From Planctomycetota bacterium (GTDB taxonomy: Bacteria; Planctomycetota; UBA8108; SXIK01): 64,000 nucleotides of DNA. The notes beneath the pieces were generated by a model. It had not been told where the DNA came from and searched no databases. It saw only the letters and a program-made list of their open reading frames with translations. The DNA is taken from positions 5,792,001 to 5,856,000 of the forward strand of contig OZ244999.1 of the NCBI GenBank assembly GCA_965223265.1, written 5' to 3'. The position numbers were made by a program, and so were the translations under genes. This document shows positions 1 to 64,000 of the stretch, in pieces; position 1 is the first letter of the stretch; each line of letters starts with the position of its first letter.

Positions 1-1
1 C

Positions 2-1387
2 AACAGACTGCAGCCACTGCTCCATGGCACTCCAGGCAACAAGGAACGCTCAGCTGAATCGATCGCGCAGCTACGTCGCGCCGCCATCACAGCAATCACC
101 CACGTTCGCGGGAAGGAGACTGAGACGTTTAAAACCCTCGCGAGCTTCGTGCGCGAAGGGATTTCGCGCGCCGAGTCGATTCGTGCTGTCCGCCGCATCC
201 CCAAGGCGTATTGGCCAGCCGAAGAGATTTCGCCTCTCGTCGAGAGCGTGATCGCATACACCGAACGGATTCCAGCTTCAGAGCGTACGACACCAAGCGC
301 TATAGAAGCGCTGCAACTCGGCGAGGAGCTAGTCGCGCTTCTTCCACCCACCGACCGCGATCAGGTCAGAGCTCGCCTCGGCGATCTCAGCGTACGCGTG
401 ATTCGTCTCGGAACACTGCCTCATCAGATGCTCTACGACCAAGAGACGCTCGTCGTCGAAGTAGGAGAGCAAGTCGAAATCGTGTTCGAAAACAGTGACA
501 TCATGCCGCATAACCTCGTGCTCTCCGCGCCCGGATCGCTCGTCGAAATCGGCGAGGCCTCGGAGAAACTCGCAACTCGCCCCGATGCCCTCTCGCGCCA
601 CTACGTCCCAAGGTCAAGGAAGATCATCGTCTCGAGCCGTCTACTCCAACCCGGCATGTCGCAAAAGCTCAGCTTCACGGCCCCGACCGACGTCGGCGTT
701 TATCCGTATGTTTGCACGTTCCCGGGTCACTGGCGCCGCATGTTCGGCGCCCTTTTCGTCGTCGACGACATCGACAGCTATCTGGCGGATCCAGAGGAGT
801 ATCTGATCGCGTCCGAGATCAAAGCGGTCGACCCTGCGCTCGAGTCGCGTCGGCCTCGCACCGAGTGGATCTTAGACGACTTCTCCGCGTCGCTCTCAGA
901 ACTAGGACACGGTCGCAACTTCACGAACGGCAAGAAGATGTTCGAGGTGGCTGCGTGTGTCGGCTGCCATCGATTGAACGATGTCGGTGCCGAATTTGGA
1001 CCCGATCTCGCAAAACTCGACCCCATGCTGAAGCCACTCGACGTCCTACACGACATGATAGAACCGTCGCGAAAGATCCACGAGAAGTTCATCTCGCACA
1101 CGGTGGTCACCAGCGATGGTCAGGTGGTGACCGGCCTCGTAGTTGATGAATCACCCGCGGGTCTCAAAATCGTTGAAAATCCACTCGTCACAAATGCCGC
1201 GCGCGAAATCAATGTCGCAGACATCGCGGTGCGCGAACCGTCAACGATCTCGATAATGCCCAAGGGTCTTCTCAATAAGCTCACGCGCGAGGAAGTCCTG
1301 GACCTTTGGGCGTACGTGCTCGCAGGTGGCGATCAGAACCACAGCGCATTTCAGGGGCCGTGCGGCGTCAAGCCAAGTGAGCAGTGA
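2..1387 (+). CDS. 5'-truncated PVC-type haem protein: cupredoxin (azurin/auracyanin-like) domain plus cytochrome c domain
   Basis: Frame is open from base 2. Type-1 Cu ligands MPHN...YVCTFPGHWRRM; haem motif CVGCH, GPDL and distal SIMPKGL. Confidence 0.85.
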   Translation, partial: NRLQPLLHGTPGNKERSAESIAQLRRAAITAITHVRGKETETFKTLASFVREGISRAESIRAVRRIPKAYWPAEEISPLVESVIAYTERIPASERTTPSAIEALQLGEELVALLPPTDRDQVRARLGDLSVRVIRLGTLPHQMLYDQETLVVEVGEQVEIVFENSDIMPHNLVLSAPGSLVEIGEASEKLATRPDALSRHYVPRSRKIIVSSRLLQPGMSQKLSFTAPTDVGVYPYVCTFPGHWRRMFGALFVVDDIDSYLADPEEYLIASEIKAVDPALESRRPRTEWILDDFSASLSELGHGRNFTNGKKMFEVAACVGCHRLNDVGAEFGPDLAKLDPMLKPLDVLHDMIEPSRKIHEKFISHTVVTSDGQVVTGLVVDESPAGLKIVENPLVTNAAREINVADIAVREPSTISIMPKGLLNKLTREEVLDLWAYVLAGGDQNHSAFQGPCGVKPSEQ

Positions 1388-1565
1388 TTCCCGCCAAGGC
1401 CGTAAAACTCGGCGGAACAGCCTCATCGAGCGAAAAGGTCATCGCTGAATTTCGTGCCCCTCACGATCAGACCGTTTTGCTTCCGGTAAAGCGGGCGCCA
1501 AGCCAGCCGAGACCCCGCATGCAATAATTGAGAGAGGTGAGAAGTCATCCGGAGGCGGGGTCTAA

Positions 1566-3545
1566 ATGTTTTACTTGACGATCTACCACGCTGGCGAAGT
1601 CGTCCATCGACGCATTCCTGTCGAAGGAATCGTCACGGTCGGTCGTGACCCCTCGAATGTTGTCGTACTTTCAGACGCCGGAATCTCGCGGCGTCACGCC
1701 GCGTTCGAAGCGTGCGCCGACGGCAACACCCTACTCGTCCGCGATCTCGGTAGCCGCAACGGCACATTCGTCGATGGGCGCCGAATCCAACGGCAAGAGG
1801 TTCGAGTAGGAGGGGAGATCGTTTTTGGCTCCTGGTTGGTCCGCGTCTGTCATGCCGAAAAGGAACCAACCCTCCCAGTTCGCGAGGACGACGATCACAC
1901 CGTCGTCTTCAGCGGCAACCCCTTTGCCGCCGAGGACTCCTCCACAAAACGAATGAAGCTTCTCTACGACCTGGCTCTCAACCTTGCCGACCTTGAAATC
2001 CCAGAAGTCCTAGAAACCTCGGCCGCGCTGATCCGTGAGTCTCTGGAGTTTGACACCCTTTGCATCTTCCTCGAGGGAAAGCGTCAACTTCTTCTGAGCA
2101 CCGCTTGGAACAAGGACGGCCCGTGCGGCACCAACGAGGTGCTGCTCAGTCGCTCCGTGTTGAACCACTGCCTCAAGACGAAAGAACCAGTGATCTCGGA
2201 GAAGCTAGCCGAAGACAGGAGATTCCGTGATGCACCGAGCGTCACGGTTCAAGGAGTCCAGTCGGCTGTCTGCGTGCCGATCCTCAGCGGCAGTCAAACT
2301 CTCGGCGCACTCTACTGCTGCACTTGCGACCCGATTCACGCCTACAGCGCAGAAGACCTTCAATTCCTCATGCTGATCGGGAGCCACGTTGGGTTCACCA
2401 TCAGCCAAAAGCGAATGATGGCAAACGTCGCATGGGAACACAAGAAACTGGACAAGGTGCTGCAGAACCTTCGTGACGGCATGCTTGTCTGCGACTCGTC
2501 GTTCCGTGTTCTCCTCGCGAACCGCGCGGCCGGCGCGATTCTTCTGACAGAAGAAGTCGTGGGGAAGGATCTGGCGGAGCTGCTTGCTCCTTTTGACCAC
2601 ACATTCGATTCGCGCCTCACCTGCGCTTCTGGATCGTTTTCTTTCGAGCGCCATACTCAGGACAGGGAAGCGACCCGAGAACTCAAGGCTTACCAAGCAT
2701 CGCTGAGCGCTATGCCGCGCCTGCAGTCGGAAGATAGCGCCTACAGCATTTGCATCCGAGACGTCTCTGAGACACGCCGAAACGAACAGCTCAAATCTCT
2801 TTTCGTGAGTCAGTTGACCCACAAGCTCGCCAGTCCACTGAACGCCATCAACGGCGCCTCTTCGTTGATCCGAAAGCGCCTCGGGCAAGCTGGTCTCGAC
2901 AAGAAATCAAGTGAGCTTCTCGACATGTGCCAAGAAGGCTGTCAGGACATGAAACGCATTGTCCATCGTTTCTCGGAACTCGCCGCGTTGAGCATCACGG
3001 GGAAACAGCGCCCGATCAGCGACAAAGGACTCCCACTGCTCGCGGCGGTCGAAGAGTCTCTGGCGCAAACCCGAGCGCAGGTTCTACAGTCGGGCCTGAC
3101 AGTCGAAGTCGACGACTCTCTGCGAAATCTTGCACTACGAGTCCATCGAGATTTGCTCACTGCCAGCTTTAGTCAGCTGATCCAGAACGCAGCGAAATTC
3201 GCCGGTCAGGACGCGACACTCAGCATCGGGGCGATTCTCGACGACAACGCTGTGAGCATTGCGTTCACAGACAACGGCCCTGGCGTTCCGGACGACAAAA
3301 TTGAGTCCGTGTTCGGTATCTTTCAGCAAATCGACAACGACGAAACTGGTCAGATTCCCGGCATAGGCCTGGGCCTTTGGTGGTCGCGTCATATGATTCG
3401 TAGTTACGGTGGTGAAGTCTCGATCGAATCGCCTCCAGAATCACACCCGTCCGGCACGAAGGTGCTCGTCATCCTACCTCGCCACCTGGCGACGGTGGCC
3501 CCAGCGGAGGTCTCCCTCGATACCGTTCAGCTCGAGTTTCCGTGA
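1566..3545 (+). CDS. FHA-GAF-PAS sensor histidine kinase
   Basis: FHA motifs VGR..ISRRHA..DLGSRNGT; GAF (SAVCVPI..LGALY); PAS (DGMLVCD..ANRAA); HisKA THKLASPL; N, G1 and G2 boxes QNAAKF, DNGPG, GIGLGL. Confidence 0.9.
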   Translation: MFYLTIYHAGEVVHRRIPVEGIVTVGRDPSNVVVLSDAGISRRHAAFEACADGNTLLVRDLGSRNGTFVDGRRIQRQEVRVGGEIVFGSWLVRVCHAEKEPTLPVREDDDHTVVFSGNPFAAEDSSTKRMKLLYDLALNLADLEIPEVLETSAALIRESLEFDTLCIFLEGKRQLLLSTAWNKDGPCGTNEVLLSRSVLNHCLKTKEPVISEKLAEDRRFRDAPSVTVQGVQSAVCVPILSGSQTLGALYCCTCDPIHAYSAEDLQFLMLIGSHVGFTISQKRMMANVAWEHKKLDKVLQNLRDGMLVCDSSFRVLLANRAAGAILLTEEVVGKDLAELLAPFDHTFDSRLTCASGSFSFERHTQDREATRELKAYQASLSAMPRLQSEDSAYSICIRDVSETRRNEQLKSLFVSQLTHKLASPLNAINGASSLIRKRLGQAGLDKKSSELLDMCQEGCQDMKRIVHRFSELAALSITGKQRPISDKGLPLLAAVEESLAQTRAQVLQSGLTVEVDDSLRNLALRVHRDLLTASFSQLIQNAAKFAGQDATLSIGAILDDNAVSIAFTDNGPGVPDDKIESVFGIFQQIDNDETGQIPGIGLGLWWSRHMIRSYGGEVSIESPPESHPSGTKVLVILPRHLATVAPAEVSLDTVQLEFP

Positions 3546-3817
3546 ACGGTGAGATCGCAGCTATTCTTCCCGTCAACGACGAACAAGACGGCACACGCAC
3601 ACGCCGACGTCGCATAGACTCCGATGAAGTCGTGATTGCTGGCGCGCACTCATCAGCGATGCTTCGTCTCGCCCCGCTCTTTTTCTTGACCGCCGTGAGT
3701 CTCCGCGATTCAGATGGTGTAGTCGTTCGCCGTTCCGTTCACTCGCGATTCGAAATCTGCGGCCGCTGAATTCGACGCAGACTCGAACGTCGCCCTCATT
3801 CAGAAAGGCGGTTGGCC

Positions 3818-4879
3818 ATGGGATCGATTCGACTCACCTGGTGGAATCTGCAGAATTTCTTCGACACCGACGATGACCCGATCTCCAAAGACTTCGAATA
3901 CACGGCAGCCAAAGGCTGGACTCAGGAGGTCTTCGAGGCCAAGAAGGCCAACCTCGCTGCGGCGCTGAGCGCCACTCATGGTGAAGCCGGCCCCGAGATA
4001 CTGGCCGTCGCGGAGATCGAAAAGGACGCCCTACTCGGCGAACTCATCGATGAGATGGGCAACCCCAACCTTAAGGTCGTTGAAGATGCTGCTGGTACGT
4101 CTGATCTCCGCGGCATCGACGTCGCCATGGCGATCGACACCCAGAAACTCCGGCTACTCTCCGTCGATTCCCATCTGGTACACCTGCGCTACCGGACGCG
4201 CGACATCTTGGAGGTAAAACTTGAAGTGAAAGAGACGGGCGAGCAGCTGGTCGTCATAGCGAGTCACTGGCCATCGCGTTCGCGCGGTCGGTACCGCAGC
4301 GAGCCCCTGCGCATTGCTGTCGCGGAGCACATCGCCTACCTCGTCGAAGCGCACGTTAAAGTCGAGCCGGAGGAGTACGAGAACCTACGTGACGGCGACG
4401 ATCTCGCAGCGGTCAGAGACGCGTGGGAGTCTAAAGTCATAGTCGTCGGCGATTTCAACGACGAGCCGGATGACCGCAGCGTCGTCGATCACCTGAAAGC
4501 GTCGAACGATCTCGATCGCGTCGTAGGAGCCACCAACGACATCGACGGCTTTGAGACCGAGACGGCAAGCTACCGCGCTCAAGACGTTTTTCTCTTCAAT
4601 GCGTCGTGGAAGTTTCTGCCAGTGCAGCAAGCTGGGACGTACTTCCTTGACTCTTTACGCAGCGGTGAGAGATTGACCAATCGCTACCAAATGCTCGACC
4701 AGCTGGTCGCCAGCCGGGGCTTGGTCAGTGGCAACGGCTTGACACTCGACATCGAGAGCGTCGAGATCTTTGACGACAAAATCGTGGCGACGCAGTCGAA
4801 GCGCCCGCGGGCGTTCAAAAAGAGCACCAAGAAAGGCACGAGTGATCACCTGCCTCTGAACGCGACGCTGAGCTTCTAA
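3818..4879 (+). CDS. Endonuclease/exonuclease/phosphatase (EEP) family protein
   Basis: WNLQNFFD, AVAEIE, SHWPSR, GDFND, LDQL and SDHLP motifs; ATG at 3818 follows AAAGG. Confidence 0.9.
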   Translation: MGSIRLTWWNLQNFFDTDDDPISKDFEYTAAKGWTQEVFEAKKANLAAALSATHGEAGPEILAVAEIEKDALLGELIDEMGNPNLKVVEDAAGTSDLRGIDVAMAIDTQKLRLLSVDSHLVHLRYRTRDILEVKLEVKETGEQLVVIASHWPSRSRGRYRSEPLRIAVAEHIAYLVEAHVKVEPEEYENLRDGDDLAAVRDAWESKVIVVGDFNDEPDDRSVVDHLKASNDLDRVVGATNDIDGFETETASYRAQDVFLFNASWKFLPVQQAGTYFLDSLRSGERLTNRYQMLDQLVASRGLVSGNGLTLDIESVEIFDDKIVATQSKRPRAFKKSTKKGTSDHLPLNATLSF

Positions 4880-4934
4880 CGATCGGTCAGATCGCGATCT
4901 CGCGCGCAGCGGCTTGCTTCCCGCTGTCTCGTAC

Positions 4935-5729
4935 CTACATCACCGGCGGGTGTGCGTCGTCTTGAACGGCGCTGATCTCGTCGGTCGAAATCTTGTGGAC
5001 GCTCTTGGGGTTAAACGTCTGCTTCGTTCCAACGCGCAGAGCAACCTCGATGCGGCCGCCCGTGAGCACGAAGAACTGGATGAGAAAACCGCCGCCCTGC
5101 ATCGCTTCAAACTGAAACTCACCCGCAGCCATGTCAGCTACCCAACCGGCGGCGACGCGATCGAAATCCGCATTTGCACGAACCTCAGGTGGCAAAGCGG
5201 CGATGAGCGTCCCCGGATCCTCGCCGATCGCTGCAGCCATCTTGCGTCTTGTCTCGGCCATGAACGAGACGAGTCGTCCGGCGTACGTGAAATCGTCGTC
5301 AGCACCGCGCGGTGGCGGCACGATGCCCCAGGTCAAATGATGAATGAAAGGGTTACCGTACCCTTGACCGAGCATGTGATCGCGTGCCGGTTCATCGACT
5401 GGATGAACGATGGCGGCGTAATCGAACCAGCCATTCGCTCGCGCGGTGCTCTCTGACGGCAAGCGAGCCGAGACATTGATGTAATCGTGCCCGTCGACCG
5501 GCGATGGATAGCAGCGTGTGTCCCAACCGGTGAGGTAGCCACGACGCTTAAGCGGTCCCGCGACGAGATGCGGCGGATCGGTGAAGATGGCAGCGTGATC
5601 GAGGTTCGGCATGAGCGGAATGCCAGCCGCGACTGAGCGCTCAGCGACACGCCGCGCTTCCTCAAAACGCTGCGGTGCATTATCGATTTGAAGAAACTCG
5701 TCGAAGTCCGCCGGTAGGGAGACGTTCAT
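4935..5729 (-). CDS. Hypothetical VOC-fold protein resembling the HPPD catalytic domain (putative non-haem Fe dioxygenase)
   Basis: LDHAAIF / YGNPFIHHL / FLIQFF / RIEVALR.G..TF match the order of HPPD IDH / GIQHI / LLQIFT / FFEIIQR.G..GF. Confidence 0.6.
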   Translation of the reverse strand: MNVSLPADFDEFLQIDNAPQRFEEARRVAERSVAAGIPLMPNLDHAAIFTDPPHLVAGPLKRRGYLTGWDTRCYPSPVDGHDYINVSARLPSESTARANGWFDYAAIVHPVDEPARDHMLGQGYGNPFIHHLTWGIVPPPRGADDDFTYAGRLVSFMAETRRKMAAAIGEDPGTLIAALPPEVRANADFDRVAAGWVADMAAGEFQFEAMQGGGFLIQFFVLTGGRIEVALRVGTKQTFNPKSVHKISTDEISAVQDDAHPPVM

Positions 5730-6178
5730 CTGCACGTGACTCGCTGAAGGATGGATCTACGCAGTCTGGGACGTTGACGGCAGAATAGCCGACAATGGAC
5801 GGCCTGACAACGCGAGAGCGACGAAGAGGCGAGGGCGGCGAAGCGGCGACCGCGCACTCCACCTCCGCCTCTGTCCCCGTTGCTGCAAAGAGAAACGCTT
5901 CTAGGGCATGAGAGACTGCGTGAGCTTGGGCGTAGCGTAGCAGGCACGCTCACCCCGTTGTCGACCCGAACGACAGCACTCGTGGCTAATGCCTTGCACG
6001 CATGCCCTCACGCTCACAAGACCGGACGGCACACGGCGTGTGCCTGCTACTTTGGACGGCCGCCCTTCGTTGACTTGGCTTCCTTTTGTTCAACTCTTCT
6101 TCTGATCTCTTGAAGTAGAGTCCCCCGGCCGATTCTGCTATCTTGTCCAAACGCCAAGACTCAAAAAGGGAGGGTCCG

Positions 6179-7879
6179 ATGCAGCGCCGAGAATTCCTAC
6201 AACAAGTGGGTGTGGCAGCGCTCGCCGCAGCGCCGCAGGGAGCTGGGCATGGCGCCAACGCGGCAGCGGCTCTGCACGAACGAGAGCGTGCGCCGAAGGT
6301 GTTCGTCTACGACGATGGACGCCACGGAGCACCGCTCTATCAATACGCGCCGCCCCTCTCACCCGAAGACTTCGTCTTCTCGATCGACCAACTGGTCGAC
6401 GCTGGCGCCGATGCGATCGTCTACATGGTCGGCCTTGAAGGCGGCGTTGCGCTCTACGACAGCCGTGTGGCGCAGAAGTGGGGTGACAACACGAAGAAGT
6501 GGAACCATCCCGTCTTTTACCGAGCCGCGCGTCACCTGCGAGCTCTCATCGAGTCGGGACACGACCCACTCGATCTGCTGTGCGAGCGCGCGCACGCCAA
6601 GGGTCTCCACTTCATAGCAGCGAACTGGGTAGCGCTCGAAGGCGGCGACACACCGCAAGTGCGTGGACACGGGCGCAAGTCGGACTTCGTGTACGACCAC
6701 CCACAGTATCAAGTCGGCAGCGACAGCCATCGCCTCGCCGAGCATGTTCATCCGCACCGCCTTAGCTTCCTGCATGAAGCGGTTCGCGAGGAACGCTTCC
6801 GTGTCTATGAAGAACTGCTCGCGCGCTATGCCACCGACGGAGTCGAGCTCAACCTCCTCGACCTCGCTCCATTCTGCAGATTCGGCGAAGTCGAACGACT
6901 CGCGCCACTCCTGACCGCTTGGCTGCGTCGGTTGAAGAGCAGCGCGGCGAGCGCGGCTGCCGCTCAGGGACGCGCAAAGCGCATCTACGCGCGGATTCCG
7001 GCGCTCGAGTCAGCTTGGCGCCTGTTCGGTTACGACGTCGCGACGTGGGTGCGTGACGGCCTGGTCGACGGGCTGGTCTGTTGTCCGGGGCTCATGGAAG
7101 CGCCGCTCGAGCACAACTTCGATCTCTCCCACCTCGTTGCGTTGGCGCGAGGCACGTCCTGCCAAATCGTTCATGGCTTCAGTGACCTCTTGGGTCGCCA
7201 ACTGAGGCGCGCTGCGACGCAGCCGATGGTGTGGGCCGCCGCGGCAAACGCATACGCCCAGGGCGCCGATGGCTTCGCGATTGTCGAGTACCACTGGACG
7301 CCGAACGGCTGGCCGCTGACCGAAAAGGACCACGGCACGCTGCGCCTACTCAGCCACCGAGACCTACTCGCGACAGCCGACAAGCTCTATCGAGTCCGTT
7401 CTCTCATGCGAGGTCGTACAGAAGGCGAGTGGCTGCCGGGAGCGAGCTCTCCTTTGCCGCAACCGCTCCAGACGGGGACAGCGGTGAACGTGGAGATGCG
7501 GATCTCCGATGATCTACAGCGTTGGCATAGCGAAGGGCGACTCGAAGAAGTGAAGCTGAGGGTCCGCATCACGAGTATTGAGCCATCTCTCAACGACGTT
7601 CGTGTTGAGCTCAATGGCGAGGCGTTCTCGAGCGAACACCTAGAGCTGAGCGATCTGACGTATCGCCAGTACGAGCTTGGAGCGCTGAATCCGTACAGCT
7701 TCATCTACGAGTATGCGTTACCTCCAGAATTGTTCCCGCGCGTCGGCGTCAACCAAATTGCGGTGACGCTGCTGAAGCGCGACCCGAACATCGACGTGGA
7801 GTTCAGCGTCTACGACGTCGACTGCAAAATCAGATATCGGCGCCATCGTCACTTTCGCAGCGAGCCGCTCGACTACTGA
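6179..7879 (+). CDS. Tat-exported glycoside hydrolase-like (GHL10/DUF187-type) TIM-barrel protein with C-terminal beta domain
   Basis: MQRREFL Tat motif; LSFLHEAVRE..EELLARYATDGVELN; GGAGG RBS upstream. Confidence 0.7.
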   Translation: MQRREFLQQVGVAALAAAPQGAGHGANAAAALHERERAPKVFVYDDGRHGAPLYQYAPPLSPEDFVFSIDQLVDAGADAIVYMVGLEGGVALYDSRVAQKWGDNTKKWNHPVFYRAARHLRALIESGHDPLDLLCERAHAKGLHFIAANWVALEGGDTPQVRGHGRKSDFVYDHPQYQVGSDSHRLAEHVHPHRLSFLHEAVREERFRVYEELLARYATDGVELNLLDLAPFCRFGEVERLAPLLTAWLRRLKSSAASAAAAQGRAKRIYARIPALESAWRLFGYDVATWVRDGLVDGLVCCPGLMEAPLEHNFDLSHLVALARGTSCQIVHGFSDLLGRQLRRAATQPMVWAAAANAYAQGADGFAIVEYHWTPNGWPLTEKDHGTLRLLSHRDLLATADKLYRVRSLMRGRTEGEWLPGASSPLPQPLQTGTAVNVEMRISDDLQRWHSEGRLEEVKLRVRITSIEPSLNDVRVELNGEAFSSEHLELSDLTYRQYELGALNPYSFIYEYALPPELFPRVGVNQIAVTLLKRDPNIDVEFSVYDVDCKIRYRRHRHFRSEPLDY

Positions 7880-7888
7880 GGCGAGACC

Positions 7889-8914
7889 GTGGAAAAGACA
7901 ACGAGGCGACAATGGTTGGTCGCAGCAGGTGCCACAGGCATCAGCGCTCTCGGCTCGACACTTGCATGCTCCCAGCGCGAACCTCGGCAAGCGAGCGCGT
8001 CAGCACCGCAAAACACGCCACGAATTCCAGGCGTCGCAGAATCGAAATCCCCGGCGGTCTTCGATGCGCACGTCCACGTGTGGACTGCCGACACAACGCG
8101 GTACCCTCCTGCGCCTGGATTCGACCGATCCGATTTCTGGTTTCCGAGCTTTAGCGTCGAAGAACTGCTTGCCGCCGCGCGGCCATACGGCGTCACGCAC
8201 ATCAACTTTGTGCAAATGACCTGGTACGGCCTCGACCACACTTACATCGTCGATGCCATCGCAAAGGATCCGAAGCATCTCGTCGGCACGGGTGTCGTCC
8301 CGGCCGTCACGGACGTCGGTGGGCCTAGCCCGGACCGCACGATGCTCGACCTCGCCAAACGTGGTGTCGTCGCTTTCCGCATCCGCGGTAAGAGCACACG
8401 ACCACCCCTCGGGGATGGGCCACGCTGGTTAGACCATCCCGGCTACGAAAAAATGTTTCGCACAGCGGCAGAGCACAACTTGGCGCTGAGCTTCCTCATG
8501 GGACCATCAGATATCCCTGAGCTTGATCGTATGTGCGGAAGACATCCCGACGCTCCGGTCATTATCGATCACTTTTGCCTCGTCGGTCGCCAGGGAAATT
8601 TCGACGAGTCGGAGACGAAAGCGCTCGTCGCGATGGCCAAACACCGGCGAGTGTTGCTCAAGATCGGTGCTTTCTACGCGCTAGGAGCGAAGAAGGCCCC
8701 ATATCTCGACATGCTGCCGCTGATGCGCCGCGTTATAGAAGCATTCGGACCGGAGCGATGCATGTGGGAGAGTGACGCCCCGGTGCATCGATCGGCGCCA
8801 CACACTTACGGCGATTCGGTCGCGATCTTGCGTGACCACGCAGATTTTCTTTCGACTGCGGACAAGGAACAAATACTCTTCAAGACGGCACACCGGGCGT
8901 TCTTCGAGCGTTGA
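7889..8914 (+). CDS. Amidohydrolase_2 family protein with Tat signal
   Basis: TRRQWL; DAHVHVW; IIDHF; FGPERCMWESDAP. Confidence 0.9.
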   Translation: MEKTTRRQWLVAAGATGISALGSTLACSQREPRQASASAPQNTPRIPGVAESKSPAVFDAHVHVWTADTTRYPPAPGFDRSDFWFPSFSVEELLAAARPYGVTHINFVQMTWYGLDHTYIVDAIAKDPKHLVGTGVVPAVTDVGGPSPDRTMLDLAKRGVVAFRIRGKSTRPPLGDGPRWLDHPGYEKMFRTAAEHNLALSFLMGPSDIPELDRMCGRHPDAPVIIDHFCLVGRQGNFDESETKALVAMAKHRRVLLKIGAFYALGAKKAPYLDMLPLMRRVIEAFGPERCMWESDAPVHRSAPHTYGDSVAILRDHADFLSTADKEQILFKTAHRAFFER

Positions 8915-9034
8915 AGAGGATTCGGACTGTGGGCGCGCACCCTCGAAGCGCATCCGCGCGCCAGATTGCGACGCGATTGCAGAGCCTGCGATCGCGTGAC
9001 CACGCAAAAACGATAGACCCTTTGGAGAGATGCA

Positions 9035-10033
9035 ATGAGTGGTTCGATCAGCCGGCGCGGGTTTTTCGGTTCATTGAAGGCGTTCGCCGCCGGAGCCATC
9101 GGCGCCAACCTCGTCAACCCCAGCGCCAACCTCAGCGCTCAACCCCCACGTGGGGATCTACCGATCAGCACAACACCACTGGCAGGAGGCACGCGCCCGT
9201 TCGTTAACCCACAGAAAGTTCTGCTGTGGGAAAGAACGCGCCGCGAAGTCCGTCAATGGCTCGAAAGTGGACAGCTGAAAGCCGCGATCCTACCGACTGG
9301 ATCAGTCGAACAGCACAACGAACACATGGCGATGGTCGCGGACGTCGCGATCGCTACGCTCTTCTCACAGCAGGTGGCGCTCGAGCTCTACCCCCACGTC
9401 ATCGTTGCACCACCGAGCCCCTGCGGGTTCGCGCCCTACCACATGGCACGCAAGGGCAGCGTCACGCTTCGCAAATCGACCTTTCAAGCCTACGTTTTCG
9501 ATGTCCTTGAGAGCTTGAAGGCTCATGGAATCAAAACAATTCTTGTTCTCAATGGTCACGGCGGCAACCACGCCCCACTGGTCGAAGCGGTAGGCGAGTG
9601 GAGACAGAAACTCGGAATCACACTCGAGGTCGATTCGTACTTCACCGCGCACAGCGGCTACGCCCAGACGATCACGGACTCTCCGCAGCTGACAGCGCAC
9701 GCAGGTGAGGTCGAGACTTCGATGTACATGGCAGCGTTTCCGGGTCGTCTTCGTCGCGTCACCATGAAGGAGTACGACGATGCCAAACTCAACTACGAGT
9801 CCGGCTTTTCGCCAGAGGTGTTGCCGTTTCTCGAACGCGATGGACGCACGACTGCAGAGCGACTCAAGGGAGAGAACAATCGCGACCGTCGCCGTCAGGA
9901 GGAGTCCCAGCTGGCGACAGCCGAAAAGGGTGAGAAGTTAATTCGACGCGGGACGGAGTTCTTCGCTAAGCGACTTCGCGAGATGATCGCCGCAACCGAA
10001 GCTGGAAAGCCGTGGCCCCTCAGTAATGGTTGA
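9035..10033 (+). CDS. Creatininase / creatinine amidohydrolase family protein with Tat signal
   Basis: SRRGFF; LPTGSVEQHNEH..D; NGHGGN; HAGEVETS; ATAEKGE. Confidence 0.9.
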   Translation: MSGSISRRGFFGSLKAFAAGAIGANLVNPSANLSAQPPRGDLPISTTPLAGGTRPFVNPQKVLLWERTRREVRQWLESGQLKAAILPTGSVEQHNEHMAMVADVAIATLFSQQVALELYPHVIVAPPSPCGFAPYHMARKGSVTLRKSTFQAYVFDVLESLKAHGIKTILVLNGHGGNHAPLVEAVGEWRQKLGITLEVDSYFTAHSGYAQTITDSPQLTAHAGEVETSMYMAAFPGRLRRVTMKEYDDAKLNYESGFSPEVLPFLERDGRTTAERLKGENNRDRRRQEESQLATAEKGEKLIRRGTEFFAKRLREMIAATEAGKPWPLSNG

Positions 10034-10181
10034 GCCGACTTGCTATCACAGTCTCAACTCCGGGGGCGGTAGGAACTCGAGCGGCTTTTTGCTAAGGTAG
10101 GCAAGTTGCGGGTTGAAGGCTTCGACGTCGACAGCCCGATGAGTCATCGAACACAGTGGCAATCGACGGAAGGCATTCTCC

Positions 10182-10481
10182 ATGCTCAGGGTAGCTCTCG
10201 CGGTGCTTTGGCTCACCGGCTGCGCTTCCCAGACGTGCCACGACACCCATTCAGGATCCAGCCCTGTCGAGATGAACGAGGCGGAGTCGTACCGTCAGTT
10301 GCGCCATGAGCCGTGCGACTTTCGCTGCATAAGGGACACGAGCCGCGGCGTCAAACGAGACGCGTACTGGCAACGTCAAGAACCCCACTCAGACGATTGT
10401 GCCTGTTCGCGAGACTGCCCGTGTTGGAGCGACAGCGCCCTGTTCGAGGAGTCCGAACGGCGCTGGGGCATTTGGTGGTGA
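10182..10481 (+). CDS. Possible small Cys-rich lipoprotein
   Basis: Signal peptide with lipobox LTGC; CACSRDCPCW; fills the gap between two co-oriented genes. Confidence 0.45.
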   Translation: MLRVALAVLWLTGCASQTCHDTHSGSSPVEMNEAESYRQLRHEPCDFRCIRDTSRGVKRDAYWQRQEPHSDDCACSRDCPCWSDSALFEESERRWGIWW

Positions 10482-10519
10482 CGTAGCGGTGCTGAATAGC
10501 CCCCTCTGGAGGATAGCTG

Positions 10520-11761
10520 ATGACTTCTGCTAATACGACACGGTTGCTCGCCTTCGCTTTGTTGACTCTCATTCCGAGGATCCATGCCGCCGAGGCGCAG
10601 TATGAAAGTCGTTTCATCTTCGACCCCGAGGTCACCAACCGAGGCCACGTCCACGCTTCAGCACTCGTCGAGTGTCCGAACGGCGACCTCCGTGCCGTCT
10701 GGTACGAAAACGGCTCTAAGCTACCGACCCCGCCCTACTACAACGAGCGCCAAGACAAAAGCTCTGACGTCCGCATCGCCGGCAGTAGACGTGGCGCCGG
10801 AGCGAAGGATTGGGACACGCCGTTTGTCACCAGCGACACGTTCGGGGTTTCCGACAACAATCCCACAATGGCGGTCGATCGACAGGGAAGGCTGTGGCTG
10901 TTTCACTCCACGATGCTTGGCACGCCTGAGTGGACGTGGGGAAGTTCGATTCTGCAGTATCGCATATCGTCCGACTTCGACCGCGCGGGGGCTCCAGTGT
11001 GGAACGACGGTGGCCTTTTGCTTCCCCACCCGCAGGGAATCGAGGCGGTGGTCGACCGTATGGCCGAACGACTCGACACGCCCGAGCAAAAGAAACAGAA
11101 GGGCTTCTCAACCGAAAGAGCAAAGGCGTTCGTCGCCCAGCTGAAGCGATGGTCGAAAGATCCGATGCATCGCCGTCTCGGTTGGATGCCGCGCGCCCAT
11201 CCACTCGTACGCGCCGACGGCACACTGGTTGTGCCCTTGTCGAACGAGAATTTCAACATTCCAATGATGGCGATGACCAGCGACGGCGGCGCCACCTGGA
11301 CCTACTCGAATCCAGTTCCGGCCGCAGGACTGACACAGCCGACGCTCGTCGAGTTCGCAGATGGCGAAATCGTCGCGTTTTTCCGCAACAGTGATCCGCG
11401 CCGTAGAGTCCAGCGCGCGAGTTCAGTCGACGGCGGCGTGACTTGGTCCGTCCCAAAGCTGACGGATCGACTCCATCCAGGCGGTGGAATTGACGCGATC
11501 ATTCTAAAGAGCGGACATCTGGCGCTCGTCTACAACAACAAGGAGACAAAACCGCGCGACAAGCTCGCGATTTCGCTTTCTACGGATCGAGGGCGCACGT
11601 GGAGTTGGACGCGCCAGCTCGAGGACACGGCAGGTGGCCGATTCGACTATCCATCGGTCATACAGACGCGCGATGGCAAGATCCACGTGACATACTCCTA
11701 CCATCTGCGAACGATCAAGCATGTTGAATTCAGCGAGGCGTGGATCCGCGAGGCTGATTGA
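10520..11761 (+). CDS. Exo-alpha-sialidase / BNR_2 beta-propeller protein, secreted
   Basis: Asp-box repeats SDGGATW, SVDGGVTW, STDRGRTW; FDYPSVIQ..IHVTYS; Sec signal. Confidence 0.9.
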   Translation: MTSANTTRLLAFALLTLIPRIHAAEAQYESRFIFDPEVTNRGHVHASALVECPNGDLRAVWYENGSKLPTPPYYNERQDKSSDVRIAGSRRGAGAKDWDTPFVTSDTFGVSDNNPTMAVDRQGRLWLFHSTMLGTPEWTWGSSILQYRISSDFDRAGAPVWNDGGLLLPHPQGIEAVVDRMAERLDTPEQKKQKGFSTERAKAFVAQLKRWSKDPMHRRLGWMPRAHPLVRADGTLVVPLSNENFNIPMMAMTSDGGATWTYSNPVPAAGLTQPTLVEFADGEIVAFFRNSDPRRRVQRASSVDGGVTWSVPKLTDRLHPGGGIDAIILKSGHLALVYNNKETKPRDKLAISLSTDRGRTWSWTRQLEDTAGGRFDYPSVIQTRDGKIHVTYSYHLRTIKHVEFSEAWIREAD

Positions 11762-11826
11762 TCGCATGCCGACTGCCACGCGCAGATCCACGCGGCGAAG
11801 GACGCGAATCCACTTCGAGGGACAGC

Positions 11827-13230
11827 ATGACCAAGAGAAAGTATTCCAAGTGTATAGTTCTCGTTCTGGCAACTGGACTCTTTCACGCAGCCGCAGATGC
11901 TCAAGGAACAAAGGGAACGACGACCTTCAAGCGTATGAAGGAGTACCTCGACTCCGTTCCTGCCATCGACACGCACGAACACCTCATGCCTTTTCAGAAC
12001 TTCCAGACGAAGCCAGGCTCTCGGCGCGGCGCGAACCTTCACACGCTCTGGAAGTCGAGCTACTACACTTGGTACAACCCGTTGACGCCATGGACGGAGT
12101 CGATGCCGTTCGAGGCTTGGTGGCAAAAGGCACGCGAGGATTTCAAAAACGCGCGCGCCACGAGTTTCTACCGCTACCAGCTACCAATTTATGACGACCT
12201 CTATGGCGTCGAGTTCGAGGCGCTGACCGACGAGCAGGCACGCCAGCTCAACGACCGCATCGTCGAGAACTACCGCGACCAAAAGTGGACCTACGAAGTC
12301 ATCACGCAGCGCGCCAACATCGAATTGATCGTCAATGACCCGTTCTGGAATCGCCTCGGCATGGAGACGATTTGGGGTTTCGAGGCACCGGTACTCAACG
12401 TCACCTCGCTGACGCGGGGATACCATCCGTCCTCGTACGTCCGCGCGCCGAATGAAGACCCCTACCTGTATGCCGAAAAGAACAACCTGCCGATCACGAC
12501 GCTCGACGAGTACGTCGCAGTGATTGACACGATTTTCGCGGAAGCCAAGAGACGTGATGTCGTCTGCCTGAAGACGACCCTTGCTTACGAGAGGACGCTT
12601 CGTTTCGAGAACGTACCGAAGGAACGTGCAGCGCCCCACTTCGGCAAGAAGAAGGCGGACCTCTCCGCTGCCGAGATCAAAGAGTTCGAAGACTACATCA
12701 TGTGGCGCCTCGTCGAGCTCAGCGCTAGGCACGACCTACCGTTTCAGATCCACACGGGACAGGCGCGCATCCAGAGTTCCAATCCCCTGCAACTCGTCGA
12801 CATGATCGCGGCCAACCGTGACACCAAGTTCATTCTCTTTCACGGCGGCTACCCATGGGTCGACGACGCTGGGGTCATCGTGCAGCGCCATTCGTCGCAC
12901 GTTTGGATCGACTCGTGCTGGTTGCCGACACTGAGCTACAACATGGCGAAACGCGCCTACCACGAATGGCTCGACGGCATGCCGTCGAACCGCATCCTCT
13001 GGGGCGGCGACTGCCTTCACGCCGATGGTATCTACGGCGCCACCGAATTCACCCGCCGCTGCCTGGCGGAGGTCCTCGCCGAGCGGGTCGATCGTGGCGA
13101 CCTTAAAGAAGAGTACGCGCGCCGCATCGGACGCCAAATTTTGCGCGAGAACGCCCTCGAGCTTTTCCCACCGCTAAAAAAGAAGCTGTGGAAGCATAAG
13201 CAGAAGAGACTCGACGTACCGGCAGAGTAA
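11827..13230 (+). CDS. Secreted amidohydrolase family protein
   Basis: IDTHEH; FQIHTG; FILFHGGYPW; ILWGGD; signal peptide after MTKRK. Confidence 0.85.
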   Translation: MTKRKYSKCIVLVLATGLFHAAADAQGTKGTTTFKRMKEYLDSVPAIDTHEHLMPFQNFQTKPGSRRGANLHTLWKSSYYTWYNPLTPWTESMPFEAWWQKAREDFKNARATSFYRYQLPIYDDLYGVEFEALTDEQARQLNDRIVENYRDQKWTYEVITQRANIELIVNDPFWNRLGMETIWGFEAPVLNVTSLTRGYHPSSYVRAPNEDPYLYAEKNNLPITTLDEYVAVIDTIFAEAKRRDVVCLKTTLAYERTLRFENVPKERAAPHFGKKKADLSAAEIKEFEDYIMWRLVELSARHDLPFQIHTGQARIQSSNPLQLVDMIAANRDTKFILFHGGYPWVDDAGVIVQRHSSHVWIDSCWLPTLSYNMAKRAYHEWLDGMPSNRILWGGDCLHADGIYGATEFTRRCLAEVLAERVDRGDLKEEYARRIGRQILRENALELFPPLKKKLWKHKQKRLDVPAE

Positions 13231-13232
13231 AG

Positions 13233-14684
13233 CTATCGCGCGCCACCTCGCTCGATCACAGCTTTCTCGCGCTCGAGTCGTTCGAACATCGCCTTGAACG
13301 CCGCCGAACCGTCATCATCCCAGTAGTCGGTCGTGACGGGCGCATCGAAGCTCACTGGAAAGAGACGCCGACGATCAGGACGTACCATGAAGAGAGAGTC
13401 GTCCGGATCGTGGAGGTTGTACATCATCGTGCCGTTCGCATAGCGTGTCCTCACGATCCACCTGGGTGCGGGCGGCGGCGGCAGGTTCTTCAGACGATTC
13501 AGTTCGTCTCGATCGAGTGTGACGCCCAAACCAGGCTTCTCGGACACCCGTACCAGTCCGTTGACCGGATCGAGCTTTTCGTTGGTGACGTCCGACTTAA
13601 AGATCTCGCCAGCACTGATGAAGTGAAAGCTGGCAGTTTTGAATGCCGCCTGCATGTGAGTCGTCATCGAGCGAGTGATCGCACCCCCGACGTTTTGTAG
13701 CATGAAGGGGATCTGCGCCGCTGCGAAAAGCCCAGCGCGGCGTCTTGCCACACCTATGTTGGCATGTCCCAACATGTACGCGTCCGCGGCGCGGCGAAGA
13801 ATCTCGTGCGTTGCTCCCATGGGGCTATGGTGAAGCACGACCGGCAGGCGCGTTCGCGCGCGCAAGTCCACGTAGCCCTCGAGATCGCGCGGCTCAAGCG
13901 GATCCTCGAAGCAACCGGAGATCGGGTAGTTCGACATCTTCTCAAGCACTTCGAACATGTGATCGACGGTGCCGCACATCGTGAAATCGAAGTGAAGCCT
14001 GAAGCCCTTCGGAGCCACCGCCTGCATCGCTTCCAGTTGATCGAAGATGTTCTCGAAGGGAGACAGGTGAAACTTGAGCCAGGTGAAGCCGCGAGCGCTG
14101 TGACGCTGGACGGCCTCTGCCATTCTCTTGGGCTGCGTCGAGACGGTCCAGGCCGACACCGGCACCCACTTTCGATAGGCCTGCCCAAAGAGCTTATAGG
14201 CCGGCACCTGCGCCGCCTTGCCCATGAGGTCATACATCGCGGTGCCGAGGCCGAGCGACGTCTCATCACCGACCCAGTCCCACGGGCTTGTACCGATGTA
14301 TTTTTGGATGATGTCATCGGACGCCCGTGAGCCACTCTCGCCAAGCCCTGTAAGACCAGCGTTCGTGTGCACGATATATATGGTCCGCTTCCACGGACCG
14401 TAGTAGTGCATGAGCTGGTACGCGTTCCAGTCATCGAACTCCAGTGTGATGTCGTGAGCCTCGATGTCGGTGATGGTCAGTCGACCATGCGCCGAATCGG
14501 AGCGTTTCTTTGCAGCTAGGGCTGGCGCGGGGCTCGCGAGCTGCCACGCTGCGGCCGCGCCCGTGGCGCCGGCAACCAGCGCCAAACTGCGCGCGAGAAA
14601 ATCGCGGCGCTCAACACACGCACGACTCGACGTGTCATCGACATCAGTTCTTGGGTTCGGCATCGGCCCTAAATCTCGCTGCAT
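13233..14684 (-). CDS. Mandelate racemase/muconate lactonising enzyme (enolase superfamily) with Tat signal
   Basis: ERRDFL; GLTGLGE; AMYDLMGKAAQVPAYKLFG; FEDPL; PGLGVTLD. Confidence 0.9.
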   Translation of the reverse strand: MQRDLGPMPNPRTDVDDTSSRACVERRDFLARSLALVAGATGAAAAWQLASPAPALAAKKRSDSAHGRLTITDIEAHDITLEFDDWNAYQLMHYYGPWKRTIYIVHTNAGLTGLGESGSRASDDIIQKYIGTSPWDWVGDETSLGLGTAMYDLMGKAAQVPAYKLFGQAYRKWVPVSAWTVSTQPKRMAEAVQRHSARGFTWLKFHLSPFENIFDQLEAMQAVAPKGFRLHFDFTMCGTVDHMFEVLEKMSNYPISGCFEDPLEPRDLEGYVDLRARTRLPVVLHHSPMGATHEILRRAADAYMLGHANIGVARRRAGLFAAAQIPFMLQNVGGAITRSMTTHMQAAFKTASFHFISAGEIFKSDVTNEKLDPVNGLVRVSEKPGLGVTLDRDELNRLKNLPPPPAPRWIVRTRYANGTMMYNLHDPDDSLFMVRPDRRRLFPVSFDAPVTTDYWDDDGSAAFKAMFERLEREKAVIERGGAR

Positions 14685-14773
14685 AGCTGAAGCTCCTGCA
14701 CGGTGTTACAATTCCCTCGAGAGCGCTGGTTGACAGGAAGTGACGACAAACCCAGAAGAAGGAGACCGACGCC

Positions 14774-15094
14774 ATGCTTACCTCGACGACTCCCTCGATC
14801 GAAGGTCACGCCATTGTTACGTACCACGGCGTGGTCACCGGAGAGGCGATCCTTGGCGCCAATATATTCAAAGACTTCTTTGCCGGCATCCGCGATGTCG
14901 TCGGCGGGCGTGCGGCTGCTTACGAAAAGGAGCTCGGCAAGGCACGTCGGATCGCGTTTTCGGAGCTGGAGGCAAAAGCCGCCGAAATCGGCGCCAACGC
15001 AGTTGTCGGCATCGACCTCGACTACGAAACAGTCGGCGCGCAGGGTGGCATGCTCATGGTCAGCGTCAGCGGCACGGCGGTCACTTTGGAGTGA
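14774..15094 (+). CDS. ybjQ: YbjQ / UPF0145 family protein
   Basis: [52 protein letters not shown]; GAAGGAG RBS. Confidence 0.95.
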
Positions 15095-15109
15095 AAACAC
15101 GGGTCAATA

Positions 15110-16225
15110 CTACCGACTCTTCGCGCACATCACCCAGAGTGGCGTCCCACCGGTCTCATACGTTGTGAGCGATTCGAGCGCGCCCGTCTTCGGGTCAATC
15201 CGGTAGGAAGCCAGCTTCGCATCACCCTGACCAGCCGAGTAAACGTAGCTCCCCGTGACATCGATACAAAACGCGCGCGGGAAACGCGGCGTCGGGTAAT
15301 ACCCGACGATCTTCATGGCACCGCTCTTTGGGTCCAGAGCCACGCCGCACAGCGTGTCGCGGTGCGCTCCTTCCTTGCGCTCCGTTGAATCACGGTTGGA
15401 GACGTAGGCGAATCGACCATCCGGGGTGATCCAGATGTCGGCTCCAGCACTCGTGCCTTCATAGTTCGGCGGCAACGTCGAGAGCGTCTGCGTCAGCTCA
15501 AGCGTGCCGCGATCCGGATCAAACTTCCAGGCGCTGATGCCACCGCCGCGTTCGTTCGAAGTGTACGCCATGTGGAGTTTCGGATGGTGGGCGTAGTGAC
15601 GCGGCTGATGGTAGTAGTGATCTTCGTCTGGTCCGGTGACAAACGCCGGCGTGCTCGGAGTCAGCTGACCGGTGGCAGAGTCGAGCCGAAATTGATAGAC
15701 CTTGTTCGGAGCTGTGTGCGGAACGAAGACGTAACGGCCGGACGGGTCGACCTCAATACAGTGCGCGGTCTTATCCGTTTTTTCTTGGTCGAGGAGCTCG
15801 CTGGTCGCAATGCCATCCGTTATCCGGTAGACGGTGACATCGCCGGCGCCATAGTGAGCCGCCAACAAGTACTTTCCCGCCGCGTCCGTGCAGAGGTACG
15901 GCGCACGGGTGGTCAACGTTGACGTCGCCACAACCCCAAGGGTGTCGTCGGCATTCCGTCGCAAGGTCGTCACGCCGAACTTCCCGTCCGCGAGCGCGCC
16001 GACGACAGCGTAGACAAACGACTGGTCGGGAGAAAATGTCATCGCGCCCGGGCTTACATCGAGATGCGTCGTGTAGCGTTTGGTCAGACCACCAGTGTCT
16101 TGGTCGATTTCGTAGCAAGTGATCGTCTTCTCTTGGTTGGAGGAAAGATAGAGAACCTGGCCGGCAAACGTCGTTGAGGCGAGCAAAGAAGGTAGCACTA
16201 AGGCGAAAAGGACGAATCGAAACAT
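15110..16225 (-). CDS. Lactonase family 7-bladed propeller (6-phosphogluconolactonase-like), secreted
   Basis: AHYGAG; AHCI; PRH; ADIWITPDGRFAYVSNR; FPRAF; signal peptide. Confidence 0.9.
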   Translation of the reverse strand: MFRFVLFALVLPSLLASTTFAGQVLYLSSNQEKTITCYEIDQDTGGLTKRYTTHLDVSPGAMTFSPDQSFVYAVVGALADGKFGVTTLRRNADDTLGVVATSTLTTRAPYLCTDAAGKYLLAAHYGAGDVTVYRITDGIATSELLDQEKTDKTAHCIEVDPSGRYVFVPHTAPNKVYQFRLDSATGQLTPSTPAFVTGPDEDHYYHQPRHYAHHPKLHMAYTSNERGGGISAWKFDPDRGTLELTQTLSTLPPNYEGTSAGADIWITPDGRFAYVSNRDSTERKEGAHRDTLCGVALDPKSGAMKIVGYYPTPRFPRAFCIDVTGSYVYSAGQGDAKLASYRIDPKTGALESLTTYETGGTPLWVMCAKSR

Positions 16226-16543
16226 GCGGTCATTCTCCAATCGTTGAAGTGGAGGTTCTGGAAAGCACCCGCTTCTCGCTACACCGCCGGTCGACGGGAT
16301 TGGCGCAGGGAGGACCCCAGACGAAGTGCTGAAGAGGCGTTGATTCTCGCGTCCAGCGCCCGCGCGTGCAAGATGGCATGGCGACAGTTGCCACGGAGAT
16401 GGGTAGTCCGAGGCTGTCGCGGCTGGCGAGAAACCTGGATTTCAATGGTCTTCTCGGTGCCTCGAAACTAAGCTGATCGTATGCGATGGGAGCTGCCCCT
16501 GGAAGCGGCTCAATGAATCGAATTGTACGATCGAGGAGGTCGC

Positions 16544-17908
16544 ATGCTTCGCATCGAGACATCGGGCGAGTCCGGTCGTTACTGCGACGGCGTCAGTCGA
16601 CGCAGCTTCGTACAGCTGGGAGTCGCCGGCATGGCCAGCCTTGGACTCGGCGACGTCCTGCGCGCACGGGCGCTATCGCACCCTGCAATCCGCGCCGAGA
16701 AAGACACTTCCGTACTCCTCATCTGGCTCGACGGTGGCCCGAGTCACATGGATCTTTGGGATATGAAGCCGGATGCGCCGAGCGTCTACCGTGGTATCTG
16801 GCGCCCGATCCACACCAACGTGCCCGGCATCGACATCACAGAGATGTTTCCGCGCCAGGCGAAGGTTGCCGACAAATTCTCGATCGTTCGCTCCTTCCAC
16901 CACGACCAAGGCGACCATTTCACCGGGGCGCACCACATGCTCACCGGCCGCGGCGGCGCCAGCGGTAGCGACACGAAGGGTAAGTTTCCCTCGATCGGTT
17001 CGATTGCGACGATGGTGACGGGAGCACGCCGCCGTGGCATGCCTGCATACGTCGGTATCCCGATTTGCGCCAGCGTCGGCCTCAACCCCGGGTACTTCGC
17101 TGCCCACTTTCTTGGTGGTCATCGTGACCCGTTCCAGACTGGCGGCGACCCGAACCGCGACGACTTCAAGGTCAACAACCTCAACTTGCCGAGCGGGCTT
17201 TCGATCGACAGACTGGAGGACCGCCGTGCTCTGAAGGGACGCCTCGACCAGCTGGCGCGTCAAGTCGAACGCACGGCGAGCTTCGAGACGCTTGACGAGT
17301 TCGACCTGGCCGCGTATGAGTTCGTTTGCGGCGATGCTGCGCGCAAGGCGTTCGACCTCAGCTCGGAGGATCCCCGCATCCGTGATCTTTACGGCCGGCA
17401 CGGTTGGGGCCAGAGCACACTCCTGGCGCGGCGACTCGTCGAAGCCGGTTCGACGTTCGTCACGGTGCACTTCGGCGGCTGGGATCATCACTGGAATCTT
17501 GAAGCTGGTATGAATAGCTACTTGCCGCGCGTCGATTCAGCGCTGTCGGCTCTCTTCGGTGATCTCGACCAACGCGGCCTGCTCGAAAAAACCCTCGTGG
17601 TTGTCTGCGGCGAATTCAGTCGCACGCCGCGTATGAACGACGGCAGCGGCAACGGCACGCCAGGGCGCGATCATTGGGGCCGTTCGATGGCAGTGGTGAT
17701 GGGCGGCGGCGGCGTTCAGGGTGGTCGCATCGTCGGTTCAACGGACAGTCGCGGGGAACGCCCCAAAGACCACCCGCTGACCATGGGCGATTTCCACTCG
17801 ACGATTTACCACGTCCTCGGCATCGACCCGCGTCTCAGCATTCTCGATCACAGCGGACGACCGATCCATCCGGTGGAGAAGGGCGACGTGATTCACGAGC
17901 TGTTTTGA
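16544..17908 (+). CDS. DUF1501 domain protein (Planctomycete sulfatase-associated family)
   Basis: SRRSFVQLG; WLDGGPSHMDLWDMKP; LLARRLVEAG; GWDHH; GEFSRTP; GRDHW; GAGGAGG RBS. Confidence 0.95.
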   Translation: MLRIETSGESGRYCDGVSRRSFVQLGVAGMASLGLGDVLRARALSHPAIRAEKDTSVLLIWLDGGPSHMDLWDMKPDAPSVYRGIWRPIHTNVPGIDITEMFPRQAKVADKFSIVRSFHHDQGDHFTGAHHMLTGRGGASGSDTKGKFPSIGSIATMVTGARRRGMPAYVGIPICASVGLNPGYFAAHFLGGHRDPFQTGGDPNRDDFKVNNLNLPSGLSIDRLEDRRALKGRLDQLARQVERTASFETLDEFDLAAYEFVCGDAARKAFDLSSEDPRIRDLYGRHGWGQSTLLARRLVEAGSTFVTVHFGGWDHHWNLEAGMNSYLPRVDSALSALFGDLDQRGLLEKTLVVVCGEFSRTPRMNDGSGNGTPGRDHWGRSMAVVMGGGGVQGGRIVGSTDSRGERPKDHPLTMGDFHSTIYHVLGIDPRLSILDHSGRPIHPVEKGDVIHELF

Positions 17909-18006
17909 GCGTGATGCTCGATTCGGATGGGCGGAGACAAGCGCAAGAATGCGCACTCTCCTCCAGCCGCCTTCGCGTCATGGTTGTCTATTTGACTCCA
18001 CGGCGC

Positions 18007-19305
18007 TCAAACGCTCGCCAGCTCGTAACCGGAGCGATACTCGCGGTCGAGGTAACGGTTAGCGTCGGGATCGTCAGGAAACGTCTCGGTCTTGGGATCG
18101 AACCGTAGGCGCCGTCCGGTGCGGTAGGAGATGTTTCCAAGATGGCAAAGAAGCGACGAGAGATGGCCTTCTTCGATATCGGCGATGAGCTCAGTGGTCT
18201 TACGATTCCTGACGCAATTGATGAAGTTCTCGTAGTGTCGCGTGGTGTCTCTCCACACCTTGCCACCTGAACGCACCAGCTCATTGCCGCGGAAGACGCG
18301 GTAGCCGTCCCGATCAACCATCAAGTAACCTTCGTCGCCGTAGATGATGTTGTCGTTGTCGAGTCGATGCCCCTGCATGCGGTAGGGAGTGAAATCACGC
18401 TGCTCGAAAACATAGAGGAGTTCGTCGTACTCCCACGTCACCACCATGGTGTCCGGTGTCTCCTGAGCATCGCCACGCGATCCCAGTTTCGCACCGCTGC
18501 ACGAGACGGCTTTGGGTGCGCCAAGGCCAAGAGCCCAGCGCCCTAAGTCGACCTGGTGCACGCCGTCATTACCGAGGTCGCCCGTGCCATAGTCCCACAG
18601 CCAGTGCCAGCCACGATGAAAACGATTGCGATTGAACGGACGTTTCGGCGCGGGGCCGATCCAGAGATCGTAATGAACCCCTGCCGGGACAGGCTCGTCC
18701 GCGGCGTGCGGCATGCGTCGACGCCTCTGATTGTTGATCGCCTTCACCATGAGCACTTTCCCGATGATGCCATCGCGGAGCAGCTGCCACGCCTCCTCGT
18801 AGTGTGGTACCGCACGCAGCTGCGTGCCATGCTGAACAACACGTTGATACTTTTGTGCCGCTTTCACTGCCAGCCGCCCCTCGCGGATGTTATGAGATGC
18901 AGGCTTTTCGACGTAGACGTCCTTACCAGCGACACACGCCGCGATCGTCGCTGGTGCGTGCCAGTGGTCAGGCGTGGCGACGATCAGCGCGTCGATGTCG
19001 TGACGTTCAAGTGCGCGACGAAAATCAGCTATCTGCTCCGGTCGCTTGCCTGTCTCTTTCTCGAGTCGATCGCATAGCTTCGCGGCGCGGGCGTCATCGA
19101 CATCGCAAACGATCGCGATTTCGCTCTGGGGCACGCGCGCAAACCATCCCGCCACACCTGCACCTCGACCGCATCCCATCACTGCGGTGCGGACCGTTTC
19201 GTGCGCAGCGTAGCTGGAACGCAGACTGCCAAGCTGTGACGCCAGGAGCGCACCACCCATACCTACAGACGCCCTGCCAAGAAAAGTGCGTCGAGTGAGA
19301 CCCAT
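18007..19305 (-). CDS. Gfo/Idh/MocA family oxidoreductase with Tat signal
   Basis: TRRTFL; ATPDHWHA; KDVYVEKPA; GDLGNDGVHQVD. Confidence 0.95.
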   Translation of the reverse strand: MGLTRRTFLGRASVGMGGALLASQLGSLRSSYAAHETVRTAVMGCGRGAGVAGWFARVPQSEIAIVCDVDDARAAKLCDRLEKETGKRPEQIADFRRALERHDIDALIVATPDHWHAPATIAACVAGKDVYVEKPASHNIREGRLAVKAAQKYQRVVQHGTQLRAVPHYEEAWQLLRDGIIGKVLMVKAINNQRRRRMPHAADEPVPAGVHYDLWIGPAPKRPFNRNRFHRGWHWLWDYGTGDLGNDGVHQVDLGRWALGLGAPKAVSCSGAKLGSRGDAQETPDTMVVTWEYDELLYVFEQRDFTPYRMQGHRLDNDNIIYGDEGYLMVDRDGYRVFRGNELVRSGGKVWRDTTRHYENFINCVRNRKTTELIADIEEGHLSSLLCHLGNISYRTGRRLRFDPKTETFPDDPDANRYLDREYRSGYELASV

Positions 19306-19451
19306 CGTTCCCTCCGCATGAGAATCGACCAAACTTCGGCGCGGATACGCGGCGCAAGCGCGAGAACACAGGTCCCTATGCTAACCAGCAGCGATCGACT
19401 CGACAACCGTCCCAAGCTTCACCCGACGCGGTAGAGGTTTCAGAAGGTTAA

Positions 19452-19516
19452 CAGCCCGCCTGAAGAAGTCATTCGGCCGAGAAACTGGTCTCTTCACGCC
19501 CAACTCAGCCGCGGCG
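19452..19516 (+). repeat. Partial (one-ended) copy of MITE family A
   Basis: CAGCCCGCCTGAAGAAGTCATTCGGCCGAGAAACTGGTCTCTTCACGCCC is nearly identical to the left end of the copy at 22816; preceded by TTAA. Confidence 0.8.
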
Positions 19517-19587
19517 CGAGATCGTCCGGTGCGAGGTAGTGTTGACTGGTGCTGACACAAGCGCGAGGAAATTCGGGCTTGTCTGTG

Positions 19588-20619
19588 CTATCGCGACAGC
19601 ACCCCCTTCTTCTCAAGGAAAGCCTTCAGCTCTCCCAGCTCATCGAGTCGATTGCCGCGCCGCGGTGGCCGCATGAGTGTCGTCTTGTAGAGTCCCATCA
19701 GATGGAGCACAGACTTGTAGTTGTGCGGATAGCCAAGTTTGCCGGTAATCTCGAGGAGCGGCTCTTCGAAGTCATAGACGATGTCGCGGGCTCGCTCGTA
19801 TTTCCCCTCCGTAAGTGCACGATAGAACTTAAGGGTGATTTCCGGGGCGAACGGGGCTGCCGGACACAGGTACGCGGCAGAACCGGCGAAGTAGCCGAAG
19901 AGAAAATGCTTCATCTGGCCGGCGCTCAAAACTGCAAAGTTATACTCTTTCGTCGCTCTGCAAAACGCGTAGTAGTTGTAGAGTTCCTCGTGGCACTTGT
20001 CGCCGATCACCTTCGGCAGCTGTGCCAGACGCTTCATCAAATCGAGCGAGTACTTTCGATCGACCGTCAGGAGCGGCACCTCCGTGCGGGCGTCGATGGT
20101 GCGAAACGCGTCGTAAACCTCGTCCTCACCGCGAGCCAGGTCGCCTATGTGGACATTGATGGCATCGACTCCCGAGTCGGCAACGCGATTGATGAACTCG
20201 ATCGTACGACCGGTCCACCAGGCTCCGGTGCCGCCAATGACAAGAGTGCGGCCACGTGCCTGATCGGTCACGGTCCGGGTGACCTTTTCAATCTCCTCCT
20301 CCGTCAGAAAGCCAAGCTCGCTGTCGCCGTACGTGAGAAAGAGAATCGGCTGTTTCTTTTCGCACATAAACTCGACCCACGAACGGAGGCTGCCGTAGTC
20401 GATCGAGAAGTCCGTGTTGTACGGAATCGTGATGGAAGCCATGGGCCCCTTGAGGCGATCCAGGACCCCTTGGCAGCGCTGGTTGCGCTGCAGTCGGGCT
20501 ACGCCTCCGTGGACGCGTGTGCCGAACGCGGGCGTGAACGCCACCGCCGCGACGCTACCCAACGCGCTCGACAGAAACCGGCGACGGCTCAAGGGTACGA
20601 AAGCTCTGGATGCGTCCAT
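19588..20619 (-). CDS. Dihydrodipicolinate synthase / N-acetylneuraminate lyase family protein with Tat signal
   Basis: SRRRFL; IPYNTDFSIDY; Schiff-base Lys in LAQLPKVIGDK; MRPP. Confidence 0.85.
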   Translation of the reverse strand: MDASRAFVPLSRRRFLSSALGSVAAVAFTPAFGTRVHGGVARLQRNQRCQGVLDRLKGPMASITIPYNTDFSIDYGSLRSWVEFMCEKKQPILFLTYGDSELGFLTEEEIEKVTRTVTDQARGRTLVIGGTGAWWTGRTIEFINRVADSGVDAINVHIGDLARGEDEVYDAFRTIDARTEVPLLTVDRKYSLDLMKRLAQLPKVIGDKCHEELYNYYAFCRATKEYNFAVLSAGQMKHFLFGYFAGSAAYLCPAAPFAPEITLKFYRALTEGKYERARDIVYDFEEPLLEITGKLGYPHNYKSVLHLMGLYKTTLMRPPRRGNRLDELGELKAFLEKKGVLSR

Positions 20620-20911
20620 GTGGATCCTCTCTCTTTGATCAAGGTATGGCGACTGCTCGTTCACAATAAGGAACACGACGCGAACTGTCCATTGCTCACG
20701 GCTCTGCGGATAGAGGTTTAAGAATTCGCACAGGTACGTCGGATGCGAGTGCACTGTACAAATTTCTCTGGTCTTGCTCTCGAGCCCGGCCGCAATCTAT
20801 AGATCGACGGACCACCGTTTCGAACAGCTTTTGATTGCCGCTCCGAGGTTCTTGCGGCACGATGACATACTGTGTTCTCATCGAGCTCTCGACGGAAGAA
20901 AGGCGAACATC

Positions 20912-22513
20912 ATGCGACCGCAACTCTCGACGCTCCTTCTTAGCGTAGCCTTGACGATCGTTGGCACGAGCAGCGACGCCCAGGTTCCCCTGACGACGAT
21001 CCGAGTCGCGTCAGGACTCGAAAAGCCGGTTCAGGCCACAGCGCCGGCAGGCGATTGCGAGCGCATCTTCATCGTCGATCAGTCGGGTCAAATCCTCGTC
21101 CTGAGCCAGGAACAGTTCGGTGCTACGCCAACGCAGATGTTTCTCGATATCTCATCGAAGGTCGCCCCGCCGGACCGCATTTGGCACGACCGCAGCGAGC
21201 AGGGACTTCTCAGCATGGCGTTCCACCCGAGCTATGACGAGAACGGCTATTTCTACGTCCACTATATCGAGACCGGTCCTGACCTCGATCCCGAGGCGAT
21301 CATCATCGGGGACTCGGTCATCGCTCGCTATTCCGTCTCCGGCGACCCGAACGTCGCTCTCGCCGAGAGCGAGGAACGCGTCCTCGTCGTCGACAACAAC
21401 ACTGAAAACCACAACGGCGGCATGATCGCCTTTTCACCGAACGACGGCTTTCTCTATATATCACTGGGAATCATGAGCGGCTCAGGGCCGGAAGGCCTCG
21501 ACCTATCGCTCCTGCAGGGAAAGCTCCTGCGCCTCGATGTGAACAGCGACGACTTTCCTGATGAAGAGGATCGCAACTACGCCATACCCACAACCAATCC
21601 ATTCGTCGGTGTCGAGGGAGCCCGCGGCGAGATCTGGTCACAAGGGCTGCGCAATCCCTGGCGCTTTTCGTTCGACAGGGACACGGGCGATCTCTATCTC
21701 GGCGATGTCGGCGGTGGGACGCGCGAAGAGCTCAACTTTCAACTTGGAACCAGCGTCGGCGGTGAGAACTACGGCTTCAACACCTACGAAGGCACGGTGT
21801 GTCGCAGCGGCGACGGCTGCGACCCAGATGGCGTGACGTTCCCTGTTCTTGAGCGCGAGCATACCTCGAACGTCAAGGAGTCGATTATCGGCGGATATGT
21901 CTACCGTGGTGACCGCATTCCCGACCTTGTGGGCACGTACATCTACGGTGACTGGTGGGTCGAAGGTTCAACGTCGGAGCCAGTGCCCGACGGCATGTCG
22001 AAGTTTTGGTCGCTGCGCATGGTCAACGGCGAAGTGACAGAGCACCAAGAGCGTACGGACGAGTTTGACCCCGGCGACGGACTGACGATCAGCAACCTGA
22101 CTTCGTTCGGCGAAGACGGCACCGGTGAGATCTATATCTGCGCACGCGCCGACGTCGACACACTCGGCCAGGGGACAGGAGAGGTCTACAAGATCGTCGC
22201 CGCCGACGACACTGAACCGATGACGATCTGCCCGACGGTTGACGATGAATTCACCCGCGGTGACTGCAACAACGACGGCGAGCTGGACATCTCCGACGGC
22301 GTCTTCAACCTGATCGTGCTCTTCTTCTCCGATCGCCCACCGGAGTGCGCCGAGGCCTGCAACGCCAACAACGACGCACAGAACGACGTCTCAGACGCCC
22401 TCTTTGTGTTCAACTATCTGTTTGTCGGTGGCGCCGAACTCGAGGCACCGTTCCCAACCTGCGGCAGCGATGCCGGCGACAGCCTCGGATGCGTGCAGGG
22501 CGCCTGCGACTGA
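20912..22513 (+). CDS. Soluble PQQ-dependent sugar dehydrogenase (GSDH) family protein with C-terminal dockerin-like domain
   Basis: EQGLLSMAFHP; NHNGG; GLRNPWRFSFD; C-terminal RGDCNNDGELDISD..NANNDAQNDVSD. Confidence 0.9.
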   Translation: MRPQLSTLLLSVALTIVGTSSDAQVPLTTIRVASGLEKPVQATAPAGDCERIFIVDQSGQILVLSQEQFGATPTQMFLDISSKVAPPDRIWHDRSEQGLLSMAFHPSYDENGYFYVHYIETGPDLDPEAIIIGDSVIARYSVSGDPNVALAESEERVLVVDNNTENHNGGMIAFSPNDGFLYISLGIMSGSGPEGLDLSLLQGKLLRLDVNSDDFPDEEDRNYAIPTTNPFVGVEGARGEIWSQGLRNPWRFSFDRDTGDLYLGDVGGGTREELNFQLGTSVGGENYGFNTYEGTVCRSGDGCDPDGVTFPVLEREHTSNVKESIIGGYVYRGDRIPDLVGTYIYGDWWVEGSTSEPVPDGMSKFWSLRMVNGEVTEHQERTDEFDPGDGLTISNLTSFGEDGTGEIYICARADVDTLGQGTGEVYKIVAADDTEPMTICPTVDDEFTRGDCNNDGELDISDGVFNLIVLFFSDRPPECAEACNANNDAQNDVSDALFVFNYLFVGGAELEAPFPTCGSDAGDSLGCVQGACD

Positions 22514-22706
22514 GAGTTCGAGCTTGGCGTAGACATCGTAACTTCGGCGCGAGGCGAACCCGTTCAAGATCCGGACGCGATCACTGAATGGTCGCGGCAC
22601 GAAATGCGAGACCGAGCTTGAGGTAGCATCCAATGAAGCGGCACGTTCTTTGCGCTCTCGGATGCAGCATTGTCCTGATACCGTGCCCGACCGCAGCGGA
22701 TAGTCC

Positions 22707-23404
22707 ATGCTCCCCGAGCTAAGCCGCGTCGTGGTCATCGGAACCAGCGGCGCAGGAAAAACGACCTTAGCCCGTCGCCTTGCCGCCGCCCTCGGTTCAC
22801 CGCACATCGAGCTGGCAGCCCGTTGAAAAGTCATTCGGCCGAGAAACTGGCCTCTTCACGCCCAGATCGACCGCGGCGAGCCTCGAAAATCTCGGAGATT
22901 ACCTACGTTCGCCGCGGCCGATCTGGACGCGAAGCGACCAGTTTTCGACTCGAAGCACTTTTCAACAGGCTGCTAGATCAACTGTACTGGAACCCTGGCT
23001 GGGAGCCTACGCCAGCCGACGAGTTCTCAGAACTTCTGGCGACCAAGCTCGCCAGTCCCAACTGGGTCGTCGATGGAAACTACTGCGACTATCGTGCTCA
23101 GATCTGGGACATAGCGACAGCCGTTGTCTGGCTCAACTATCCGTTTCGTCGAACCTTCAGCAGACTTCTACTCCGAACGCTCAAGAGGTCGCTATGCCGC
23201 GAAGAGATCTGCGGCGGCAATCGAGAGGCGCTCTTTACCAAGGAATCCATCCTCTGGTGGGCGATCACGTCCGACCCGAAGAATCGGCGGGCTTACCGTC
23301 GTGCATTCGATGTGGAGTACCGTCACTTGGCGCGGTTCGAGTTTCGTCGTCCGGTGGAGACTGACGCTTTCGCCGGCAACCTCAGCAGCGAGTACCATAG
23401 ATGA
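22707..23404 (+). pseudogene. Adenylate kinase-related / FlaR-like P-loop kinase, disrupted by a MITE
   Basis: MLPELSRVVVIGTSGAGKTTLARRLAAALGSPHIEL (22707-22814) resumes as LDQLYWNPGW..WVVDGNY..VVWLNYP at 22973 in another frame; the 161-bp insert brings a TGA at 22824. Confidence 0.9.
22816..22972 (+). mobile_element. MITE family A, full copy (157 bp)
   Basis: TIRs CAGCCCGTTGAAAAGT ... ACTTTTCAACAGGCTG; flanks CTGG and CTAG; extended internal palindromy. Confidence 0.85.
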
Positions 23405-23507
23405 GGCTCGACCGCACGCTGACGATGCTGGCGCAGCGATCAGGTCGCTCGGGCTCCACGGATCACCTTCGTTTCACACACGCTTCCACACGGTGAACAG
23501 AAGCTCA

Positions 23508-23801
23508 ATGCTTCCCCGAATTCTCATCGCATTAGTGATCGTTGCCGCGATCGTCTACGTGTTCCGACCGAAGCCGCGATTCATCGTTCGCATCCGAGAC
23601 GGCCGGCCGATCGCGACGCGCGGGAAAGTACCCGCCGCTTTCCTCGCCGATTGTCAACGTGCACTGGATGAGTTGAACATTCACGGAGGCACGATCAAAG
23701 GTTACGGCCCACCGCATCGCACGACGCTAAAATTCTCTCGGCAGATTCCGGTGGCAGACCACCAAAGCCTCCGAAACGTGTGGCATCTTTACTCGCGATA
23801 G
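23508..23801 (+). CDS. DUF3634 family small membrane protein
   Basis: N-terminal TM; FIVRIRDG..GKVPAAFL..GTIKG..LKFSRQIP..QSLRNVW. Confidence 0.8.
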   Translation: MLPRILIALVIVAAIVYVFRPKPRFIVRIRDGRPIATRGKVPAAFLADCQRALDELNIHGGTIKGYGPPHRTTLKFSRQIPVADHQSLRNVWHLYSR

Positions 23802-23968
23802 TCGCCGACAGAGCCGCAGAGGACGCTCGGTTCGTCCCTGTGGCGTTTCCACGGGAGACCGACCGAGAGAGCTCATTGACCCGCACGGGCGTCCAGGCTC
23901 GAGCGCTCGATGCGGCACACAAACGGCGCTTCAAGGCACTCTTCTGGAGAGGTGGGAACGCAATGGCC

Positions 23969-24070
23969 GTGGAAAAAATATCACCTCGGAGTTCGCAGCG
24001 CCTGTAAATCGCAGTTTACCTGCCCTTCTTTTCGTACATCTCGTAACCATAAATCATCCAGCCACTTACG
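23969..24070 (+). promoter_or_regulatory. Candidate enhancer (UAS) dyads plus a DNA-bending-protein site upstream of the sigma54 promoter
   Basis: GTGGAAAAAATATCAC (23969-23984), GTAAATCGCAGTTTAC (24004-24019), and CGTAA-N19-TTACG containing AAATCA (24042-24070). Confidence 0.45.
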
Positions 24071-24085
24071 CCCCCAACTGAGACG

Positions 24086-24101
24086 TGGCACTCGGATTGC
24101 T
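24086..24101 (+). promoter_or_regulatory. Sigma54 (-24/-12) promoter
   Basis: TGGCACTCGGATTGCT has exact GG-N10-GC spacing and matches TGGCAC-N5-TTGCW, about 95 bp before the ATG at 24195 (AAGGAGG RBS). Confidence 0.8.
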
Positions 24102-24194
24102 CTTTCCGCGCTCCATGACGTCACAGGCGGTCCGTTCCGCGTCGGCGGACGGACAGCGACCTGAGCCGTCGAACTCTTTCCAAGGAGGTCGAAG

Positions 24195-26156
24195 ATGCAG
24201 CGATGGAGCTTACGGACTCTGACATGCGTGGGGGCGCTGTGGATCTCGGGAGGATTCATCGTCTACGGCGACGATGATGACGGCCGCAAGAGCCAACTCT
24301 CCCCGCCCGATGGTAGCGGGCTACCAGACGCTGTGGGAGTCGTCGAGCTCGATCAGAGCGAGCTCGAAATCAAGGTCAAGAATCTCGCACCGGCGGCGGC
24401 CTACGGTGTATTTCTGGACGATGGCACCGGCGCGCTGGTCGAGGTCGGCGTCGTCACGACCAACGAGAGCGGCGAAGGAGAAATCGAGTTCGAAGGCGGC
24501 GGCGTGGGCGGAACCGGCGGCTCCACCGGCGAGGATGGAAGCGACGGTAGCGAAGATGACGACGATGGTGATGATGACGGTGACGACGAAGCTCCTCTAC
24601 CTTTCGGTGTTACATCGGGCGATCAGCTAGCGGGCCGCGCTATCGAAGTCCGCGACGCCGACGGCGCCGTGGTCCTCGCCGGGTTGACCCCCGACCTCAG
24701 GTTCAACAACGACGACCAAGAAGGAAAGATCTTGCTGTCACCTCCTGAGCCCACCGGGGACAACGATCCCAGCGGCGAGATGGAGCTTCGCCAACAGAAC
24801 GGCCGGATTCGCATCAAGGTGGAAATCGAGCGTCTCGACGCCGTGATCGCGTACGAAGTCATTCTCACGAATCCAGCGACCGGTGAGTCAGTGTCGCTTG
24901 GTGTGATCACGACCGACGAGAACGGTGAAGGTCAGATGCGAGTCGATACCGCTCAAGGCGATCCCGTCCCGTTCGGTGTCGGAAGCGTGAGCGAGCTGCT
25001 GAACTTCGAAATTGCCGTGAACGATCCAGACGGCAATTCCGTGCTTGTGGGCACCGTCGACAGCGTCGAAGAGAAGCCCGAGGAAAAGGAGGAGGGCGAG
25101 AAAGAAGGCGAAAGTTGCTTAGCCTCCGACGATCCCGAATCTTCGGCACATGGTGAAGTCGAGATCGAAGTACACGCCGACGGAGAAGAAAAGTTCGAAG
25201 TTGAGGTCGAACGCGTTGATGCGTCAAGCGTGTTCGACGTGATCCTCACGGACGACACCGGTACCTCCGCCTCTGCGGGTCAACTGACGACGAACGCCGA
25301 AGGACGCGGCGAGCTGCAGCTGAAATCAGGGGACTCGCTTCCGTTCGGAGCTGCAAGTGTCACGGAGCTGAGCGGACTGGCTGTGGCGGTCGTCGATGCC
25401 GCCGGCAGCACCGTTCTCAGCGGCACCGTGGCCGACCTCGGAACCGACGCCGATTGTGACGGAGACGATGATGATGGGGACGATGGAGACAACAACGCGC
25501 CGCGTCTCGACGTCGAGCCTCAAATCGACGCTGAGGGCGAGGAGCTCGAGATCGAACTGGAGCACGTCGCAGCCGACACTCTCTTCACCATTCAGATCAC
25601 CGCTGCTGACGGTAGCGTGCAGGACATCGGCGCCATCGCCACCGACGTCGAGGGAAGGGGCGAGCTGAAGTTCGATACGGAGGATGGGGATGCTCTGCCT
25701 CTGGGCGCCGCGAGCGTCTCGGAGCTCGAAGGCCTCGAGGTGTCTGCCGTGAGTCCTGAGGGCGAAGTCGTCGCGAGCGCCGTAGTGCCAGCGCCGATCG
25801 TTGACGTCTCAGGCGACGGCATGGTGGTCGCGGCGCTGGAAATTGACCCGTTCGCCGTGATCGGCCCCTTCGACGCTGCATTTCTGCGCGGCGACTCAAA
25901 CTCCGACCTTGCCGTCGACATCAGCGACCCCATTTTCACGCTGATCTATCTGTTCGCCGGCGGCACGGTAAGGCCACTCTGCCTTGACGCGGCCGACAGT
26001 AACGATGACGGCGGCCTCGACATCGCCGACCCCGTCGCCAGCTTGAATCTGCTCTTCTCGGAAGGCGCTTCAGCCGTGCCGGAGCCAGGTATGTTCATCC
26101 CAGGATTCGATCCGACCCCGGATCTGCTTCACTGCGAAGAATCTCCGACGCTCTGA
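24195..26156 (+). CDS. Secreted acidic protein with four tandem beta-sandwich-like repeats and a C-terminal dockerin-like domain
   Basis: Signal peptide; 4x (E.E.E....Y/F.V.L....G...T...GEG/GRGE....LPFG..S..EL.G...V....G.VL.G); RGDSNSDLAVDISD..DSNDDGGLDIAD. Confidence 0.85.
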   Translation: MQRWSLRTLTCVGALWISGGFIVYGDDDDGRKSQLSPPDGSGLPDAVGVVELDQSELEIKVKNLAPAAAYGVFLDDGTGALVEVGVVTTNESGEGEIEFEGGGVGGTGGSTGEDGSDGSEDDDDGDDDGDDEAPLPFGVTSGDQLAGRAIEVRDADGAVVLAGLTPDLRFNNDDQEGKILLSPPEPTGDNDPSGEMELRQQNGRIRIKVEIERLDAVIAYEVILTNPATGESVSLGVITTDENGEGQMRVDTAQGDPVPFGVGSVSELLNFEIAVNDPDGNSVLVGTVDSVEEKPEEKEEGEKEGESCLASDDPESSAHGEVEIEVHADGEEKFEVEVERVDASSVFDVILTDDTGTSASAGQLTTNAEGRGELQLKSGDSLPFGAASVTELSGLAVAVVDAAGSTVLSGTVADLGTDADCDGDDDDGDDGDNNAPRLDVEPQIDAEGEELEIELEHVAADTLFTIQITAADGSVQDIGAIATDVEGRGELKFDTEDGDALPLGAASVSELEGLEVSAVSPEGEVVASAVVPAPIVDVSGDGMVVAALEIDPFAVIGPFDAAFLRGDSNSDLAVDISDPIFTLIYLFAGGTVRPLCLDAADSNDDGGLDIADPVASLNLLFSEGASAVPEPGMFIPGFDPTPDLLHCEESPTL

Positions 26157-26373
26157 TCGATTGCGAAAAATCTCCCTCGTAGAAGCGCACCATGGGCGCG
26201 CAGGCAGATGGCCGAAGTGTCTTCGCCTGCGCGCCTGATTGTGTTTTTCATTCGGAGGAGTTTCGCGCCGTGTTAGCTCGCGAACAAGCCAACGGGCTCT
26301 TTGCTTTCTCTCGAGGTCTTCGTCAACTTACTGTAGAATCGTTCCTCGCCGGGCCATTACGAAGGAGTGCTTG

Positions 26374-27759
26374 ATGAGCAATTCACGACTTTGTCGAACT
26401 GCTCGCTTGACTGGATACATTCTCTTCTGCTCTGCATTCCAGCTGATCCAGCCGACGACACCACTCAGAGCCGACGAGGGGCCGTCTGACGACCAGGAGT
26501 CCGGACCAGCCGTAGAGTTCTTTTTGCCTCTGGTGAGCGCTGCCCCTGGAGAACTCCTTGAGGTTCCTTTCCAGGTGAAGAGTAACGTACCGCTCTCCAT
26601 GATTGCGTGGAGCCTCGAGTACGATGCGAACGTCTTAGAATTCCTTGAACCGTCACTAACTCCGGCAACCAAAGCCCTCATGGACTCGCATGCCACTGTA
26701 GAGTCGTCTTTCGAGTGGTTTGAGGAAGCTGAGGAAGAGGAAGAAGAAGAGGAAAGTGATGAGTTCGACGCCGCTGCAGGGCTCTCAGGCGCGCAATTGG
26801 TCCCTCCGATCGAAACCACTGCGAGTGGCGAGGTCCGAATCGAATTGGAGGATGGCAAGTTCTCGGTCGATCTCAAGGTGGCGAACATCGCCAACGTCAC
26901 CCGCGCCGAGATCTGCCTTGGAGAGTCCGGAGAGAACGGACCAACCGTGGCCGTCGTGGAAGTATTTGACGGTGACGGAATCACAGTGGCCGGCGAGGAG
27001 AAGATCGCCGAAGTTGATCTCGAAGAGTCCGACCTGCTGCCGATTCCAGAATTTGGTTTCGACGGCACGATCGAAGCGCTGATCGAGCGGATGAACTCTG
27101 AGACCGCCTACGTCGTCGTGCGGACCCTCAGCAACCCGGACGGCGAGCTGCGCGGCCAGCTCGCTCCAAAGGAAGAAGAAGCTGAGCGTTGGCTTCAGGT
27201 CTCAGTCGTGACGGATCTTTTGGGTCGCGAGGAGTTTTCGATTCCCGCGGACGAGCTCTTCGACGTCGCGATTCTAAGGTTTCGCGTTGCAGAGGATGCC
27301 CAGGAGGGGAGTTACGATCTGGAGTTCAGCGCCCCTGAAAGCGCAACGTTTGACGGCAACTTCCACGATGGAACAGACATCGTTTTCAATGTCGTGCAAC
27401 CAGAAGGCCAGGCGATCGATGCGTCCAATGTCGTCCTGGGTTCGAGTCCGGCGAACGTCAACAATGGCACGGTGCTTCTCTCGATTATCGGCGACATCCA
27501 AATTCTCCGCGGCGGGGACTCCAATGGAGACGGGGAGATCGACATCTCAGACGCGATCAACATCTTACAGTTTCTTTTTAGCCCAGGCGGCCTGATCTCG
27601 TGCATGGCAGCCGCCGACGCCAACCGCGACGGACTGGTTGACATCAGCGACGCGATCCAAGTGCTGAACTATCTCTTCTCGCCAGAGTCTGCCTGGTCTC
27701 CTGCAGAATTGACGCCATCCGGCCCTTTCCCCACAGGACCCGAGTGTTACTCTCTCTGA
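26374..27759 (+). CDS. Secreted cohesin-like protein with an inserted CHRD domain and a C-terminal dockerin-like domain
   Basis: VSAAPGELLEVPF..SLEYDANVLEF and LRFRVAEDAQEGSYDLEF (cohesin-like); LSGAQLVPP..TASG..NGP..AYVVVRT..NPDGELRGQL (CHRD); GDSNGDGEIDISD. Confidence 0.75.
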   Translation: MSNSRLCRTARLTGYILFCSAFQLIQPTTPLRADEGPSDDQESGPAVEFFLPLVSAAPGELLEVPFQVKSNVPLSMIAWSLEYDANVLEFLEPSLTPATKALMDSHATVESSFEWFEEAEEEEEEEESDEFDAAAGLSGAQLVPPIETTASGEVRIELEDGKFSVDLKVANIANVTRAEICLGESGENGPTVAVVEVFDGDGITVAGEEKIAEVDLEESDLLPIPEFGFDGTIEALIERMNSETAYVVVRTLSNPDGELRGQLAPKEEEAERWLQVSVVTDLLGREEFSIPADELFDVAILRFRVAEDAQEGSYDLEFSAPESATFDGNFHDGTDIVFNVVQPEGQAIDASNVVLGSSPANVNNGTVLLSIIGDIQILRGGDSNGDGEIDISDAINILQFLFSPGGLISCMAAADANRDGLVDISDAIQVLNYLFSPESAWSPAELTPSGPFPTGPECYSL

Positions 27760-27804
27760 CGCCGAACGCGACGAACAACAGCCGGAGTACCGACGCTAAC
27801 CTAA

Positions 27805-27984
27805 CAGCCTGCCTGAAAAAGTGCTTCGAGCCGAAGACTGGTCTCTTCGCGTCCAGATCGGCCGCGGCAAACGCAGGCAATCTTCGGGCCCTCTTCTTTC
27901 GATTCTGATGGCGAGTATTGACGCGGCCCGTCTGGGCGTGAAGAGGCCAGTTTCCTCGGCCGAATGACTTTTTCAGGCGGGCTG
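27805..27984 (-). mobile_element. MITE family A, full copy in reverse orientation (about 180 bp)
   Basis: CAGCCTGCCTGAAAAAGTGCTTCGAG ... GGCCGAATGACTTTTTCAGGCGGGCTG; both arms match the 22816 copy inverted; CTAA at the left flank and at 27988-27991. Confidence 0.85.
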
Positions 27985-28074
27985 CTGCTAAGCCACCGCG
28001 TCGTCGTCTATAGCCAGACGAGTGTGGTGCCAAGGCCTGGCCGGGCACTTCGCGAATCTCAACTCCGGTCTCTC

Positions 28075-31000
28075 ATGCGCAAACGAGCGAGGATCCTCAC
28101 CCCCAACCACCCGCGTTACGAAGTCGTCCGACGACTCGGTGCAGGCGGAAGCGGTGCGGTGTTTCTCGCGCGCGATCGGCTGGATGACGACAACGAGGTG
28201 GCGCTCAAAGTTTCGCATGGCGAAGTTGCGCCTGACCAACTGCTCCGCGAGTTCCGCTTGCTGCGTCGTCTGCGGCACTCCGGGATCGCGCGAGCGTTTG
28301 ACTTTGGCCGCCTACGAGACACGAGCCAAGCTTACTTTACACTCGAGTACGTGGCTGGTCCTGATCTCGAGAAGGAGAGCCTGACACTACGGCGGCGGCT
28401 GGCCGAAGGTCACCTCGACGCGGTCATCGACGTCTTCTTACAAGTGGTGAGCGGCCTGAAGTACCTCCACGAGCATGGCCTACTCCACCTCGACGTCAAA
28501 CCCTCCAACGTCGTGTTCGCTGCTGGACAAGCTAAGCTGATTGACTTTGGCCTGTTTCAAAACGCCCGCACACCGGGCTCACTCCCGGGGCGCGGCACCG
28601 TGCACTACACGTCGCCCGAAGTGCTCGATGGCAGGGCTGTCGATCCGCGCGCTGATCTCTACTCGCTGGGGGTTCTTTTCTACCGCACCCTCTCGGGTCG
28701 CTACCCCATCAGCGGTAAGACCATCGGTGAGATCGCAGAGGCCCATCGGCTTCGGACGCCTCCACCACTGCCGAGAATCCCGGAAGGCTTGTCGCGCATC
28801 GTGATGAAGCTCCTTGCCAAGTCACCGCGGCACCGCTTTCAAGATGCCGCAGCCGTCGAGAAGGCGCTCCAAGAATTCCATCCTCTGAAGAGGAAGAGCT
28901 CATCCTCGACTCCCGTAGAAGTGCCGGACTTCGTCGGGCGGAGAAAGGAACTTCGGACGTTCTTCTCCTGGCTCGATTCCCGACTTCAAGGCTCGAATCC
29001 ACGCTTGCTCGTCGTCGAAGGCGAACCTGGTATGGGGAAGACGCGTTTTGTCGACGCTTGCCTCACAGAACTATTGGGGCTGGAGGTCGACGTATTCTCC
29101 CTCTCCGGCCATCAGGTAGAGCAAGGGAATGGACTGGGCTCTCTACTCCAAAAGATGGCGACGGTCTACGGTCTCTCCCGCAAGCAACGCTCACAAAGTC
29201 GGCTCCTACTCACCAGTGTCGGGCTCTCGACCAATAAGAAGAGCCAATGGGAAATTCTCGAGATGGACCTCGAGCAGATCCGGGCCCGCACCTTCCAAGA
29301 AGCGATCCAGTTGTTCGCCGAATGGAGGGATCGTCCAATCGTGCTGATAGTCGACGACTTTCATAAGGCGGATCCTCAGTTGGTTGACTTCATCCGCCGC
29401 CTCGCTAGTGACGACTCCGGTTCTGATGTCACGTCGGGTATCAGCGTTGTGCTGACGCAGCCTGCCGGTTTCTCACATGTAGCTGATTCGGGCGATTCGA
29501 TAGCGAAAAAGATTCGACTGCGGGGGCTGAAGCGAGACGAGATCACTCGCTCACTCGTCCGTCTAGCGGGAACGCTCGGCGAACGCAAGTTGGAACAGGC
29601 CGCGAGATCGAGTCGTGGCAACTTGGAAGTTTTCGTGCACTTGATTCAACAGATCCGATCCGGGCGAAGGGTACCGTCCGCGGGGGCGTTCGACGTTGAA
29701 CGAGTCAGACGGACCCGATTGCTGGCGCTCTCCGATGACGAGCTGAGATTGGTTGTGCTGCTCAGACTGCTCAATCGCCCCACAAGCGGCGCAATGCTTC
29801 GCAAGCTCACGGAATTCAGCAAACCTCGATTCGAGACCGCACGGCGGAGTCTCACGGCCAATGCACTGGTAAGGGCGAGCAACCAGGGCCTCTTTCTTGC
29901 GCCGGATGTGGACGACGAGACCTTGTTCGCACGTCTCGGCGACGAAGAGCTGCGACGCGTCCGAGAAAGGATCGGCAGAGCTCTCAAGGCATCCAAGCAG
30001 AGACTTCACGAAGCTGCGCTCCACTTGATGCTAGGGGGACAAGTGGCAGAAGGCCTCGATTCTGCAAGAGAGGCTGGTAAACGCCTGCATGAATTGGGAA
30101 GAGTCGAGGATGCCTTGCAGCTCTATTCAGTCGCGCTCGATCACGTCGAGACCACAGCTGACAAGTCGTACTTTCTAGAGGCCAAGGGAGATCTACTCAA
30201 CAAGAGCGGTCAGTTCGACGAAGCAGAGCGTGCTTTCGAGGCTCTGGCTGGCCAGAGTGGACTCGCAGCGAACGATGCGCTTCGTGTCAAACGCAAGCTC
30301 GGAGGAGTACACCAGCGGTCGGGCGACAACGACGCAGCGCGCCGTGTGTTCGAAGACGCCATGCACTTGGTAGACACAGTCGATGACATCGACGAGCATC
30401 TCCACCTGCTCAACGAACTAGCGGCTTTGCATCTCTTTCGAGGCGATTTCTCGCAATCGACGACGTTCGCGAACCGCGGTCTGGAACTGCTTGGTAGCGC
30501 CATGGCGAAGCGACTCGAGCCGAGAGTGCACGCCATGCATGACCTGAACTTACGTTCGATCGCGGGCCATATTCTCCTGCGACAATTCGAACACGGCCCA
30601 GCGGCGGAAGAGTTTCTCCATAGCCTCAAAGTTTCTGAACGCATCGGCACGCTGTCCAACACCGCGCTCATACTCAACAACCTGGGCGTAGCGTACTTTC
30701 TCGGGAACCGTCTGCGCGAAGCTCTGCGGGTCTACAATCGCGCTGCCACCTTGGCGCGAAAAATGGGCGACGATACCGCACTCTTCAGTATCTCGTGCAA
30801 CGTGGCGGGAATCCGTGCGCGGTTGGGTGAGATACAAGCCGCGAGAGAGCTCCTCGCGACGATCGAAGAAATGCCTCACCCCCGCCGCTCGAAACGCGCA
30901 CGCCTCTTCTTCCTGCATACGCAGGGGCTGGTTTCCCGTGTGACGCTCCAGGATTCGAAGGCTCTGTGGGACCAAAGCATTCAGCTCGCGGACGAGATCC

Positions 31001-33267
31001 CTGACCCAGTACTCGCGAGCTACGGGCGTGTCTATGCAGCCGAGAACGAGATTCATCAAGGCCGATGGGAAGCCGCGCGGCGAATTCTCGATGAGCTCGA
31101 CAAAGCTGGCGGGCAAGACGCACGTCTTCGGAGGGCCATCGACAGTCGACGGGCCTACCTCGATTGTGTCTGCGACAACCGCGCCGCGGTTCCTCCGCTG
31201 GCGACTCAAGTCTATGTGTTCGATCGCACCTCGAAAAGCGAGGAGACGAGCCCCGACTACGGCACTCTTTGGGACTGGATCTTCGGCGCGCGTGCCTTGA
31301 TGGAACTCGGCAAGGATGCGGACGCGGATTTCTGGTTGGACCGAGCGCGATCCGTCTTTGCTCGCTTCGGACAGGCACCCGGCGTGCTCGAGTGCAGTTT
31401 GCAGTTGGCGGAGAACGCCCTCCGACAGCGCGATGCCAAACGTGCTGCACGGTGGCTCGCCGCTGCTCGTAGAGCGCTTGCACTCCACGACACGAGCGGC
31501 GGTTCGGTCGCGGCGTCAGTCCGTCTCCCGTACTTGGAGGCACGGCTCGGAATTCTCGAATCGAGAAGCGATCGCACCTATGTCTCAGATCGGATCGTCG
31601 ACGCCCGCGGGAACCTGCCTTTCGGAGTCGATTGGGAAATCGGTTGGCTCCTGAATCTGGTCGCGGAAGATTACGGAGAGCCGGGGGCAGCCCGAAAGGT
31701 CCGCGCCACCCGCGAACGCTTCCTGAACGGTCTTCAGCCCACCGATCGACGCAGTTACGAGGAGCGAGACCATCGCCAGAGACTTGGTCTAGCGCCGTCC
31801 GAGAACGAGCGGCAACCGGAGAGCGAAGCCTCGGCGGCCGCCGACAGACGTTTGAGCACCCTCTCTGCACTACGAGAGGCGCGAGACGTCAAAAAAGCGC
31901 TCGATTTGGTCATCGAGTCCTGCGGCTCCCGATCCGGTGCAGTCTTCCTCAACCCAGGAAGCGGCATAGCCGACGCGCGCGCGGTCGAGGGAACAGGTAG
32001 CAAGTTCCCCGAAGACTTGAAACGCGCTGCACTCGCAACTGGCAACGGCGAACTAGGGCAGGGACTTTGCGTCGAGATCCGTCGACGCGGAGGCCAAAAG
32101 CTAGGCGTCCTGTACGTACTTGTCGCTAAGGACGATGATTCCAGAGAACTATTTAGCTTCCTACAATTGGCCGCGCAGCTGCTGGCAGACGTGCTGACTG
32201 TTTCGCGCTCCTTCGATCGCGTCCCGCGAGAGTCAACGCCGCTGCTGGTCGAAGACTCGTCGAAGACCGCAAGCCTCGCGGCGACGACGTTCGTCGAGAG
32301 CTCTTCTCCCCGGATGCTCGACGTGTTCACTCTGGTGCAGAGAACGCGCGACTCACGTCTTCCCGTGCTGCTCACAGGAGAATCTGGCGTCGGCAAAGAC
32401 CTCATCGCACGTTGGGTCCACACTTCGAGCCCCTATCGCGACCGCCCATTCGTCGCCCTCGACTGTGCGGCGATTCCCGAGGGACTTCTGGAGGCTGAGC
32501 TGTTCGGCTACGAAGCCGGGGCGTTTACCGGCGCAGACCGCCCCCGGGTTGGACGGCTCGTGGCAGCGGAAGGAGGAACCGTCTATCTCGATCACGTCGA
32601 CTCGATCTCCCTAGAGGGACAGACAAAACTCCTCCGCGTGCTCGAAGACGGTGAGATCCGCACGCTTGGAGGAGGGTCGAGAGTCAAGATCGATGCCAGA
32701 TTCATCGCCTCGACACAGAGGGACCTGGCAGAACTGGGGGCTCGAGGGCAATTTCGTACAGATCTCTACTTCCGACTCTCCGGCATCCGCCTCAGCATCC
32801 CACCGCTACGCGAACGTATCGAAGATATCCCTGCGCTCGTCGCACGCTTTCAACGCCAGGTTTCAGGAGGCGTGCCGGAGTTCAGCTCGGAGGCGCTCGA
32901 GGCACTGAAGAGTTACGCCTGGCCGGGCAATGTACGCGAACTCGAATCAATTGTCCGGCGCCTGTCTCTCACGGTGGAAGGAACGGTCAACAAGGAAGAT
33001 GTTGCGCAGGCGCTCGGAATCGAGGAATCGTCGGCGGTCGTACCGCGGTGGTTCTTCGAAGGCAAGACTTACGACGAGGTGCTCGACGTGGTGAAGCGGG
33101 AATATCTGCTCTACCTCTTCGACAAGTGCGAAGGAGACACCAAGCGTGTCGCACGAGAGCTCAACACGACCCGCCGCAACGTCTACCAGCGCTACATGCA
33201 AGCCGGGATTCGCACCGTCGACTTGCGCTCGCAAGGCCCGCACGGGCAGCGAAAGCGCGACGGGTAG
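28075..33267 (+). CDS. Ser/Thr kinase - STAND/AAA_16 ATPase - TPR - sigma54-dependent enhancer-binding protein
   Basis: Kinase LGAGGSG/VALK/HLDVKPSN/DFG/YTSPE; FVGR..EL, GEPGMGKT, LIVDDFH; TPR-like LNNLG; bEBP GESGVGK, ELFGYEAGAFTGA, FRTDLYFRL, WPGNVREL; C-terminal Fis-like HTH. Confidence 0.92.
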   Translation: MRKRARILTPNHPRYEVVRRLGAGGSGAVFLARDRLDDDNEVALKVSHGEVAPDQLLREFRLLRRLRHSGIARAFDFGRLRDTSQAYFTLEYVAGPDLEKESLTLRRRLAEGHLDAVIDVFLQVVSGLKYLHEHGLLHLDVKPSNVVFAAGQAKLIDFGLFQNARTPGSLPGRGTVHYTSPEVLDGRAVDPRADLYSLGVLFYRTLSGRYPISGKTIGEIAEAHRLRTPPPLPRIPEGLSRIVMKLLAKSPRHRFQDAAAVEKALQEFHPLKRKSSSSTPVEVPDFVGRRKELRTFFSWLDSRLQGSNPRLLVVEGEPGMGKTRFVDACLTELLGLEVDVFSLSGHQVEQGNGLGSLLQKMATVYGLSRKQRSQSRLLLTSVGLSTNKKSQWEILEMDLEQIRARTFQEAIQLFAEWRDRPIVLIVDDFHKADPQLVDFIRRLASDDSGSDVTSGISVVLTQPAGFSHVADSGDSIAKKIRLRGLKRDEITRSLVRLAGTLGERKLEQAARSSRGNLEVFVHLIQQIRSGRRVPSAGAFDVERVRRTRLLALSDDELRLVVLLRLLNRPTSGAMLRKLTEFSKPRFETARRSLTANALVRASNQGLFLAPDVDDETLFARLGDEELRRVRERIGRALKASKQRLHEAALHLMLGGQVAEGLDSAREAGKRLHELGRVEDALQLYSVALDHVETTADKSYFLEAKGDLLNKSGQFDEAERAFEALAGQSGLAANDALRVKRKLGGVHQRSGDNDAARRVFEDAMHLVDTVDDIDEHLHLLNELAALHLFRGDFSQSTTFANRGLELLGSAMAKRLEPRVHAMHDLNLRSIAGHILLRQFEHGPAAEEFLHSLKVSERIGTLSNTALILNNLGVAYFLGNRLREALRVYNRAATLARKMGDDTALFSISCNVAGIRARLGEIQAARELLATIEEMPHPRRSKRARLFFLHTQGLVSRVTLQDSKALWDQSIQLADEIPDPVLASYGRVYAAENEIHQGRWEAARRILDELDKAGGQDARLRRAIDSRRAYLDCVCDNRAAVPPLATQVYVFDRTSKSEETSPDYGTLWDWIFGARALMELGKDADADFWLDRARSVFARFGQAPGVLECSLQLAENALRQRDAKRAARWLAAARRALALHDTSGGSVAASVRLPYLEARLGILESRSDRTYVSDRIVDARGNLPFGVDWEIGWLLNLVAEDYGEPGAARKVRATRERFLNGLQPTDRRSYEERDHRQRLGLAPSENERQPESEASAAADRRLSTLSALREARDVKKALDLVIESCGSRSGAVFLNPGSGIADARAVEGTGSKFPEDLKRAALATGNGELGQGLCVEIRRRGGQKLGVLYVLVAKDDDSRELFSFLQLAAQLLADVLTVSRSFDRVPRESTPLLVEDSSKTASLAATTFVESSSPRMLDVFTLVQRTRDSRLPVLLTGESGVGKDLIARWVHTSSPYRDRPFVALDCAAIPEGLLEAELFGYEAGAFTGADRPRVGRLVAAEGGTVYLDHVDSISLEGQTKLLRVLEDGEIRTLGGGSRVKIDARFIASTQRDLAELGARGQFRTDLYFRLSGIRLSIPPLRERIEDIPALVARFQRQVSGGVPEFSSEALEALKSYAWPGNVRELESIVRRLSLTVEGTVNKEDVAQALGIEESSAVVPRWFFEGKTYDEVLDVVKREYLLYLFDKCEGDTKRVARELNTTRRNVYQRYMQAGIRTVDLRSQGPHGQRKRDG

Positions 33268-33347
33268 CCCCCTTCCGAGGTCGTCGGGTCTACTGACCTG
33301 TCGCAGCGACCTCAGATTCGGTCCTGACGAGGGTTTCTACTTGGCGG

Positions 33348-34250
33348 CTAGGCCTCGGGCTCATCGTCGTCGACGCCGTCGAGCGGCGAATCGTCGGCGG
33401 TGAATCCCCGCTCGATGGAATCGTACCCGGCCTCCGCCTCGATGAGGTCGTCATCGTACTGCTTTTCCATCTCTCGTATTTGATTCGCCATGTCATCGTC
33501 CTCTTGCACCACCTTCGTGACCCGAGCGGTCCATTCGTTGCTGGTCGTGCGCAGAGCCGAAAGATTGACCTCGATACCTAGAATCGCCGCTAGGTGTCGC
33601 GTCACGGCCTCGATGCTGAGCGGATTAGTGCCTTTGAGGTAGGCGGGAATCTCGGCGACGATGTTCGCCATGTCGATCCCCCTTTGACCGGCTTGGCTGG
33701 TCAAATACGTCATAAAGCTCCCGGGACCTTCGTAGTTCGTCGGACGCAGGCCAAAGTGCTTCAGCCGATCCTTGAGGCGCGGATCGGATACGGAGACATG
33801 GAGACGAGGCTCTCGCGTATGCGGCACTGTCCCGGCGAAGCTACCAACGAAGTAGATCGACGCGATCTCGAACTCCGCAGCAAAGTCGAAGACACACTGC
33901 CCGAACTCCTTCCAATTGAGGTTCGGTTCCTTGCCGATGAAGAAAGCGATCTTACGATCTGCGCTGGCGTAGAACATGTTCCGTGGAATCTCGAACTTTT
34001 GTACGACGCCTTCTTCGATCTTGATGTGAGGTCGAAAGAGCGCGGAGACTTCCATGTCACCGGGGAAATTGTAGATGTAAAAGCCTTCGGACTCGATCTC
34101 TCCGATGGGCGTCGCGTCGAGCTCATCGACAAACCTTTGAACGGTTCCGGTCGACACGTCACCGCCGTCCATCCATCCAGTAAACGCCAAGAGCAGGCGC
34201 CCGCCGCTCAAACGCGGACGAGAGCCGATTCGCAACTTGCCGGAGGCCAT
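33348..34250 (-). CDS. PAC2 (proteasome assembly chaperone) family protein
   Basis: AFTGWMDGG; RPHIKIE; GKEPNLNW; VPHTR; YEGPGS; LAAILGIEVNLSAL; IREMEKQYD. Confidence 0.85.
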   Translation of the reverse strand: MASGKLRIGSRPRLSGGRLLLAFTGWMDGGDVSTGTVQRFVDELDATPIGEIESEGFYIYNFPGDMEVSALFRPHIKIEEGVVQKFEIPRNMFYASADRKIAFFIGKEPNLNWKEFGQCVFDFAAEFEIASIYFVGSFAGTVPHTREPRLHVSVSDPRLKDRLKHFGLRPTNYEGPGSFMTYLTSQAGQRGIDMANIVAEIPAYLKGTNPLSIEAVTRHLAAILGIEVNLSALRTTSNEWTARVTKVVQEDDDMANQIREMEKQYDDDLIEAEAGYDSIERGFTADDSPLDGVDDDEPEA

Positions 34251-34645
34251 ATGCTTCTCCCGATATCGTAAGAGTCTCTCCTGGAGAGATCCTATCGCAA
34301 CGGCCGCCAGGGGGAAGTGAAAACGGCGCGGTCACCTTCACGTTAGGATCGTCGAAGTCGCCGATCGCTCCTGTGCCGCCGACTCCGACCCCAAAGCTGC
34401 GGAAGTGGCGGGTAAGAACGGTGCAGAGTGCGTCAGTAGCGGCGCTTCGAGACGCGACGGCACGCGGAGAGCACTTCACTGGACGCGAGCGTTGCCGCGC
34501 GGCCCAAACATCGCTCATGGCGTGCTGTTCGCTGAACCGAAGGCGTTTCTTGCCGTCAACTGCTGGAACATTGGGGTCCGACTTCCTGAATCGACGGTCA
34601 ATCCGTCGAGTCAGGTCTTTCGTCCGTCCGAGAACGGGTGCTCGT

Positions 34646-35593
34646 TCAATCGCCGTCCTCGCTCCGCGACCGAAAATAGTCCGCTACGTATCGGTGCATA
34701 GCTGTCTTGTTGGTATTCCATCGCCAGCAACCTTCGCCATCGAAGGCCAAGTCAACTGTGGGATCGAAGTCGAATGCGGCGAACCCCCGGTGTCGATCAA
34801 GGTAGCGGCGCTGAGCGAGATGTCCGTGGTGCAGATGGAGTAGTCGCCCGTCGACGTATCCGACACGGCCGCCTACGGATTCGCAGAATGGCTCCGCCCA
34901 CGCAAGGTAGTGTTGAGAGAAGGCTCGGTTCATCTGGATTGGGGTGATCGCCCCGTCGAAGTGCGCAACGGCAGCATAGACGATCGCCCGATCGCCACTG
35001 CCAAGAACACACGCGTCATAGAATCCATGTTGCTCAAGAACGTCCCGCCGCATCGCCCACACACTCCCTCCTGCCATTCCGCGTTCACTCGGCATCCCGT
35101 CAAGAAGAGCCAACTCAGCCGGATCTGCACCAATCGCGAGACGTTGTCCTAGAGATTCGATTCGACGTTGAGAAGAACAAGGTATTTCGGCGAGACTCGA
35201 CGGATCGACCTCGACGAATTCGGAAAACGGCTGGATCAGCGCGAACTCTTCCAAGGCTGCACTTGTTGACTCGCCCCAGTCAGGGCGTTCGAGGATGACA
35301 TCGCAGTCGATCCACGCGATCGTACGGCATGCAGGCGGCAGAACCTCTAGCGCCAGATTCAAAAGTCGTTCCTTCTGCCACAAGACGTCGCCACCGCGAA
35401 CTTGCAAAAGAATCTCTGCGTCGCCGTCCTCAAGCACAAAGGGATCTCGACTGAACGCAAGCTCTACAGTGACCAGAGGCAGATTGAGCTTCTTACGAAA
35501 GATGTCATAGTTCTGCCGGCGTCGCTCATACCCGACCGGATTGAAGTACGTAGTGATCGCCCAAAGGTCAGCTGAAGCGAATCGCTGATCCAT
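34646..35593 (-). CDS. Putative GT-A fold glycosyltransferase-like protein
   Basis: WQKERLLNLAL; DxD motif in WIDCD; WAMRR; GSGD; LLHLHHG. Confidence 0.65.
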   Translation of the reverse strand: MDQRFASADLWAITTYFNPVGYERRRQNYDIFRKKLNLPLVTVELAFSRDPFVLEDGDAEILLQVRGGDVLWQKERLLNLALEVLPPACRTIAWIDCDVILERPDWGESTSAALEEFALIQPFSEFVEVDPSSLAEIPCSSQRRIESLGQRLAIGADPAELALLDGMPSERGMAGGSVWAMRRDVLEQHGFYDACVLGSGDRAIVYAAVAHFDGAITPIQMNRAFSQHYLAWAEPFCESVGGRVGYVDGRLLHLHHGHLAQRRYLDRHRGFAAFDFDPTVDLAFDGEGCWRWNTNKTAMHRYVADYFRSRSEDGD

Positions 35594-35976
35594 GATTTCC
35601 AACGCGCTGCACGCGTGTCCGCGCGCAGACAAAAAAGCCTCAAATCAAGCAGCGCCGCAAACCCGCCCGGCGACCGACGCATAGAATAGCGATCGAGATG
35701 GGGCGGCGCCAGCTCCGATCTCACCGCAAGGCCAAAACGAACATGGTACGGCACGACGGAAGAACCCCCTTCGACTCGACGCGCGCCTAGCGCGCGCTTG
35801 GAGCGACCTATGACCATCTCCCGGAACGTACAGCTCTACTCACCGCCCCCGGACCCAACCCACTACCCCACGTCGGATTGAAGACGATCAAGCAGGGAAA
35901 ACTCCCCCGTTGAAAGTCGGACCATAGCTGTCTCCGCCTCTGACTTCGCCTCCTCCGCGTTGACGCCCCACGACCG

Positions 35977-38900
35977 TCACGTTTCGCAGCCAGCCGAAGC
36001 TCTGCAAGTCAGGTTGTCCGCGGTCGGATCACTGCCGCATTTTCCGTGCGGCGGCGCGAGCACCTGGGCGCCGTCGAACAAATGACGCAGAATCGTCATG
36101 ACATCGCTGAGATCGACTTCGCCGTCGTCATCCGCGTCGGCGGCCTTCCAACACGGCGCCGCGCCGCGCCCTCGGAAGAGATGGTCAATCAAGCGAATGG
36201 CATCTGACAGGTTGATGTCGCCGCTTGCATTGACGTCGCCACGTTCGAAGCGCGTCAACACCTCTCCGGAAACGCGCAGGCGCTCGTACCTCTCCACCGA
36301 TATCGAGTCAAGGACTTCGAAGTTCTCGTCGAGATATCGAACTACGGCTTGAATCCCCAGCTCCGCTTCCGGAGCGACGATCTCGACCACACGCACGGGC
36401 GACGGAAGATCATGAATACGAAGCGAAGGCCGGAGCACAACCCAATATTCCACGCTACGATTATGGCGCTTGGCCGTGTAAATCAAATCCTCGTACGCTA
36501 CAACGTCCCTTTCGGCACCTCGCAGCGACAACTCCGCGGAGACCAAACTTGCCGGACCGCTCAACTCGCTCGGCGGAGCCGGTTCATGCCGTTCCCGCAG
36601 CTGTAAGATCGAACCGTCGGCAGCCTCGATGTCAACTTCCCACAGCGGCAACGTCTCGTAAGTGCATGAGGAATAAGTAACGTCTAAACTGTGTTGTCCA
36701 TGCAGCGACAGCGCACGCGTGAAGAACGCCTCGTCCATGATGCGCGAAACGGCTAAAGGCTCGTCTCCGCGTGCCTCAAACTCGAGGTCCTGAAGGGCAA
36801 GTTCGTACGTATCACCTCCGGGTAGAACGTATGTCTGCTCGTAGCGAAAACTGTAGGACGTCAGTTCGCCTCGATGCGTACGAACGACTCGAAATCTCCC
36901 GGGACTCAAAGGTTCAACAGACGTTCTGTCGGGGCCGATCGTCACTTCTTCGAACAGATCTGCGCTCCACGAATCACTTGTAGTCGGTAAAGGTATGGTT
37001 CCTGGAACAAACCTAATGCGACTCTTCAGCTCGTACGTCGTCCGTGGTGAGCGCGACGTGACGAAAACGCCGCATACGTTTGCTCCGCGTGGAATCTCCA
37101 AGGCGAACGTAGGAGTAGGAAGAGGCGGCGTTGAGCGCAAGAACGGTCGCACCTGCTTGAGAGCCAGCTCGCCGTTGGCCTCGATCTTGAACTCGATATC
37201 GAGAAGCACCTGTCGGCGCGGAACGTCGTCGGCGTCAATCGGAAAGTGGCGATCGACGTGCCAAAGGAGGCGACCAAGCTCCGCGAGTTGAACATCGGAG
37301 AGTACAAACTCCCCTGCGCCGATCAAATTCGAAGGCGAGGCACGAACGATCTCGACAAGCTCTCCTTCCTCGACTCGCAGTAAGTTCTTCTCGGCGAGGA
37401 CGCCAGGACTCGGGCTCACAACACTTTCCTCCCCCGCCTGGACGATCACCACGTAACGACTGTCCTCAGGGCGATTCGGATCTCCAGTGAATGCGACACC
37501 ATTTGCCCGCTCGTTCAGAAACGCCCGGTTCACTAAGACGCCCATGGTGGAGAGCTCTTGCGGAATACCGAAAAACGCTCTCTCCTCGTACGCTCGATAA
37601 TTCCAGTTGCTAGCCCAGACCTTCTTCAACGCCCGTTCGATCGTACGCTCGGAAGCTTGAGTGAAATCACAGTGCGATGGCCCCACGTCATCGGCGTCAA
37701 CGGTGTCAAGAACGCAAGCCGACGTAGAGTCATAGAGACCGGCGCCATTGAATTCCAACACGTCTTCGACATTCGAGGAGGAACGAAATCGCACCGGGAT
37801 GTTGTCAGCGCGGAAGACCTCTCGGATTCGTGCAGCGACGCGCGCGACAACATCAGGAGCGACGACGCCTTGGGCGCGCAGTGTGTCACGGAAGCGTCTT
37901 AGAACGTCAAACCGCAGCTCAGAGTCGCTCTGGAACTCAGCCCAATCCAGGAGCTCCTGCAGAAACTCCTCGTAGGTAACTTGCCGCTCGGAGTCCCGCG
38001 CCGACGGCATGCGATTCGCCCTCAAAAACTCGAGGTAATAGCTCATCGGAATAGCGAAACCCACTTCCTGATAACGCTGTAGGGGACCTGAAAGAACAGA
38101 CTGCAGCCGTGCGAGGTTGGCGGCCTTGCCGCCGTAGCGCGACACCGGCCGAGAGCCTGGCTCGAGCGCCATTTCTTCGAAGCGGTCAAGCGTCGAATAG
38201 TCCTCGTCGACCGTTGGCAGCTCTGAAAGCTGTGGCCGATTCGCAGCCCAGAACTCAGCTGCCTCACTGAGTGAGGCGGCATCGATGCTCCAGTCACCGG
38301 TCCCAACCTCAAGGCGAACCAGACGATCTTCGAACTCGGAAAACAGATCGTGTGCGTTCTCCACGAACACATTCGGAGTGCCGCGACGAGCACTGCGAAC
38401 GGCCAAGTGGCTTAGCTCTCCTTGAGGAGTTGCCGTGACCACTGCTGCGACGATTCCCTCTATGTCGCGTGGCGCGAAGTCCAGCACCACGATGTCCTGA
38501 AAACTGAGGCGACCACCGCCATTCAGCGCGGCGAATTCGCGCTCCGAGATCAGTCGCACGCGCCCATACGCAAGCCCTGTCGTGTATGGTACAAATCCCG
38601 CTACGCTAGGTGGCTCATCCAGGAACACCAAACTCTGGTCAGGCCAGCCAGAGGCATCTTCACGGGTCAGCGCAGCATCCGGGTAGTAAAGCAGCGGTCG
38701 CAGAGAGAAGACCTGTCTCAGTCTCGCCTCGACGCCGCGCACCTCATCGATCGTCGGAAGCTCCCGACGATCTGCATCGAAGTTCGTCAAGACGCTGAAG
38801 CCGTACAGTGGCCCGAAAGAGGTGCGAAGACGGTAGAGATTGCCACTGAAATACCGCCTCGTGGCTCGATTTCCCACCAGTTCGTCGTAAGCCTCAACAG

Positions 38901-41382
38901 CGAAACGATCTGAAAACTCAGCCGCGAGAAAATCTTGATGAAGACGGTACACGTTGACGTTCTGAAACAACGGAGGAAGAGATTCGGAGTCCTGCTCAGT
39001 CGCCGGCACGATGTACTTGCTCAATCGTCGTCTCACGTCGTGACGAACGACCGGAATCGACAACTCCTGAAACTCCAGTGGAGTACACACCCGCTCGAGG
39101 AATGTCCGTTCCGCCACCGTCACAGCTTCATTGAGAATGACGTCGAAGTCTTGAGATGTGTGATTCGCGCTCAACAGGTCAACGTCCCCATCACCATCGA
39201 GATCGCCTGCCATAGCGAAGCGCGGGTCATCGCCGACCTGGAGTTCCAAAGCCGGCAACAACCCACCATCACCGTTGCCGACGATGGCTGCGAGGGCGTC
39301 GTGTCGCTGACTTGCAACGACTATATCCGTGAGGCCATCCCGGTTGATATCGCCTGTTAGCAATGAGTACGGAGCCACGGACAGGTCGATCTCTAGAGCT
39401 AGGTTCAAGAATGCACGACCATCGTTCCTCCACAAGCTGAGCTTCCGAGGTAGCTCGTTGACTGCGGCGACGTCTACGAAGCCATCATCGTCGAAATCGA
39501 GCGTGGTGACGAACTGCGGGCTACGCACGTCGTAGTTCGCGGCAGATTGAAACGTACCATCTCCTCTGTTCAGCAGCATAGATACCGTCGACGAGGAGTG
39601 ATTCGAGACGACGAGATCGGTGGCGCCGTTTCGATCGAAATCGGCGGATGCTACAGATGTCGGGCGAGAGCCAACTCGAATGGTCTCACGTCGTGCAAAG
39701 CGGCCAGCGCCCTCGTTGAAGAGGAAAGTGAGCGCACCTGCACCGGCGCACGCCACAACGAGATCAGCCCGGCCGTCGCCGCTCAGGTCGGCATGATGAA
39801 GATAAAACGGCCCGCTGGCGACCGAATAACTGGCGTCCCATTCGAAGACTCCGGTGCCGTCGCCAAGGAGGACGTGCGCCTGGCTGTCGCTGTCACTAAC
39901 GGCGACAACATCGAGATCACCGTCCAGATCAAAGTCGGCGACTTCCAAAGAAAACAGTCCACTTGCCGTGCCAGCTGAAAACGTAGCTGGTGGCGAGAAC
40001 GTTCCGTCTCCGTGGTTTCTTAGAACAAAGATGTGGTTGCCACCGTCGTTCGCAACGATGTCGAGGTCGAGATCTCCGTCGACGTCGGCGAGCTCTGCGT
40101 GATGCGGCTCCCCACCCATCTCGACTCGACCCGCGTTTCTCATCCTCAAGAGCCCGCCACCACGAATCTCGTCATTCCACAGGATGTTGACGTTATTGTG
40201 CGCCGCGGACAGAACGGCAATGTCCTCGTCTCCGTCTGCATCGAAGTCTGCCGTGCCGAACTGACGAGCGACAACATCCTCGCCGAGGAACGAGGCGCGC
40301 ACAAACGTGCCGTCCCCTTGGTTGACGATAACGACTGTCTTTTGTGGTGCACGGAATGCAGCGATGAGATCAGTGTCCCCATCAGTGTCGATGTCGGCGA
40401 GCTGAAGCGCACTGGCTCGCCGATACTCGTTAGAGACCTGAACCTCGCGCGTGCGGTCACTATCGTCCTCACGAAACAGAATTGAGACGCCGTCGGCATG
40501 TCCAACGGCAAAGTCAAACCTACCGTCGGCGTCGAAATCAGCGATTGCAACCAGCTCGGGACCAGCACCAACGGTAGACAGTACCACCTGAGCGTCCAAG
40601 ACGCCGGCGCCTCGGTTGGGTAACAGGAGGAGCTCATTTGAGTCCCTGCTGGCCACGACAACGTCAACGTCGCCGTCACCTTCGACATCCTCAAGAGCGA
40701 TGCCGCGCGGAGAATCGCCGCTGGTGTACGTGACGGGCGATGCGAAGTCTCCAGTTCCTCGATTCATAAGCAGCATGACAACATTGGACGTGGAATCCAC
40801 AAGCGCGATGTCAATGTCGCTGTCATCATCCAAGTCTCCCAACGCCAGGTCACTTAACCCACTGACGATTTCGATCGAACGGGTTTGACCGAACGTCCCA
40901 TGCTCTAGATTGAAGTGAATGCTGAGTCCTCTTGTGTCGATGGCAATCAGATCAACATCACCGTCGCCATCGAGATCGGCGCCTCGCCACACTCGGCCGC
41001 GTCCTGGAACTGGTTGCTGGCGAGTGGTGTAGTCTCCCAGCGCTGCCCCACCTCGGCTCAGAACTGCGGTCAATCCATCTCGATAACCGACGACTATATC
41101 CGCCCTTCCATCGCCATTGAAGTCGTCGATCACAACGTCCTCGCCAGCCCGTGGCAGCAGAAAGCTGCTGACGGTCATGAAAGGTAGCGTCGCACCTTCG
41201 CACTCGTCCGGAACGCGATTGTCATTACAGTCCCGGCTGAGAGCCGCGGAGATATCGTCTGCGTCCTCTACGCCGTTTCGGTTACAGTCAGCCGCCGGAA
41301 GAGCGATCCTCAACATCGAAACGATCGTCAGTACAGTCCATCGTAATGAGTGAATCGCCCTCGACCGAAGCGTCTCGTTCAT
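35977..41382 (-). CDS. Secreted FG-GAP repeat protein fused to PEP-utiliser phospho-His and PPDK_N ATP-grasp domains, with dockerin-like C-terminus
   Basis: DCNRNG/DCNDN repeats; many ADxDGDGDxD repeats; LSHLAVRSARRGTPNVFV; YGGKAANLA, RFRSSSNVED..GAGLYDS, DIEFK..KQVRP; RGDVNASGDINLSD. Confidence 0.88.
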   Translation of the reverse strand: MNETLRSRAIHSLRWTVLTIVSMLRIALPAADCNRNGVEDADDISAALSRDCNDNRVPDECEGATLPFMTVSSFLLPRAGEDVVIDDFNGDGRADIVVGYRDGLTAVLSRGGAALGDYTTRQQPVPGRGRVWRGADLDGDGDVDLIAIDTRGLSIHFNLEHGTFGQTRSIEIVSGLSDLALGDLDDDSDIDIALVDSTSNVVMLLMNRGTGDFASPVTYTSGDSPRGIALEDVEGDGDVDVVVASRDSNELLLLPNRGAGVLDAQVVLSTVGAGPELVAIADFDADGRFDFAVGHADGVSILFREDDSDRTREVQVSNEYRRASALQLADIDTDGDTDLIAAFRAPQKTVVIVNQGDGTFVRASFLGEDVVARQFGTADFDADGDEDIAVLSAAHNNVNILWNDEIRGGGLLRMRNAGRVEMGGEPHHAELADVDGDLDLDIVANDGGNHIFVLRNHGDGTFSPPATFSAGTASGLFSLEVADFDLDGDLDVVAVSDSDSQAHVLLGDGTGVFEWDASYSVASGPFYLHHADLSGDGRADLVVACAGAGALTFLFNEGAGRFARRETIRVGSRPTSVASADFDRNGATDLVVSNHSSSTVSMLLNRGDGTFQSAANYDVRSPQFVTTLDFDDDGFVDVAAVNELPRKLSLWRNDGRAFLNLALEIDLSVAPYSLLTGDINRDGLTDIVVASQRHDALAAIVGNGDGGLLPALELQVGDDPRFAMAGDLDGDGDVDLLSANHTSQDFDVILNEAVTVAERTFLERVCTPLEFQELSIPVVRHDVRRRLSKYIVPATEQDSESLPPLFQNVNVYRLHQDFLAAEFSDRFAVEAYDELVGNRATRRYFSGNLYRLRTSFGPLYGFSVLTNFDADRRELPTIDEVRGVEARLRQVFSLRPLLYYPDAALTREDASGWPDQSLVFLDEPPSVAGFVPYTTGLAYGRVRLISEREFAALNGGGRLSFQDIVVLDFAPRDIEGIVAAVVTATPQGELSHLAVRSARRGTPNVFVENAHDLFSEFEDRLVRLEVGTGDWSIDAASLSEAAEFWAANRPQLSELPTVDEDYSTLDRFEEMALEPGSRPVSRYGGKAANLARLQSVLSGPLQRYQEVGFAIPMSYYLEFLRANRMPSARDSERQVTYEEFLQELLDWAEFQSDSELRFDVLRRFRDTLRAQGVVAPDVVARVAARIREVFRADNIPVRFRSSSNVEDVLEFNGAGLYDSTSACVLDTVDADDVGPSHCDFTQASERTIERALKKVWASNWNYRAYEERAFFGIPQELSTMGVLVNRAFLNERANGVAFTGDPNRPEDSRYVVIVQAGEESVVSPSPGVLAEKNLLRVEEGELVEIVRASPSNLIGAGEFVLSDVQLAELGRLLWHVDRHFPIDADDVPRRQVLLDIEFKIEANGELALKQVRPFLRSTPPLPTPTFALEIPRGANVCGVFVTSRSPRTTYELKSRIRFVPGTIPLPTTSDSWSADLFEEVTIGPDRTSVEPLSPGRFRVVRTHRGELTSYSFRYEQTYVLPGGDTYELALQDLEFEARGDEPLAVSRIMDEAFFTRALSLHGQHSLDVTYSSCTYETLPLWEVDIEAADGSILQLRERHEPAPPSELSGPASLVSAELSLRGAERDVVAYEDLIYTAKRHNRSVEYWVVLRPSLRIHDLPSPVRVVEIVAPEAELGIQAVVRYLDENFEVLDSISVERYERLRVSGEVLTRFERGDVNASGDINLSDAIRLIDHLFRGRGAAPCWKAADADDDGEVDLSDVMTILRHLFDGAQVLAPPHGKCGSDPTADNLTCRASAGCET

Positions 41383-41815
41383 CTCTTTCGAGTTCAGATT
41401 CCGTTGCCAAGCTCTTGCGGCGGCTATAGAGAGATGCCGCGGGGTCCTGCGGTGAGATTGTTTCGAGTCGAAAAACCTCGCCGGCGGCGCGAAGCGGCCT
41501 TTCTCCTAACGTGAAACGTCTTTCGCCTGCCCCCAATCTTGCTGGGTCCATTCGATTGTACCTGTTCGCCGTCGGAAAAAATCAGGCTTCCTCGGCAAGC
41601 GAGCCGATTGCGTTCCTATCAAAGCCCAAAGTCGCGTTTGCCGCGTGATGGTCGATCCGCTCCGAAGGCGGCGAGAGACCAGAAACGATCGCGCTGCGAC
41701 GATTTGCCTCACCCGCCGACTGTGTCATAGCCTGTCGCGATCACCGTAGGATGGCTAGGCCAAAGCCGAGCGTTGAAGAACTGGCGGCGGCCGACCGAAT
41801 GGTGAGTTAAGGTCG

Positions 41816-43963
41816 ATGCCACGATCCGTTGTGTTAGCCTGTATCGCCGCGGCGCTTTGTGAAATCACTTTGCACGCCGCAGATCGACGCGACGTGCGCG
41901 CCATCCGCGTTCCCATAGCTCCGTCGATCGACGGACGTATGGACGACGCTGCTTGGAGCGAAGCACCCCGGGCCCACGGATTCGTCCAGGTCGAGCCCGT
42001 TGAGGGCTCGCAACCAAGCGAGGCCACGGAGTTCCGCATCGTCTACGACGACGCGAGCCTGTACATCGGTGTGTGGTGCTTCGACACGGACGCAGACGCG
42101 ATCGTAGCTACCGCGATGGCGCGGGATGCGGCTCTGGAGGGCGATGATCACGTCACCATCGTACTCGATCCGTTTCTGAACCAACGCAGCGGCTTTCTTT
42201 TCAAGGTCAACCCGAATGGTGCCCGCTTCGATGCCTTGATATCGACTAACTTTACACTCACTCCTGATTGGGATGCGATCTGGATGACCGCATCGAGTCG
42301 TGACGCTAAGGGCTGGTACGTTGAGGTCGCGATCCCATTCAAGTCGCTCAGTTTCGACGCGGCGCTAGAGACGTGGGGCTTCAACGTAGAGAGAACCGTC
42401 AAACGTCGACTCGAGATCTCCCGCTGGTCTGGGGCTCGTCAGGAGTTCAGCGTAGAAAACCTGTCAGTGGGAGGCTACGTCCACGGCCTCGAAGACATAA
42501 CGCAAGGAGTAGGCTTGGACGTCGTCCCGTTTGCCGTCGCGCGCTATGAAGACGATCGCATTAAGGAAGATGTAGATCTTCTCTTCGATGGTGGCGTCGA
42601 CGCTCGCTACTCGATCACGCCAGGTGTCACGGCCAGGCTGGGCTACAACACCGATTTCGCCGAGACCGAAGTCGATAGTCGCCAGATCAACCTGACCCGC
42701 TTTCCGCTCTTCTTCCCAGAGAAACGAGATTTCTTTCTGGAGGATGCTGGAATCTTCGAATTCGGCAGCGCCGGAACCAACATGATCCCGTTTTTTAGTC
42801 GACGCGTTGGGTTGAGCGCAGAAGGCGAACCGATCCCTATTACCGTCGCCGGCAAACTCACGGGGAGAATCGAGGAGTACAACTTTGGCCTCGTCGATGC
42901 GCTCGTTGAAGAGCATGACGCGCTCCCTACTGAAAACACGATCGTCGGCCGAGTCAGTAGAAATGTTTTCGACGAATCGTCGGTTGGGGCAATCATCACG
43001 CACGGCGATCCGAACTCGCGAGACGAGAATCTCCTCGCCGGCACGGATGTCAACTGGCGTGAGAGCGATCTCGTGCCCGGCTGGACCCTCAGTGGAGCTG
43101 CATTTCTCGCCGGCAGCTGGACGGAAGACGTCGGCGGTCGAGACAACCTCTCATTCGGCGCCGATGCACGAGCGCAAAACGACGTCATTCTTACGGAGCT
43201 CGACTTCTACCAAGTTGAACCGGATTTCAACCCGGCTCTCGGATTCGTTCGCAGGAAAGATCTTCGTTCGTACGAATACGAACTCACGATCGGTCCGTGG
43301 ATCAAGTCATCAGACCTGGTGCGACGCGTGTTCGTCAGCTACTTCCAGCGACACACAACCGATCTGGAAGATGAGTTGGACACAGCGTTCCACTCTTTGA
43401 CTCCGATTTTCGTGGAATTCGAAGGCGGCGACCAAATTTTCTTCAACACACAGACGTGGTTCGACGAGCCTACCACGGACTTTGAGATCCATCCTGGAGT
43501 CGTGATCCCGCCGGAGGAGTTCTGGTGGCAGCAGTACCGCCTTGGGTTCTCAACGAGTGATCGTCGTCCATTGGACCTCGGGGCGAATTGGGACTTCGGT
43601 CAATTCTATGACGGGCGGAAAGACACCTACTCCGTCACCATGAACGGAAGACCGAGTCGCTTCCTTCACTTCGGTGTAGCCTACACCCTGAACCAGATCC
43701 GCCTCGACGCCGGCTCGTTCGACACGCGCTTGGCGTCGGCACGGCTGGGTCTCAACTTCACACCTGATCTCACATGGAATCATCTCGTCCAATATGATGA
43801 TGTGTCGGACACCATCGGCGTGCACAGCCGCCTGCAATGGGAGTTTAGACCTGGTTCGACACTCTACGTGGCACTGAATCAGGGCGTCGACCGCAACCAC
43901 GGTCGTCTGCGCGGCCTCCAGACCGAGTTGGCGACTAAAATCGGCGTCACAATTCGGTTTTGA
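41816..43963 (+). CDS. CBM9-like N-terminal domain plus DUF5916 outer-membrane beta-barrel protein
   Basis: PSIDGRMDDAAW; GWYVEVAIPFKSL; NTDFAETEVD..NLTRFPLFFPEKRDFFLE; C-terminal Phe. Confidence 0.9.
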   Translation: MPRSVVLACIAAALCEITLHAADRRDVRAIRVPIAPSIDGRMDDAAWSEAPRAHGFVQVEPVEGSQPSEATEFRIVYDDASLYIGVWCFDTDADAIVATAMARDAALEGDDHVTIVLDPFLNQRSGFLFKVNPNGARFDALISTNFTLTPDWDAIWMTASSRDAKGWYVEVAIPFKSLSFDAALETWGFNVERTVKRRLEISRWSGARQEFSVENLSVGGYVHGLEDITQGVGLDVVPFAVARYEDDRIKEDVDLLFDGGVDARYSITPGVTARLGYNTDFAETEVDSRQINLTRFPLFFPEKRDFFLEDAGIFEFGSAGTNMIPFFSRRVGLSAEGEPIPITVAGKLTGRIEEYNFGLVDALVEEHDALPTENTIVGRVSRNVFDESSVGAIITHGDPNSRDENLLAGTDVNWRESDLVPGWTLSGAAFLAGSWTEDVGGRDNLSFGADARAQNDVILTELDFYQVEPDFNPALGFVRRKDLRSYEYELTIGPWIKSSDLVRRVFVSYFQRHTTDLEDELDTAFHSLTPIFVEFEGGDQIFFNTQTWFDEPTTDFEIHPGVVIPPEEFWWQQYRLGFSTSDRRPLDLGANWDFGQFYDGRKDTYSVTMNGRPSRFLHFGVAYTLNQIRLDAGSFDTRLASARLGLNFTPDLTWNHLVQYDDVSDTIGVHSRLQWEFRPGSTLYVALNQGVDRNHGRLRGLQTELATKIGVTIRF

Positions 43964-44184
43964 CGAAAACTTCCGCGCAAGATCGTTTTCTGTGAACCTT
44001 TTCGAGCCGTATCGTACTGAAGTCGTGGGAGTCACGCGATGTCCAGCTCTCGCCGGGGACGTCTGTGGGGATGATTCCCGTAAACGACAGGGCGCAGAAT
44101 GTCGGGAATGACCAAAGACAATATAGCGTCGACGCCGTTTGCTCGTGCGATCGAGATGGAGTCAAGACTTCGAGGAACCCCTTG

Positions 44185-45057
44185 ATGGCGAACAACTTGT
44201 TCATCGGTCAATCCCTGGTATGGCAGCGATTCGCCGCTACCCTTCTGGCCGTCGCCATGGTGGGATGCGACACAGTAGGAATCCGTGGCGACGGCGCCAC
44301 CACCACGCTTCAAACACCGAGAGCTCGCCGGGAAAGCTCGGCAGCGGACGAGCGAGGACTTGCTGCTTTCCGGTATGAAGTCGATGCTGCGGCGGCGCGC
44401 GAGGAGTCTGATGCATTGCGGGAACGAGGCGCGTCCGAGCAGCCAGAAGGTTCGCCGGCCCGCAGCAAAGACACCACGACGTCTCGCACCTCGGAAACTG
44501 ATCATCAGGACGCAGCTGAGCGCCGTGTCGTCTATACCGCGGCGTTCGAGATTTTAGTCGCTAACGTCAAGGATGCGATGCAGCAGCATCTCCATGAGAT
44601 CAAGTCCCTTGGTGGTCACTTTCAGTCGCGAAACGCCTCGACGATCGTCAGCCGAGTCCCAGCGGCAAACTTTGAAAAGCTCGTCGAAACAATTCCATCG
44701 CTCGGCCGTGTCCTTTCCGAGTCGGTCGACGCGATGGACGTCACGAAACGCTACTTCGATCTCGAGCTACGCATTCGGACGACCGAGAATGCCTTGGAGC
44801 GGCTCGTGGTTCTTCTCAAGAAGTCGGAGAAGGTCGAGGATCTTCTCAAGATCGAAGAGCAGATCCGACGCCTCACCGAGGAGCTCGAGCGCCTGAAGGC
44901 AGAACTCCGGCAACTGGCCGATCGCGTCGCCTACTCCACCTTGACCGTGACATTTCACTCCAGCGCCCCGCCACCTCAGCCGCCGGGAGTCCGCGTACCC
45001 AACCGTTTCGAATGGATCAATCACGTAGGAATCGAATATGTCATCGATCAATTCTGA
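44185..45057 (+). CDS. DUF4349 domain lipoprotein
   Basis: Lipobox MVGC; RRVVYTA..RVPAANF..DVTKRYFDLELR..LLKIEEQI..LADRVAYSTLTV. Confidence 0.88.
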   Translation: MANNLFIGQSLVWQRFAATLLAVAMVGCDTVGIRGDGATTTLQTPRARRESSAADERGLAAFRYEVDAAAAREESDALRERGASEQPEGSPARSKDTTTSRTSETDHQDAAERRVVYTAAFEILVANVKDAMQQHLHEIKSLGGHFQSRNASTIVSRVPAANFEKLVETIPSLGRVLSESVDAMDVTKRYFDLELRIRTTENALERLVVLLKKSEKVEDLLKIEEQIRRLTEELERLKAELRQLADRVAYSTLTVTFHSSAPPPQPPGVRVPNRFEWINHVGIEYVIDQF

Positions 45058-45568
45058 CGCAACCGTCGCCGAACGCCACGCTCCTCGAAATCGACGGTTC
45101 GCGCTCAGGAAACTCCAACGAGTTTTCGTCGCAGCAGCGACGGGTCTGGCATTGACGAGCTGCGTCGCCATCGATCTCCCAAACGATTTCTTGGAAGTCG
45201 ATCGTGGTCTTGGGGAACTGAAAGCCGTATCGTCAGACGGGGCTCTTTTCTGGACAAGGAAGTTCAAAGATCCCCATCGAGGCAACCTCGAGTTTTGGTC
45301 GAACGCACTGGAGAGCGACTTCGCCGACAATCGAGGCTACGTCATGCTCGAGCAAGGAGAGACCACACTCGCCGGTGGTCGCCAGAGGTATGAATCGGTG
45401 TGGGAGACACGCACAAGGGGCGTTTCATACCGCTACTTGGTGACGCTTGAAGTCATCCAAGGATGGTTCGGGAACAAGATCGTCGTCTCGGAATTCGTCG
45501 CGCCTTCGGCCACGTTTGACGGCTATGTCGACGAAGTGCGTGCAGCCGTGGCATCAATGAAGTCGTGA
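45038..45568 (+). CDS. Hypothetical lipoprotein, coupled to the DUF4349 gene
   Basis: Lipobox LTSC after a hydrophobic stretch; overlaps the upstream stop; start position uncertain. Confidence 0.75.
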   Translation: MSSINSDATVAERHAPRNRRFALRKLQRVFVAAATGLALTSCVAIDLPNDFLEVDRGLGELKAVSSDGALFWTRKFKDPHRGNLEFWSNALESDFADNRGYVMLEQGETTLAGGRQRYESVWETRTRGVSYRYLVTLEVIQGWFGNKIVVSEFVAPSATFDGYVDEVRAAVASMKS

Positions 45569-45592
45569 CGCCACCTCGCCAACCAACGACCC

Positions 45593-47419
45593 TCAGCGGA
45601 TGCCTTCGGCTTCAAGACGCAGGATCTCGGCGCGCCAAACGTCACGGCGATCGTCGCTAGCCTCGTCTTCAGGCAACAGCGAACGCCGCGTGCAGTTGAC
45701 CAGCGCCTGCAGCGTCTGGTAGCGCCGCGTCTTCTCGATCGCTGGCGGAATGTGGTCGTGCACGATCGCCTCGACGTCCGCCATCTTGAGCAGCCCTCCC
45801 ACCGTCCGCGCCTTCAAGTTCGACCGTAGTGACGCGAACGCCGCCGCCGAGTATCCGGCCGTCAACTCGTCGAGTCGCTTCAAATCCGCCGCACTCGGTG
45901 CTGCGTCGAGCACACCTCTCGTGACCCATTTGAGAAACGCCTGTCGATCCTCTCCCTCGGGATCCAGCACCGGAATCACCAGGTCCCCGACGCGTCCCGG
46001 GCGTCGAATGTCCGGCGAGAGCAGATGGATCCTCGCCGTCATGAGCAGCCAAATGACACGACCGCGGAGGCGCGGGTCGGACATCATCTGCTGGACTTTG
46101 CCAGTCAACCGACGCTCCGTCGAGTGAGCCTCAGCGCCGACACCTCCGAACTGGGTGTCGGCCTCGTCGACGAAGATCACCACTTTGACAAGAGCTTCAA
46201 GAACTCGCCGCAAGCGTTCGAACACAACGTCCGTTTGCCCATACCACTGGCTGCGAATGTTCTTGAGCACGAGGACAGGCATGTCGAGCGCGCTGGCAAC
46301 GGCTTCGAAGATGAACGTCTTGCCACTGCCGATTGGCCCGGAGACGGCGGCGCCAGGCAGCGCATCTGCGCCGGTCGATTGAAACCTCGGGATCAACTCA
46401 TCGTTGAGAAAACCTTTGAGCTTTCTGAAGCCGATCACATCTTCCAAGGTGTGCTCAGGTTTTTTGAATTCAACGACGTCCTCGCCAAGCTGCGACTCGA
46501 TGAACTCACCGACTTTCTGGATCACCTCCGTAGGAGTCAGCGTTTCGTTGGCGTAGGCACTGCCGACCAAAAGCTGGCGCAGCGCGTGGATCGACAGCCC
46601 AGCGGTGTACATCGCCAGCACATCTTCGCTCGCCCACAGCTTCGGCGGCGGTGATTCGCCACGACTCGCGAACCAATTGACGAAATGGCGCCGCGTCTCG
46701 AGATCTGGCGGCGGCACGTCGACCGCGAGGACCTGCGGCAACGCCGCGACGCGTCGATGAATCATGCCGCGCGACTCGGCGACGAGAACGACGGAGTCGC
46801 TGCCTCGCATGAACGCCGGGTCGGAGAACCAGTCCTGCACAATGCCGACACGCCGCCGATCTGCTGCGGAGAGCCGTGAGACGTCTTCTCCGCTTTGCGG
46901 CAGGAGAAAATCCGCCGCCTCGACAACGATCATGAGATCGTCGGTTATGTAACTCTTTCCCTTCGGGCTCCTCGAGCGCGAACAGATCGTGAGTTGTCGC
47001 AAAAACTCGAGTGCTACGGTCGGCTGGCCGATGGCATCGCGCATGCGGCCTTCAAAGTCAGACTCGAACGCCTCCCGCTGCTGCGCCAGTCGTCGATCGG
47101 CAATCGCCTCGAACGCGGCAAGGTCGGGTTCGACGCCGAGCCGCCACGCAGTCCACGCACTCCGGAGACTCTCCCGCTGATCGGTGGGCACGACACGGAT
47201 CGGGCCATTCAGCTCGTAGACGAGCAGCGTCATACCGGGCACGCTGCATTTGTCGCAAAGAAACGGAATCAGCGGCTCGTAGCTGCCCTCCGCACGGTTC
47301 TGCCGCGTGAAGAAAAGGTCGTACACGTTTCCGGTCAAAAGAATACTGCGCGACTGACCGGCGTTGATGATCCGCGCGAGATGGCCGTAGAAGTCGTACG
47401 TCGGCTCGGAAGGGTTCAC
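45593..47419 (-). CDS. AAA+ ATPase: degenerate N-terminal AAA-like module plus active classical-clade AAA module
   Basis: Walker A GPIGSGKT; pore loop SQWYGQT; Walker B IFVDEAD; SRH DIRRPGR; N-terminal LLTGNVYD and IVVEAAD; GTGA overlap with the ABC ATPase gene. Confidence 0.92.
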   Translation of the reverse strand: MNPSEPTYDFYGHLARIINAGQSRSILLTGNVYDLFFTRQNRAEGSYEPLIPFLCDKCSVPGMTLLVYELNGPIRVVPTDQRESLRSAWTAWRLGVEPDLAAFEAIADRRLAQQREAFESDFEGRMRDAIGQPTVALEFLRQLTICSRSRSPKGKSYITDDLMIVVEAADFLLPQSGEDVSRLSAADRRRVGIVQDWFSDPAFMRGSDSVVLVAESRGMIHRRVAALPQVLAVDVPPPDLETRRHFVNWFASRGESPPPKLWASEDVLAMYTAGLSIHALRQLLVGSAYANETLTPTEVIQKVGEFIESQLGEDVVEFKKPEHTLEDVIGFRKLKGFLNDELIPRFQSTGADALPGAAVSGPIGSGKTFIFEAVASALDMPVLVLKNIRSQWYGQTDVVFERLRRVLEALVKVVIFVDEADTQFGGVGAEAHSTERRLTGKVQQMMSDPRLRGRVIWLLMTARIHLLSPDIRRPGRVGDLVIPVLDPEGEDRQAFLKWVTRGVLDAAPSAADLKRLDELTAGYSAAAFASLRSNLKARTVGGLLKMADVEAIVHDHIPPAIEKTRRYQTLQALVNCTRRSLLPEDEASDDRRDVWRAEILRLEAEGIR

Positions 47420-48345
47420 TTCGCCAATACTCCATGGCCTTCACCGCGCTCCATCTGATCCCAGAAGCGCAAATTCTCTCGACGGCCCTGCCGCACCTCC
47501 GGGCTGAAGACGTTCGAGAGGATCTCGCCGCGCTGCTGGACAAACGTAGCGAAATCACGCTCTTGATCCGGGTGGTAGACGGGTGCCATAGCATCATAGA
47601 TGATCGTCGCCCCAGGATGGGAAGGCAACGGTTCCTCCTCCCATGCCCAATACTGCGATAGCCCGGCGACTCGGTCAGAAACGTAGATTGCCTCGTTGAG
47701 CTCGTGCGTCACGATGAGAATCGTGTACGGCGGCGTAAGCCCCGCCTTCTTCGCGGCAAGGTTCTCTTGGTAGAGCCCTAGCAGCATCCCTTGAAGCTCT
47801 TCGCGCGTTGCCTCGTCCAGCGCCCCAAAAGGCTCGTCGAGGAGTAGGATCTTCGGTTTCATGATCAGCGCCTGCGCGATCGCCACACGTTGACGCATCC
47901 CGCCAGACATCTCTGCGGGATACTTGTCGAGCGCTTCCCCCAACTTGAGCTCAACCAACTTCTCCGATGCCCGCTCCAGATGTTCTCGTCGCAGCCGACG
48001 CCACGCGCGGCAGCGAAAGAGGCGAAATGGAATGGTCGTTTCGTCCAGCATGAGTCCGAACGCGACGCTCTCGCGAGCCGTCAAGAAAGGAAAGAGTGAA
48101 TAGCGCTGATAGACGATGCCGCGATCTCTTCCAGGTCCTGAGATCGGTTCGCGGTTCATCAGGATCTCTCCCTGATGCGGCGGATGCGTCCCCAAGATCG
48201 CTCGCAGGAGCGTCGACTTGCCGCAACCGCTCGGACCGACGACCGCGACGATTTCGCCACGGATGACTTGCAGATCCACGTCGTAGAGGACCTTGTTACT
48301 TCCGAACCAGTGACTGACGCCTTTACACTCGAGGACGACATCCAT
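47416..48345 (-). CDS. NitT/TauT family ABC transporter ATP-binding protein
   Basis: GPSGCGKST; YSLFPFLT; MSGGMRQR; LLLDEPFGALD; VTHELNEA. Confidence 0.95.
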   Translation of the reverse strand: MDVVLECKGVSHWFGSNKVLYDVDLQVIRGEIVAVVGPSGCGKSTLLRAILGTHPPHQGEILMNREPISGPGRDRGIVYQRYSLFPFLTARESVAFGLMLDETTIPFRLFRCRAWRRLRREHLERASEKLVELKLGEALDKYPAEMSGGMRQRVAIAQALIMKPKILLLDEPFGALDEATREELQGMLLGLYQENLAAKKAGLTPPYTILIVTHELNEAIYVSDRVAGLSQYWAWEEEPLPSHPGATIIYDAMAPVYHPDQERDFATFVQQRGEILSNVFSPEVRQGRRENLRFWDQMERGEGHGVLAK

Positions 48346-48398
48346 AGCGATTCTATTCCGTTGGCGTTACTGAACCCCGAAGCCGACGCGATGCGAAG

Positions 48399-49208
48399 TT
48401 ACGACTGACCATACCAAGGGCACAACTTGGCTCGGAGATGTCGCAGACAAAAGTCCATGAGGAATCCCACTCCACCCAAGACGACCAGATAGACGTAGAC
48501 AACGCTCATGTCGAGAAGTCGATTCTGGAGTCGTAAGTGGTACCCGAAGCCGACTTCGGCGACGAGATACTCGGCGGCGATCAGATAGACCATCGCTGGT
48601 CCTACCTGCAGCCGAACGCCGTCGATCGCACGCGGTAGAATCTGGCGGACGATCACGTTCCAAATCAATTCACCTTGAGAGGCTCCCAGGGTCGACGCTT
48701 TATAGAGGAGCTCCTCCGGCACGTCTTCTTTCGCAGCGTGGTAGATCGATTGAGCCAGTGTCGGCACCATCCCGAAGGCGATCATGGCAACGTACATCTC
48801 GTACCCTGTACCCACCAGCACGAAAAACACGGGAAGCATCGCCGTCGGTGGTATCTTCGCGAGGAACGCGAGCGGCGGATGGAGGAACGCCTCGACGGGA
48901 GCGTAGCAGCCCATGAGGAGCCCGATGACGATCGAGAGGGCGACGCCCGCCGCGAGGCCGGAGAGGAGACGCGAAAACAGAGTCGCCTTGGTGTCCTCCC
49001 AGATCCAAACTTCGCCCGTGCGGTCCGCCGTGAACACCTTCATGACGCCGTCGGTCCAAAGCTGCGACAAGCTCGGAATGCTGCGGTCGTCAGGATTCTC
49101 TGCAAGCTGGCGATACGACAGAAGCGAGTAAATACCAATCAGAAGCGCGATCGATAGAATTCCAAGCGCGACGCGCCAGCGACGAGAGAGCGGCCTGCGA
49201 ATCATCAT
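48399..49208 (-). CDS. NitT/TauT family ABC transporter permease
   Basis: Multiple TM segments; IPPTAMLP; EAA-like loop ASTLGAS; YLIAAE; GFGY. Confidence 0.95.
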   Translation of the reverse strand: MMIRRPLSRRWRVALGILSIALLIGIYSLLSYRQLAENPDDRSIPSLSQLWTDGVMKVFTADRTGEVWIWEDTKATLFSRLLSGLAAGVALSIVIGLLMGCYAPVEAFLHPPLAFLAKIPPTAMLPVFFVLVGTGYEMYVAMIAFGMVPTLAQSIYHAAKEDVPEELLYKASTLGASQGELIWNVIVRQILPRAIDGVRLQVGPAMVYLIAAEYLVAEVGFGYHLRLQNRLLDMSVVYVYLVVLGGVGFLMDFCLRHLRAKLCPWYGQS

Positions 49209-50272
49209 TTGGCGTCCCGCACGGCCTGCACGAAGCTGGGATCGATTCGCAGCTGCGCTTCCGCAGCTTGAGCGGCGCTACCGTAACCAATCGACGGCGC
49301 ACTCTCGATGATTTCGTGCGACTGGCAAAAATCGGTCACGGTCTTCATGGTCGCCTTCAGCTCTTCACCTGTGAAGAGCGCCAGCGCTTCCTCAGGTGTC
49401 TTGTAAAAGGCCGTCTGCTTCACGACCGTTTTCATCTCCTCGAGTCCGAGGCTCGAAAACTTCGCCCCGAGCGCCACAAGCGTTTCGTCTGCGGTCGCGG
49501 GCGCCGCAAGCAGCTTGTTCACCTCGTAGAACGCATCGACGACGGCATGTGCGAACGCCTGACCGTTAGGTTTGTCGAGAGAGGCCTGGGCTATGCAGAC
49601 CATGTCGACAATTTCTCCGGGGATCGTCGAGGAATCAAAGAGGACCTTCGCGTCCGGGCGCATCTTCAGGCTCTGCAAAACAAATGGATTCCACACCATG
49701 ATGGCGTTGTATCCATCCTGTTTCGTCTGCATGGCCTGCGCGGCCGCTCCTGGATCCATGTTGGTGAACTGGTGATCGGCTTCCTTCTCGCCCGCCTTCT
49801 CGAGGTTGCGAACGAAACAGTACTCCGACACGCTCTTGGACAAGCCGTACACTTTGTGACTGCGGAGCTCCTTGACGTCGGAGATGCCCGTGACGACGCA
49901 CGCGTCTGCTCCCACGCTCGTGCTTGTCGGCAAAACCGCGACCGACTTGCGTCCCAGCGCCGGATTGAGGATGTCCATGTTGGTGATGCACACCGCGTCG
50001 CATGCAGAGGTGTTGTACATCGTGATGCACGTGTCGTAGTCAACCTCCTTGAGGACGATGTCGACGTTCCACTTCTTCTCAATCGGTCCGAGCTCACCCT
50101 CTTTCCCATCGACGAGCCCCTTCTCCTCGGCGACACCGAAAACACTCCACGATGGATACTCACTCCACGCCAAGACGAAGCTCGGGTTCGTCTTCTCGGC
50201 GTCCGTACAACCCACTCCACACAGGACGGCCAAAAGACACAAAGAAGCGATGTTCACAAATGCTCGATGCAT
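49205..50272 (-). CDS. NitT/TauT (SsuA/NMT1-like) ABC substrate-binding lipoprotein
   Basis: Lipobox GVGC; TSVGADAC; VWNPF; FDSSTIPGEIVDM; ATGA overlap with the permease gene. Confidence 0.9.
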   Translation of the reverse strand: MHRAFVNIASLCLLAVLCGVGCTDAEKTNPSFVLAWSEYPSWSVFGVAEEKGLVDGKEGELGPIEKKWNVDIVLKEVDYDTCITMYNTSACDAVCITNMDILNPALGRKSVAVLPTSTSVGADACVVTGISDVKELRSHKVYGLSKSVSEYCFVRNLEKAGEKEADHQFTNMDPGAAAQAMQTKQDGYNAIMVWNPFVLQSLKMRPDAKVLFDSSTIPGEIVDMVCIAQASLDKPNGQAFAHAVVDAFYEVNKLLAAPATADETLVALGAKFSSLGLEEMKTVVKQTAFYKTPEEALALFTGEELKATMKTVTDFCQSHEIIESAPSIGYGSAAQAAEAQLRIDPSFVQAVRDAK

Positions 50273-50341
50273 GGCTCCACCTCTCAAGATTTGCTCTCAC
50301 ATACTGACCTGAATAGTCTCACAACGCCTCGTGCGATCAAC

Positions 50342-51169
50342 TCACTCCTCGGGCAGCCGCGGCGACGCGCTCTCACGCGTCTCTTCGGCTGGCGCATCGC
50401 TCTCCGCCGCCAATCCGATCAGCTGATCGAACTCCTCGGTCGCCGAGTGCGTCCGGGCGTACTCCAAAAACTCAGCTTCCTGACGCTTGGTGTCGGTGCC
50501 TGCCATCTCGCGTGAGATTCTGGCTTTCGCCTTCGTCTGCTCACGCAGCTCACGCAGCTCCTGGAGCTCGCGCGAGGTGCGGTCTTCGCTGATGCCTGCA
50601 ATCATATTGCTGATTTTTTCTTCTTCCGTCGCGGTGATGACATCGGCCACCGTCGCCGCAGCTTCTTCCTTGAGCTGGTCGATCTCACGCATGAGCTGCT
50701 GCAGCTGGACCTTATGGCCACCGACGTTCTCACTCAAGACCTTGACGTCTTCTTCGAGCTCTGAGATATGTGCCGTCTTCTCCTCTATGGTCGTACTGAA
50801 ATCGTTGAAGGCGGCGAGACACTTGGCGTAGTCTTCGTTCTTCTTGATCTCGTCCATAGAGATCCCTTTGGCACGGAGCTCGCTAACGACGCTCCGGGCC
50901 TTCGCGGCTGCACCTTCCTTCAGGCTCTCCAGACGGTTGACGTCGTCGGTCAGCTTCTTGATCGTCGCGAGCTTTTTCTCCTCTTGGGCGATCATCGCGG
51001 CGACTGCGTCTTTGTACTGTTTGATGCGCGCAGACTTTTCGCGAATCACGTTATCAAACGTGGCCTGGATCACGTAGGGACTCTTGTTGAGCTCCTTGCG
51101 AGCGCTGTCGATCCTTCCGGTGATCAGGTACCAGAAGGCTCTCATGTAGCGACCAATGGCTCCAAACAC
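50342..51169 (-). CDS. pspA: PspA/IM30 (Vipp1/ESCRT-III superfamily) protein
   Basis: Amphipathic N-helix MFGAIGRYMRAFWYL; conserved Pro (KSPY, like E. coli EDPQ); long coiled-coil hairpin; C-terminal EAEFLEYA..EEFDQL like LDDQFAEL..EQLAQL. Confidence 0.75.
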   Translation of the reverse strand: MFGAIGRYMRAFWYLITGRIDSARKELNKSPYVIQATFDNVIREKSARIKQYKDAVAAMIAQEEKKLATIKKLTDDVNRLESLKEGAAAKARSVVSELRAKGISMDEIKKNEDYAKCLAAFNDFSTTIEEKTAHISELEEDVKVLSENVGGHKVQLQQLMREIDQLKEEAAATVADVITATEEEKISNMIAGISEDRTSRELQELRELREQTKAKARISREMAGTDTKRQEAEFLEYARTHSATEEFDQLIGLAAESDAPAEETRESASPRLPEE

Positions 51170-51287
51170 GTCATTCTCCCTTCTTCATAGCAGTTTGTTT
51201 TCGATTCAATCGAGCTATTCAGCGCAGTTCAGCACGTCGCCGTGCACGCGCGGACGCATCTCACCTCGAGAACGACCAGATCCGGCC

Positions 51288-52034
51288 TCACTCTCGGCGG
51301 GTCATGGCTTCGCCGACCTCCGTCTCCATGCTGCGGATTCGTTCTTCTACGCGTTTCGCGACCTCAAGACTCTCGTCCAGCTCACGTCGAATGCGAGCCA
51401 GATCCTCTGAACCGTCACGATTCACCGCCAACGCCTGCACGCCGTCGACGGTTCGTTCCAACTGCTCGATGCTCTTTTCGACTTCAACAATCAGCTTTTC
51501 CCGATTGCCAAGGATTGTATCGCGCGCCTTCGTCGTCCGCATGTTCTCAGCGCGGCGCCACAAATCGAGACTCCGCCGCAGGGAATCGAGGCACCCCTGA
51601 AATAGACGCTCAACTTTCGTGGCCATTTCAAACGCCACCTTAGATCCGAGACCATCGGCCCAGCCAGTGTCCTTCCGAAAGGCTCCGTACAGCTCGCGAA
51701 GCGCCCGCAAGCTTTCTTCCGTGCGCTCATCTTCATCTTGGCGGAGCTGCCGATCGAGCTCGTCGAGCGCCGCCTCGCGCTCAAACGCGGCTTCATCTTG
51801 GATTTCCTTCAACGCCCGCTTGGAGATGTCGTCGAGACTCAGAATCCAGCGCGTCGCAACAGCGCCAACGCCGCCGAGGAGGCCGCAAATTCCAACAAAT
51901 GCGGTCAAATCCATCGTGCTTCCGAATCCCCACGAGATGATCAACAGGCTCAGTCCAAGTACAACCGGGATGAGAGACCACGGCGACACGAAGAGGCTTT
52001 GAAGAACCTTTCTCCGAAACCTAGACGTATCCAT
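51288..52034 (-). CDS. Two-TM membrane protein with a cytoplasmic helical bundle (XpaC-like PspA partner)
   Basis: Two N-terminal hydrophobic helices followed by charged coiled coils; lies directly upstream of the pspA-like gene. Confidence 0.7.
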   Translation of the reverse strand: MDTSRFRRKVLQSLFVSPWSLIPVVLGLSLLIISWGFGSTMDLTAFVGICGLLGGVGAVATRWILSLDDISKRALKEIQDEAAFEREAALDELDRQLRQDEDERTEESLRALRELYGAFRKDTGWADGLGSKVAFEMATKVERLFQGCLDSLRRSLDLWRRAENMRTTKARDTILGNREKLIVEVEKSIEQLERTVDGVQALAVNRDGSEDLARIRRELDESLEVAKRVEERIRSMETEVGEAMTRRE

Positions 52035-52049
52035 GCAGCGATCCCCGAA

Positions 52050-53828
52050 TCAGTACGGCGGTTGCCCCAGAACAAAAGTCACGGACTGGGCAGCGCCCCC
52101 TGTTTCTTTCGGCTCACTTGCGACGGCATAAACTCTTTCTTCCGGTATTCCCGCGGTGATCATGAAATCGGCTGCAGCTCGCGCGCGATCGAGCGCCAAC
52201 TTGCGATTGGCATCAGGATCGCCGACCTGACGAGTGTGTCCCTTCACCACAACGTAGTATCCGGGCCACGACTTGAGCTTCTTCACGAGATCACTCAGAA
52301 CATGTCGGCTCTGAGGCGTCAACGTGGCGCCGCCACGGCGAAAGACGAGTGGAGCCACGCGAACGACGCCGACATCGACGATCGCCTCGATCTGCGTTGA
52401 GTTCAAACGCGGCAGCGGCACCTCACCCTGAATCGTCTCGCCACGCCCAAGCCCACCCGGGTGGAAGCCGCTTTGATGTAACGCTCGAAGAATTCCGTCG
52501 TGTACGAACAACTCAGCATTGCCACCGGTTGGATCTCGATCGATCGCCTCGGTATTGACCAGCACCTCGGTGAGATTGGAGATGATTTCCCGCAGCGGCT
52601 GGACGCCTTTGGCTTGCGCCGCGGAGATGATTTCCATATGAGCGTAGTTCTCAATCGTATTCTTCCAGCGAATCGTATCGATCAGTCGCTCAGCCTGCTG
52701 CGAATCAAGTGGTTGGCCAAGGCGTCCCGCGTCTTCCGTCACCAGCTGAGCGACGTCTTCACGCGACTGCATAGAAGCAAACCGAGTGCGAAGATACGCT
52801 CTGACAAACCGTGTGACCAAGTCTGCATCGCTGGTGAGGATTCGGTCACCCACGACGAGAGCATCGACGATGAATCCCCTGAACTTCCCGCTATCGGTGA
52901 TGACATGCGTTCCAGGCGTTTCCAAGATCTTCGAGACGAATGGCTCCCACAGAACATACGCGTGCGGCTCGGTACGCGAGGCACGCCGAAACCGCTCGAA
53001 GACGTCCTTCGCCCCGTCCGCTTCGATCCATGCACTACGCGAGAGACTCGACAAATCGAAGTGTGCCATGAGAACGCGCGCCAGAGTCTCGCTGGGCGAA
53101 TTGCGCGTTGCGACGATGCGCACCGCCGCGTCGTTCAGAGCGTCAACATTAGCAATCGCCGATTCATACGCGACCATGGCATCAGCTCCGGTCGTCTCGT
53201 CGACAAGACAGACGATCTTCGCCGGCATGTCGCGCAGCTGAAAGCTCGTTTGGATCAAGCCATCGATCGGAAAGAGAGCCAGATGCACTTCACCGCTCTG
53301 CAGCTTGCGGATGCGTTGCAAGTAGTCAGCGCCGTCGTCTTCAATCTGAAGACGCAACCCTTCCAAAGCGAGTGCTTGACGGAATGCGTCGGATCGAAAT
53401 AGGAAGTAGCCGGAGAACGAGTCGAGGGCGAGCTTCACCGGCTTCAGCGCCGGAAGGTCGGCGATCGTTCTCTCGAGCCGTACCGTTTCGGACTCGATCT
53501 CCTCGGCGCTCGCAGATCCTGGAAGCGGCTTCACCATAACACCGCGAGATTGAAGATCTCGCAGCGCTTCAGAATAGCTCGTCCATTTTGCGAGTCGCCG
53601 TCCCTCGCGTTCGATCACCTGCTCGGCTTCCTCAACGCTCACACCCTCAGGCAACGCCGCGAGGACGAAACCCGACGTTTCGCTCTCACTCTGCAGGCGC
53701 TCGTACGCCCCTGCGAGCTTCCGACTCTCGTACTCCGAGAAGTGCTTGTAGATTGCGACGCCGGCGCTGAGAAGCAAAAGCCAAACCAGGCTGACTGCGA
53801 TGACCCTTCCTGCTTTTGACTGACTCAC
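52050..53828 (-). CDS. Membrane-anchored SsuA/NMT1-like substrate-binding domain fused to an OmpA-like domain
   Basis: N-terminal TM; ALDSFSGY; DETTGADAMV; VLWEPF; FIVDALVV; VKGHT..GDPDANRKLALDRARAAADFM..GIPEERV; TAGTG overlap with the VWA gene. Confidence 0.85.
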   Translation of the reverse strand: MSQSKAGRVIAVSLVWLLLLSAGVAIYKHFSEYESRKLAGAYERLQSESETSGFVLAALPEGVSVEEAEQVIEREGRRLAKWTSYSEALRDLQSRGVMVKPLPGSASAEEIESETVRLERTIADLPALKPVKLALDSFSGYFLFRSDAFRQALALEGLRLQIEDDGADYLQRIRKLQSGEVHLALFPIDGLIQTSFQLRDMPAKIVCLVDETTGADAMVAYESAIANVDALNDAAVRIVATRNSPSETLARVLMAHFDLSSLSRSAWIEADGAKDVFERFRRASRTEPHAYVLWEPFVSKILETPGTHVITDSGKFRGFIVDALVVGDRILTSDADLVTRFVRAYLRTRFASMQSREDVAQLVTEDAGRLGQPLDSQQAERLIDTIRWKNTIENYAHMEIISAAQAKGVQPLREIISNLTEVLVNTEAIDRDPTGGNAELFVHDGILRALHQSGFHPGGLGRGETIQGEVPLPRLNSTQIEAIVDVGVVRVAPLVFRRGGATLTPQSRHVLSDLVKKLKSWPGYYVVVKGHTRQVGDPDANRKLALDRARAAADFMITAGIPEERVYAVASEPKETGGAAQSVTFVLGQPPY

Positions 53829-54862
53829 TACCGACCTCGATACCTCTGTCTTCTTCGCTTGCGACGCACTTTTCTTTGAGCAGCAAAGGCAAACCCCACC
53901 ACCAAAAGCACAATGACGACGACGCGCCCGAATCCGTCCGAGTCACCACTGTTTCCTCCGGCAGGCGCCCCCACTGGGTTAGAGCCTGGAACGTGTGGCG
54001 AAGGAAGGTTGGTTGGACGCGACGTCGGTCCGGAGGTGGATTCGCGAGCTCTGCTGGATGTTGCAGCGCCAGATCCGATCGGTTGATCCGATGTCGCCAG
54101 AGCTCCGAGCGCCGCGATCAGATCACCGGCGGCGGAATCTGGAATCGCGGCAACCACGGCAAAAGCCTCTTCGTCGACCGTGCCATCCCCAACGCTTCCC
54201 ACCTCAGCGAAAACCTCGCTGAGCGCCTTTTTCAAGGCGGACGAATCGTCAGCACGTCGATAGCCATGCACTCGCGTCGCCAGCGAGTGGTCTGTCTTCA
54301 TGTCGACACCAACCACATCGATCGTTAGACCACGCGCCAGGATCTCGGGCAAGAAAGCTTCAACGAGTTGAGGATCCGAAGCCTTGCCATCCGTTACGAT
54401 GAGCAACCGAAACGTGCCGTAACCTCGCTGTTCCTTGCGGCGCGCGAGCAGCATGTCGCTGCCCTTCTTCAGGTAAGCGCCAAGCGGCGTCCCTGCGTTG
54501 GGTTCGATGGGAGCCAAAGCCTGGCGCAGCACGTCGAGGTCGACAGGGCCCAGAGGGTAGACGAGATCGTTCGTGACGCCGTGCCCGCTGAAGACGAGAA
54601 CACCGACGTGCGTCGTCGGCGGCACTTGGCCGAGGACCGCGAGCAGCGATTCTTTCGCGATGCTCATCTTCGAACGCCCGCTGCCGTGCATCGGCTCCTT
54701 CATCGATCCCGATGCATCGAGAACGACGACGATGTTATCGCTAATACTCGTCGCGGCAGGTGGCTCTTGCGCCGCCAACCATGACGAAGCAGGACCTGCC
54801 AGAAGAGCGATCGAGAACGCGTTCAAAAAAAGCGTCCAAAAACATTCCTTCCTCATGGTCAT
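53828..54862 (-). CDS. Exported VWA domain protein with C-terminal TM anchor
   Basis: MIDAS DASGSM; GTPLG; IVTDG; signal peptide; S/P/G-rich linker, TM and basic tail. Confidence 0.92.
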   Translation of the reverse strand: MTMRKECFWTLFLNAFSIALLAGPASSWLAAQEPPAATSISDNIVVVLDASGSMKEPMHGSGRSKMSIAKESLLAVLGQVPPTTHVGVLVFSGHGVTNDLVYPLGPVDLDVLRQALAPIEPNAGTPLGAYLKKGSDMLLARRKEQRGYGTFRLLIVTDGKASDPQLVEAFLPEILARGLTIDVVGVDMKTDHSLATRVHGYRRADDSSALKKALSEVFAEVGSVGDGTVDEEAFAVVAAIPDSAAGDLIAALGALATSDQPIGSGAATSSRARESTSGPTSRPTNLPSPHVPGSNPVGAPAGGNSGDSDGFGRVVVIVLLVVGFAFAAQRKVRRKRRRQRYRGR

Positions 54863-54901
54863 CTCCCTTCAGTCACAGAGTGCGTGAGCGGTGCCATTGG
54901 C

Positions 54902-56698
54902 TTAGAAATCGAATTCGCTCTGAGACACGGACTCTGCCTTGACACGGAGGAGTCGGAACTCGACGCGCATATTCTCCTTTGACTCGCCGAGATCGCGTGG
55001 CCGTGCGATGACCGGCTCAATGATGCCGGCACCAATCGCTTGGAGCTGCTTCTCGTTCAGCCGAAACTGCTTCGACTCAGCGTATCTCACGATCGTTCGC
55101 CGCACTTCCTCAGCACGCCGCTGGGACAGATTCAACGCCGCCTGCATGGTTCGGCTTGGATCGTTTTCGCCGCCGTTGAACGCCCCCGATTGGACGAGCT
55201 CGACGATTCTCGAGGTCTCGTTGAGGTCAAGTGGCCTGCCCTCAACGAAGTAGCGGTAGTTGCCTCGCGTGCCAGTCCTCTTGATGATGCCCTTCTTGAG
55301 TCCAGCCATGACCAAGTCGCGGAGCGTACGCGTGGGATCAGCGTGACCTCGAATGGCGAAAACCGCGTTGCCGTAGAGTGAAGCATTCTCGACGACGCGC
55401 TGGAATTCAGCTTCGTACTGGCGAACGGGAAACTTCGTCTGGTTGGGCTCGAAGCTGATCGTGAAGGAGAGGAGCGTGCCCTCAGTCTCGACGCCTTCGC
55501 CGATTTCAGGCCCGCCTTCTGCCAGTTGCGTTTTTGTCAGCCCGCCCAGCCGAGTCAGTTGGGGGAACTCGAGATCGTGCATGAGGAGATCGATACGATT
55601 CTTCGCATAGCCTTGTGCAACTGCCAATTGCAAGGCTTCCCGCTGCTTCGTTTCGAAGCCGCTCAAGAATCCTGCCTCTTCGAAGAACAGCCGGTTGCCA
55701 CTCAAGAAGACGAACTCGCAATCCGAGATCAACCCGTCCGCCTCGGCGGCATTTGGGATGACGTCCGAACCGTAGATCTTTTGGGTCAACTCGAGAACGG
55801 CCGAATACTCACGCGACGACCCACTACTCTGGTATCCCCTTTTCATTTCTGCGACGTCTTCACACCCTTTCAGGTAGCCCGCAGCGAACTTCTCGACGAG
55901 GCCGCGTTGGGAGTCGTAGAAGTCCTTACGACAGGCGTAGACGTCCGCGATCGATCGGTTCATGTTGAGCGTCGACACCGCGACGTGGGCTCCCTTGACG
56001 GTGCCCTCGGCTCCGGTTCCGGCGGCGTCGAGACCGCCGGTGAGCCCAATCATGTCCGGCGAGATCACCATGCAGGCGTCGACACTGGAATCGGCGCGAA
56101 AACGAGACGCTGGCCCGCCGTCACCCGTTAATTCCTTCACCCAGACGACGTCGATATCGCTCCACCCGAGACGAGCACTCTTCAAGATATCGTCGAGCAT
56201 GCCGACGTGCGGGCCGCCTTGCTGGAGCACGACTTTCTTTCCCTTGAGGTCGTCCAGAGTTTCAATCTCAGCGCGCCCCACCATGTGGTCCCCCTGCGAC
56301 CACGTGAGCTGCAAAAAGACCACCGGGCGCGTGCGCGGATCCGAGCCCACGACTTCCGACGCCATGCCGATCATTCGCAGGGTGCCGCGAAGAAACGGCG
56401 TATCCCCCGCCATGTAGCGCTTGACCTGACCGACGAAGTCATCACCTGCGACGAGCTTCAGGTTCAGCCCGAGCTCCTGAAAGATCGAGCCGCGCTTCGT
56501 TGCAAGCCCGCCATTAGCATAGAACGTGGCAACGTCGCCGCCCCACGTGATGTAGGGCACCTCCAGCACTCCCTGCGCCTTCACGTTGCCCACGGGCGCA
56601 CGCCCGACGAGCTGCGCGAAAGACTCCTGCGCGCTCACGGACGTCCCGAAGCTCAACAGCGCCGCGAGCGCTCCGAACAGAAACGTTCTCGACTTCAT
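54902..56698 (-). CDS. Secreted SsuA/NMT1-like substrate-binding domain fused to an OmpA-like domain
   Basis: Signal MKSRTFL..VSAQ; YITWGGD; LTWSQGDHMV; SIADVYACR; ISFEPNQ..IRGHADP..NLSQRRAEEVR..ENMRVEF. Confidence 0.88.
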   Translation of the reverse strand: MKSRTFLFGALAALLSFGTSVSAQESFAQLVGRAPVGNVKAQGVLEVPYITWGGDVATFYANGGLATKRGSIFQELGLNLKLVAGDDFVGQVKRYMAGDTPFLRGTLRMIGMASEVVGSDPRTRPVVFLQLTWSQGDHMVGRAEIETLDDLKGKKVVLQQGGPHVGMLDDILKSARLGWSDIDVVWVKELTGDGGPASRFRADSSVDACMVISPDMIGLTGGLDAAGTGAEGTVKGAHVAVSTLNMNRSIADVYACRKDFYDSQRGLVEKFAAGYLKGCEDVAEMKRGYQSSGSSREYSAVLELTQKIYGSDVIPNAAEADGLISDCEFVFLSGNRLFFEEAGFLSGFETKQREALQLAVAQGYAKNRIDLLMHDLEFPQLTRLGGLTKTQLAEGGPEIGEGVETEGTLLSFTISFEPNQTKFPVRQYEAEFQRVVENASLYGNAVFAIRGHADPTRTLRDLVMAGLKKGIIKRTGTRGNYRYFVEGRPLDLNETSRIVELVQSGAFNGGENDPSRTMQAALNLSQRRAEEVRRTIVRYAESKQFRLNEKQLQAIGAGIIEPVIARPRDLGESKENMRVEFRLLRVKAESVSQSEFDF

Positions 56699-57307
56699 AA
56701 GTTCCCCCTTTCGAATTTTAGCCGCCGTGAGCGCCACACTGCAGAGCCGCCCGCTGCAGGCCGACGATCCAGACGGAGGGCGGCGGTGAGGCGTGACGCG
56801 GTGTCGAAACCGAAGCCTCGTTCGCTGCAAGGTCCCATGCCACGTCGACGGCGCGAGAGTAGCGGCGTTATTATCTCCTTTCGTAGCGCTCAATGTCAAA
56901 ACTTGCACGCAAGAGACGCGAAGGAGCCCTACACCACAGATGCCTCGGAGATCGCGATGGAGACTTGGGCACAAGGCGGCCAGGAAGCGGTCGACTCGAC
57001 CCGACAAGGAGCTTCGTCAATCCCCTCGCGCGCTACTCCCGATATCCGAGCGAACGCGTTCCGCCTCGAGCGGTTTCGCTCATTCGACTCCCTGCCGCGA
57101 GTCGGGCGGATCGATCCGGTTCTCGATGGGTTCTTTGACCGCGACCCATTGCAAGGTCAGAGTCGTCGCCGCTCCGAGAGCCGCGCCTACAGTGCGCCAA
57201 TGTCCCCTAATGAGACGTCGCGATGGCAGCAGCGTTTCAAAAAATCGGCCGAAGTCTCCATGATTCGCGAAAGAGGCGACTGAGCGAATCGGCAACGACC
57301 GGACGCT

Positions 57308-57568
57308 TAGCCTCGAGTTTGGCCATTTCGCGTCGAGCCTGCCAGCGCCAGGAGCGTCGAGGTCAAGGAACGACTCGGGCGCGATCCCGCTCGGGTCGTG
57401 GCGGAGGACGGGCGCAGGCCTCGGCGCTCCTGGCGTTCCCCGAAGGGCCGGACAGGAGTTTTTGAATGGGCACAAGGGTTCTCAGGGAACGAAAAAGTCG
57501 AAAGGGCCTCGGAACCCCCGCGAAACTCGTCCGGCCAGGCCGGCGCGAAATGGCCAAACTCGAGGCTA
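57308..57568. mobile_element. MITE-like element B (261 bp) with perfect 25-bp terminal inverted repeats
   Basis: TAGCCTCGAGTTTGGCCATTTCGCG (57308-57332) and CGCGAAATGGCCAAACTCGAGGCTA (57544-57568); internal stem CGCCAGGAGCGTCGAGGTC / GGCCTCGGCGCTCCTGGCG. Confidence 0.75.
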
Positions 57569-57708
57569 GGCTAGAGGAGGCCAACGCCGCCAACGAGGTC
57601 TTTGAGCTCCGCCCCTTGGCCTCCGGAAGAATCACCGCCGAAGACGACACAAAACGGGCGAGGCGCCACTTTGGCGGGACGCCTCGCCCGTTGTCTCCCT
57701 GCAAAATC

Positions 57709-60700
57709 CTACTTTTGCAGGCCCGGCGCGGGACCCCACTGCTCCACCTCGGTCAGCTTTCCGGCCACGCCACCCCCACCAGCAGCAATCGCCAATCCAC
57801 CGATGAGAGGTCCATCCAACACTTGGAACTGGCCAGCCTTGTAGATCTCCATTCCAACCGCCACCGGGACGCCTCTGATCAGACCACCATACGTCACCAC
57901 GGCGAAAGCTGCGTGACTTCCTTTCTCGATGGGCCACTCGCAGTCGGCGGGCTTGTTCTGAAACGTGGCGCTCCCTTCAACGAAGCCAAACCCGGCGAAA
58001 GCTCCGAGCGTCAGATCCCCTTTACCGCGCACGAAGTATTGACACCCGGTCGTATCCGTCGCGTAAGCCGCTATTCTCATCTTTCCGAGCCCAGCGATGA
58101 GCGGCGAGCCCCAAAAACTCGCCCACACGAACCCCGACCACCGACACCCCTTCTTGGAGCAAGGAGGCATGCCTTCCGCGGGCGGCGCCTGTCGCCTGCG
58201 TTTCAAGCACTCGATGAACTTGTTCCACTCGTACGGGCTGCCATCCTCCGGAAGTGGGCAACCATATGGTCCGAGGGAAGTGTCATCGTGCGGATCGCGA
58301 GATCCCGGCCAATCGTCGTCATCTGTTGTTTCATCCATTCGGTACGGGTGGCGACCGTCGCTTGACCCACCGATGAGAAGCGGATCGCGCTGCACGAACA
58401 CTCCCAGATCCGCATCGTGAACTCTGAGTCCAAAGTCATGAAGTCCGTGCTGGCTGATATATCTCCGGCCTGCGAACAAGAAATCGTCCTCGAGTATTTC
58501 ATGCTGGGACGTCCAATCAGCGCTCAGCCGCGTCGGGTGTCCGTTCCCGTCGTAAAGATACCGGCCGCTCACCGCCCCATCCGAACTCAAACGCGTCACG
58601 ACGTTGGAGAACGCGTCGGTAACGTAAAACTCGAACGACGACGAGAGCCGTGACGAAGATCGCAGGACGATATCGTTTTGATCTCCTCCCCACACGTACC
58701 ACCGAGCGACGTCGTCGTCTGCGTACCACTCCTCGAGCAGGTTGCCTTCCGTCGAATAGTAGTAATCACTCTCGACCCACTGCGATTCTCCCGCTGAAAT
58801 CCTTTGATGCAGTCCGTTGTACCGATACGCGGAGAGTACAGACGACCCGGATCTCGCAGCGACCAATCGGTTCCACGCGTCGTAAACAAATTCGACACCG
58901 TCGTCGCGCCCTACCATGTTGCCAGCTCGGTCGTAGCTGTAGCGGGTAGCATCGACCTGTGTGAGCTCGTCCGACGCGTTGACCGAGCTCAACGACGGAG
59001 TACCGCAGAAGCTCTCGTCACCGCGGTAGTACTCAAGCCAATTCCCCACCGAATCCAGCGTCCAGCACTCGTGAGAATCAATCGCCGTCGACTGCCGAGG
59101 ATTCTCGCCGCGCTGGTGCTCAACGAGCCGGCCTGCATCGTCGTATGAAAACTCTTCATCGAATAGATACCGTCCATCGATACGGCCGACGTCGTCCCGC
59201 CGAACCACCACCTGGGATCGATCGTTGTACTCATATACGAAACGATTGATGTCACGGCGACCGTCCGTCACGAGAAGATCGTCGATTCTCCCAAATCGAT
59301 CAAGCCCCGCGTATCCATCGCTGTTTTCTTCGTCGTCACCGACCAGGGTGCGTACGATCCCGAGATCGCCGTATTCTCTTTCGACGACCCGGCTCAGCCC
59401 GAGGTACACATCACGGAACAGCCATTCGTCTCGCATCTTGGCGCCGCTGGGTCGACTGAACGCCGTGTCGACTCCCGGTTCGTAGACGTCCAGAACAACG
59501 ACACCGCTAGGGTAGGTCGTCGACACACGCTTGAGGCTGTCCGTCGCGCTCTTCGGGAAGTGATAGTCGTACGTCACCTTGTTGGAGACCCCCGGATCGA
59601 CCGCTCCGCGCCACTCTTGGTGTACAGTCTCGACGACGCCAAACGCTCCGTAACCGTAGACGACTTCGTCCTCTACATACCCCTGTTCACCATAGCTGCG
59701 AACGCGTACCGCACGATCAAGAGCGTCGTAGGAGCGCCCGATCTTTCGTATCCTCCCGTCGACTTCGGGGTCGCCAAGGTCAGTGACATGGTCAACGACG
59801 AGGCGTCCGCGCTGGTCGTACTCATACACGTGCTTCGTGTCGCGCTGGTCCTCCATGTACGTCTGCTCGCCCTGAGCGTTGTACGCGAAGTGAACTTGGT
59901 CGTCGGGGCCACCTGCAGCGCCGGTGATCGGATCCGGAAATCTGATGGTTCGGATCAAGTCGTTCGACGCGAGGCGTGAGGCGGAATCTCCAGATCCGTG
60001 CGTCACGCCGTAGACGAACGCCGTGACGCGGTCGTGGGCCGCAACTTCGCCGGCTGCCGCTTTCACCGTTTTCGTGCTCAGCCGCCCCGCGGCGTCATAG
60101 CCGTAGACGATCGTGCGGTCGTCGACACTCCCCGGTATACCGTCAGCGAAGTTCCCGATCTGCAGAGCCACGGCCCCCCAACCGGTGTACTCAGTCCGCT
60201 GAGTCACGAGGTCGCCGCTCTGCGCGCTGACTGCCGGTCCACGCCGCTCCTCGATCTCGCCGAGGAGTGTGTAGGTGTACTCTCTCACACGATTGAGAGG
60301 GCCTGAGACAGCAGGAGGCTCGCCTTGAGGTCGTGCGTCGAGATCGATTCCACCGTTTGTTCCGTAGCGGACGACCCGCGACAACCGTCCGAGCTCGTCG
60401 CGCCAGATCGCCGTGTATTGACCACGACCCGTTCCTTGCACCCCGACGGTCAGGCTGCCCGTGGCTTCTTCCTCAGCGTCATGGCGGCGTGAGTAAGCGC
60501 GGATCAATTCTGCCCCGCCTCCAGGGCCAGGTAGATACACGGTCTGTGCAACGACAGTGTCGCCTACAAGATCGTGTGCCGCTTCGTACGCGGACTCATC
60601 CGCATCGTAGGAGGCTGCACGGGCGATTATTCGACCGGCTCCATCGTAGCGCGTCTTCTCGAATCGCGCCCCTTGGCTTCGCGTCTTGACGATGAACCCG

Positions 60701-63636
60701 CGGCCGTCGCGCCAGGAGGACATACTCAGGAAACCAGTGATCTCTCCACCACGGACACCATACTCGCGCGATTCGTAGATCTGCTCCCATGGATCATAGA
60801 AGTTGTCGACACGGCTCAGAAGCACGCCGCGGCCGCGGTCGTTGAATCGCTCGACGCGCGTCACTCGCCCCAGATTATCGTAGGTACGGCTCTCCCTGAT
60901 CCGTAGAGGTTCGTGGACCGCGACGACGCGGCCTCGATAGTCGACGCGGTAGTCTGTCGCCCTTTCGCCCTCGCTCGTGTGGGTGTAGAGAACCTTACGC
61001 GTCAAATAGCCGTCACCGACACTCTCGACGACAGCCTCCTCTCCGTCGTAGAAACGTTCTTCGATCAGGGTCATGTTGTCGGAACGCCCGCCGTCGATCG
61101 TACCGATCCGGACACTCTTGAGTCGCCCCAAAACGTCTCTCTCGAAGCGTGTGATGGAACCAGATGGATTTCGCGTTGAGGTGAGCCGACCGGCCGCATC
61201 GTAGGTATGTACTGTTCTCTGCCGCGGCGCGCTCGCATCCGTCGGGTCGCTCCACACGATCTGTTCGGCCACTTCTCGACCACGATAGAGAGTATCCGTG
61301 CGCCGCAGTAGCACACCTTGAAAGCCTTCTTCGATGGTCGGCGCGCCACCATCGAAGTCGTCTTCGAAGTTGATGTCACGCCTGGCAGCGATCAGTTCTC
61401 CAGAAGCAGTGGTTCGCTCGCGGCCATCGGGGTCGAACACCGCGAGCGAAATCGCTGCATGGTAATAGACATCGTCGATGTGTGGGTACGCTAGAACCAC
61501 GAGTTCGCCGCTCGAAAGCTTGTCGTAGTGCCATCTCTGCGTCGTCCGCGTCGTCTTCAAACCCGTGCCGGTCCAAGCTTCGAAGGCTGCGGACTCACTC
61601 TTCTTGATGCGCCCCACAAGATCATAAGCATGCGTCGTCACCAGATTGGCTCCGCCGGGTCGTAAAAACACGGCGTCGGGAGGAACAGGAACACCGGCAG
61701 GACGGCGATCGGAGTCGAAGTCCAAGACGTTTAGAGTGGTCACGCGACGCGAGGGGTCGATCTCCCGATAGCTGACATATCCTTCTCCGTCCCTCGTCCA
61801 AGAGTGTCGCAGATCATCTTCAAAGTAGTCATAGAGAACGACGCTTTGCCCCGACCCGTTTTGGGTCACCGGAATCGGCGCCCGCGTGGTCTTGCGCAGC
61901 GCGACCGCCAATCGGTCGGCGACGTGGAAGGTCTCATAGCCATATTGAGTCGTGGTCCCAGGTCCGTCTGTCGTTTCCTGCGGGTAAACGGTCTCCGAAG
62001 TCTTGAGAAAGCGTCGCCGATCGCCCAACGCCCGCAGCGAAAAAACCTTCTTCCGCTGCAAGTTCCAACGCCGCGTCGTGGGGTCACGCAGTCTCTCTGT
62101 CAACGTCCAGGCAAGCGTGGAAGGTTCCTGGACGAAATTGTAGCTGCGGCGCATTCCCGCGTCGGGTTTCGTCGTCACGACGTGTGAGCGGTACTCTAAG
62201 CACGCCGCCACCGAATAGCTCTGCGCGAGTCGTCCGTCATGCCCTCGCCGGTACGTCTTGATCCATCTTCTCGATTCGGGATCGGCGGCATCCTCTTGGA
62301 GGACGCGGTTCAGAATTTGCCCGTAGCGATTGTAGTCGATGAAGTGGCGACCACCTGCAGGCAGCGTGATCGCTGCCTGCGAGAACCAAACGTTGAGGTT
62401 CGAAGCGCTCGCGTTCTGTTGCCAAGAATAGCGGTGGGTGCCGGCGCCAGCGCCACAATCGCACTGGTTCTCCAGCGCCAGGCTCCTAAGGCGCTTGTCG
62501 GAATAGTACGTGTAAGTGCGTTCGAGATAGTCCTGTAGTTCGCCGACACTGCGCTCGTATGCATTCGTCCCGGGTTGCACGCGCTGCAGTTCTGCCATAG
62601 CCCCGGGCCCGAGAACTGCGGCCACCTGATGAGCATGGCCGGAATGCGAAGCACTGTCGTACGGGCCGACGTAGTATTTGAACGCCCAGCGACGTCGATA
62701 ACTCTGCCCGCTTTCCGAAAGCGCCAACTCCTCTTCGATGCCGACCAGGTCGCCGATCGAGCTACCGACTGGCTCGCGGACCTCTTCGTGATATGTAAAA
62801 TCGATCGTGCGATAGGGGATGCCCCAGACGCCGTTCTTTGCCGCAACCTCGATGCGATCGATGCGAGCGCCGTGACCATAGTCAGCCAGTACGTACCTGA
62901 ACCTTCGCACCTCAGTCTGTGCGTTCAGCTTTTGCAGCACGGAGATTGTGTCGACCGAGTAGATGATTTCAATCTCGGCCAAACCAATCGGTTCGATCTT
63001 TGTGCAGCGATAGTTCTCCGCCGCGCTGAAGGTGTAGACCTTGCCGCCGATGTCGTACATCTGCAGGAGCGCCGGGTTCGCCTCCCGGTGAACGAGCTTG
63101 GCCCTGCGGTTGCCGAAGCGCCCCCAATAGGTACCCGGACGGTCAGAGTCAGCATCGAAGAATCGAACCGTGTTGGCGTCGAAACGAATGACCCAGGTGT
63201 CGTTCGCGTTGTCATATTCAGCGTACGGGATCTTCGTAAACCAATTGTGCCCCAGCGGTCGATTCTCGCTTGGCGGATAGTCTCGACCATACTTGTAGCG
63301 CGTCCGATAGGTCGGGGAGGGATCCCACTCGAGCCCGCCAGGCCCCTCCTCGGCTGCGAGGCGCGGCGCCACGTTGTCGAAGCCGCCGTCGCCGTCGATT
63401 GGCTCGATCCAACGATCCTTCGGCGGCTCGTCCTTCAATCCGGGGAAACCTTCAGCAGGCGCCAGAGTCACGTCATCTTCTCCAGTCTCCCCCAGCGTCC
63501 GCCATCCGTGAAGCGGCATGAACTCGTGATCGTCCTCGGCGGCGAAGCTCCGCGCCAGAAGACCGGCGCACACCGTGGCAACGACGACCACAACGCCCTT
63601 CCGCACCACCACCGCAGCCTCTATGCTTCTCTTCAT
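57709..63636 (-). CDS. RHS/YD-repeat protein with Sec-like signal and a variable C-terminal domain
   Basis: Many YD repeats (YDAAGRL, YDNLGRV, YDQRGRL, YDAWNRL); RHS core FAGRRY..GLHDFGLRVHDADLGVFVQRDP; hydrophobic N-terminus ending SFAAE. Confidence 0.92.
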   Translation of the reverse strand: MKRSIEAAVVVRKGVVVVVATVCAGLLARSFAAEDDHEFMPLHGWRTLGETGEDDVTLAPAEGFPGLKDEPPKDRWIEPIDGDGGFDNVAPRLAAEEGPGGLEWDPSPTYRTRYKYGRDYPPSENRPLGHNWFTKIPYAEYDNANDTWVIRFDANTVRFFDADSDRPGTYWGRFGNRRAKLVHREANPALLQMYDIGGKVYTFSAAENYRCTKIEPIGLAEIEIIYSVDTISVLQKLNAQTEVRRFRYVLADYGHGARIDRIEVAAKNGVWGIPYRTIDFTYHEEVREPVGSSIGDLVGIEEELALSESGQSYRRRWAFKYYVGPYDSASHSGHAHQVAAVLGPGAMAELQRVQPGTNAYERSVGELQDYLERTYTYYSDKRLRSLALENQCDCGAGAGTHRYSWQQNASASNLNVWFSQAAITLPAGGRHFIDYNRYGQILNRVLQEDAADPESRRWIKTYRRGHDGRLAQSYSVAACLEYRSHVVTTKPDAGMRRSYNFVQEPSTLAWTLTERLRDPTTRRWNLQRKKVFSLRALGDRRRFLKTSETVYPQETTDGPGTTTQYGYETFHVADRLAVALRKTTRAPIPVTQNGSGQSVVLYDYFEDDLRHSWTRDGEGYVSYREIDPSRRVTTLNVLDFDSDRRPAGVPVPPDAVFLRPGGANLVTTHAYDLVGRIKKSESAAFEAWTGTGLKTTRTTQRWHYDKLSSGELVVLAYPHIDDVYYHAAISLAVFDPDGRERTTASGELIAARRDINFEDDFDGGAPTIEEGFQGVLLRRTDTLYRGREVAEQIVWSDPTDASAPRQRTVHTYDAAGRLTSTRNPSGSITRFERDVLGRLKSVRIGTIDGGRSDNMTLIEERFYDGEEAVVESVGDGYLTRKVLYTHTSEGERATDYRVDYRGRVVAVHEPLRIRESRTYDNLGRVTRVERFNDRGRGVLLSRVDNFYDPWEQIYESREYGVRGGEITGFLSMSSWRDGRGFIVKTRSQGARFEKTRYDGAGRIIARAASYDADESAYEAAHDLVGDTVVAQTVYLPGPGGGAELIRAYSRRHDAEEEATGSLTVGVQGTGRGQYTAIWRDELGRLSRVVRYGTNGGIDLDARPQGEPPAVSGPLNRVREYTYTLLGEIEERRGPAVSAQSGDLVTQRTEYTGWGAVALQIGNFADGIPGSVDDRTIVYGYDAAGRLSTKTVKAAAGEVAAHDRVTAFVYGVTHGSGDSASRLASNDLIRTIRFPDPITGAAGGPDDQVHFAYNAQGEQTYMEDQRDTKHVYEYDQRGRLVVDHVTDLGDPEVDGRIRKIGRSYDALDRAVRVRSYGEQGYVEDEVVYGYGAFGVVETVHQEWRGAVDPGVSNKVTYDYHFPKSATDSLKRVSTTYPSGVVVLDVYEPGVDTAFSRPSGAKMRDEWLFRDVYLGLSRVVEREYGDLGIVRTLVGDDEENSDGYAGLDRFGRIDDLLVTDGRRDINRFVYEYNDRSQVVVRRDDVGRIDGRYLFDEEFSYDDAGRLVEHQRGENPRQSTAIDSHECWTLDSVGNWLEYYRGDESFCGTPSLSSVNASDELTQVDATRYSYDRAGNMVGRDDGVEFVYDAWNRLVAARSGSSVLSAYRYNGLHQRISAGESQWVESDYYYSTEGNLLEEWYADDDVARWYVWGGDQNDIVLRSSSRLSSSFEFYVTDAFSNVVTRLSSDGAVSGRYLYDGNGHPTRLSADWTSQHEILEDDFLFAGRRYISQHGLHDFGLRVHDADLGVFVQRDPLLIGGSSDGRHPYRMDETTDDDDWPGSRDPHDDTSLGPYGCPLPEDGSPYEWNKFIECLKRRRQAPPAEGMPPCSKKGCRWSGFVWASFWGSPLIAGLGKMRIAAYATDTTGCQYFVRGKGDLTLGAFAGFGFVEGSATFQNKPADCEWPIEKGSHAAFAVVTYGGLIRGVPVAVGMEIYKAGQFQVLDGPLIGGLAIAAGGGGVAGKLTEVEQWGPAPGLQK

Positions 63637-64000
63637 TTCAGCCCCTTTCACTTCGAACGTCCCGTCGACCTCTCGACGAGCATGAAAAGACACCACGCGC
63701 GCCTGCGCCAGGCGCGCACCGATTGCTGACACCGACAGGCAACGCAGCAACACAACCCGGCGTGCGCGGGTGTGAACCTTGCCTCGCGTTCCCTGCAGGC
63801 ACTGCGCTCATACGACCCGAGCCCCCCACTCGGCGTGAGGCCGCCAGAGCCTACGGCACCGTGAAGACCTCCGGCGTGCCCGCGGCGACCCCGACCACGC
63901 AGAAAAGATTCGCAACTGCTCCTTACTGTCACTGCCCGGACGCTCGCTTCGATGTCCGAAGCCTGTCGAGCGTCGTTTCCCAATCCTACGAAGCAAGTCC

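Follow-up and report, generated by a model that had tools for sequence, protein, structure and literature searches.

A tandem AAA+ ATPase linked to a divergent PspA-like gene as the candidate motor of a bacterial envelope module

The window analysed here, a 64,000-nucleotide stretch of a Planctomycetota genome, carries a cluster of nine genes that all lie on the minus strand. At 45593..47419 (minus strand) is a tandem AAA+ ATPase gene (P0001), which opens with a GTG start and encodes 608 amino acids. The product divides into an N-terminal module (approximately residues 1-310, nt 46490-47419) that is AAA-like in fold but has neither Walker A nor Walker B, a C-terminal module (approximately residues 311-555) predicted to be an active classical-clade AAA domain, and a conserved C-terminal helical extension (residues 556-608). 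In the translation, the C-module contains Walker A GPIGSGKT (residues 361-368), pore loop 1 SQWYGQT (390-396), Walker B DEAD (418-421) and the arginine fingers RRPGR (472-476). The open reading frame is genuine coding sequence rather than a chance occurrence, since it has matches in Pfam, the PDB and the protein database, and its motifs are kept in homologues. Pfam AAA (PF00004) matched residues 359-478 with 53.4 bits (cut-off 21.2, E 4.8e-14), and 217 distinct PDB sequences matched at E<=0.001, led by VAT (1.1e-24), with p97 at E about 1e-20. Among 8000 scored candidates from the protein database, 2370 matched at E<=0.001, and the best 120 of these 2370 showed 56-69% identity across 95-100% of the length. 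An alignment of 34 homologues (48-69% identity) demonstrated that the motifs GPIG[GS]GKT, IRSQW[FY]GQTD, DEADTQ and RRPGR are invariant or nearly so; an earlier note had read all four C-module motifs from this single sequence.

Structural comparison indicated that the N-terminal module is a degenerate AAA-like module, and the same note had called it degenerate on the basis of TGNVYD, which stands at residues 29-34. The AF2 model of the ATPase has a mean pLDDT of 88.9. In VIA-align its residues 5-579 aligned to the D1-D2 region of Drg1, Rix7, NVL, VAT and p97 (Z 19-21, about 460 aligned residues), a tandem arrangement with which Foldseek agreed, and residues of approximately 305-580 fell equally well on Vps4, spastin and FIGL1, with Z of about 20 and an rmsd of about 3 A. 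The dead module is itself well conserved, with a mean identity of 50% and many invariant residues across the 34 homologues, and it is nearly confined to proteins of about 600 amino acids (326 representatives at E<=0.001 among 1.84 billion). Pfam and NCBIfam scans assigned the protein to the generic AAA group and to no narrower family; the top NCBIfam match was TIGR01243, at 65.2 bits against a cut-off of 802.65.

Classical AAA proteins carry a sensor-1 asparagine after strand beta-4, within an 'ATN' motif. The corresponding residue of this ATPase is alanine ('MTAR' aligned to 'ATNR' of VAT), and alanine is found there, in 'LLMTARI', in all 34 homologues. This deviation was absent from the earlier note. 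Most ATPase activity is lost when sensor-1 is mutated in FtsH or p97 and, by analogy with such mutants, the alanine suggests that the motor may be slow or may act as a switch.

The gene at 50342..51169 (P0005, minus strand) encodes a divergent protein of the PspA/IM30 group (ESCRT-III superfamily), 275 amino acids in length. Its anatomy comprises an N-terminal helix, a long hairpin with an insertion at the tip and a conserved C-terminal tail, and the AF2 model is a helical hairpin with helices at residues 2-16, 31-100, 112-196 and 200-241. The similarity to PspA is remote. The sequence falls below the cut-off of Pfam PspA_IM30 (PF04012; 10.7 bits, E 0.4, cut-off 33.9), and no protein in the whole genome matches that model at E<=0.001, while 15 of 32 members of the PspA-like family match it at E<=1, with a best value of 1.1e-5. 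Alignment of the family to 14 canonical planctomycete PspA sequences with hhalign gave a probability of 88.7% (E 2.5e-6) over 190 collinear columns. The top Foldseek matches of the model were Vipp1 and PspA, with a best E of 1.4e-3 and none at or below 0.001, and some family members carry the source names 'PspA/IM30 family protein' or 'phage shock protein A'. Against PDB sequences, the family profile found nothing significant (Vipp1 at E 1.7-3, prefoldin at 0.03), and a single-sequence phmmer search was empty. Taken together, profile and model comparisons indicate a probable remote homologue of PspA with an ESCRT-III-type architecture. In 32 sequences the tail reads AGTDT..EAEFLEYA..DEFDxLIGLA, followed by a variable linker and a terminal [RKQ]LPE.

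Seven further genes make up the cluster. An ABC transporter ATP-binding gene (P0002, 47416..48345, minus strand; PF00005, E 2.4e-32) is of NitT/TauT-like type, its top NCBIfam matches being of the nitrate and taurine type and every one under cut-off, and it is accompanied by a TauC/SsuC-like permease gene (P0003, 48399..49208, minus strand; PF00528, E 2.3e-14) and by a gene for a periplasmic substrate-binding protein with an N-terminal hydrophobic leader (P0004, 49205..50287, minus strand). The latter protein scored 174.5 bits on TIGR03427 (ABC_peri_uca), below the cut-off of 333.9, and its true start may be an ATG five codons into the listed reading frame. On the far side of the PspA-like gene, a coiled-coil membrane protein (P0006, 51288..52034, minus strand) carries two hydrophobic segments at its N-terminus besides a coiled coil in the cytoplasm. 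Its homologues are kept beside the PspA-like gene across loci, and we consider it a candidate membrane partner of the PspA-like protein. It matched no Pfam family even at E<=10, its hhalign probability against PspA profiles was below 1%, and an Atlas search returned Rv2743c, at 0.88, as the lone lead. The next gene (P0007, 52050..53828, minus strand), whose homologues are kept in long-form loci, encodes a membrane-anchored protein that combines weak substrate-binding-protein matches (residues 286-376) with a C-terminal, peptidoglycan-binding OmpA domain (PF00691, E 1.1e-12, residues 496-570). It is followed by a gene (P0252, 53828..54862, minus strand) whose product has a signal peptide, a VWA domain (PF00092, E 9.7e-11) and a C-terminal membrane anchor. 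This gene is a regular upstream component of the long form, with homologues that score above 160 bits directly upstream in 16 loci. A second secreted substrate-binding-like protein of the NMT1 type (P0251, 54902..57007, minus strand; PF09084, E 1.4e-5) has an OmpA/MotB-like C-terminus, with a weak ZorB/MotB match at residues 613-695, and homologues above 200 bits upstream in 15 loci; its true start is likely the Met at nt 56698, ahead of the signal peptide. A promoter and terminator scan found sites no more commonly than in shuffled sequence.

The earlier note had described the ATPase as encoded with PspA, and this holds in that the two genes share a cluster, but they are not adjacent: the PspA-like gene lies 2.9 kb upstream of the ATPase gene, and the genes for the substrate-binding protein, permease and ABC ATPase stand between them. 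The GTG start of the ATPase gene shares bases with the stop codon of the ABC ATPase gene in the sequence GTGA, and by this overlap the AAA+ gene is translationally coupled here to the ABC gene and not to the PspA-like gene. In a sample of the phylum, all eight orthologue loci had a PspA-like gene within 6 kb, directly adjacent in three of them, and four of the eight contained the full seven-gene core. A survey of 80 related loci from named genomes revealed a PspA-like gene at 55. In 32 of these it immediately precedes the AAA+ gene in the same orientation, and the open frames often overlap or stand 4 bases apart; ABC genes separate the two in 20, and 3 are arranged otherwise. Nine loci had no PspA-like gene despite at least 8.5 kb of upstream flank, and 16 were uninformative because their flanks end early, so that 64 were informative. 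Because the ABC genes are absent from the 32 loci with an adjacent pair, the PspA-like and AAA+ genes are the minimal conserved unit, and their adjacency is kept across at least five phyla.

Separation of the two genes did not mean loss of either. All nine genomes with an unlinked ATPase gene encode one member of the PspA-like family elsewhere (E 1e-115 to 1e-139). The earlier note would have counted its proposal as refuted had most homologues lacked a PspA-like gene, and this is clearly not the case. Across 201 genomes of the phylum, full-length ATPase orthologues and PspA-like matches (E<=1e-113) occurred in the same nine and in no others, although these co-occurrences are not independent because the nine genomes are related. 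Among distant paralogues of the ATPase (28-37% identity), PspA-type genes were nearby in 8 of the 20 loci examined. The AAA+ tree largely follows phylum, with two changes for 51 rows in Planctomycetota and a single clade (support 97) in Verrucomicrobiota, which fits a cellular system that has mostly been kept vertically. The genome behind a locus labelled 'Bathyarchaeia' contained only an FtsH-like match in addition to the ATPase orthologue itself. The dedicated partnership proposed between the ATPase and the PspA-like protein is thus strongly supported, on comparative grounds, by linkage and co-occurrence.

We think it somewhat probable that the ATPase is an ATP-driven remodeller of a PspA-like polymer and the motor of a bacterial PspA-AAA+ module, and by analogy a counterpart role to that of Vps4 in bacteria is plausible. 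Polymer formation by the PspA-like protein is an assumption in this proposal, because the homology is remote and below the Pfam cut-off. The ATPase, in which AAA-type modules are stacked in a pair like those of Cdc48, Drg1 and Rix7, would form a ring and dock on the PspA-like protein from the same cluster, perhaps through the C-terminal tail that ends in [RKQ]LPE. In the earlier note, the dead N-module was proposed to stand in for a MIT domain. Use of ATP would then pull subunits from the polymer at the cytoplasmic face of the inner membrane. The outcome may be control of polymer assembly, turnover or constriction, functionally similar to the action of Vps4 on ESCRT-III; the direction of the effect, disassembly or assembly, is itself something that we infer. 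A complex prediction with the full-length ATPase and residues 196-275 of the PspA-like protein (separate alignment per chain, run agreement of at least 31% of contacts, partner pLDDT of at least 45) scored 0.44, rated as weak support, compared to 0.02 for the best of three controls. Of 157 solved complexes 116 reach the mark used, as do 2 of 215 mismatched pairs, but at scores of 0.60 or below it is reached by only 18 of the 157 together with both of the passing mismatches; no interface is reported, and we count the prediction neither for nor against the proposal. The long form of the cluster adds the putative coiled-coil membrane partner, a NitT/TauT-type importer, a periplasmic VWA protein and two presumed peptidoglycan-tethered binding proteins, and this nine-gene content suggests that membrane remodelling may be tied to an envelope or solute signal.

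The same evidence can be read in other ways. The PspA-like protein could be a membrane platform or adaptor at which the ATPase extracts or unfolds other clients, in the manner of Cdc48, Msp1 or FtsH. Examples of such clients would be components of the linked ABC importer, or membrane proteins that are damaged or wrongly inserted. This would be consistent with the tandem architecture and with top sequence matches that are Cdc48/VAT/AFG2-like and not Vps4-like, and also with the GTGA coupling to the ABC ATPase gene and the presence of ABC genes between the pair in 20 of 80 loci. However, 32 of the 80 keep the PspA-like and AAA+ pair alone, so the importer cannot be the general client. Strict co-occurrence is expected under this explanation as well, and so does not separate it from polymer remodelling; on balance we judge it unlikely, though worth keeping in mind. 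It is also conceivable, but quite unlikely, that the ATPase does not thread its partner at all and is a regulator or assembly chaperone, in which a nucleotide switch keeps the PspA-like protein soluble or loads it onto the membrane. Such an arrangement would invert the parts that PspF and PspA play in their partnership, and the ATPase would not be a disassembly motor. The sensor-1 alanine of all 34 homologues, which may mean slow hydrolysis if the FtsH and p97 mutants are a guide, would suit it, and the conserved dead module could serve as a binding platform. Yet few or no exceptions are seen in the pore loop IRSQW[FY]GQTD, the Walker B DE and both SRH arginines, a degree of conservation that is difficult to account for unless a substrate engages the pore and hydrolysis takes place, and Pfam detected neither a sigma-54 activator domain nor an HTH, so the protein is not PspF-like by family.

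Two further explanations would remove the module from envelope housekeeping, or the ATPase from the module. Seven contigs listed in IMG/VR encode relatives of the ATPase (46-55% identity), six of them together with the PspA-like gene and other cluster genes, and PADLOC gave weak matches to IetA (23 bits) and LmuB (20 bits), as might be expected if the genes served conflict between phage and host, either in defence or as a phage-carried means of host takeover. We rejected the PADLOC matches as generic AAA and coiled-coil similarity, and the AAA+ tree mostly follows phylum labels, which makes a role in phage conflict improbable. Simple hitch-hiking of an ATPase with an unrelated housekeeping role is disfavoured and, in our view, scarcely credible. 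Apart from the separation of the two genes in 9 of 64 informative loci, nothing specific speaks for it, and it is opposed by the retention of both genes in all nine unlinked genomes, their presence in the same 9 of 201 phylum genomes, and the adjacency retained in at least five phyla.

Returning to remodelling of a PspA-like polymer, a bolder version would be that these genes form a bacterial machine of the ESCRT-III/Vps4 type that arose independently of archaeal Vps4, a possibility that we put forward tentatively, as rather doubtful. The variable acidic linker and [RKQ]LPE of the PspA-like tail would then be a MIM-like handle, which the dead D1 or the ATPase pore would read before subunits are threaded and recycled. 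An apparatus for sensing and import, tethered to peptidoglycan in the periplasm, would in the nine-gene form be coupled to this remodelling on the cytoplasmic side. If so, the inner membrane might be reshaped or repaired on an envelope solute signal in Planctomycetota, Verrucomicrobiota and others, which are lineages with unusual membrane architecture.

The field still asks how bacterial relatives of ESCRT-III such as PspA and Vipp1 are disassembled or recycled, and a strictly co-inherited AAA+ partner of a PspA-like protein opens this to direct experiment. The two proteins are of a size and solubility that permit reconstitution, and one carrier of the pair, Bremerella cremea JCM 17758, is in culture. 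Searches of the literature found no biochemical or genetic data on any member of the ATPase family. According to passages of a 2025 review, a Vps4-like ATPase appears to be absent in bacteria (PMC7619361), and passages of a 2024 structural paper go no further than to suggest 'chaperones or PspF' (PMC11746142). Nevertheless, the operon type and the Vps4 analogy are already published as a comparative-genomic prediction (mSystems 2024, PMC11237479; bioRxiv 10.1101/2020.09.24.301986). According to section 18 of PMC11237479, bacterial PspA co-occurs with a protein that has a pair of AAA+ domains, of which the N-terminal copy is inactive. Longer operons described there also encode an ABC ATPase, a permease, a PBPB+OmpA protein and a TM-bearing 'Snf7 homologue', and ATP-dependent membrane remodelling comparable to Snf7/VPS4 is proposed, a reading at which that study arrived independently. 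The Vps4-analogue hypothesis is therefore not new, and the value of our finding is limited by the fact that operon type and analogy have been in print since 2020/2024. What is added here is quantified linkage and co-occurrence, the extent of the nine-gene long form, the [RKQ]LPE tail and the family-wide sensor-1 alanine.

By architecture, the present cluster matches the operon of section 18 in its inactive N-terminal AAA+ domain, PspA gene, ABC ATPase, permease and PBPB+OmpA protein. A candidate for the TM-bearing member is the coiled-coil membrane protein, a conserved two-segment protein for which Pfam and hhalign detected no similarity to Snf7 or PspA, and we do not endorse the 'Snf7 homologue' label for it. 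The VWA protein, the second SBP-OmpA protein, the [RKQ]LPE tail and the sensor-1 alanine are unmentioned in that section, although the supplements of the paper may include them. Among characterised systems, E. coli PspF-PspA also ties an AAA+ protein to PspA, both genetically and physically. PspF is an NtrC-type enhancer-binding AAA+ protein with an HTH and is inhibited by PspA (PMC11237479; PMC7619361), whereas the ATPase described here belongs to the classical clade. Its best sequence matches, and the tandem D1-D2 fold of residues 5-579, are shared with Cdc48/p97/VAT, Drg1/AFG2 and Rix7/NVL. Compared to Cdc48/p97/VAT, it lacks Walker A and B in D1 and scores far below the TIGR01243 cut-off, and Pfam detected no Cdc48-type N domain; at 608 amino acids it is also shorter than type II AAA+ proteins of approximately 750-800. 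Membership in the Vps4 family was rejected on domain content and model score, since Pfam (E<=0.01) found neither an MIT nor a Vps4_C domain, the N-terminal 310 residues are AAA-like, there are two modules where Vps4 has one, sensor-1 is alanine, and the score on the CdvC model NF041006 is 50.2 bits against a cut-off of 650. [quoted passage not shown] The proposed job would also be the same. The protein would be at most an analogue, and not a member, of that family.

All the motifs that the earlier note had named in the AAA+ ATPase (P0001, 608 aa) are present in the translation of the open reading frame at 45593-47419 on the minus strand: TGNVYD at residues 29-34, GPIGSGKT at 361-368, SQWYGQT at 390-396, DEAD at 418-421 and RRPGR at 472-476. 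The source genome is a single contig of 9.18 Mb, and the nearest protein relatives bear Planctomycetota or Pirellulales names. Residues 359-478 were assigned to a classical AAA domain by Pfam (53.4 bits against a cut-off of 21.2), and the top NCBIfam models were CDC48 (65 bits), CdvC (50 bits), PAN and FtsH, each scoring far under its cut-off. The solved structures closest in sequence were VAT, p97/Cdc48, AFG2 and NVL/Rix7. Across 34 homologues with 48-69% identity, the Walker A motif, the pore loop IRSQW[FY]GQTD, the Walker B motif DEADTQ and the SRH motif RRPGR were invariant or nearly so. One departure in the active module had been missed. The sensor-1 residue of classical AAA proteins is Asn. 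At this position of P0001 (LLMTARI, residues 458-464), MTAR aligns with ATNR of VAT, placing Ala where Asn would stand, and Ala was found in all 34 homologues; this substitution may weaken hydrolysis.

The AF2 model of P0001, which rests on the alignment of these 34 homologues, was confident (mean pLDDT 88.9, pTM 0.81). Residues 5-579 fit the D1-D2 tandem of Drg1/AFG2, Rix7, NVL, VAT and p97 (Foldseek and VIA-align; Z 19-21, approximately 460 residues aligned), while residues ~305-580 alone fit Vps4, spastin and fidgetin-like 1 equally well (Z ~20, rmsd ~3 A). Thus the N-terminal 310 residues form an AAA-like module lacking Walker A and B, which bears out the earlier description of a degenerate N-module; this is a degenerate D1 and neither a MIT domain nor a novel domain. 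The dead module is less conserved than the active one (mean identity to P0001 of 50% and 74%, respectively). Many of its residues are invariant among the homologues, and the sequence pattern indicates a module maintained under selection. A search of residues 1-310 against 1.84 billion representative proteins returned only 326 matches at E<=0.001. Among the matches listed, many were proteins of ~550-650 aa with the match at the N-terminus, and the remainder were shorter, mostly 80-450 aa. Judged by its sequence, the dead module is a family-specific domain.

The earlier claim that the ATPase is encoded with PspA holds in part: a remote PspA relative (50342-51169, minus strand, 275 aa) lies in the same cluster, but it does not adjoin the AAA+ gene, from which it is separated by the substrate-binding protein (SBP), permease and ABC ATPase genes. 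Alone, this PspA-like sequence misses the Pfam PspA_IM30 threshold (E 0.4), and the whole window genome had no PF04012 match at E<=0.001 in a search that was positive in 9 of 14 control genomes. The family comprises 1207 database proteins at E<=0.001, some with source names such as PspA/IM30 or phage shock protein A; of 32 members, 15 touched PF04012 at E<=1 (best 1.1e-5). A profile of these 32 sequences aligned collinearly over 190 columns with one built from 14 canonical planctomycete PspA proteins (hhalign 88.7%, E 2.5e-6). In the AF2 model, an N-terminal helix precedes a long hairpin (residues 31-100 and 112-196) whose tip carries a short insertion, and one more helix spans residues 200-241; the Foldseek list of the model was topped by Vipp1/PspA structures, none at E<=0.001. 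The family is a remote relative of PspA/IM30. Its C-terminal 60 residues are strikingly conserved, with AGTDT..EAEFLEYA..DEFDxLIGLA followed by a variable acidic linker and a terminal [RKQ]LPE; Leu-Pro occurs at the C-terminus of 31 of the 32 sequences. Two genomes that carry the system also encode a canonical PF04012 PspA elsewhere (G023:C28 and G115:C22; 86.5 and 159.5 bits).

The ATPase and the PspA-like protein form a conserved, co-inherited pair. Of the 200 other genomes sampled from the phylum, 8 hold a full-length ATPase orthologue (48-65% identity), and in all eight loci a PspA-like gene lies within 6 kb: directly adjacent without ABC genes in three, within the seven-gene core seen in the window in four, and rearranged in one. 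Strong PspA-like matches (E<=1e-113) occurred only in the same 9 of 201 genomes as the ATPase orthologue, and one additional genome had weak matches to both proteins; the genomes are mutually related, and these co-occurrence counts are therefore descriptive and carry no statistical test. A scan of named genomes yielded 561 stretches encoding an ATPase relative. Among the best 80 of these 561, a PspA-like ORF was present in 55: in 32 it immediately precedes the ATPase gene on the same strand, in 20 it lies beyond SBP, permease and ABC genes, and in three the arrangement differs. Nine loci lack it although their upstream flank extends for 8.5 kb or more, and the remaining 16 have truncated flanks. 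All nine genomes without a linked PspA-like gene encode exactly one family member elsewhere (E 1e-115 to 1e-139). This linkage and co-occurrence are therefore contrary to the outcome that the earlier note had named as refuting its reading, a family of homologues most of which lack any PspA-like gene. Among 20 loci of more distant ATPase paralogues (28-37% identity over residues ~160-590), eight have ABC genes beside the paralogue and eight have a PspA-type gene nearby (five by the canonical PspA profile, three more by PF04012 coordinates). Two orthologues look damaged or mis-assembled, one consisting of two overlapping ORFs (L104) and one having an in-frame TAG (G005:C57).

The start of the AAA+ gene and the stop of the ABC ATPase gene overlap as GTGA. 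Directly upstream of the core, also on the minus strand, two further genes extend the cluster to nine. The one at 53828-54862 encodes a secreted VWA protein anchored at its C-terminus, and the one at 54902-57007 a second SBP-like/OmpA-like protein, likewise secreted; in related long-form loci these two are conserved in 16 and 15 cases, respectively. The gene downstream of the AAA+ gene is convergent: a DUF4349 protein (E 1.3e-40) and the small P0008, which belongs to no family and has a Cys within its hydrophobic N-terminal segment, are encoded on the plus strand at 44065-45568, and neither had matches beside the ATPase gene in related loci. Giant minus-strand genes flank the region, one encoding an 1801-aa protein in which 12 FG-GAP repeats are combined with a PPDK_N ATP-grasp-type domain and a dockerin (35977-41382), the other a 2014-aa RHS-repeat protein (57709-63753).

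By record titles, the ATPase family occurs in Planctomycetota, Verrucomicrobiota, Hydrogenedentota, Sumerlaeota, Acidobacteriota, Desulfobacterales and Nitrospiraceae. These labels are mostly respected in a quick maximum-likelihood tree built from 78 sequences of the ATPase, with two changes for the 51 Planctomycetota rows and Verrucomicrobiota in one clade (support 97). One contig with a complete long-form cluster bears the label Bathyarchaeia (L090); the CdvC model's only matches in that genome are this ATPase and an FtsH-like gene. A copy labelled Nealsonbacteria (L099) nests among Planctomycetota. Mis-binning or mislabelling of the contig, and not cross-domain transfer, seems to account for both. 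Seven putative viral IMG/VR contigs (L161-L167), one of 436 kb, encode ATPase relatives at 46-55% identity, and in six of them the PspA-like gene lies upstream together with most of the other genes of the cluster.

The pair combines an ESCRT-III-superfamily protein with a tandem AAA+ protein whose active module retains a substrate-gripping pore loop and hydrolysis motifs. The most economical reading, which we favor by a modest degree on the basis of established knowledge of classical AAA unfoldases, is that a ring of the ATPase would engage the PspA-like protein and pull subunits out of its polymer, polymerization of this divergent PspA being assumed. The conserved PspA-like tail is the obvious candidate handle. 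The sensor-1 Ala, with its possible cost to hydrolysis, tells against this extraction reading, and a single prediction of the complex, graded as weak support, leaves it open. It is rather unlikely that the ATPase is a Cdc48-like extractor of other clients for which the PspA-like protein serves as a platform, and slightly less likely still that it is a non-threading regulator. A role for the module in phage conflict is improbable, and mere hitch-hiking as the source of the gene linkage is the most improbable of all.

The proposed Vps4 analogy is partly supported: the pair is conserved and co-inherited, but the ATPase is not a Vps4 family member. P0001 lacks MIT and Vps4_C domains, has two modules and scores far under the CdvC cut-off, which rules out membership of Vps4; the missing N domain, the dead D1 and a score far under the TIGR01243 cut-off likewise exclude Cdc48. 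A PspF-like identity was rejected. Full-text literature searches found no experimental study of the ATPase/PspA-like pair. The remodelling interpretation is already in print as a comparative-genomics prediction (PMC11237479). Section 18 of that paper pairs a bacterial PspA with a protein of two AAA+ domains, the N-terminal one inactive, and adds longer operons that also encode a TM 'Snf7 homologue', an ABC ATPase, a permease and a PBPB+OmpA protein; its interpretation is ATP-dependent membrane remodelling comparable to Snf7/VPS4. Our locus matches this class item for item, identity with the example accessions being inferred from architecture, and its coiled-coil protein with two hydrophobic N-terminal segments (51288-52034) showed no similarity to Snf7 or PspA; that section does not mention the VWA or second SBP-like/OmpA-like gene. 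The opposite view is expressed in a passage of PMC10936438, which confines ESCRT systems with both genes to archaea and eukaryotes, and in one of PMC7619361, where a Vps4-like ATPase appears absent from bacteria. The system is a directly testable candidate for this missing bacterial counterpart of Vps4.

Follow-up and report, generated by a model that had tools for sequence, protein, structure and literature searches.

A nine-gene cassette pairing a divergent PspA-like protein with a classical AAA+ ATPase, periplasmic binding proteins and an ABC importer

PspA is a bacterial relative of ESCRT-III. The locus described here raises the question of why a gene for a PspA-like protein should lie in line with genes for an AAA+ ATPase, an ABC importer, a VWA protein and OmpA-like fusions, and whether all of these belong to a single system. 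The window analyzed is a 64,000-nucleotide stretch of a Planctomycetota bacterium contig. It holds nine minus-strand ORFs, g1 to g9, that span 45593-56698, each at the coordinates and in the order given by the preliminary description of this DNA:

g1, 54902-56698 (-), exported SBP (NMT1/SsuA superfamily) with a split OmpA-like domain; PF09084 at 1.4e-5
g2, 53828-54862 (-), VWA/MIDAS protein with a low-complexity linker, C-terminal TM anchor and basic tail; PF00092 at 42.6 bits (cut-off 23.8)
g3, 52050-53828 (-), N-terminal TM anchor, helical spacer, SBP and OmpA domains; PF00691 at 1.1e-12
g4, 51288-52034 (-), 2TM hairpin and cytoplasmic helical bundle of ~185 residues; AF2 model
g5, 50342-51169 (-), divergent PspA/IM30 protein (ESCRT-III superfamily); profile-profile match
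g6, 49205-50287 (-), probable lipoprotein SBP of NitT/TauT type (SsuA/TIGR03427-like); TIGR03427 at 3.2e-51
g7, 48399-49208 (-), permease, TauC/SsuC/NrtB-like; PF00528 (BPD_transp_1) at 2.3e-14
g8, 47416-48345 (-), ABC ATPase extended by ~75 residues at its C terminus; PF00005 (ABC_tran) at 2.4e-32
g9, 45593-47419 (-), tandem classical AAA+ ATPase; PF00004 at 4.8e-14
promoter-like TTGACA-18-GATAAT, 56870..56899 (-), 11/12 matches in a consensus scan, ~170 nt upstream of the g1 ATG

The three overlapping junctions read as claimed, with stop and start sharing 1 nt at g2/g3 (TAGTG) and 4 nt at both g6/g7 (ATGA) and g8/g9 (GTGA). By automated start calls, the g8/g9 gap is zero or negative in 14 of 23 complete loci. 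The remaining gaps in the cassette measure 15-118 nt, including 118 nt between g4 and g5, 54 nt between g5 and g6, and 53 nt between g7 and g8. The promoter-like site is a lead only, the scan having found 4 such sites in the region against 2.8 expected, and no Rfam family was matched within 56400-57800. An RHS-repeat gene adjoins the cassette.

Periplasmic proteins and the ABC importer

The g1 ORF is open further upstream, to TTG 57007, and its start was placed at ATG 56698, which has a AAAGGGGGA box, is followed by a signal peptide and coincides with the site at which homologues begin. The OmpA-like C terminus of g1 is divergent, is interrupted by an insert of ~65 residues and was missed by Pfam, while the family profile of this region matched Omp38 (3td3) in two pieces at an E value of 3.5e-4, with GH-D-P and LS..RA invariant. 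The OmpA domain of g3 matched OmpA-like domains in the PDB at E values down to 6.7e-8, and its N-terminal TM segment is present in 44 of 45 relatives. By hhalign, the SBP domains of g1, g3 and g6 belong to one superfamily (g1 against g3, 93.2%; g3 against g6, 97.7%, E 1.6e-12).

Between these two fusions lies g2, whose MIDAS DxSxS motif is invariant in 34/34 relatives and whose C-terminal hydrophobic anchor is found in 32 of them. Because this anchor is combined with a signal-like N terminus, the VWA domain appears to be periplasmic. VWA and AAA+ proteins had been proposed as partners here, but a partnership of g2 with g9 is unlikely since the latter is cytoplasmic.

The importer proteins resemble the NitT/TauT group at some distance. 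Although TIGR03427 is the best model for g6, the match (174.5 bits) falls below its cut-off of 333.9, and that of g7 to TauC (8e-25) is likewise below cut-off. SsuA (2x26) is the nearest solved SBP to g6, at an E value of 1.2e-4, and the likelier start of this gene is ATG 50272, which has a GGTGGAG box.

The cytoplasmic proteins g4, g5 and g9

The Pfam PspA_IM30 model does not match g5, so its assignment rests on profile-profile comparison, which bears out the preliminary placement of this protein in the PspA/ESCRT-III superfamily. The g5 family profile aligned with that of canonical planctomycete PspA at 97.2% (hhalign, E 4.5e-11, 219 columns), end to end, with collinearity running from the N-terminal helix through helix 5, whereas helical controls gave nothing (g4 against PspA, 0.4%; g4 against g5, 2%). 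Features of its own are an insert at the hairpin tip and a family-specific C-terminal tail whose last residues are an invariant LPE. The AF2 model of g5 is a helical hairpin (pLDDT 80) for which Foldseek returned Vipp1 6zvr as the best match (E 2.7e-3). Structure comparison gave a Z score of 11.6 with E. coli PspA 4whe but did not discriminate, unrelated coiled coils scoring 11-13. Some sources label g5 relatives "PspA/IM30 family". Across the whole genome, no PspA cleared the Pfam cut-off, and neither PspB nor PspC was matched at E <= 0.01; with g9 a classical AAA protein and not of the PspF type, this supports the preliminary statement that the canonical pspF/B/C partners are absent.

Upstream of g5, g4 was modeled by AF2 with a pLDDT of 87.5 and a pTM of 0.71. 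No Pfam family was found across 34 members, and profile comparison gave no relation to PspA, Snf7 or PspM. The sole lead on its kinship comes from the ESM Atlas, where it scored 0.88 against a cluster in which 12% carry PF25587 Rv2743c. "Divergent Snf7", the call made for the TM protein of related operons by Ravi et al. 2024, was not reproduced for g4 by profile comparison or by Pfam. We propose that g4 is the membrane receptor for g5.

In g9, a degenerate N-terminal AAA half that has no P-loop precedes a Cdc48/VAT-like C-terminal half with Walker A and B motifs, a WYG pore loop and RRPGR arginine fingers; hhalign brings the two halves into register at Walker B, with an E value of 1.6e-4 and a prob of 50%. 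Among solved structures, g9 comes closest to VAT (5vc7, 1.1e-24) and p97 D2 and not to Vps4. CdvC is among its NCBIfam matches (1.8e-13), far below cut-off, and no MIT domain was found in it. Since Walker A residues G361, G364, G366 and K367, Walker B residues D418-E419, pore-loop residues W392 and G394, and arginines R472, R473 and R476 are invariant in 34 g9 sequences, g9 is likely to be an active translocase.

Conservation and variants of the cassette

Loci were examined for the best 80 of 195 relatives, so the counts favor close kin. Within this set, 22 of the 47 loci with both flanks are complete, keeping all nine genes with order and strand unchanged, and these complete loci carry the phylum labels Planctomycetota, Verrucomicrobiota, Thermodesulfobacteriota, Acidobacteriota and CSSED10-310. 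Such recurrence of the same nine genes in other phyla places the arrangement far beyond chance. The preliminary description had listed what would refute its reading, namely a g5 product with no ESCRT-III fold, a gene set not conserved together, or an ordinary nutrient importer with unrelated neighbors; since the set is conserved together, the reading is not refuted on these counts. In the same set, g9 lies downstream of g5 in 43/56 loci with enough flank, and g4 is found upstream, on the strand of g5, in 61/74. Among the 47 loci, ten have g4-g5-g9 or g5-g9 and no ABC genes, six encode g5, accompanied by g4 or not, but lack g9 within 10 kb, and four have g1-g6 with no g7-g9 nearby. The minimal variant, g4-g5-g9, is free of both ABC genes and SBPs. 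Three loci (L026, L035 and L040) encode g4, a lipoprotein SBP_bac_11-VWA fusion with its DxSGS motif intact and a TM-anchored SBP_bac_11, followed by g5 and g9; ABC and OmpA genes are both missing from them. Here VWA is again joined with an SBP, this time of a different family, beside the same core, which argues that the periplasmic parts belong to the system.

Among 201 sampled Planctomycetota genomes, g5 was found in 9, and full-length g9 (E <= 1e-234) in exactly those 9 and on the same contigs; g4 occurs in 7 of them and in 0 of the 192 others. With g5 so rare in the phylum and the cassette present in other phyla too, the suggested tie to planctomycete membrane invaginations is unlikely. 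A quick g9 tree placed 21 Planctomycetota rows on one side (99); for Verrucomicrobiota the figures are 14 rows (97). Because it tracks phylum labels, the tree agrees better with old inheritance and subsequent loss than with frequent transfer, and because the minimal forms are a clade inside Planctomycetota, the core can work alone.

Proposed mechanism and relation to known systems

From the synteny and co-occurrence observed here, together with the homologies and predicted topologies, we consider it somewhat probable that the cassette is one operon in which an AAA+ protein turns over a PspA polymer seated on a 2TM receptor, and that this turnover is coupled to periplasmic sensing or transport. 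It would be an envelope-spanning maintenance system of two modules. In the cytoplasmic core (g4, g5 and g9), g5 would be expected to use its N-terminal helix to polymerize on the inner membrane, with g4 probably holding the polymer there as its receptor or nucleator. The g9 product would be a classical AAA+ translocase, a hexamer whose first ring is dead, and would likely extract g5 subunits, perhaps via their family-specific C-terminal tail, so that the coat is remodeled or recycled. Of the periplasmic add-on (g1, g2, g3, g6, g7 and g8), g1 and g3 would be SBP proteins tethered to peptidoglycan, with g3 held in the inner membrane as well; g2 would be a VWA protein with a MIDAS motif and a membrane anchor, and g6 to g8 an ABC importer of NitT/TauT type that brings its own SBP. 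This module may serve for input or transport, binding a small ligand at the wall-membrane interface. Some signal or coupling may run between the modules, but the route proposed earlier, from SBP through the ABC unit and 2TM protein to PspA, is pure inference and does not sit well with the minimal variant or with the SBP-VWA variant, which dispense with the ABC unit.

A less probable reading, which we regard as unlikely but worth weighing, centers on transport: a NitT/TauT-type importer takes up a small solute that the wall-tethered SBPs concentrate, and the PspA-like protein, g4 and the AAA+ ATPase help the transporter complex, either as chaperones for its assembly or by protecting the membrane. 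This would explain the complete importer set in g6 to g8, the three SBP domains from one superfamily and the overlap of the g8 stop with the g9 start, here and in the 14 loci counted above; passages of Ravi et al. 2024 (PMC11237479) also tie remodeling genes to solute transport. It accounts poorly for the ten loci in which the core does without ABC genes, for the three that pair it with SBP-VWA proteins in place of any permease or ATPase, and for the grouping of minimal forms as a clade inside Planctomycetota.

More doubtful still is true ESCRT-like sorting, in which ligand-loaded, wall-tethered SBP/VWA proteins mark a patch that the PspA-like polymer and the AAA+ ATPase bud or internalize. 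The system does unite an ESCRT-III-superfamily protein, a classical AAA+ ATPase and periplasmic binding domains, and archaeal ESCRT loci are described with a ProX-type SBP whose substrate is proposed to be sorted into vesicles (Makarova et al. 2024, PMC10936438, in the passage cited). However, no ESCRT-I/II-like or MIT/MIM parts were found in the cassette, and the roles presented as established for PspA/Vipp1 in the cited part of a review (PMC7619361) are repair and stabilization. An anti-phage or conflict system, a patchy accessory cassette reacting to envelope breach by phage, would suit the 9/201 distribution and the adjacent RHS-repeat gene, but we consider it very improbable: PADLOC yielded only generic domain matches (a MotB-like tail, a coiled coil, P-loops), the g9 tree tracks phylum labels, and no nuclease, protease or toxin domain was found in the nine genes. 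That the cassette is no more than a row of small, unrelated operons that happen to be neighbors, with internal promoters in the g4/g5, g5/g6 and g7/g8 gaps, is hardly credible and already contradicted by synteny, order and strand recurring in the 22 complete loci under at least five phylum labels, by the overlapping junctions that connect modules, and by strict g5/g9 co-occurrence.

As the preliminary description had anticipated, parts of the cassette do appear in a survey of PSP systems. From genomics alone, Ravi et al. 2024 (mSystems, PMC11237479) describe, in the passages cited, operons of PspA, TM-"Snf7", inactive-AAA/AAA, ABC ATPase, permease and PBPB-OmpA, exemplified by OGG56892.1 of Candidatus Handelsmanbacteria, and also infer ATP-dependent remodeling linked to transport. 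These operons and the cassette share PspA, a TM-anchored helical protein, an ABC ATPase, a permease, an SBP-OmpA fusion and a two-domain classical AAA+ protein whose N-terminal copy is dead. The order given there (PspA, SBP-OmpA, permease, ABC, TM-Snf7, AAA-AAA) differs from ours, and the cassette, with nine genes, adds a second SBP-OmpA, a free SBP lipoprotein and the VWA/MIDAS protein; the term "VWA" is absent from the available main text and supplement of that paper.

Classical Psp/Lia systems (E. coli pspF-pspABCDE, B. subtilis liaIHGFSR, M. tuberculosis clgR-pspAMN) likewise set a PspA-family effector gene beside a small membrane protein, and by position g4 corresponds to PspB/C, LiaI or PspM. 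Unlike them, the cassette contains no transcription factor; its genome has no PspB/PspC Pfam match at the threshold given above, g5 misses the Pfam PspA model, and its AAA+ protein is a classical Cdc48-like unfoldase rather than the sigma-54 activator PspF. NitT/TauT importers (TauABC, SsuABC, NrtABCD and the urea-carboxylase-associated SBP of TIGR03427) share with it one SBP, one BPD_transp_1 permease and one ATPase and supply its best HMM matches, but every match is below the equivalog cut-off and the cassette has two further SBP paralogues fused to OmpA-like wall anchors. Like archaeal and eukaryotic ESCRT-III with Vps4/CdvC, it tightly links the gene for an ESCRT-III-superfamily polymer to that for a classical-clade AAA+ protein with an aromatic pore loop, although g9 carries a degenerate AAA ring in place of the N-terminal MIT domain and is closest to VAT and p97 rather than to Vps4. 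Bacteria are said to lack ESCRT-III/Vps4-type pairs in the cited parts of two reviews (PMC7619361, PMC10936438); if the proposed turnover mechanism is correct, g5 and g9 would be their bacterial counterpart.

Layout and conservation of the cassette

Nine open reading frames, g1 to g9, form a head-to-tail series on the minus strand from position 45593 to 56698, co-oriented as the preliminary description had stated, and the three overlapping junctions that it listed are also present: TAGTG between g2 and g3, ATGA between g6 and g7, and GTGA between g8 and g9. The remaining intergenic gaps of the operon measure 15 to 118 nt. The best start of g1 is the ATG at 56698, because a purine-rich box accompanies it, a signal peptide begins there, and homologues start at the corresponding site. 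A TTGACA-18-GATAAT site, which is a match to consensus only, lies ~170 nt upstream of this start, and the 5' region (56400-57800) gave no Rfam match at E <= 1. Convergent plus-strand genes, namely an ORF at 45038-45568 and the DUF4349 gene, form the downstream border.

Genes of the cassette and its surroundings (SBP, solute-binding protein domain)
54902-56698, minus strand: g1, predicted SBP and OmpA-like protein
53828-54862, minus strand: g2, VWA protein
52050-53828, minus strand: g3, membrane-anchored SBP and OmpA protein
51288-52034, minus strand: g4, protein with two hydrophobic segments
50342-51169, minus strand: g5, PspA-like protein
49205-50287, minus strand: g6, SBP of an ABC importer
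48399-49208, minus strand: g7, permease
47416-48345, minus strand: g8, ABC ATPase
45593-47419, minus strand: g9, AAA+ ATPase
41816-45568, plus strand: convergent neighbours, a CBM9/DUF5916 protein (715 aa), a DUF4349 protein (330 aa) and a family-less 176-aa ORF
57709-63753, minus strand: RHS-repeat protein (2014 aa), directly upstream of the operon
35977-41382, minus strand: 1801-aa protein with FG-GAP repeats, a pyruvate-phosphate-dikinase-type ATP-binding domain and a dockerin domain

The 176-aa ORF ends 25 nt from the g9 stop, and on the other side ~1 kb of spacer, in which neither a convincing ORF nor an Rfam match was found, separates the RHS-repeat gene from the operon. The domain combination of the 1801-aa protein is odd.

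The g5 family comprises 1295 proteins at E <= 1e-3 (90% clusters). A scan of the genome collection gave 195 g5 relatives, the best 80 loci of which were analyzed; 47 were testable, with g5 flanked by no less than 5.6 kb on its upstream side and 5.8 kb on its downstream side. These were searched by tblastn with the nine window proteins, and matches were accepted at E <= 1e-5 on the same strand and the correct side of g5, with at least 40% coverage and at least 25% identity (45% for g8 and 40% for g7). Conservation of the gene set in other genomes, on which the preliminary description had staked its proposal, was found, with all nine genes in window order at 22 of the 47 loci. The others held g1-g6 only (4 loci), g4-g5-g9 (6), g5-g9 (4), g4-g5 (3), g5 alone (3), or other partial sets (5). 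Among 23 complete loci, automated start calls gave a gap of zero or less for g8/g9 in 14, for g2/g3 in 11, and for g6/g7 in 7.

Loci with the complete set are labelled by their submitters as Planctomycetota, Verrucomicrobiota, Thermodesulfobacteriota, Acidobacteriota, CSSED10-310, or, in the case of one bin, 'Proteobacteria'; these labels may err, since the carriers come from environmental groups known almost entirely as metagenome bins. In a quick g9 tree of 47 rows, one branch (99) has 21 Planctomycetota rows to one side, and a second branch (97) has 14 Verrucomicrobiota rows to one side. Seven g4-g5-g9 loci, four minimal and three with the SBP-VWA genes described below, form a clade inside Planctomycetota. 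The tree and this clade fit an old cassette subject to loss and reduction better than they fit frequent recent transfer.

Six loci (L029, L058, L055, L062, L073, and L077) have 454 to 2990 nt of extra DNA between g6 and g7, which may hold an added gene; five are from Verrucomicrobiota and one (L055) is from Thermodesulfobacteriota. Two further g5-family loci, L039 and L021, are on short contigs in bins labelled Bifidobacteriaceae and Bryobacteraceae, and the former placement is probably a binning error.

The g4-g5-g9 core

Co-occurrence was assessed in 201 evenly sampled Planctomycetota genomes, 129 of them of high quality. The g5 gene is present in 9 of the 201 (7 of the 129); the same nine genomes and no others of the sample carry full-length g9 (E <= 1e-234), on the same contigs. 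Seven of the nine also carry g4, compared with 0 of the 192 others. In the single genome of the same family (G200:C4), g5 and g9 are adjacent and the g4 homologue is ~1.9 Mb away. The g9 profile also gives weaker, incomplete matches (E 1e-65 to 1e-110; G100:C174, G049:C22, G195:C2, G115:C15, and G191:C18) that begin at about positions 117-158, with one at 42, and suggest a paralogous AAA+ family. Three of these five genomes lack g5. A g9 orthologue at G005:C57:10237-12051 has one in-frame TAG, which may reflect gene disruption or faulty assembly.

The g9 product is predicted to be a tandem classical AAA+ protein. It matches PF00004 at 53.4 bits (cut-off 21.2) and no sigma-54 activator family. 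Residues ~309-550 match the VAT and p97 rings (1.1e-24), and only this part matches solved Cdc48/VAT chains. Invariant in 34 g9 sequences are G361, G364, G366, K367, D418, E419, W392, G394, R472, R473, and R476, which we take to be the Walker A and Walker B motifs, the aromatic pore loop, and the arginines of the second region of homology. The N-terminal 300 residues align in register with the protein's own C-terminal ring at the Walker-B position (hhalign E 1.6e-4, probability 50%), and this half has no P-loop. Cdc48/VAT/p97 proteins, in contrast, have two active AAA rings and a double-psi-barrel N domain, and g9 scores 65.2 bits against their model TIGR01243 (cut-off 802.65). Vps4 of the ESCRT-III/Vps4 system differs in having an N-terminal MIT domain, which recognizes MIM motifs of the polymer subunit, whereas the g9 N-terminal half aligns to its own AAA half, and no MIT family is among the g9 Pfam matches.

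The preliminary description had taken g5 for a PspA protein and thus an ESCRT-III relative. The Pfam model misses it, with no PF04012 (PspA_IM30) match at E <= 0.01 and no g5 among the matches of a six-frame genome search at E <= 1, but the superfamily assignment stood up to profile-profile comparison, which is the decisive test. A profile of 32 g5-family members aligned with one of 14 canonical PspA sequences, cut from PF04012 matches in other Planctomycetota, at a probability of 97.2% (E 4.5e-11). The alignment runs collinearly through 219 columns, starting at the N-terminal helix, and spans helices alpha0 to alpha5; negative controls with the helical g4 profile gave 0.4% against PspA and 2% against g5. 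On this evidence, g5 is a putative divergent member of the PspA/IM30 superfamily. One homologue, P0091, has a precomputed PF04012 match, and sequence and profile searches of the PDB with g5 returned weak coiled-coil matches only, with Vipp1 at E 2-5.

The AF2 model of g5 is a hairpin (H31-100/H112-241; pLDDT 80), for which the top Foldseek match is Vipp1 (6zvr, E 2.7e-3). VIA ranks PspA (4whe; Z 11.6, rmsd 3.2, 124 aligned) amid unrelated coiled coils at Z 11-13, and structure search with the model appears unable to tell this hairpin from other coiled coils. The hairpin tip of g5 bears an insert with family-invariant residues. Outside the PspA alignment is a C-terminal extension made up of a conserved EF..LIGLA helix, an acidic linker that varies, and a terminal LPE that is invariant. 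A complex prediction with full-length g9 and this tail (215-275) scored 0.09 against a mark of 0.32, which is neutral on binding. Fused forms of g5 were sought among longer proteins and none was found, which is weak evidence. The genome of the window has no PspA above the Pfam cut-off; a weak PF04012 match, L081, was rejected as a generic coiled-coil ORF without the N-terminal helix.

The g4 product is membrane-anchored, with two hydrophobic segments followed by a confidently modelled helical bundle (AF2 pLDDT 87.5). No Pfam, PDB, or profile match was found for its family, Foldseek gave nothing at E <= 0.001, the VIA wide search (top 50) returned only designed or generic helical bundles at Z <= 11.7, and the one lead from the ESM Atlas, to Rv2743c/PspM, stayed below threshold. 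A profile search of 1.84 billion proteins yielded 995 representatives at E <= 1e-3, the best 150 of which are close full-length relatives only, and thus no bridge to a named family. Homology to Snf7 was not detected by hhalign, VIA, or Pfam comparison. None of 34 family members matched Snf7 at E <= 10, nor did PF03357 match the genome at E <= 10, the latter being a weak search whose cut-off was exceeded in 0 of 14 control genomes.

The predicted periplasmic module and the sister variant

The remaining genes encode a predicted periplasmic module. We assign g1 as a predicted exported SBP of the NMT1/SsuA type whose C-terminal domain is OmpA-like and split. This C-terminal domain has no Pfam match, and its evidence is the family profile, which matches Omp38 (3td3) at E 3.5e-4 in two pieces flanking a ~65-residue insert. 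Its GH-D-P and LS..RA motifs are invariant, as are D56 and R130 of the domain, presumably the DAP-binding site. The g3 product has an N-terminal TM anchor (present in 44 of 45 relatives), a helical spacer, an SBP domain, and a canonical OmpA domain (PF00691, 48.6 bits, cut-off 27.2), so that a peptidoglycan-binding domain of the OmpA_C type is identified by HMM in g3 and by family profile in g1.

The g2 product matches VWA (PF00092) at 42.6 bits (cut-off 23.8), with a MIDAS DxSxS motif (D49, S51, S53) invariant in 34 of 34 sequences and a C-terminal hydrophobic anchor in 32 of 34; it also has a signal-like N terminus, a long low-complexity linker, and a basic tail. The preliminary description had pointed to VWA proteins as partners of AAA+ ATPases. 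The predicted topology of g2 places its VWA domain in the periplasm, however, and speaks against such a direct partnership here.

The SBP, permease, and ATPase of a NitT/TauT-like ABC importer are encoded by g6, g7, and g8, with all matches below equivalog cut-offs (g6 scores 174.5 bits against TIGR03427, cut-off 333.9; TauC and NtrCD scores are likewise below theirs). The SBP domains of g1, g3, and g6 show barely any similarity by BLASTP. Profile alignment by hhalign gave 97.7% for g3-g6, 93.2% for g1-g3, and 30% for g1-g6, and the three are old paralogues within one superfamily.

Three loci (L026:6950-9972, L040:6879-9971, and L035:2913-5930) have a sister variant in which two other genes lie between g4 and g5. 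One encodes a fusion of SBP_bac_11 and VWA that is lipoprotein-like and keeps its DxSGS motif intact, the other an SBP_bac_11 protein with a TM anchor; these loci have neither a permease nor an ABC ATPase nor an OmpA domain. Here an unrelated SBP family is again paired with VWA and a membrane-anchored SBP beside the core, and we take this as the strongest indication that the SBP and VWA proteins have a working role in the system, and that they would contact each other and be able to act without a transporter. The joining of SBP domains to peptidoglycan anchors and, in the sister variant, to VWA makes this half of the system unusual and suggests that they act as fixed envelope sensors rather than shuttles.

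Possible function and relation to known systems

The cassette is a real, strongly conserved system. From homologies, predicted topology, synteny, and co-occurrence we infer a joint reading, to which we give a slightly better than even chance. The g5 product would polymerize on the inner membrane with g4 as its membrane receptor, g9 would extract g5 subunits so that the polymer is remodelled or recycled, and the periplasmic module would sense a small ligand where wall and membrane meet, or import it. We place much less confidence in any given signal path linking the core and the module.

A transport-centred reading draws on the importer genes, and the sister variant, which has no permease or ABC ATPase, bears on its other side; we consider it unlikely. 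A bacterial ESCRT-like machine in the full sense is a quite doubtful proposal. Periplasmic wall-tethered SBP and VWA receptors would pick a ligand-marked inner-membrane patch, g4 would nucleate a PspA-like polymer beneath it, and the tandem AAA+ protein would power constriction and turnover, leading to cargo-coupled budding, scission, or uptake. If true, the functional pairing of a polymer of the ESCRT-III superfamily with its own classical AAA+ disassemblase would be no archaeal invention, and several bacterial phyla would have kept it, patchily, as an old cassette. Cargo-coupled budding as such, for which the polymer homology of g5 and the SBP domains could be cited, is very unlikely. A conflict system, which patchy occurrence might bring to mind, is highly improbable, and a PADLOC run on the cassette returned nothing specific. 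Chance neighbours are scarcely credible given the recurring gene order.

The canonical partners PspB and PspC were absent, as the preliminary description had held: PF06667 and PF04024 had no match in the genome at E <= 0.01, and g9, by its own Pfam matches, is no sigma-54 activator of the PspF kind. PspB, PspC, or PspF partners characterize the classical Psp regulon. According to the relevant passages of a 2024 survey and a 2025 review, bacteria lack Vps4-like ATPases or ESCRT-III/Vps4 pairs (PMC10936438, PMC7619361), and the review describes a Vps4-like ATPase as apparently absent in bacteria and PspA assembly as regulated otherwise (PMC7619361). In the sampled genomes, g5 and a dedicated classical AAA+ protein were found only together and on the same contigs, and this strict pairing makes it testable whether a bacterial ESCRT-III relative can be actively disassembled.

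Full-text literature searching found no experimental work on the cassette, and the search terms gave no mention of it in Popp et al. 2022 (PMC9239133). The suspicion that its parts might appear in PSP surveys proved right, since the outline is already in print as a genomic prediction in Ravi et al. 2024 (PMC11237479), who report bacterial PspA with a double AAA+ protein and a 'membrane-anchored divergent Snf7'. The degenerate N-terminal half and C-terminal ring of g9 agree with their label 'inactive-Classical-AAA + Classical-AAA'. What is new here is the fixed nine-gene form, the strict g5/g9 co-occurrence, the Snf7 homology of g4 left unconfirmed by the comparisons run, the periplasmic VWA member, and the SBP-VWA sister variant. 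As given in Table S3 and Text S2.2 of Ravi et al. (PMC11237479), their example operon has six genes in an order unlike that of the window, and their operon class comprises PspA, inactive-AAA/AAA, ABC ATPase, permease, and SBP-OmpA. All five are present in the window cassette, which differs in having the VWA member g2, a term that does not occur in the main text or supplement of that work as searched.
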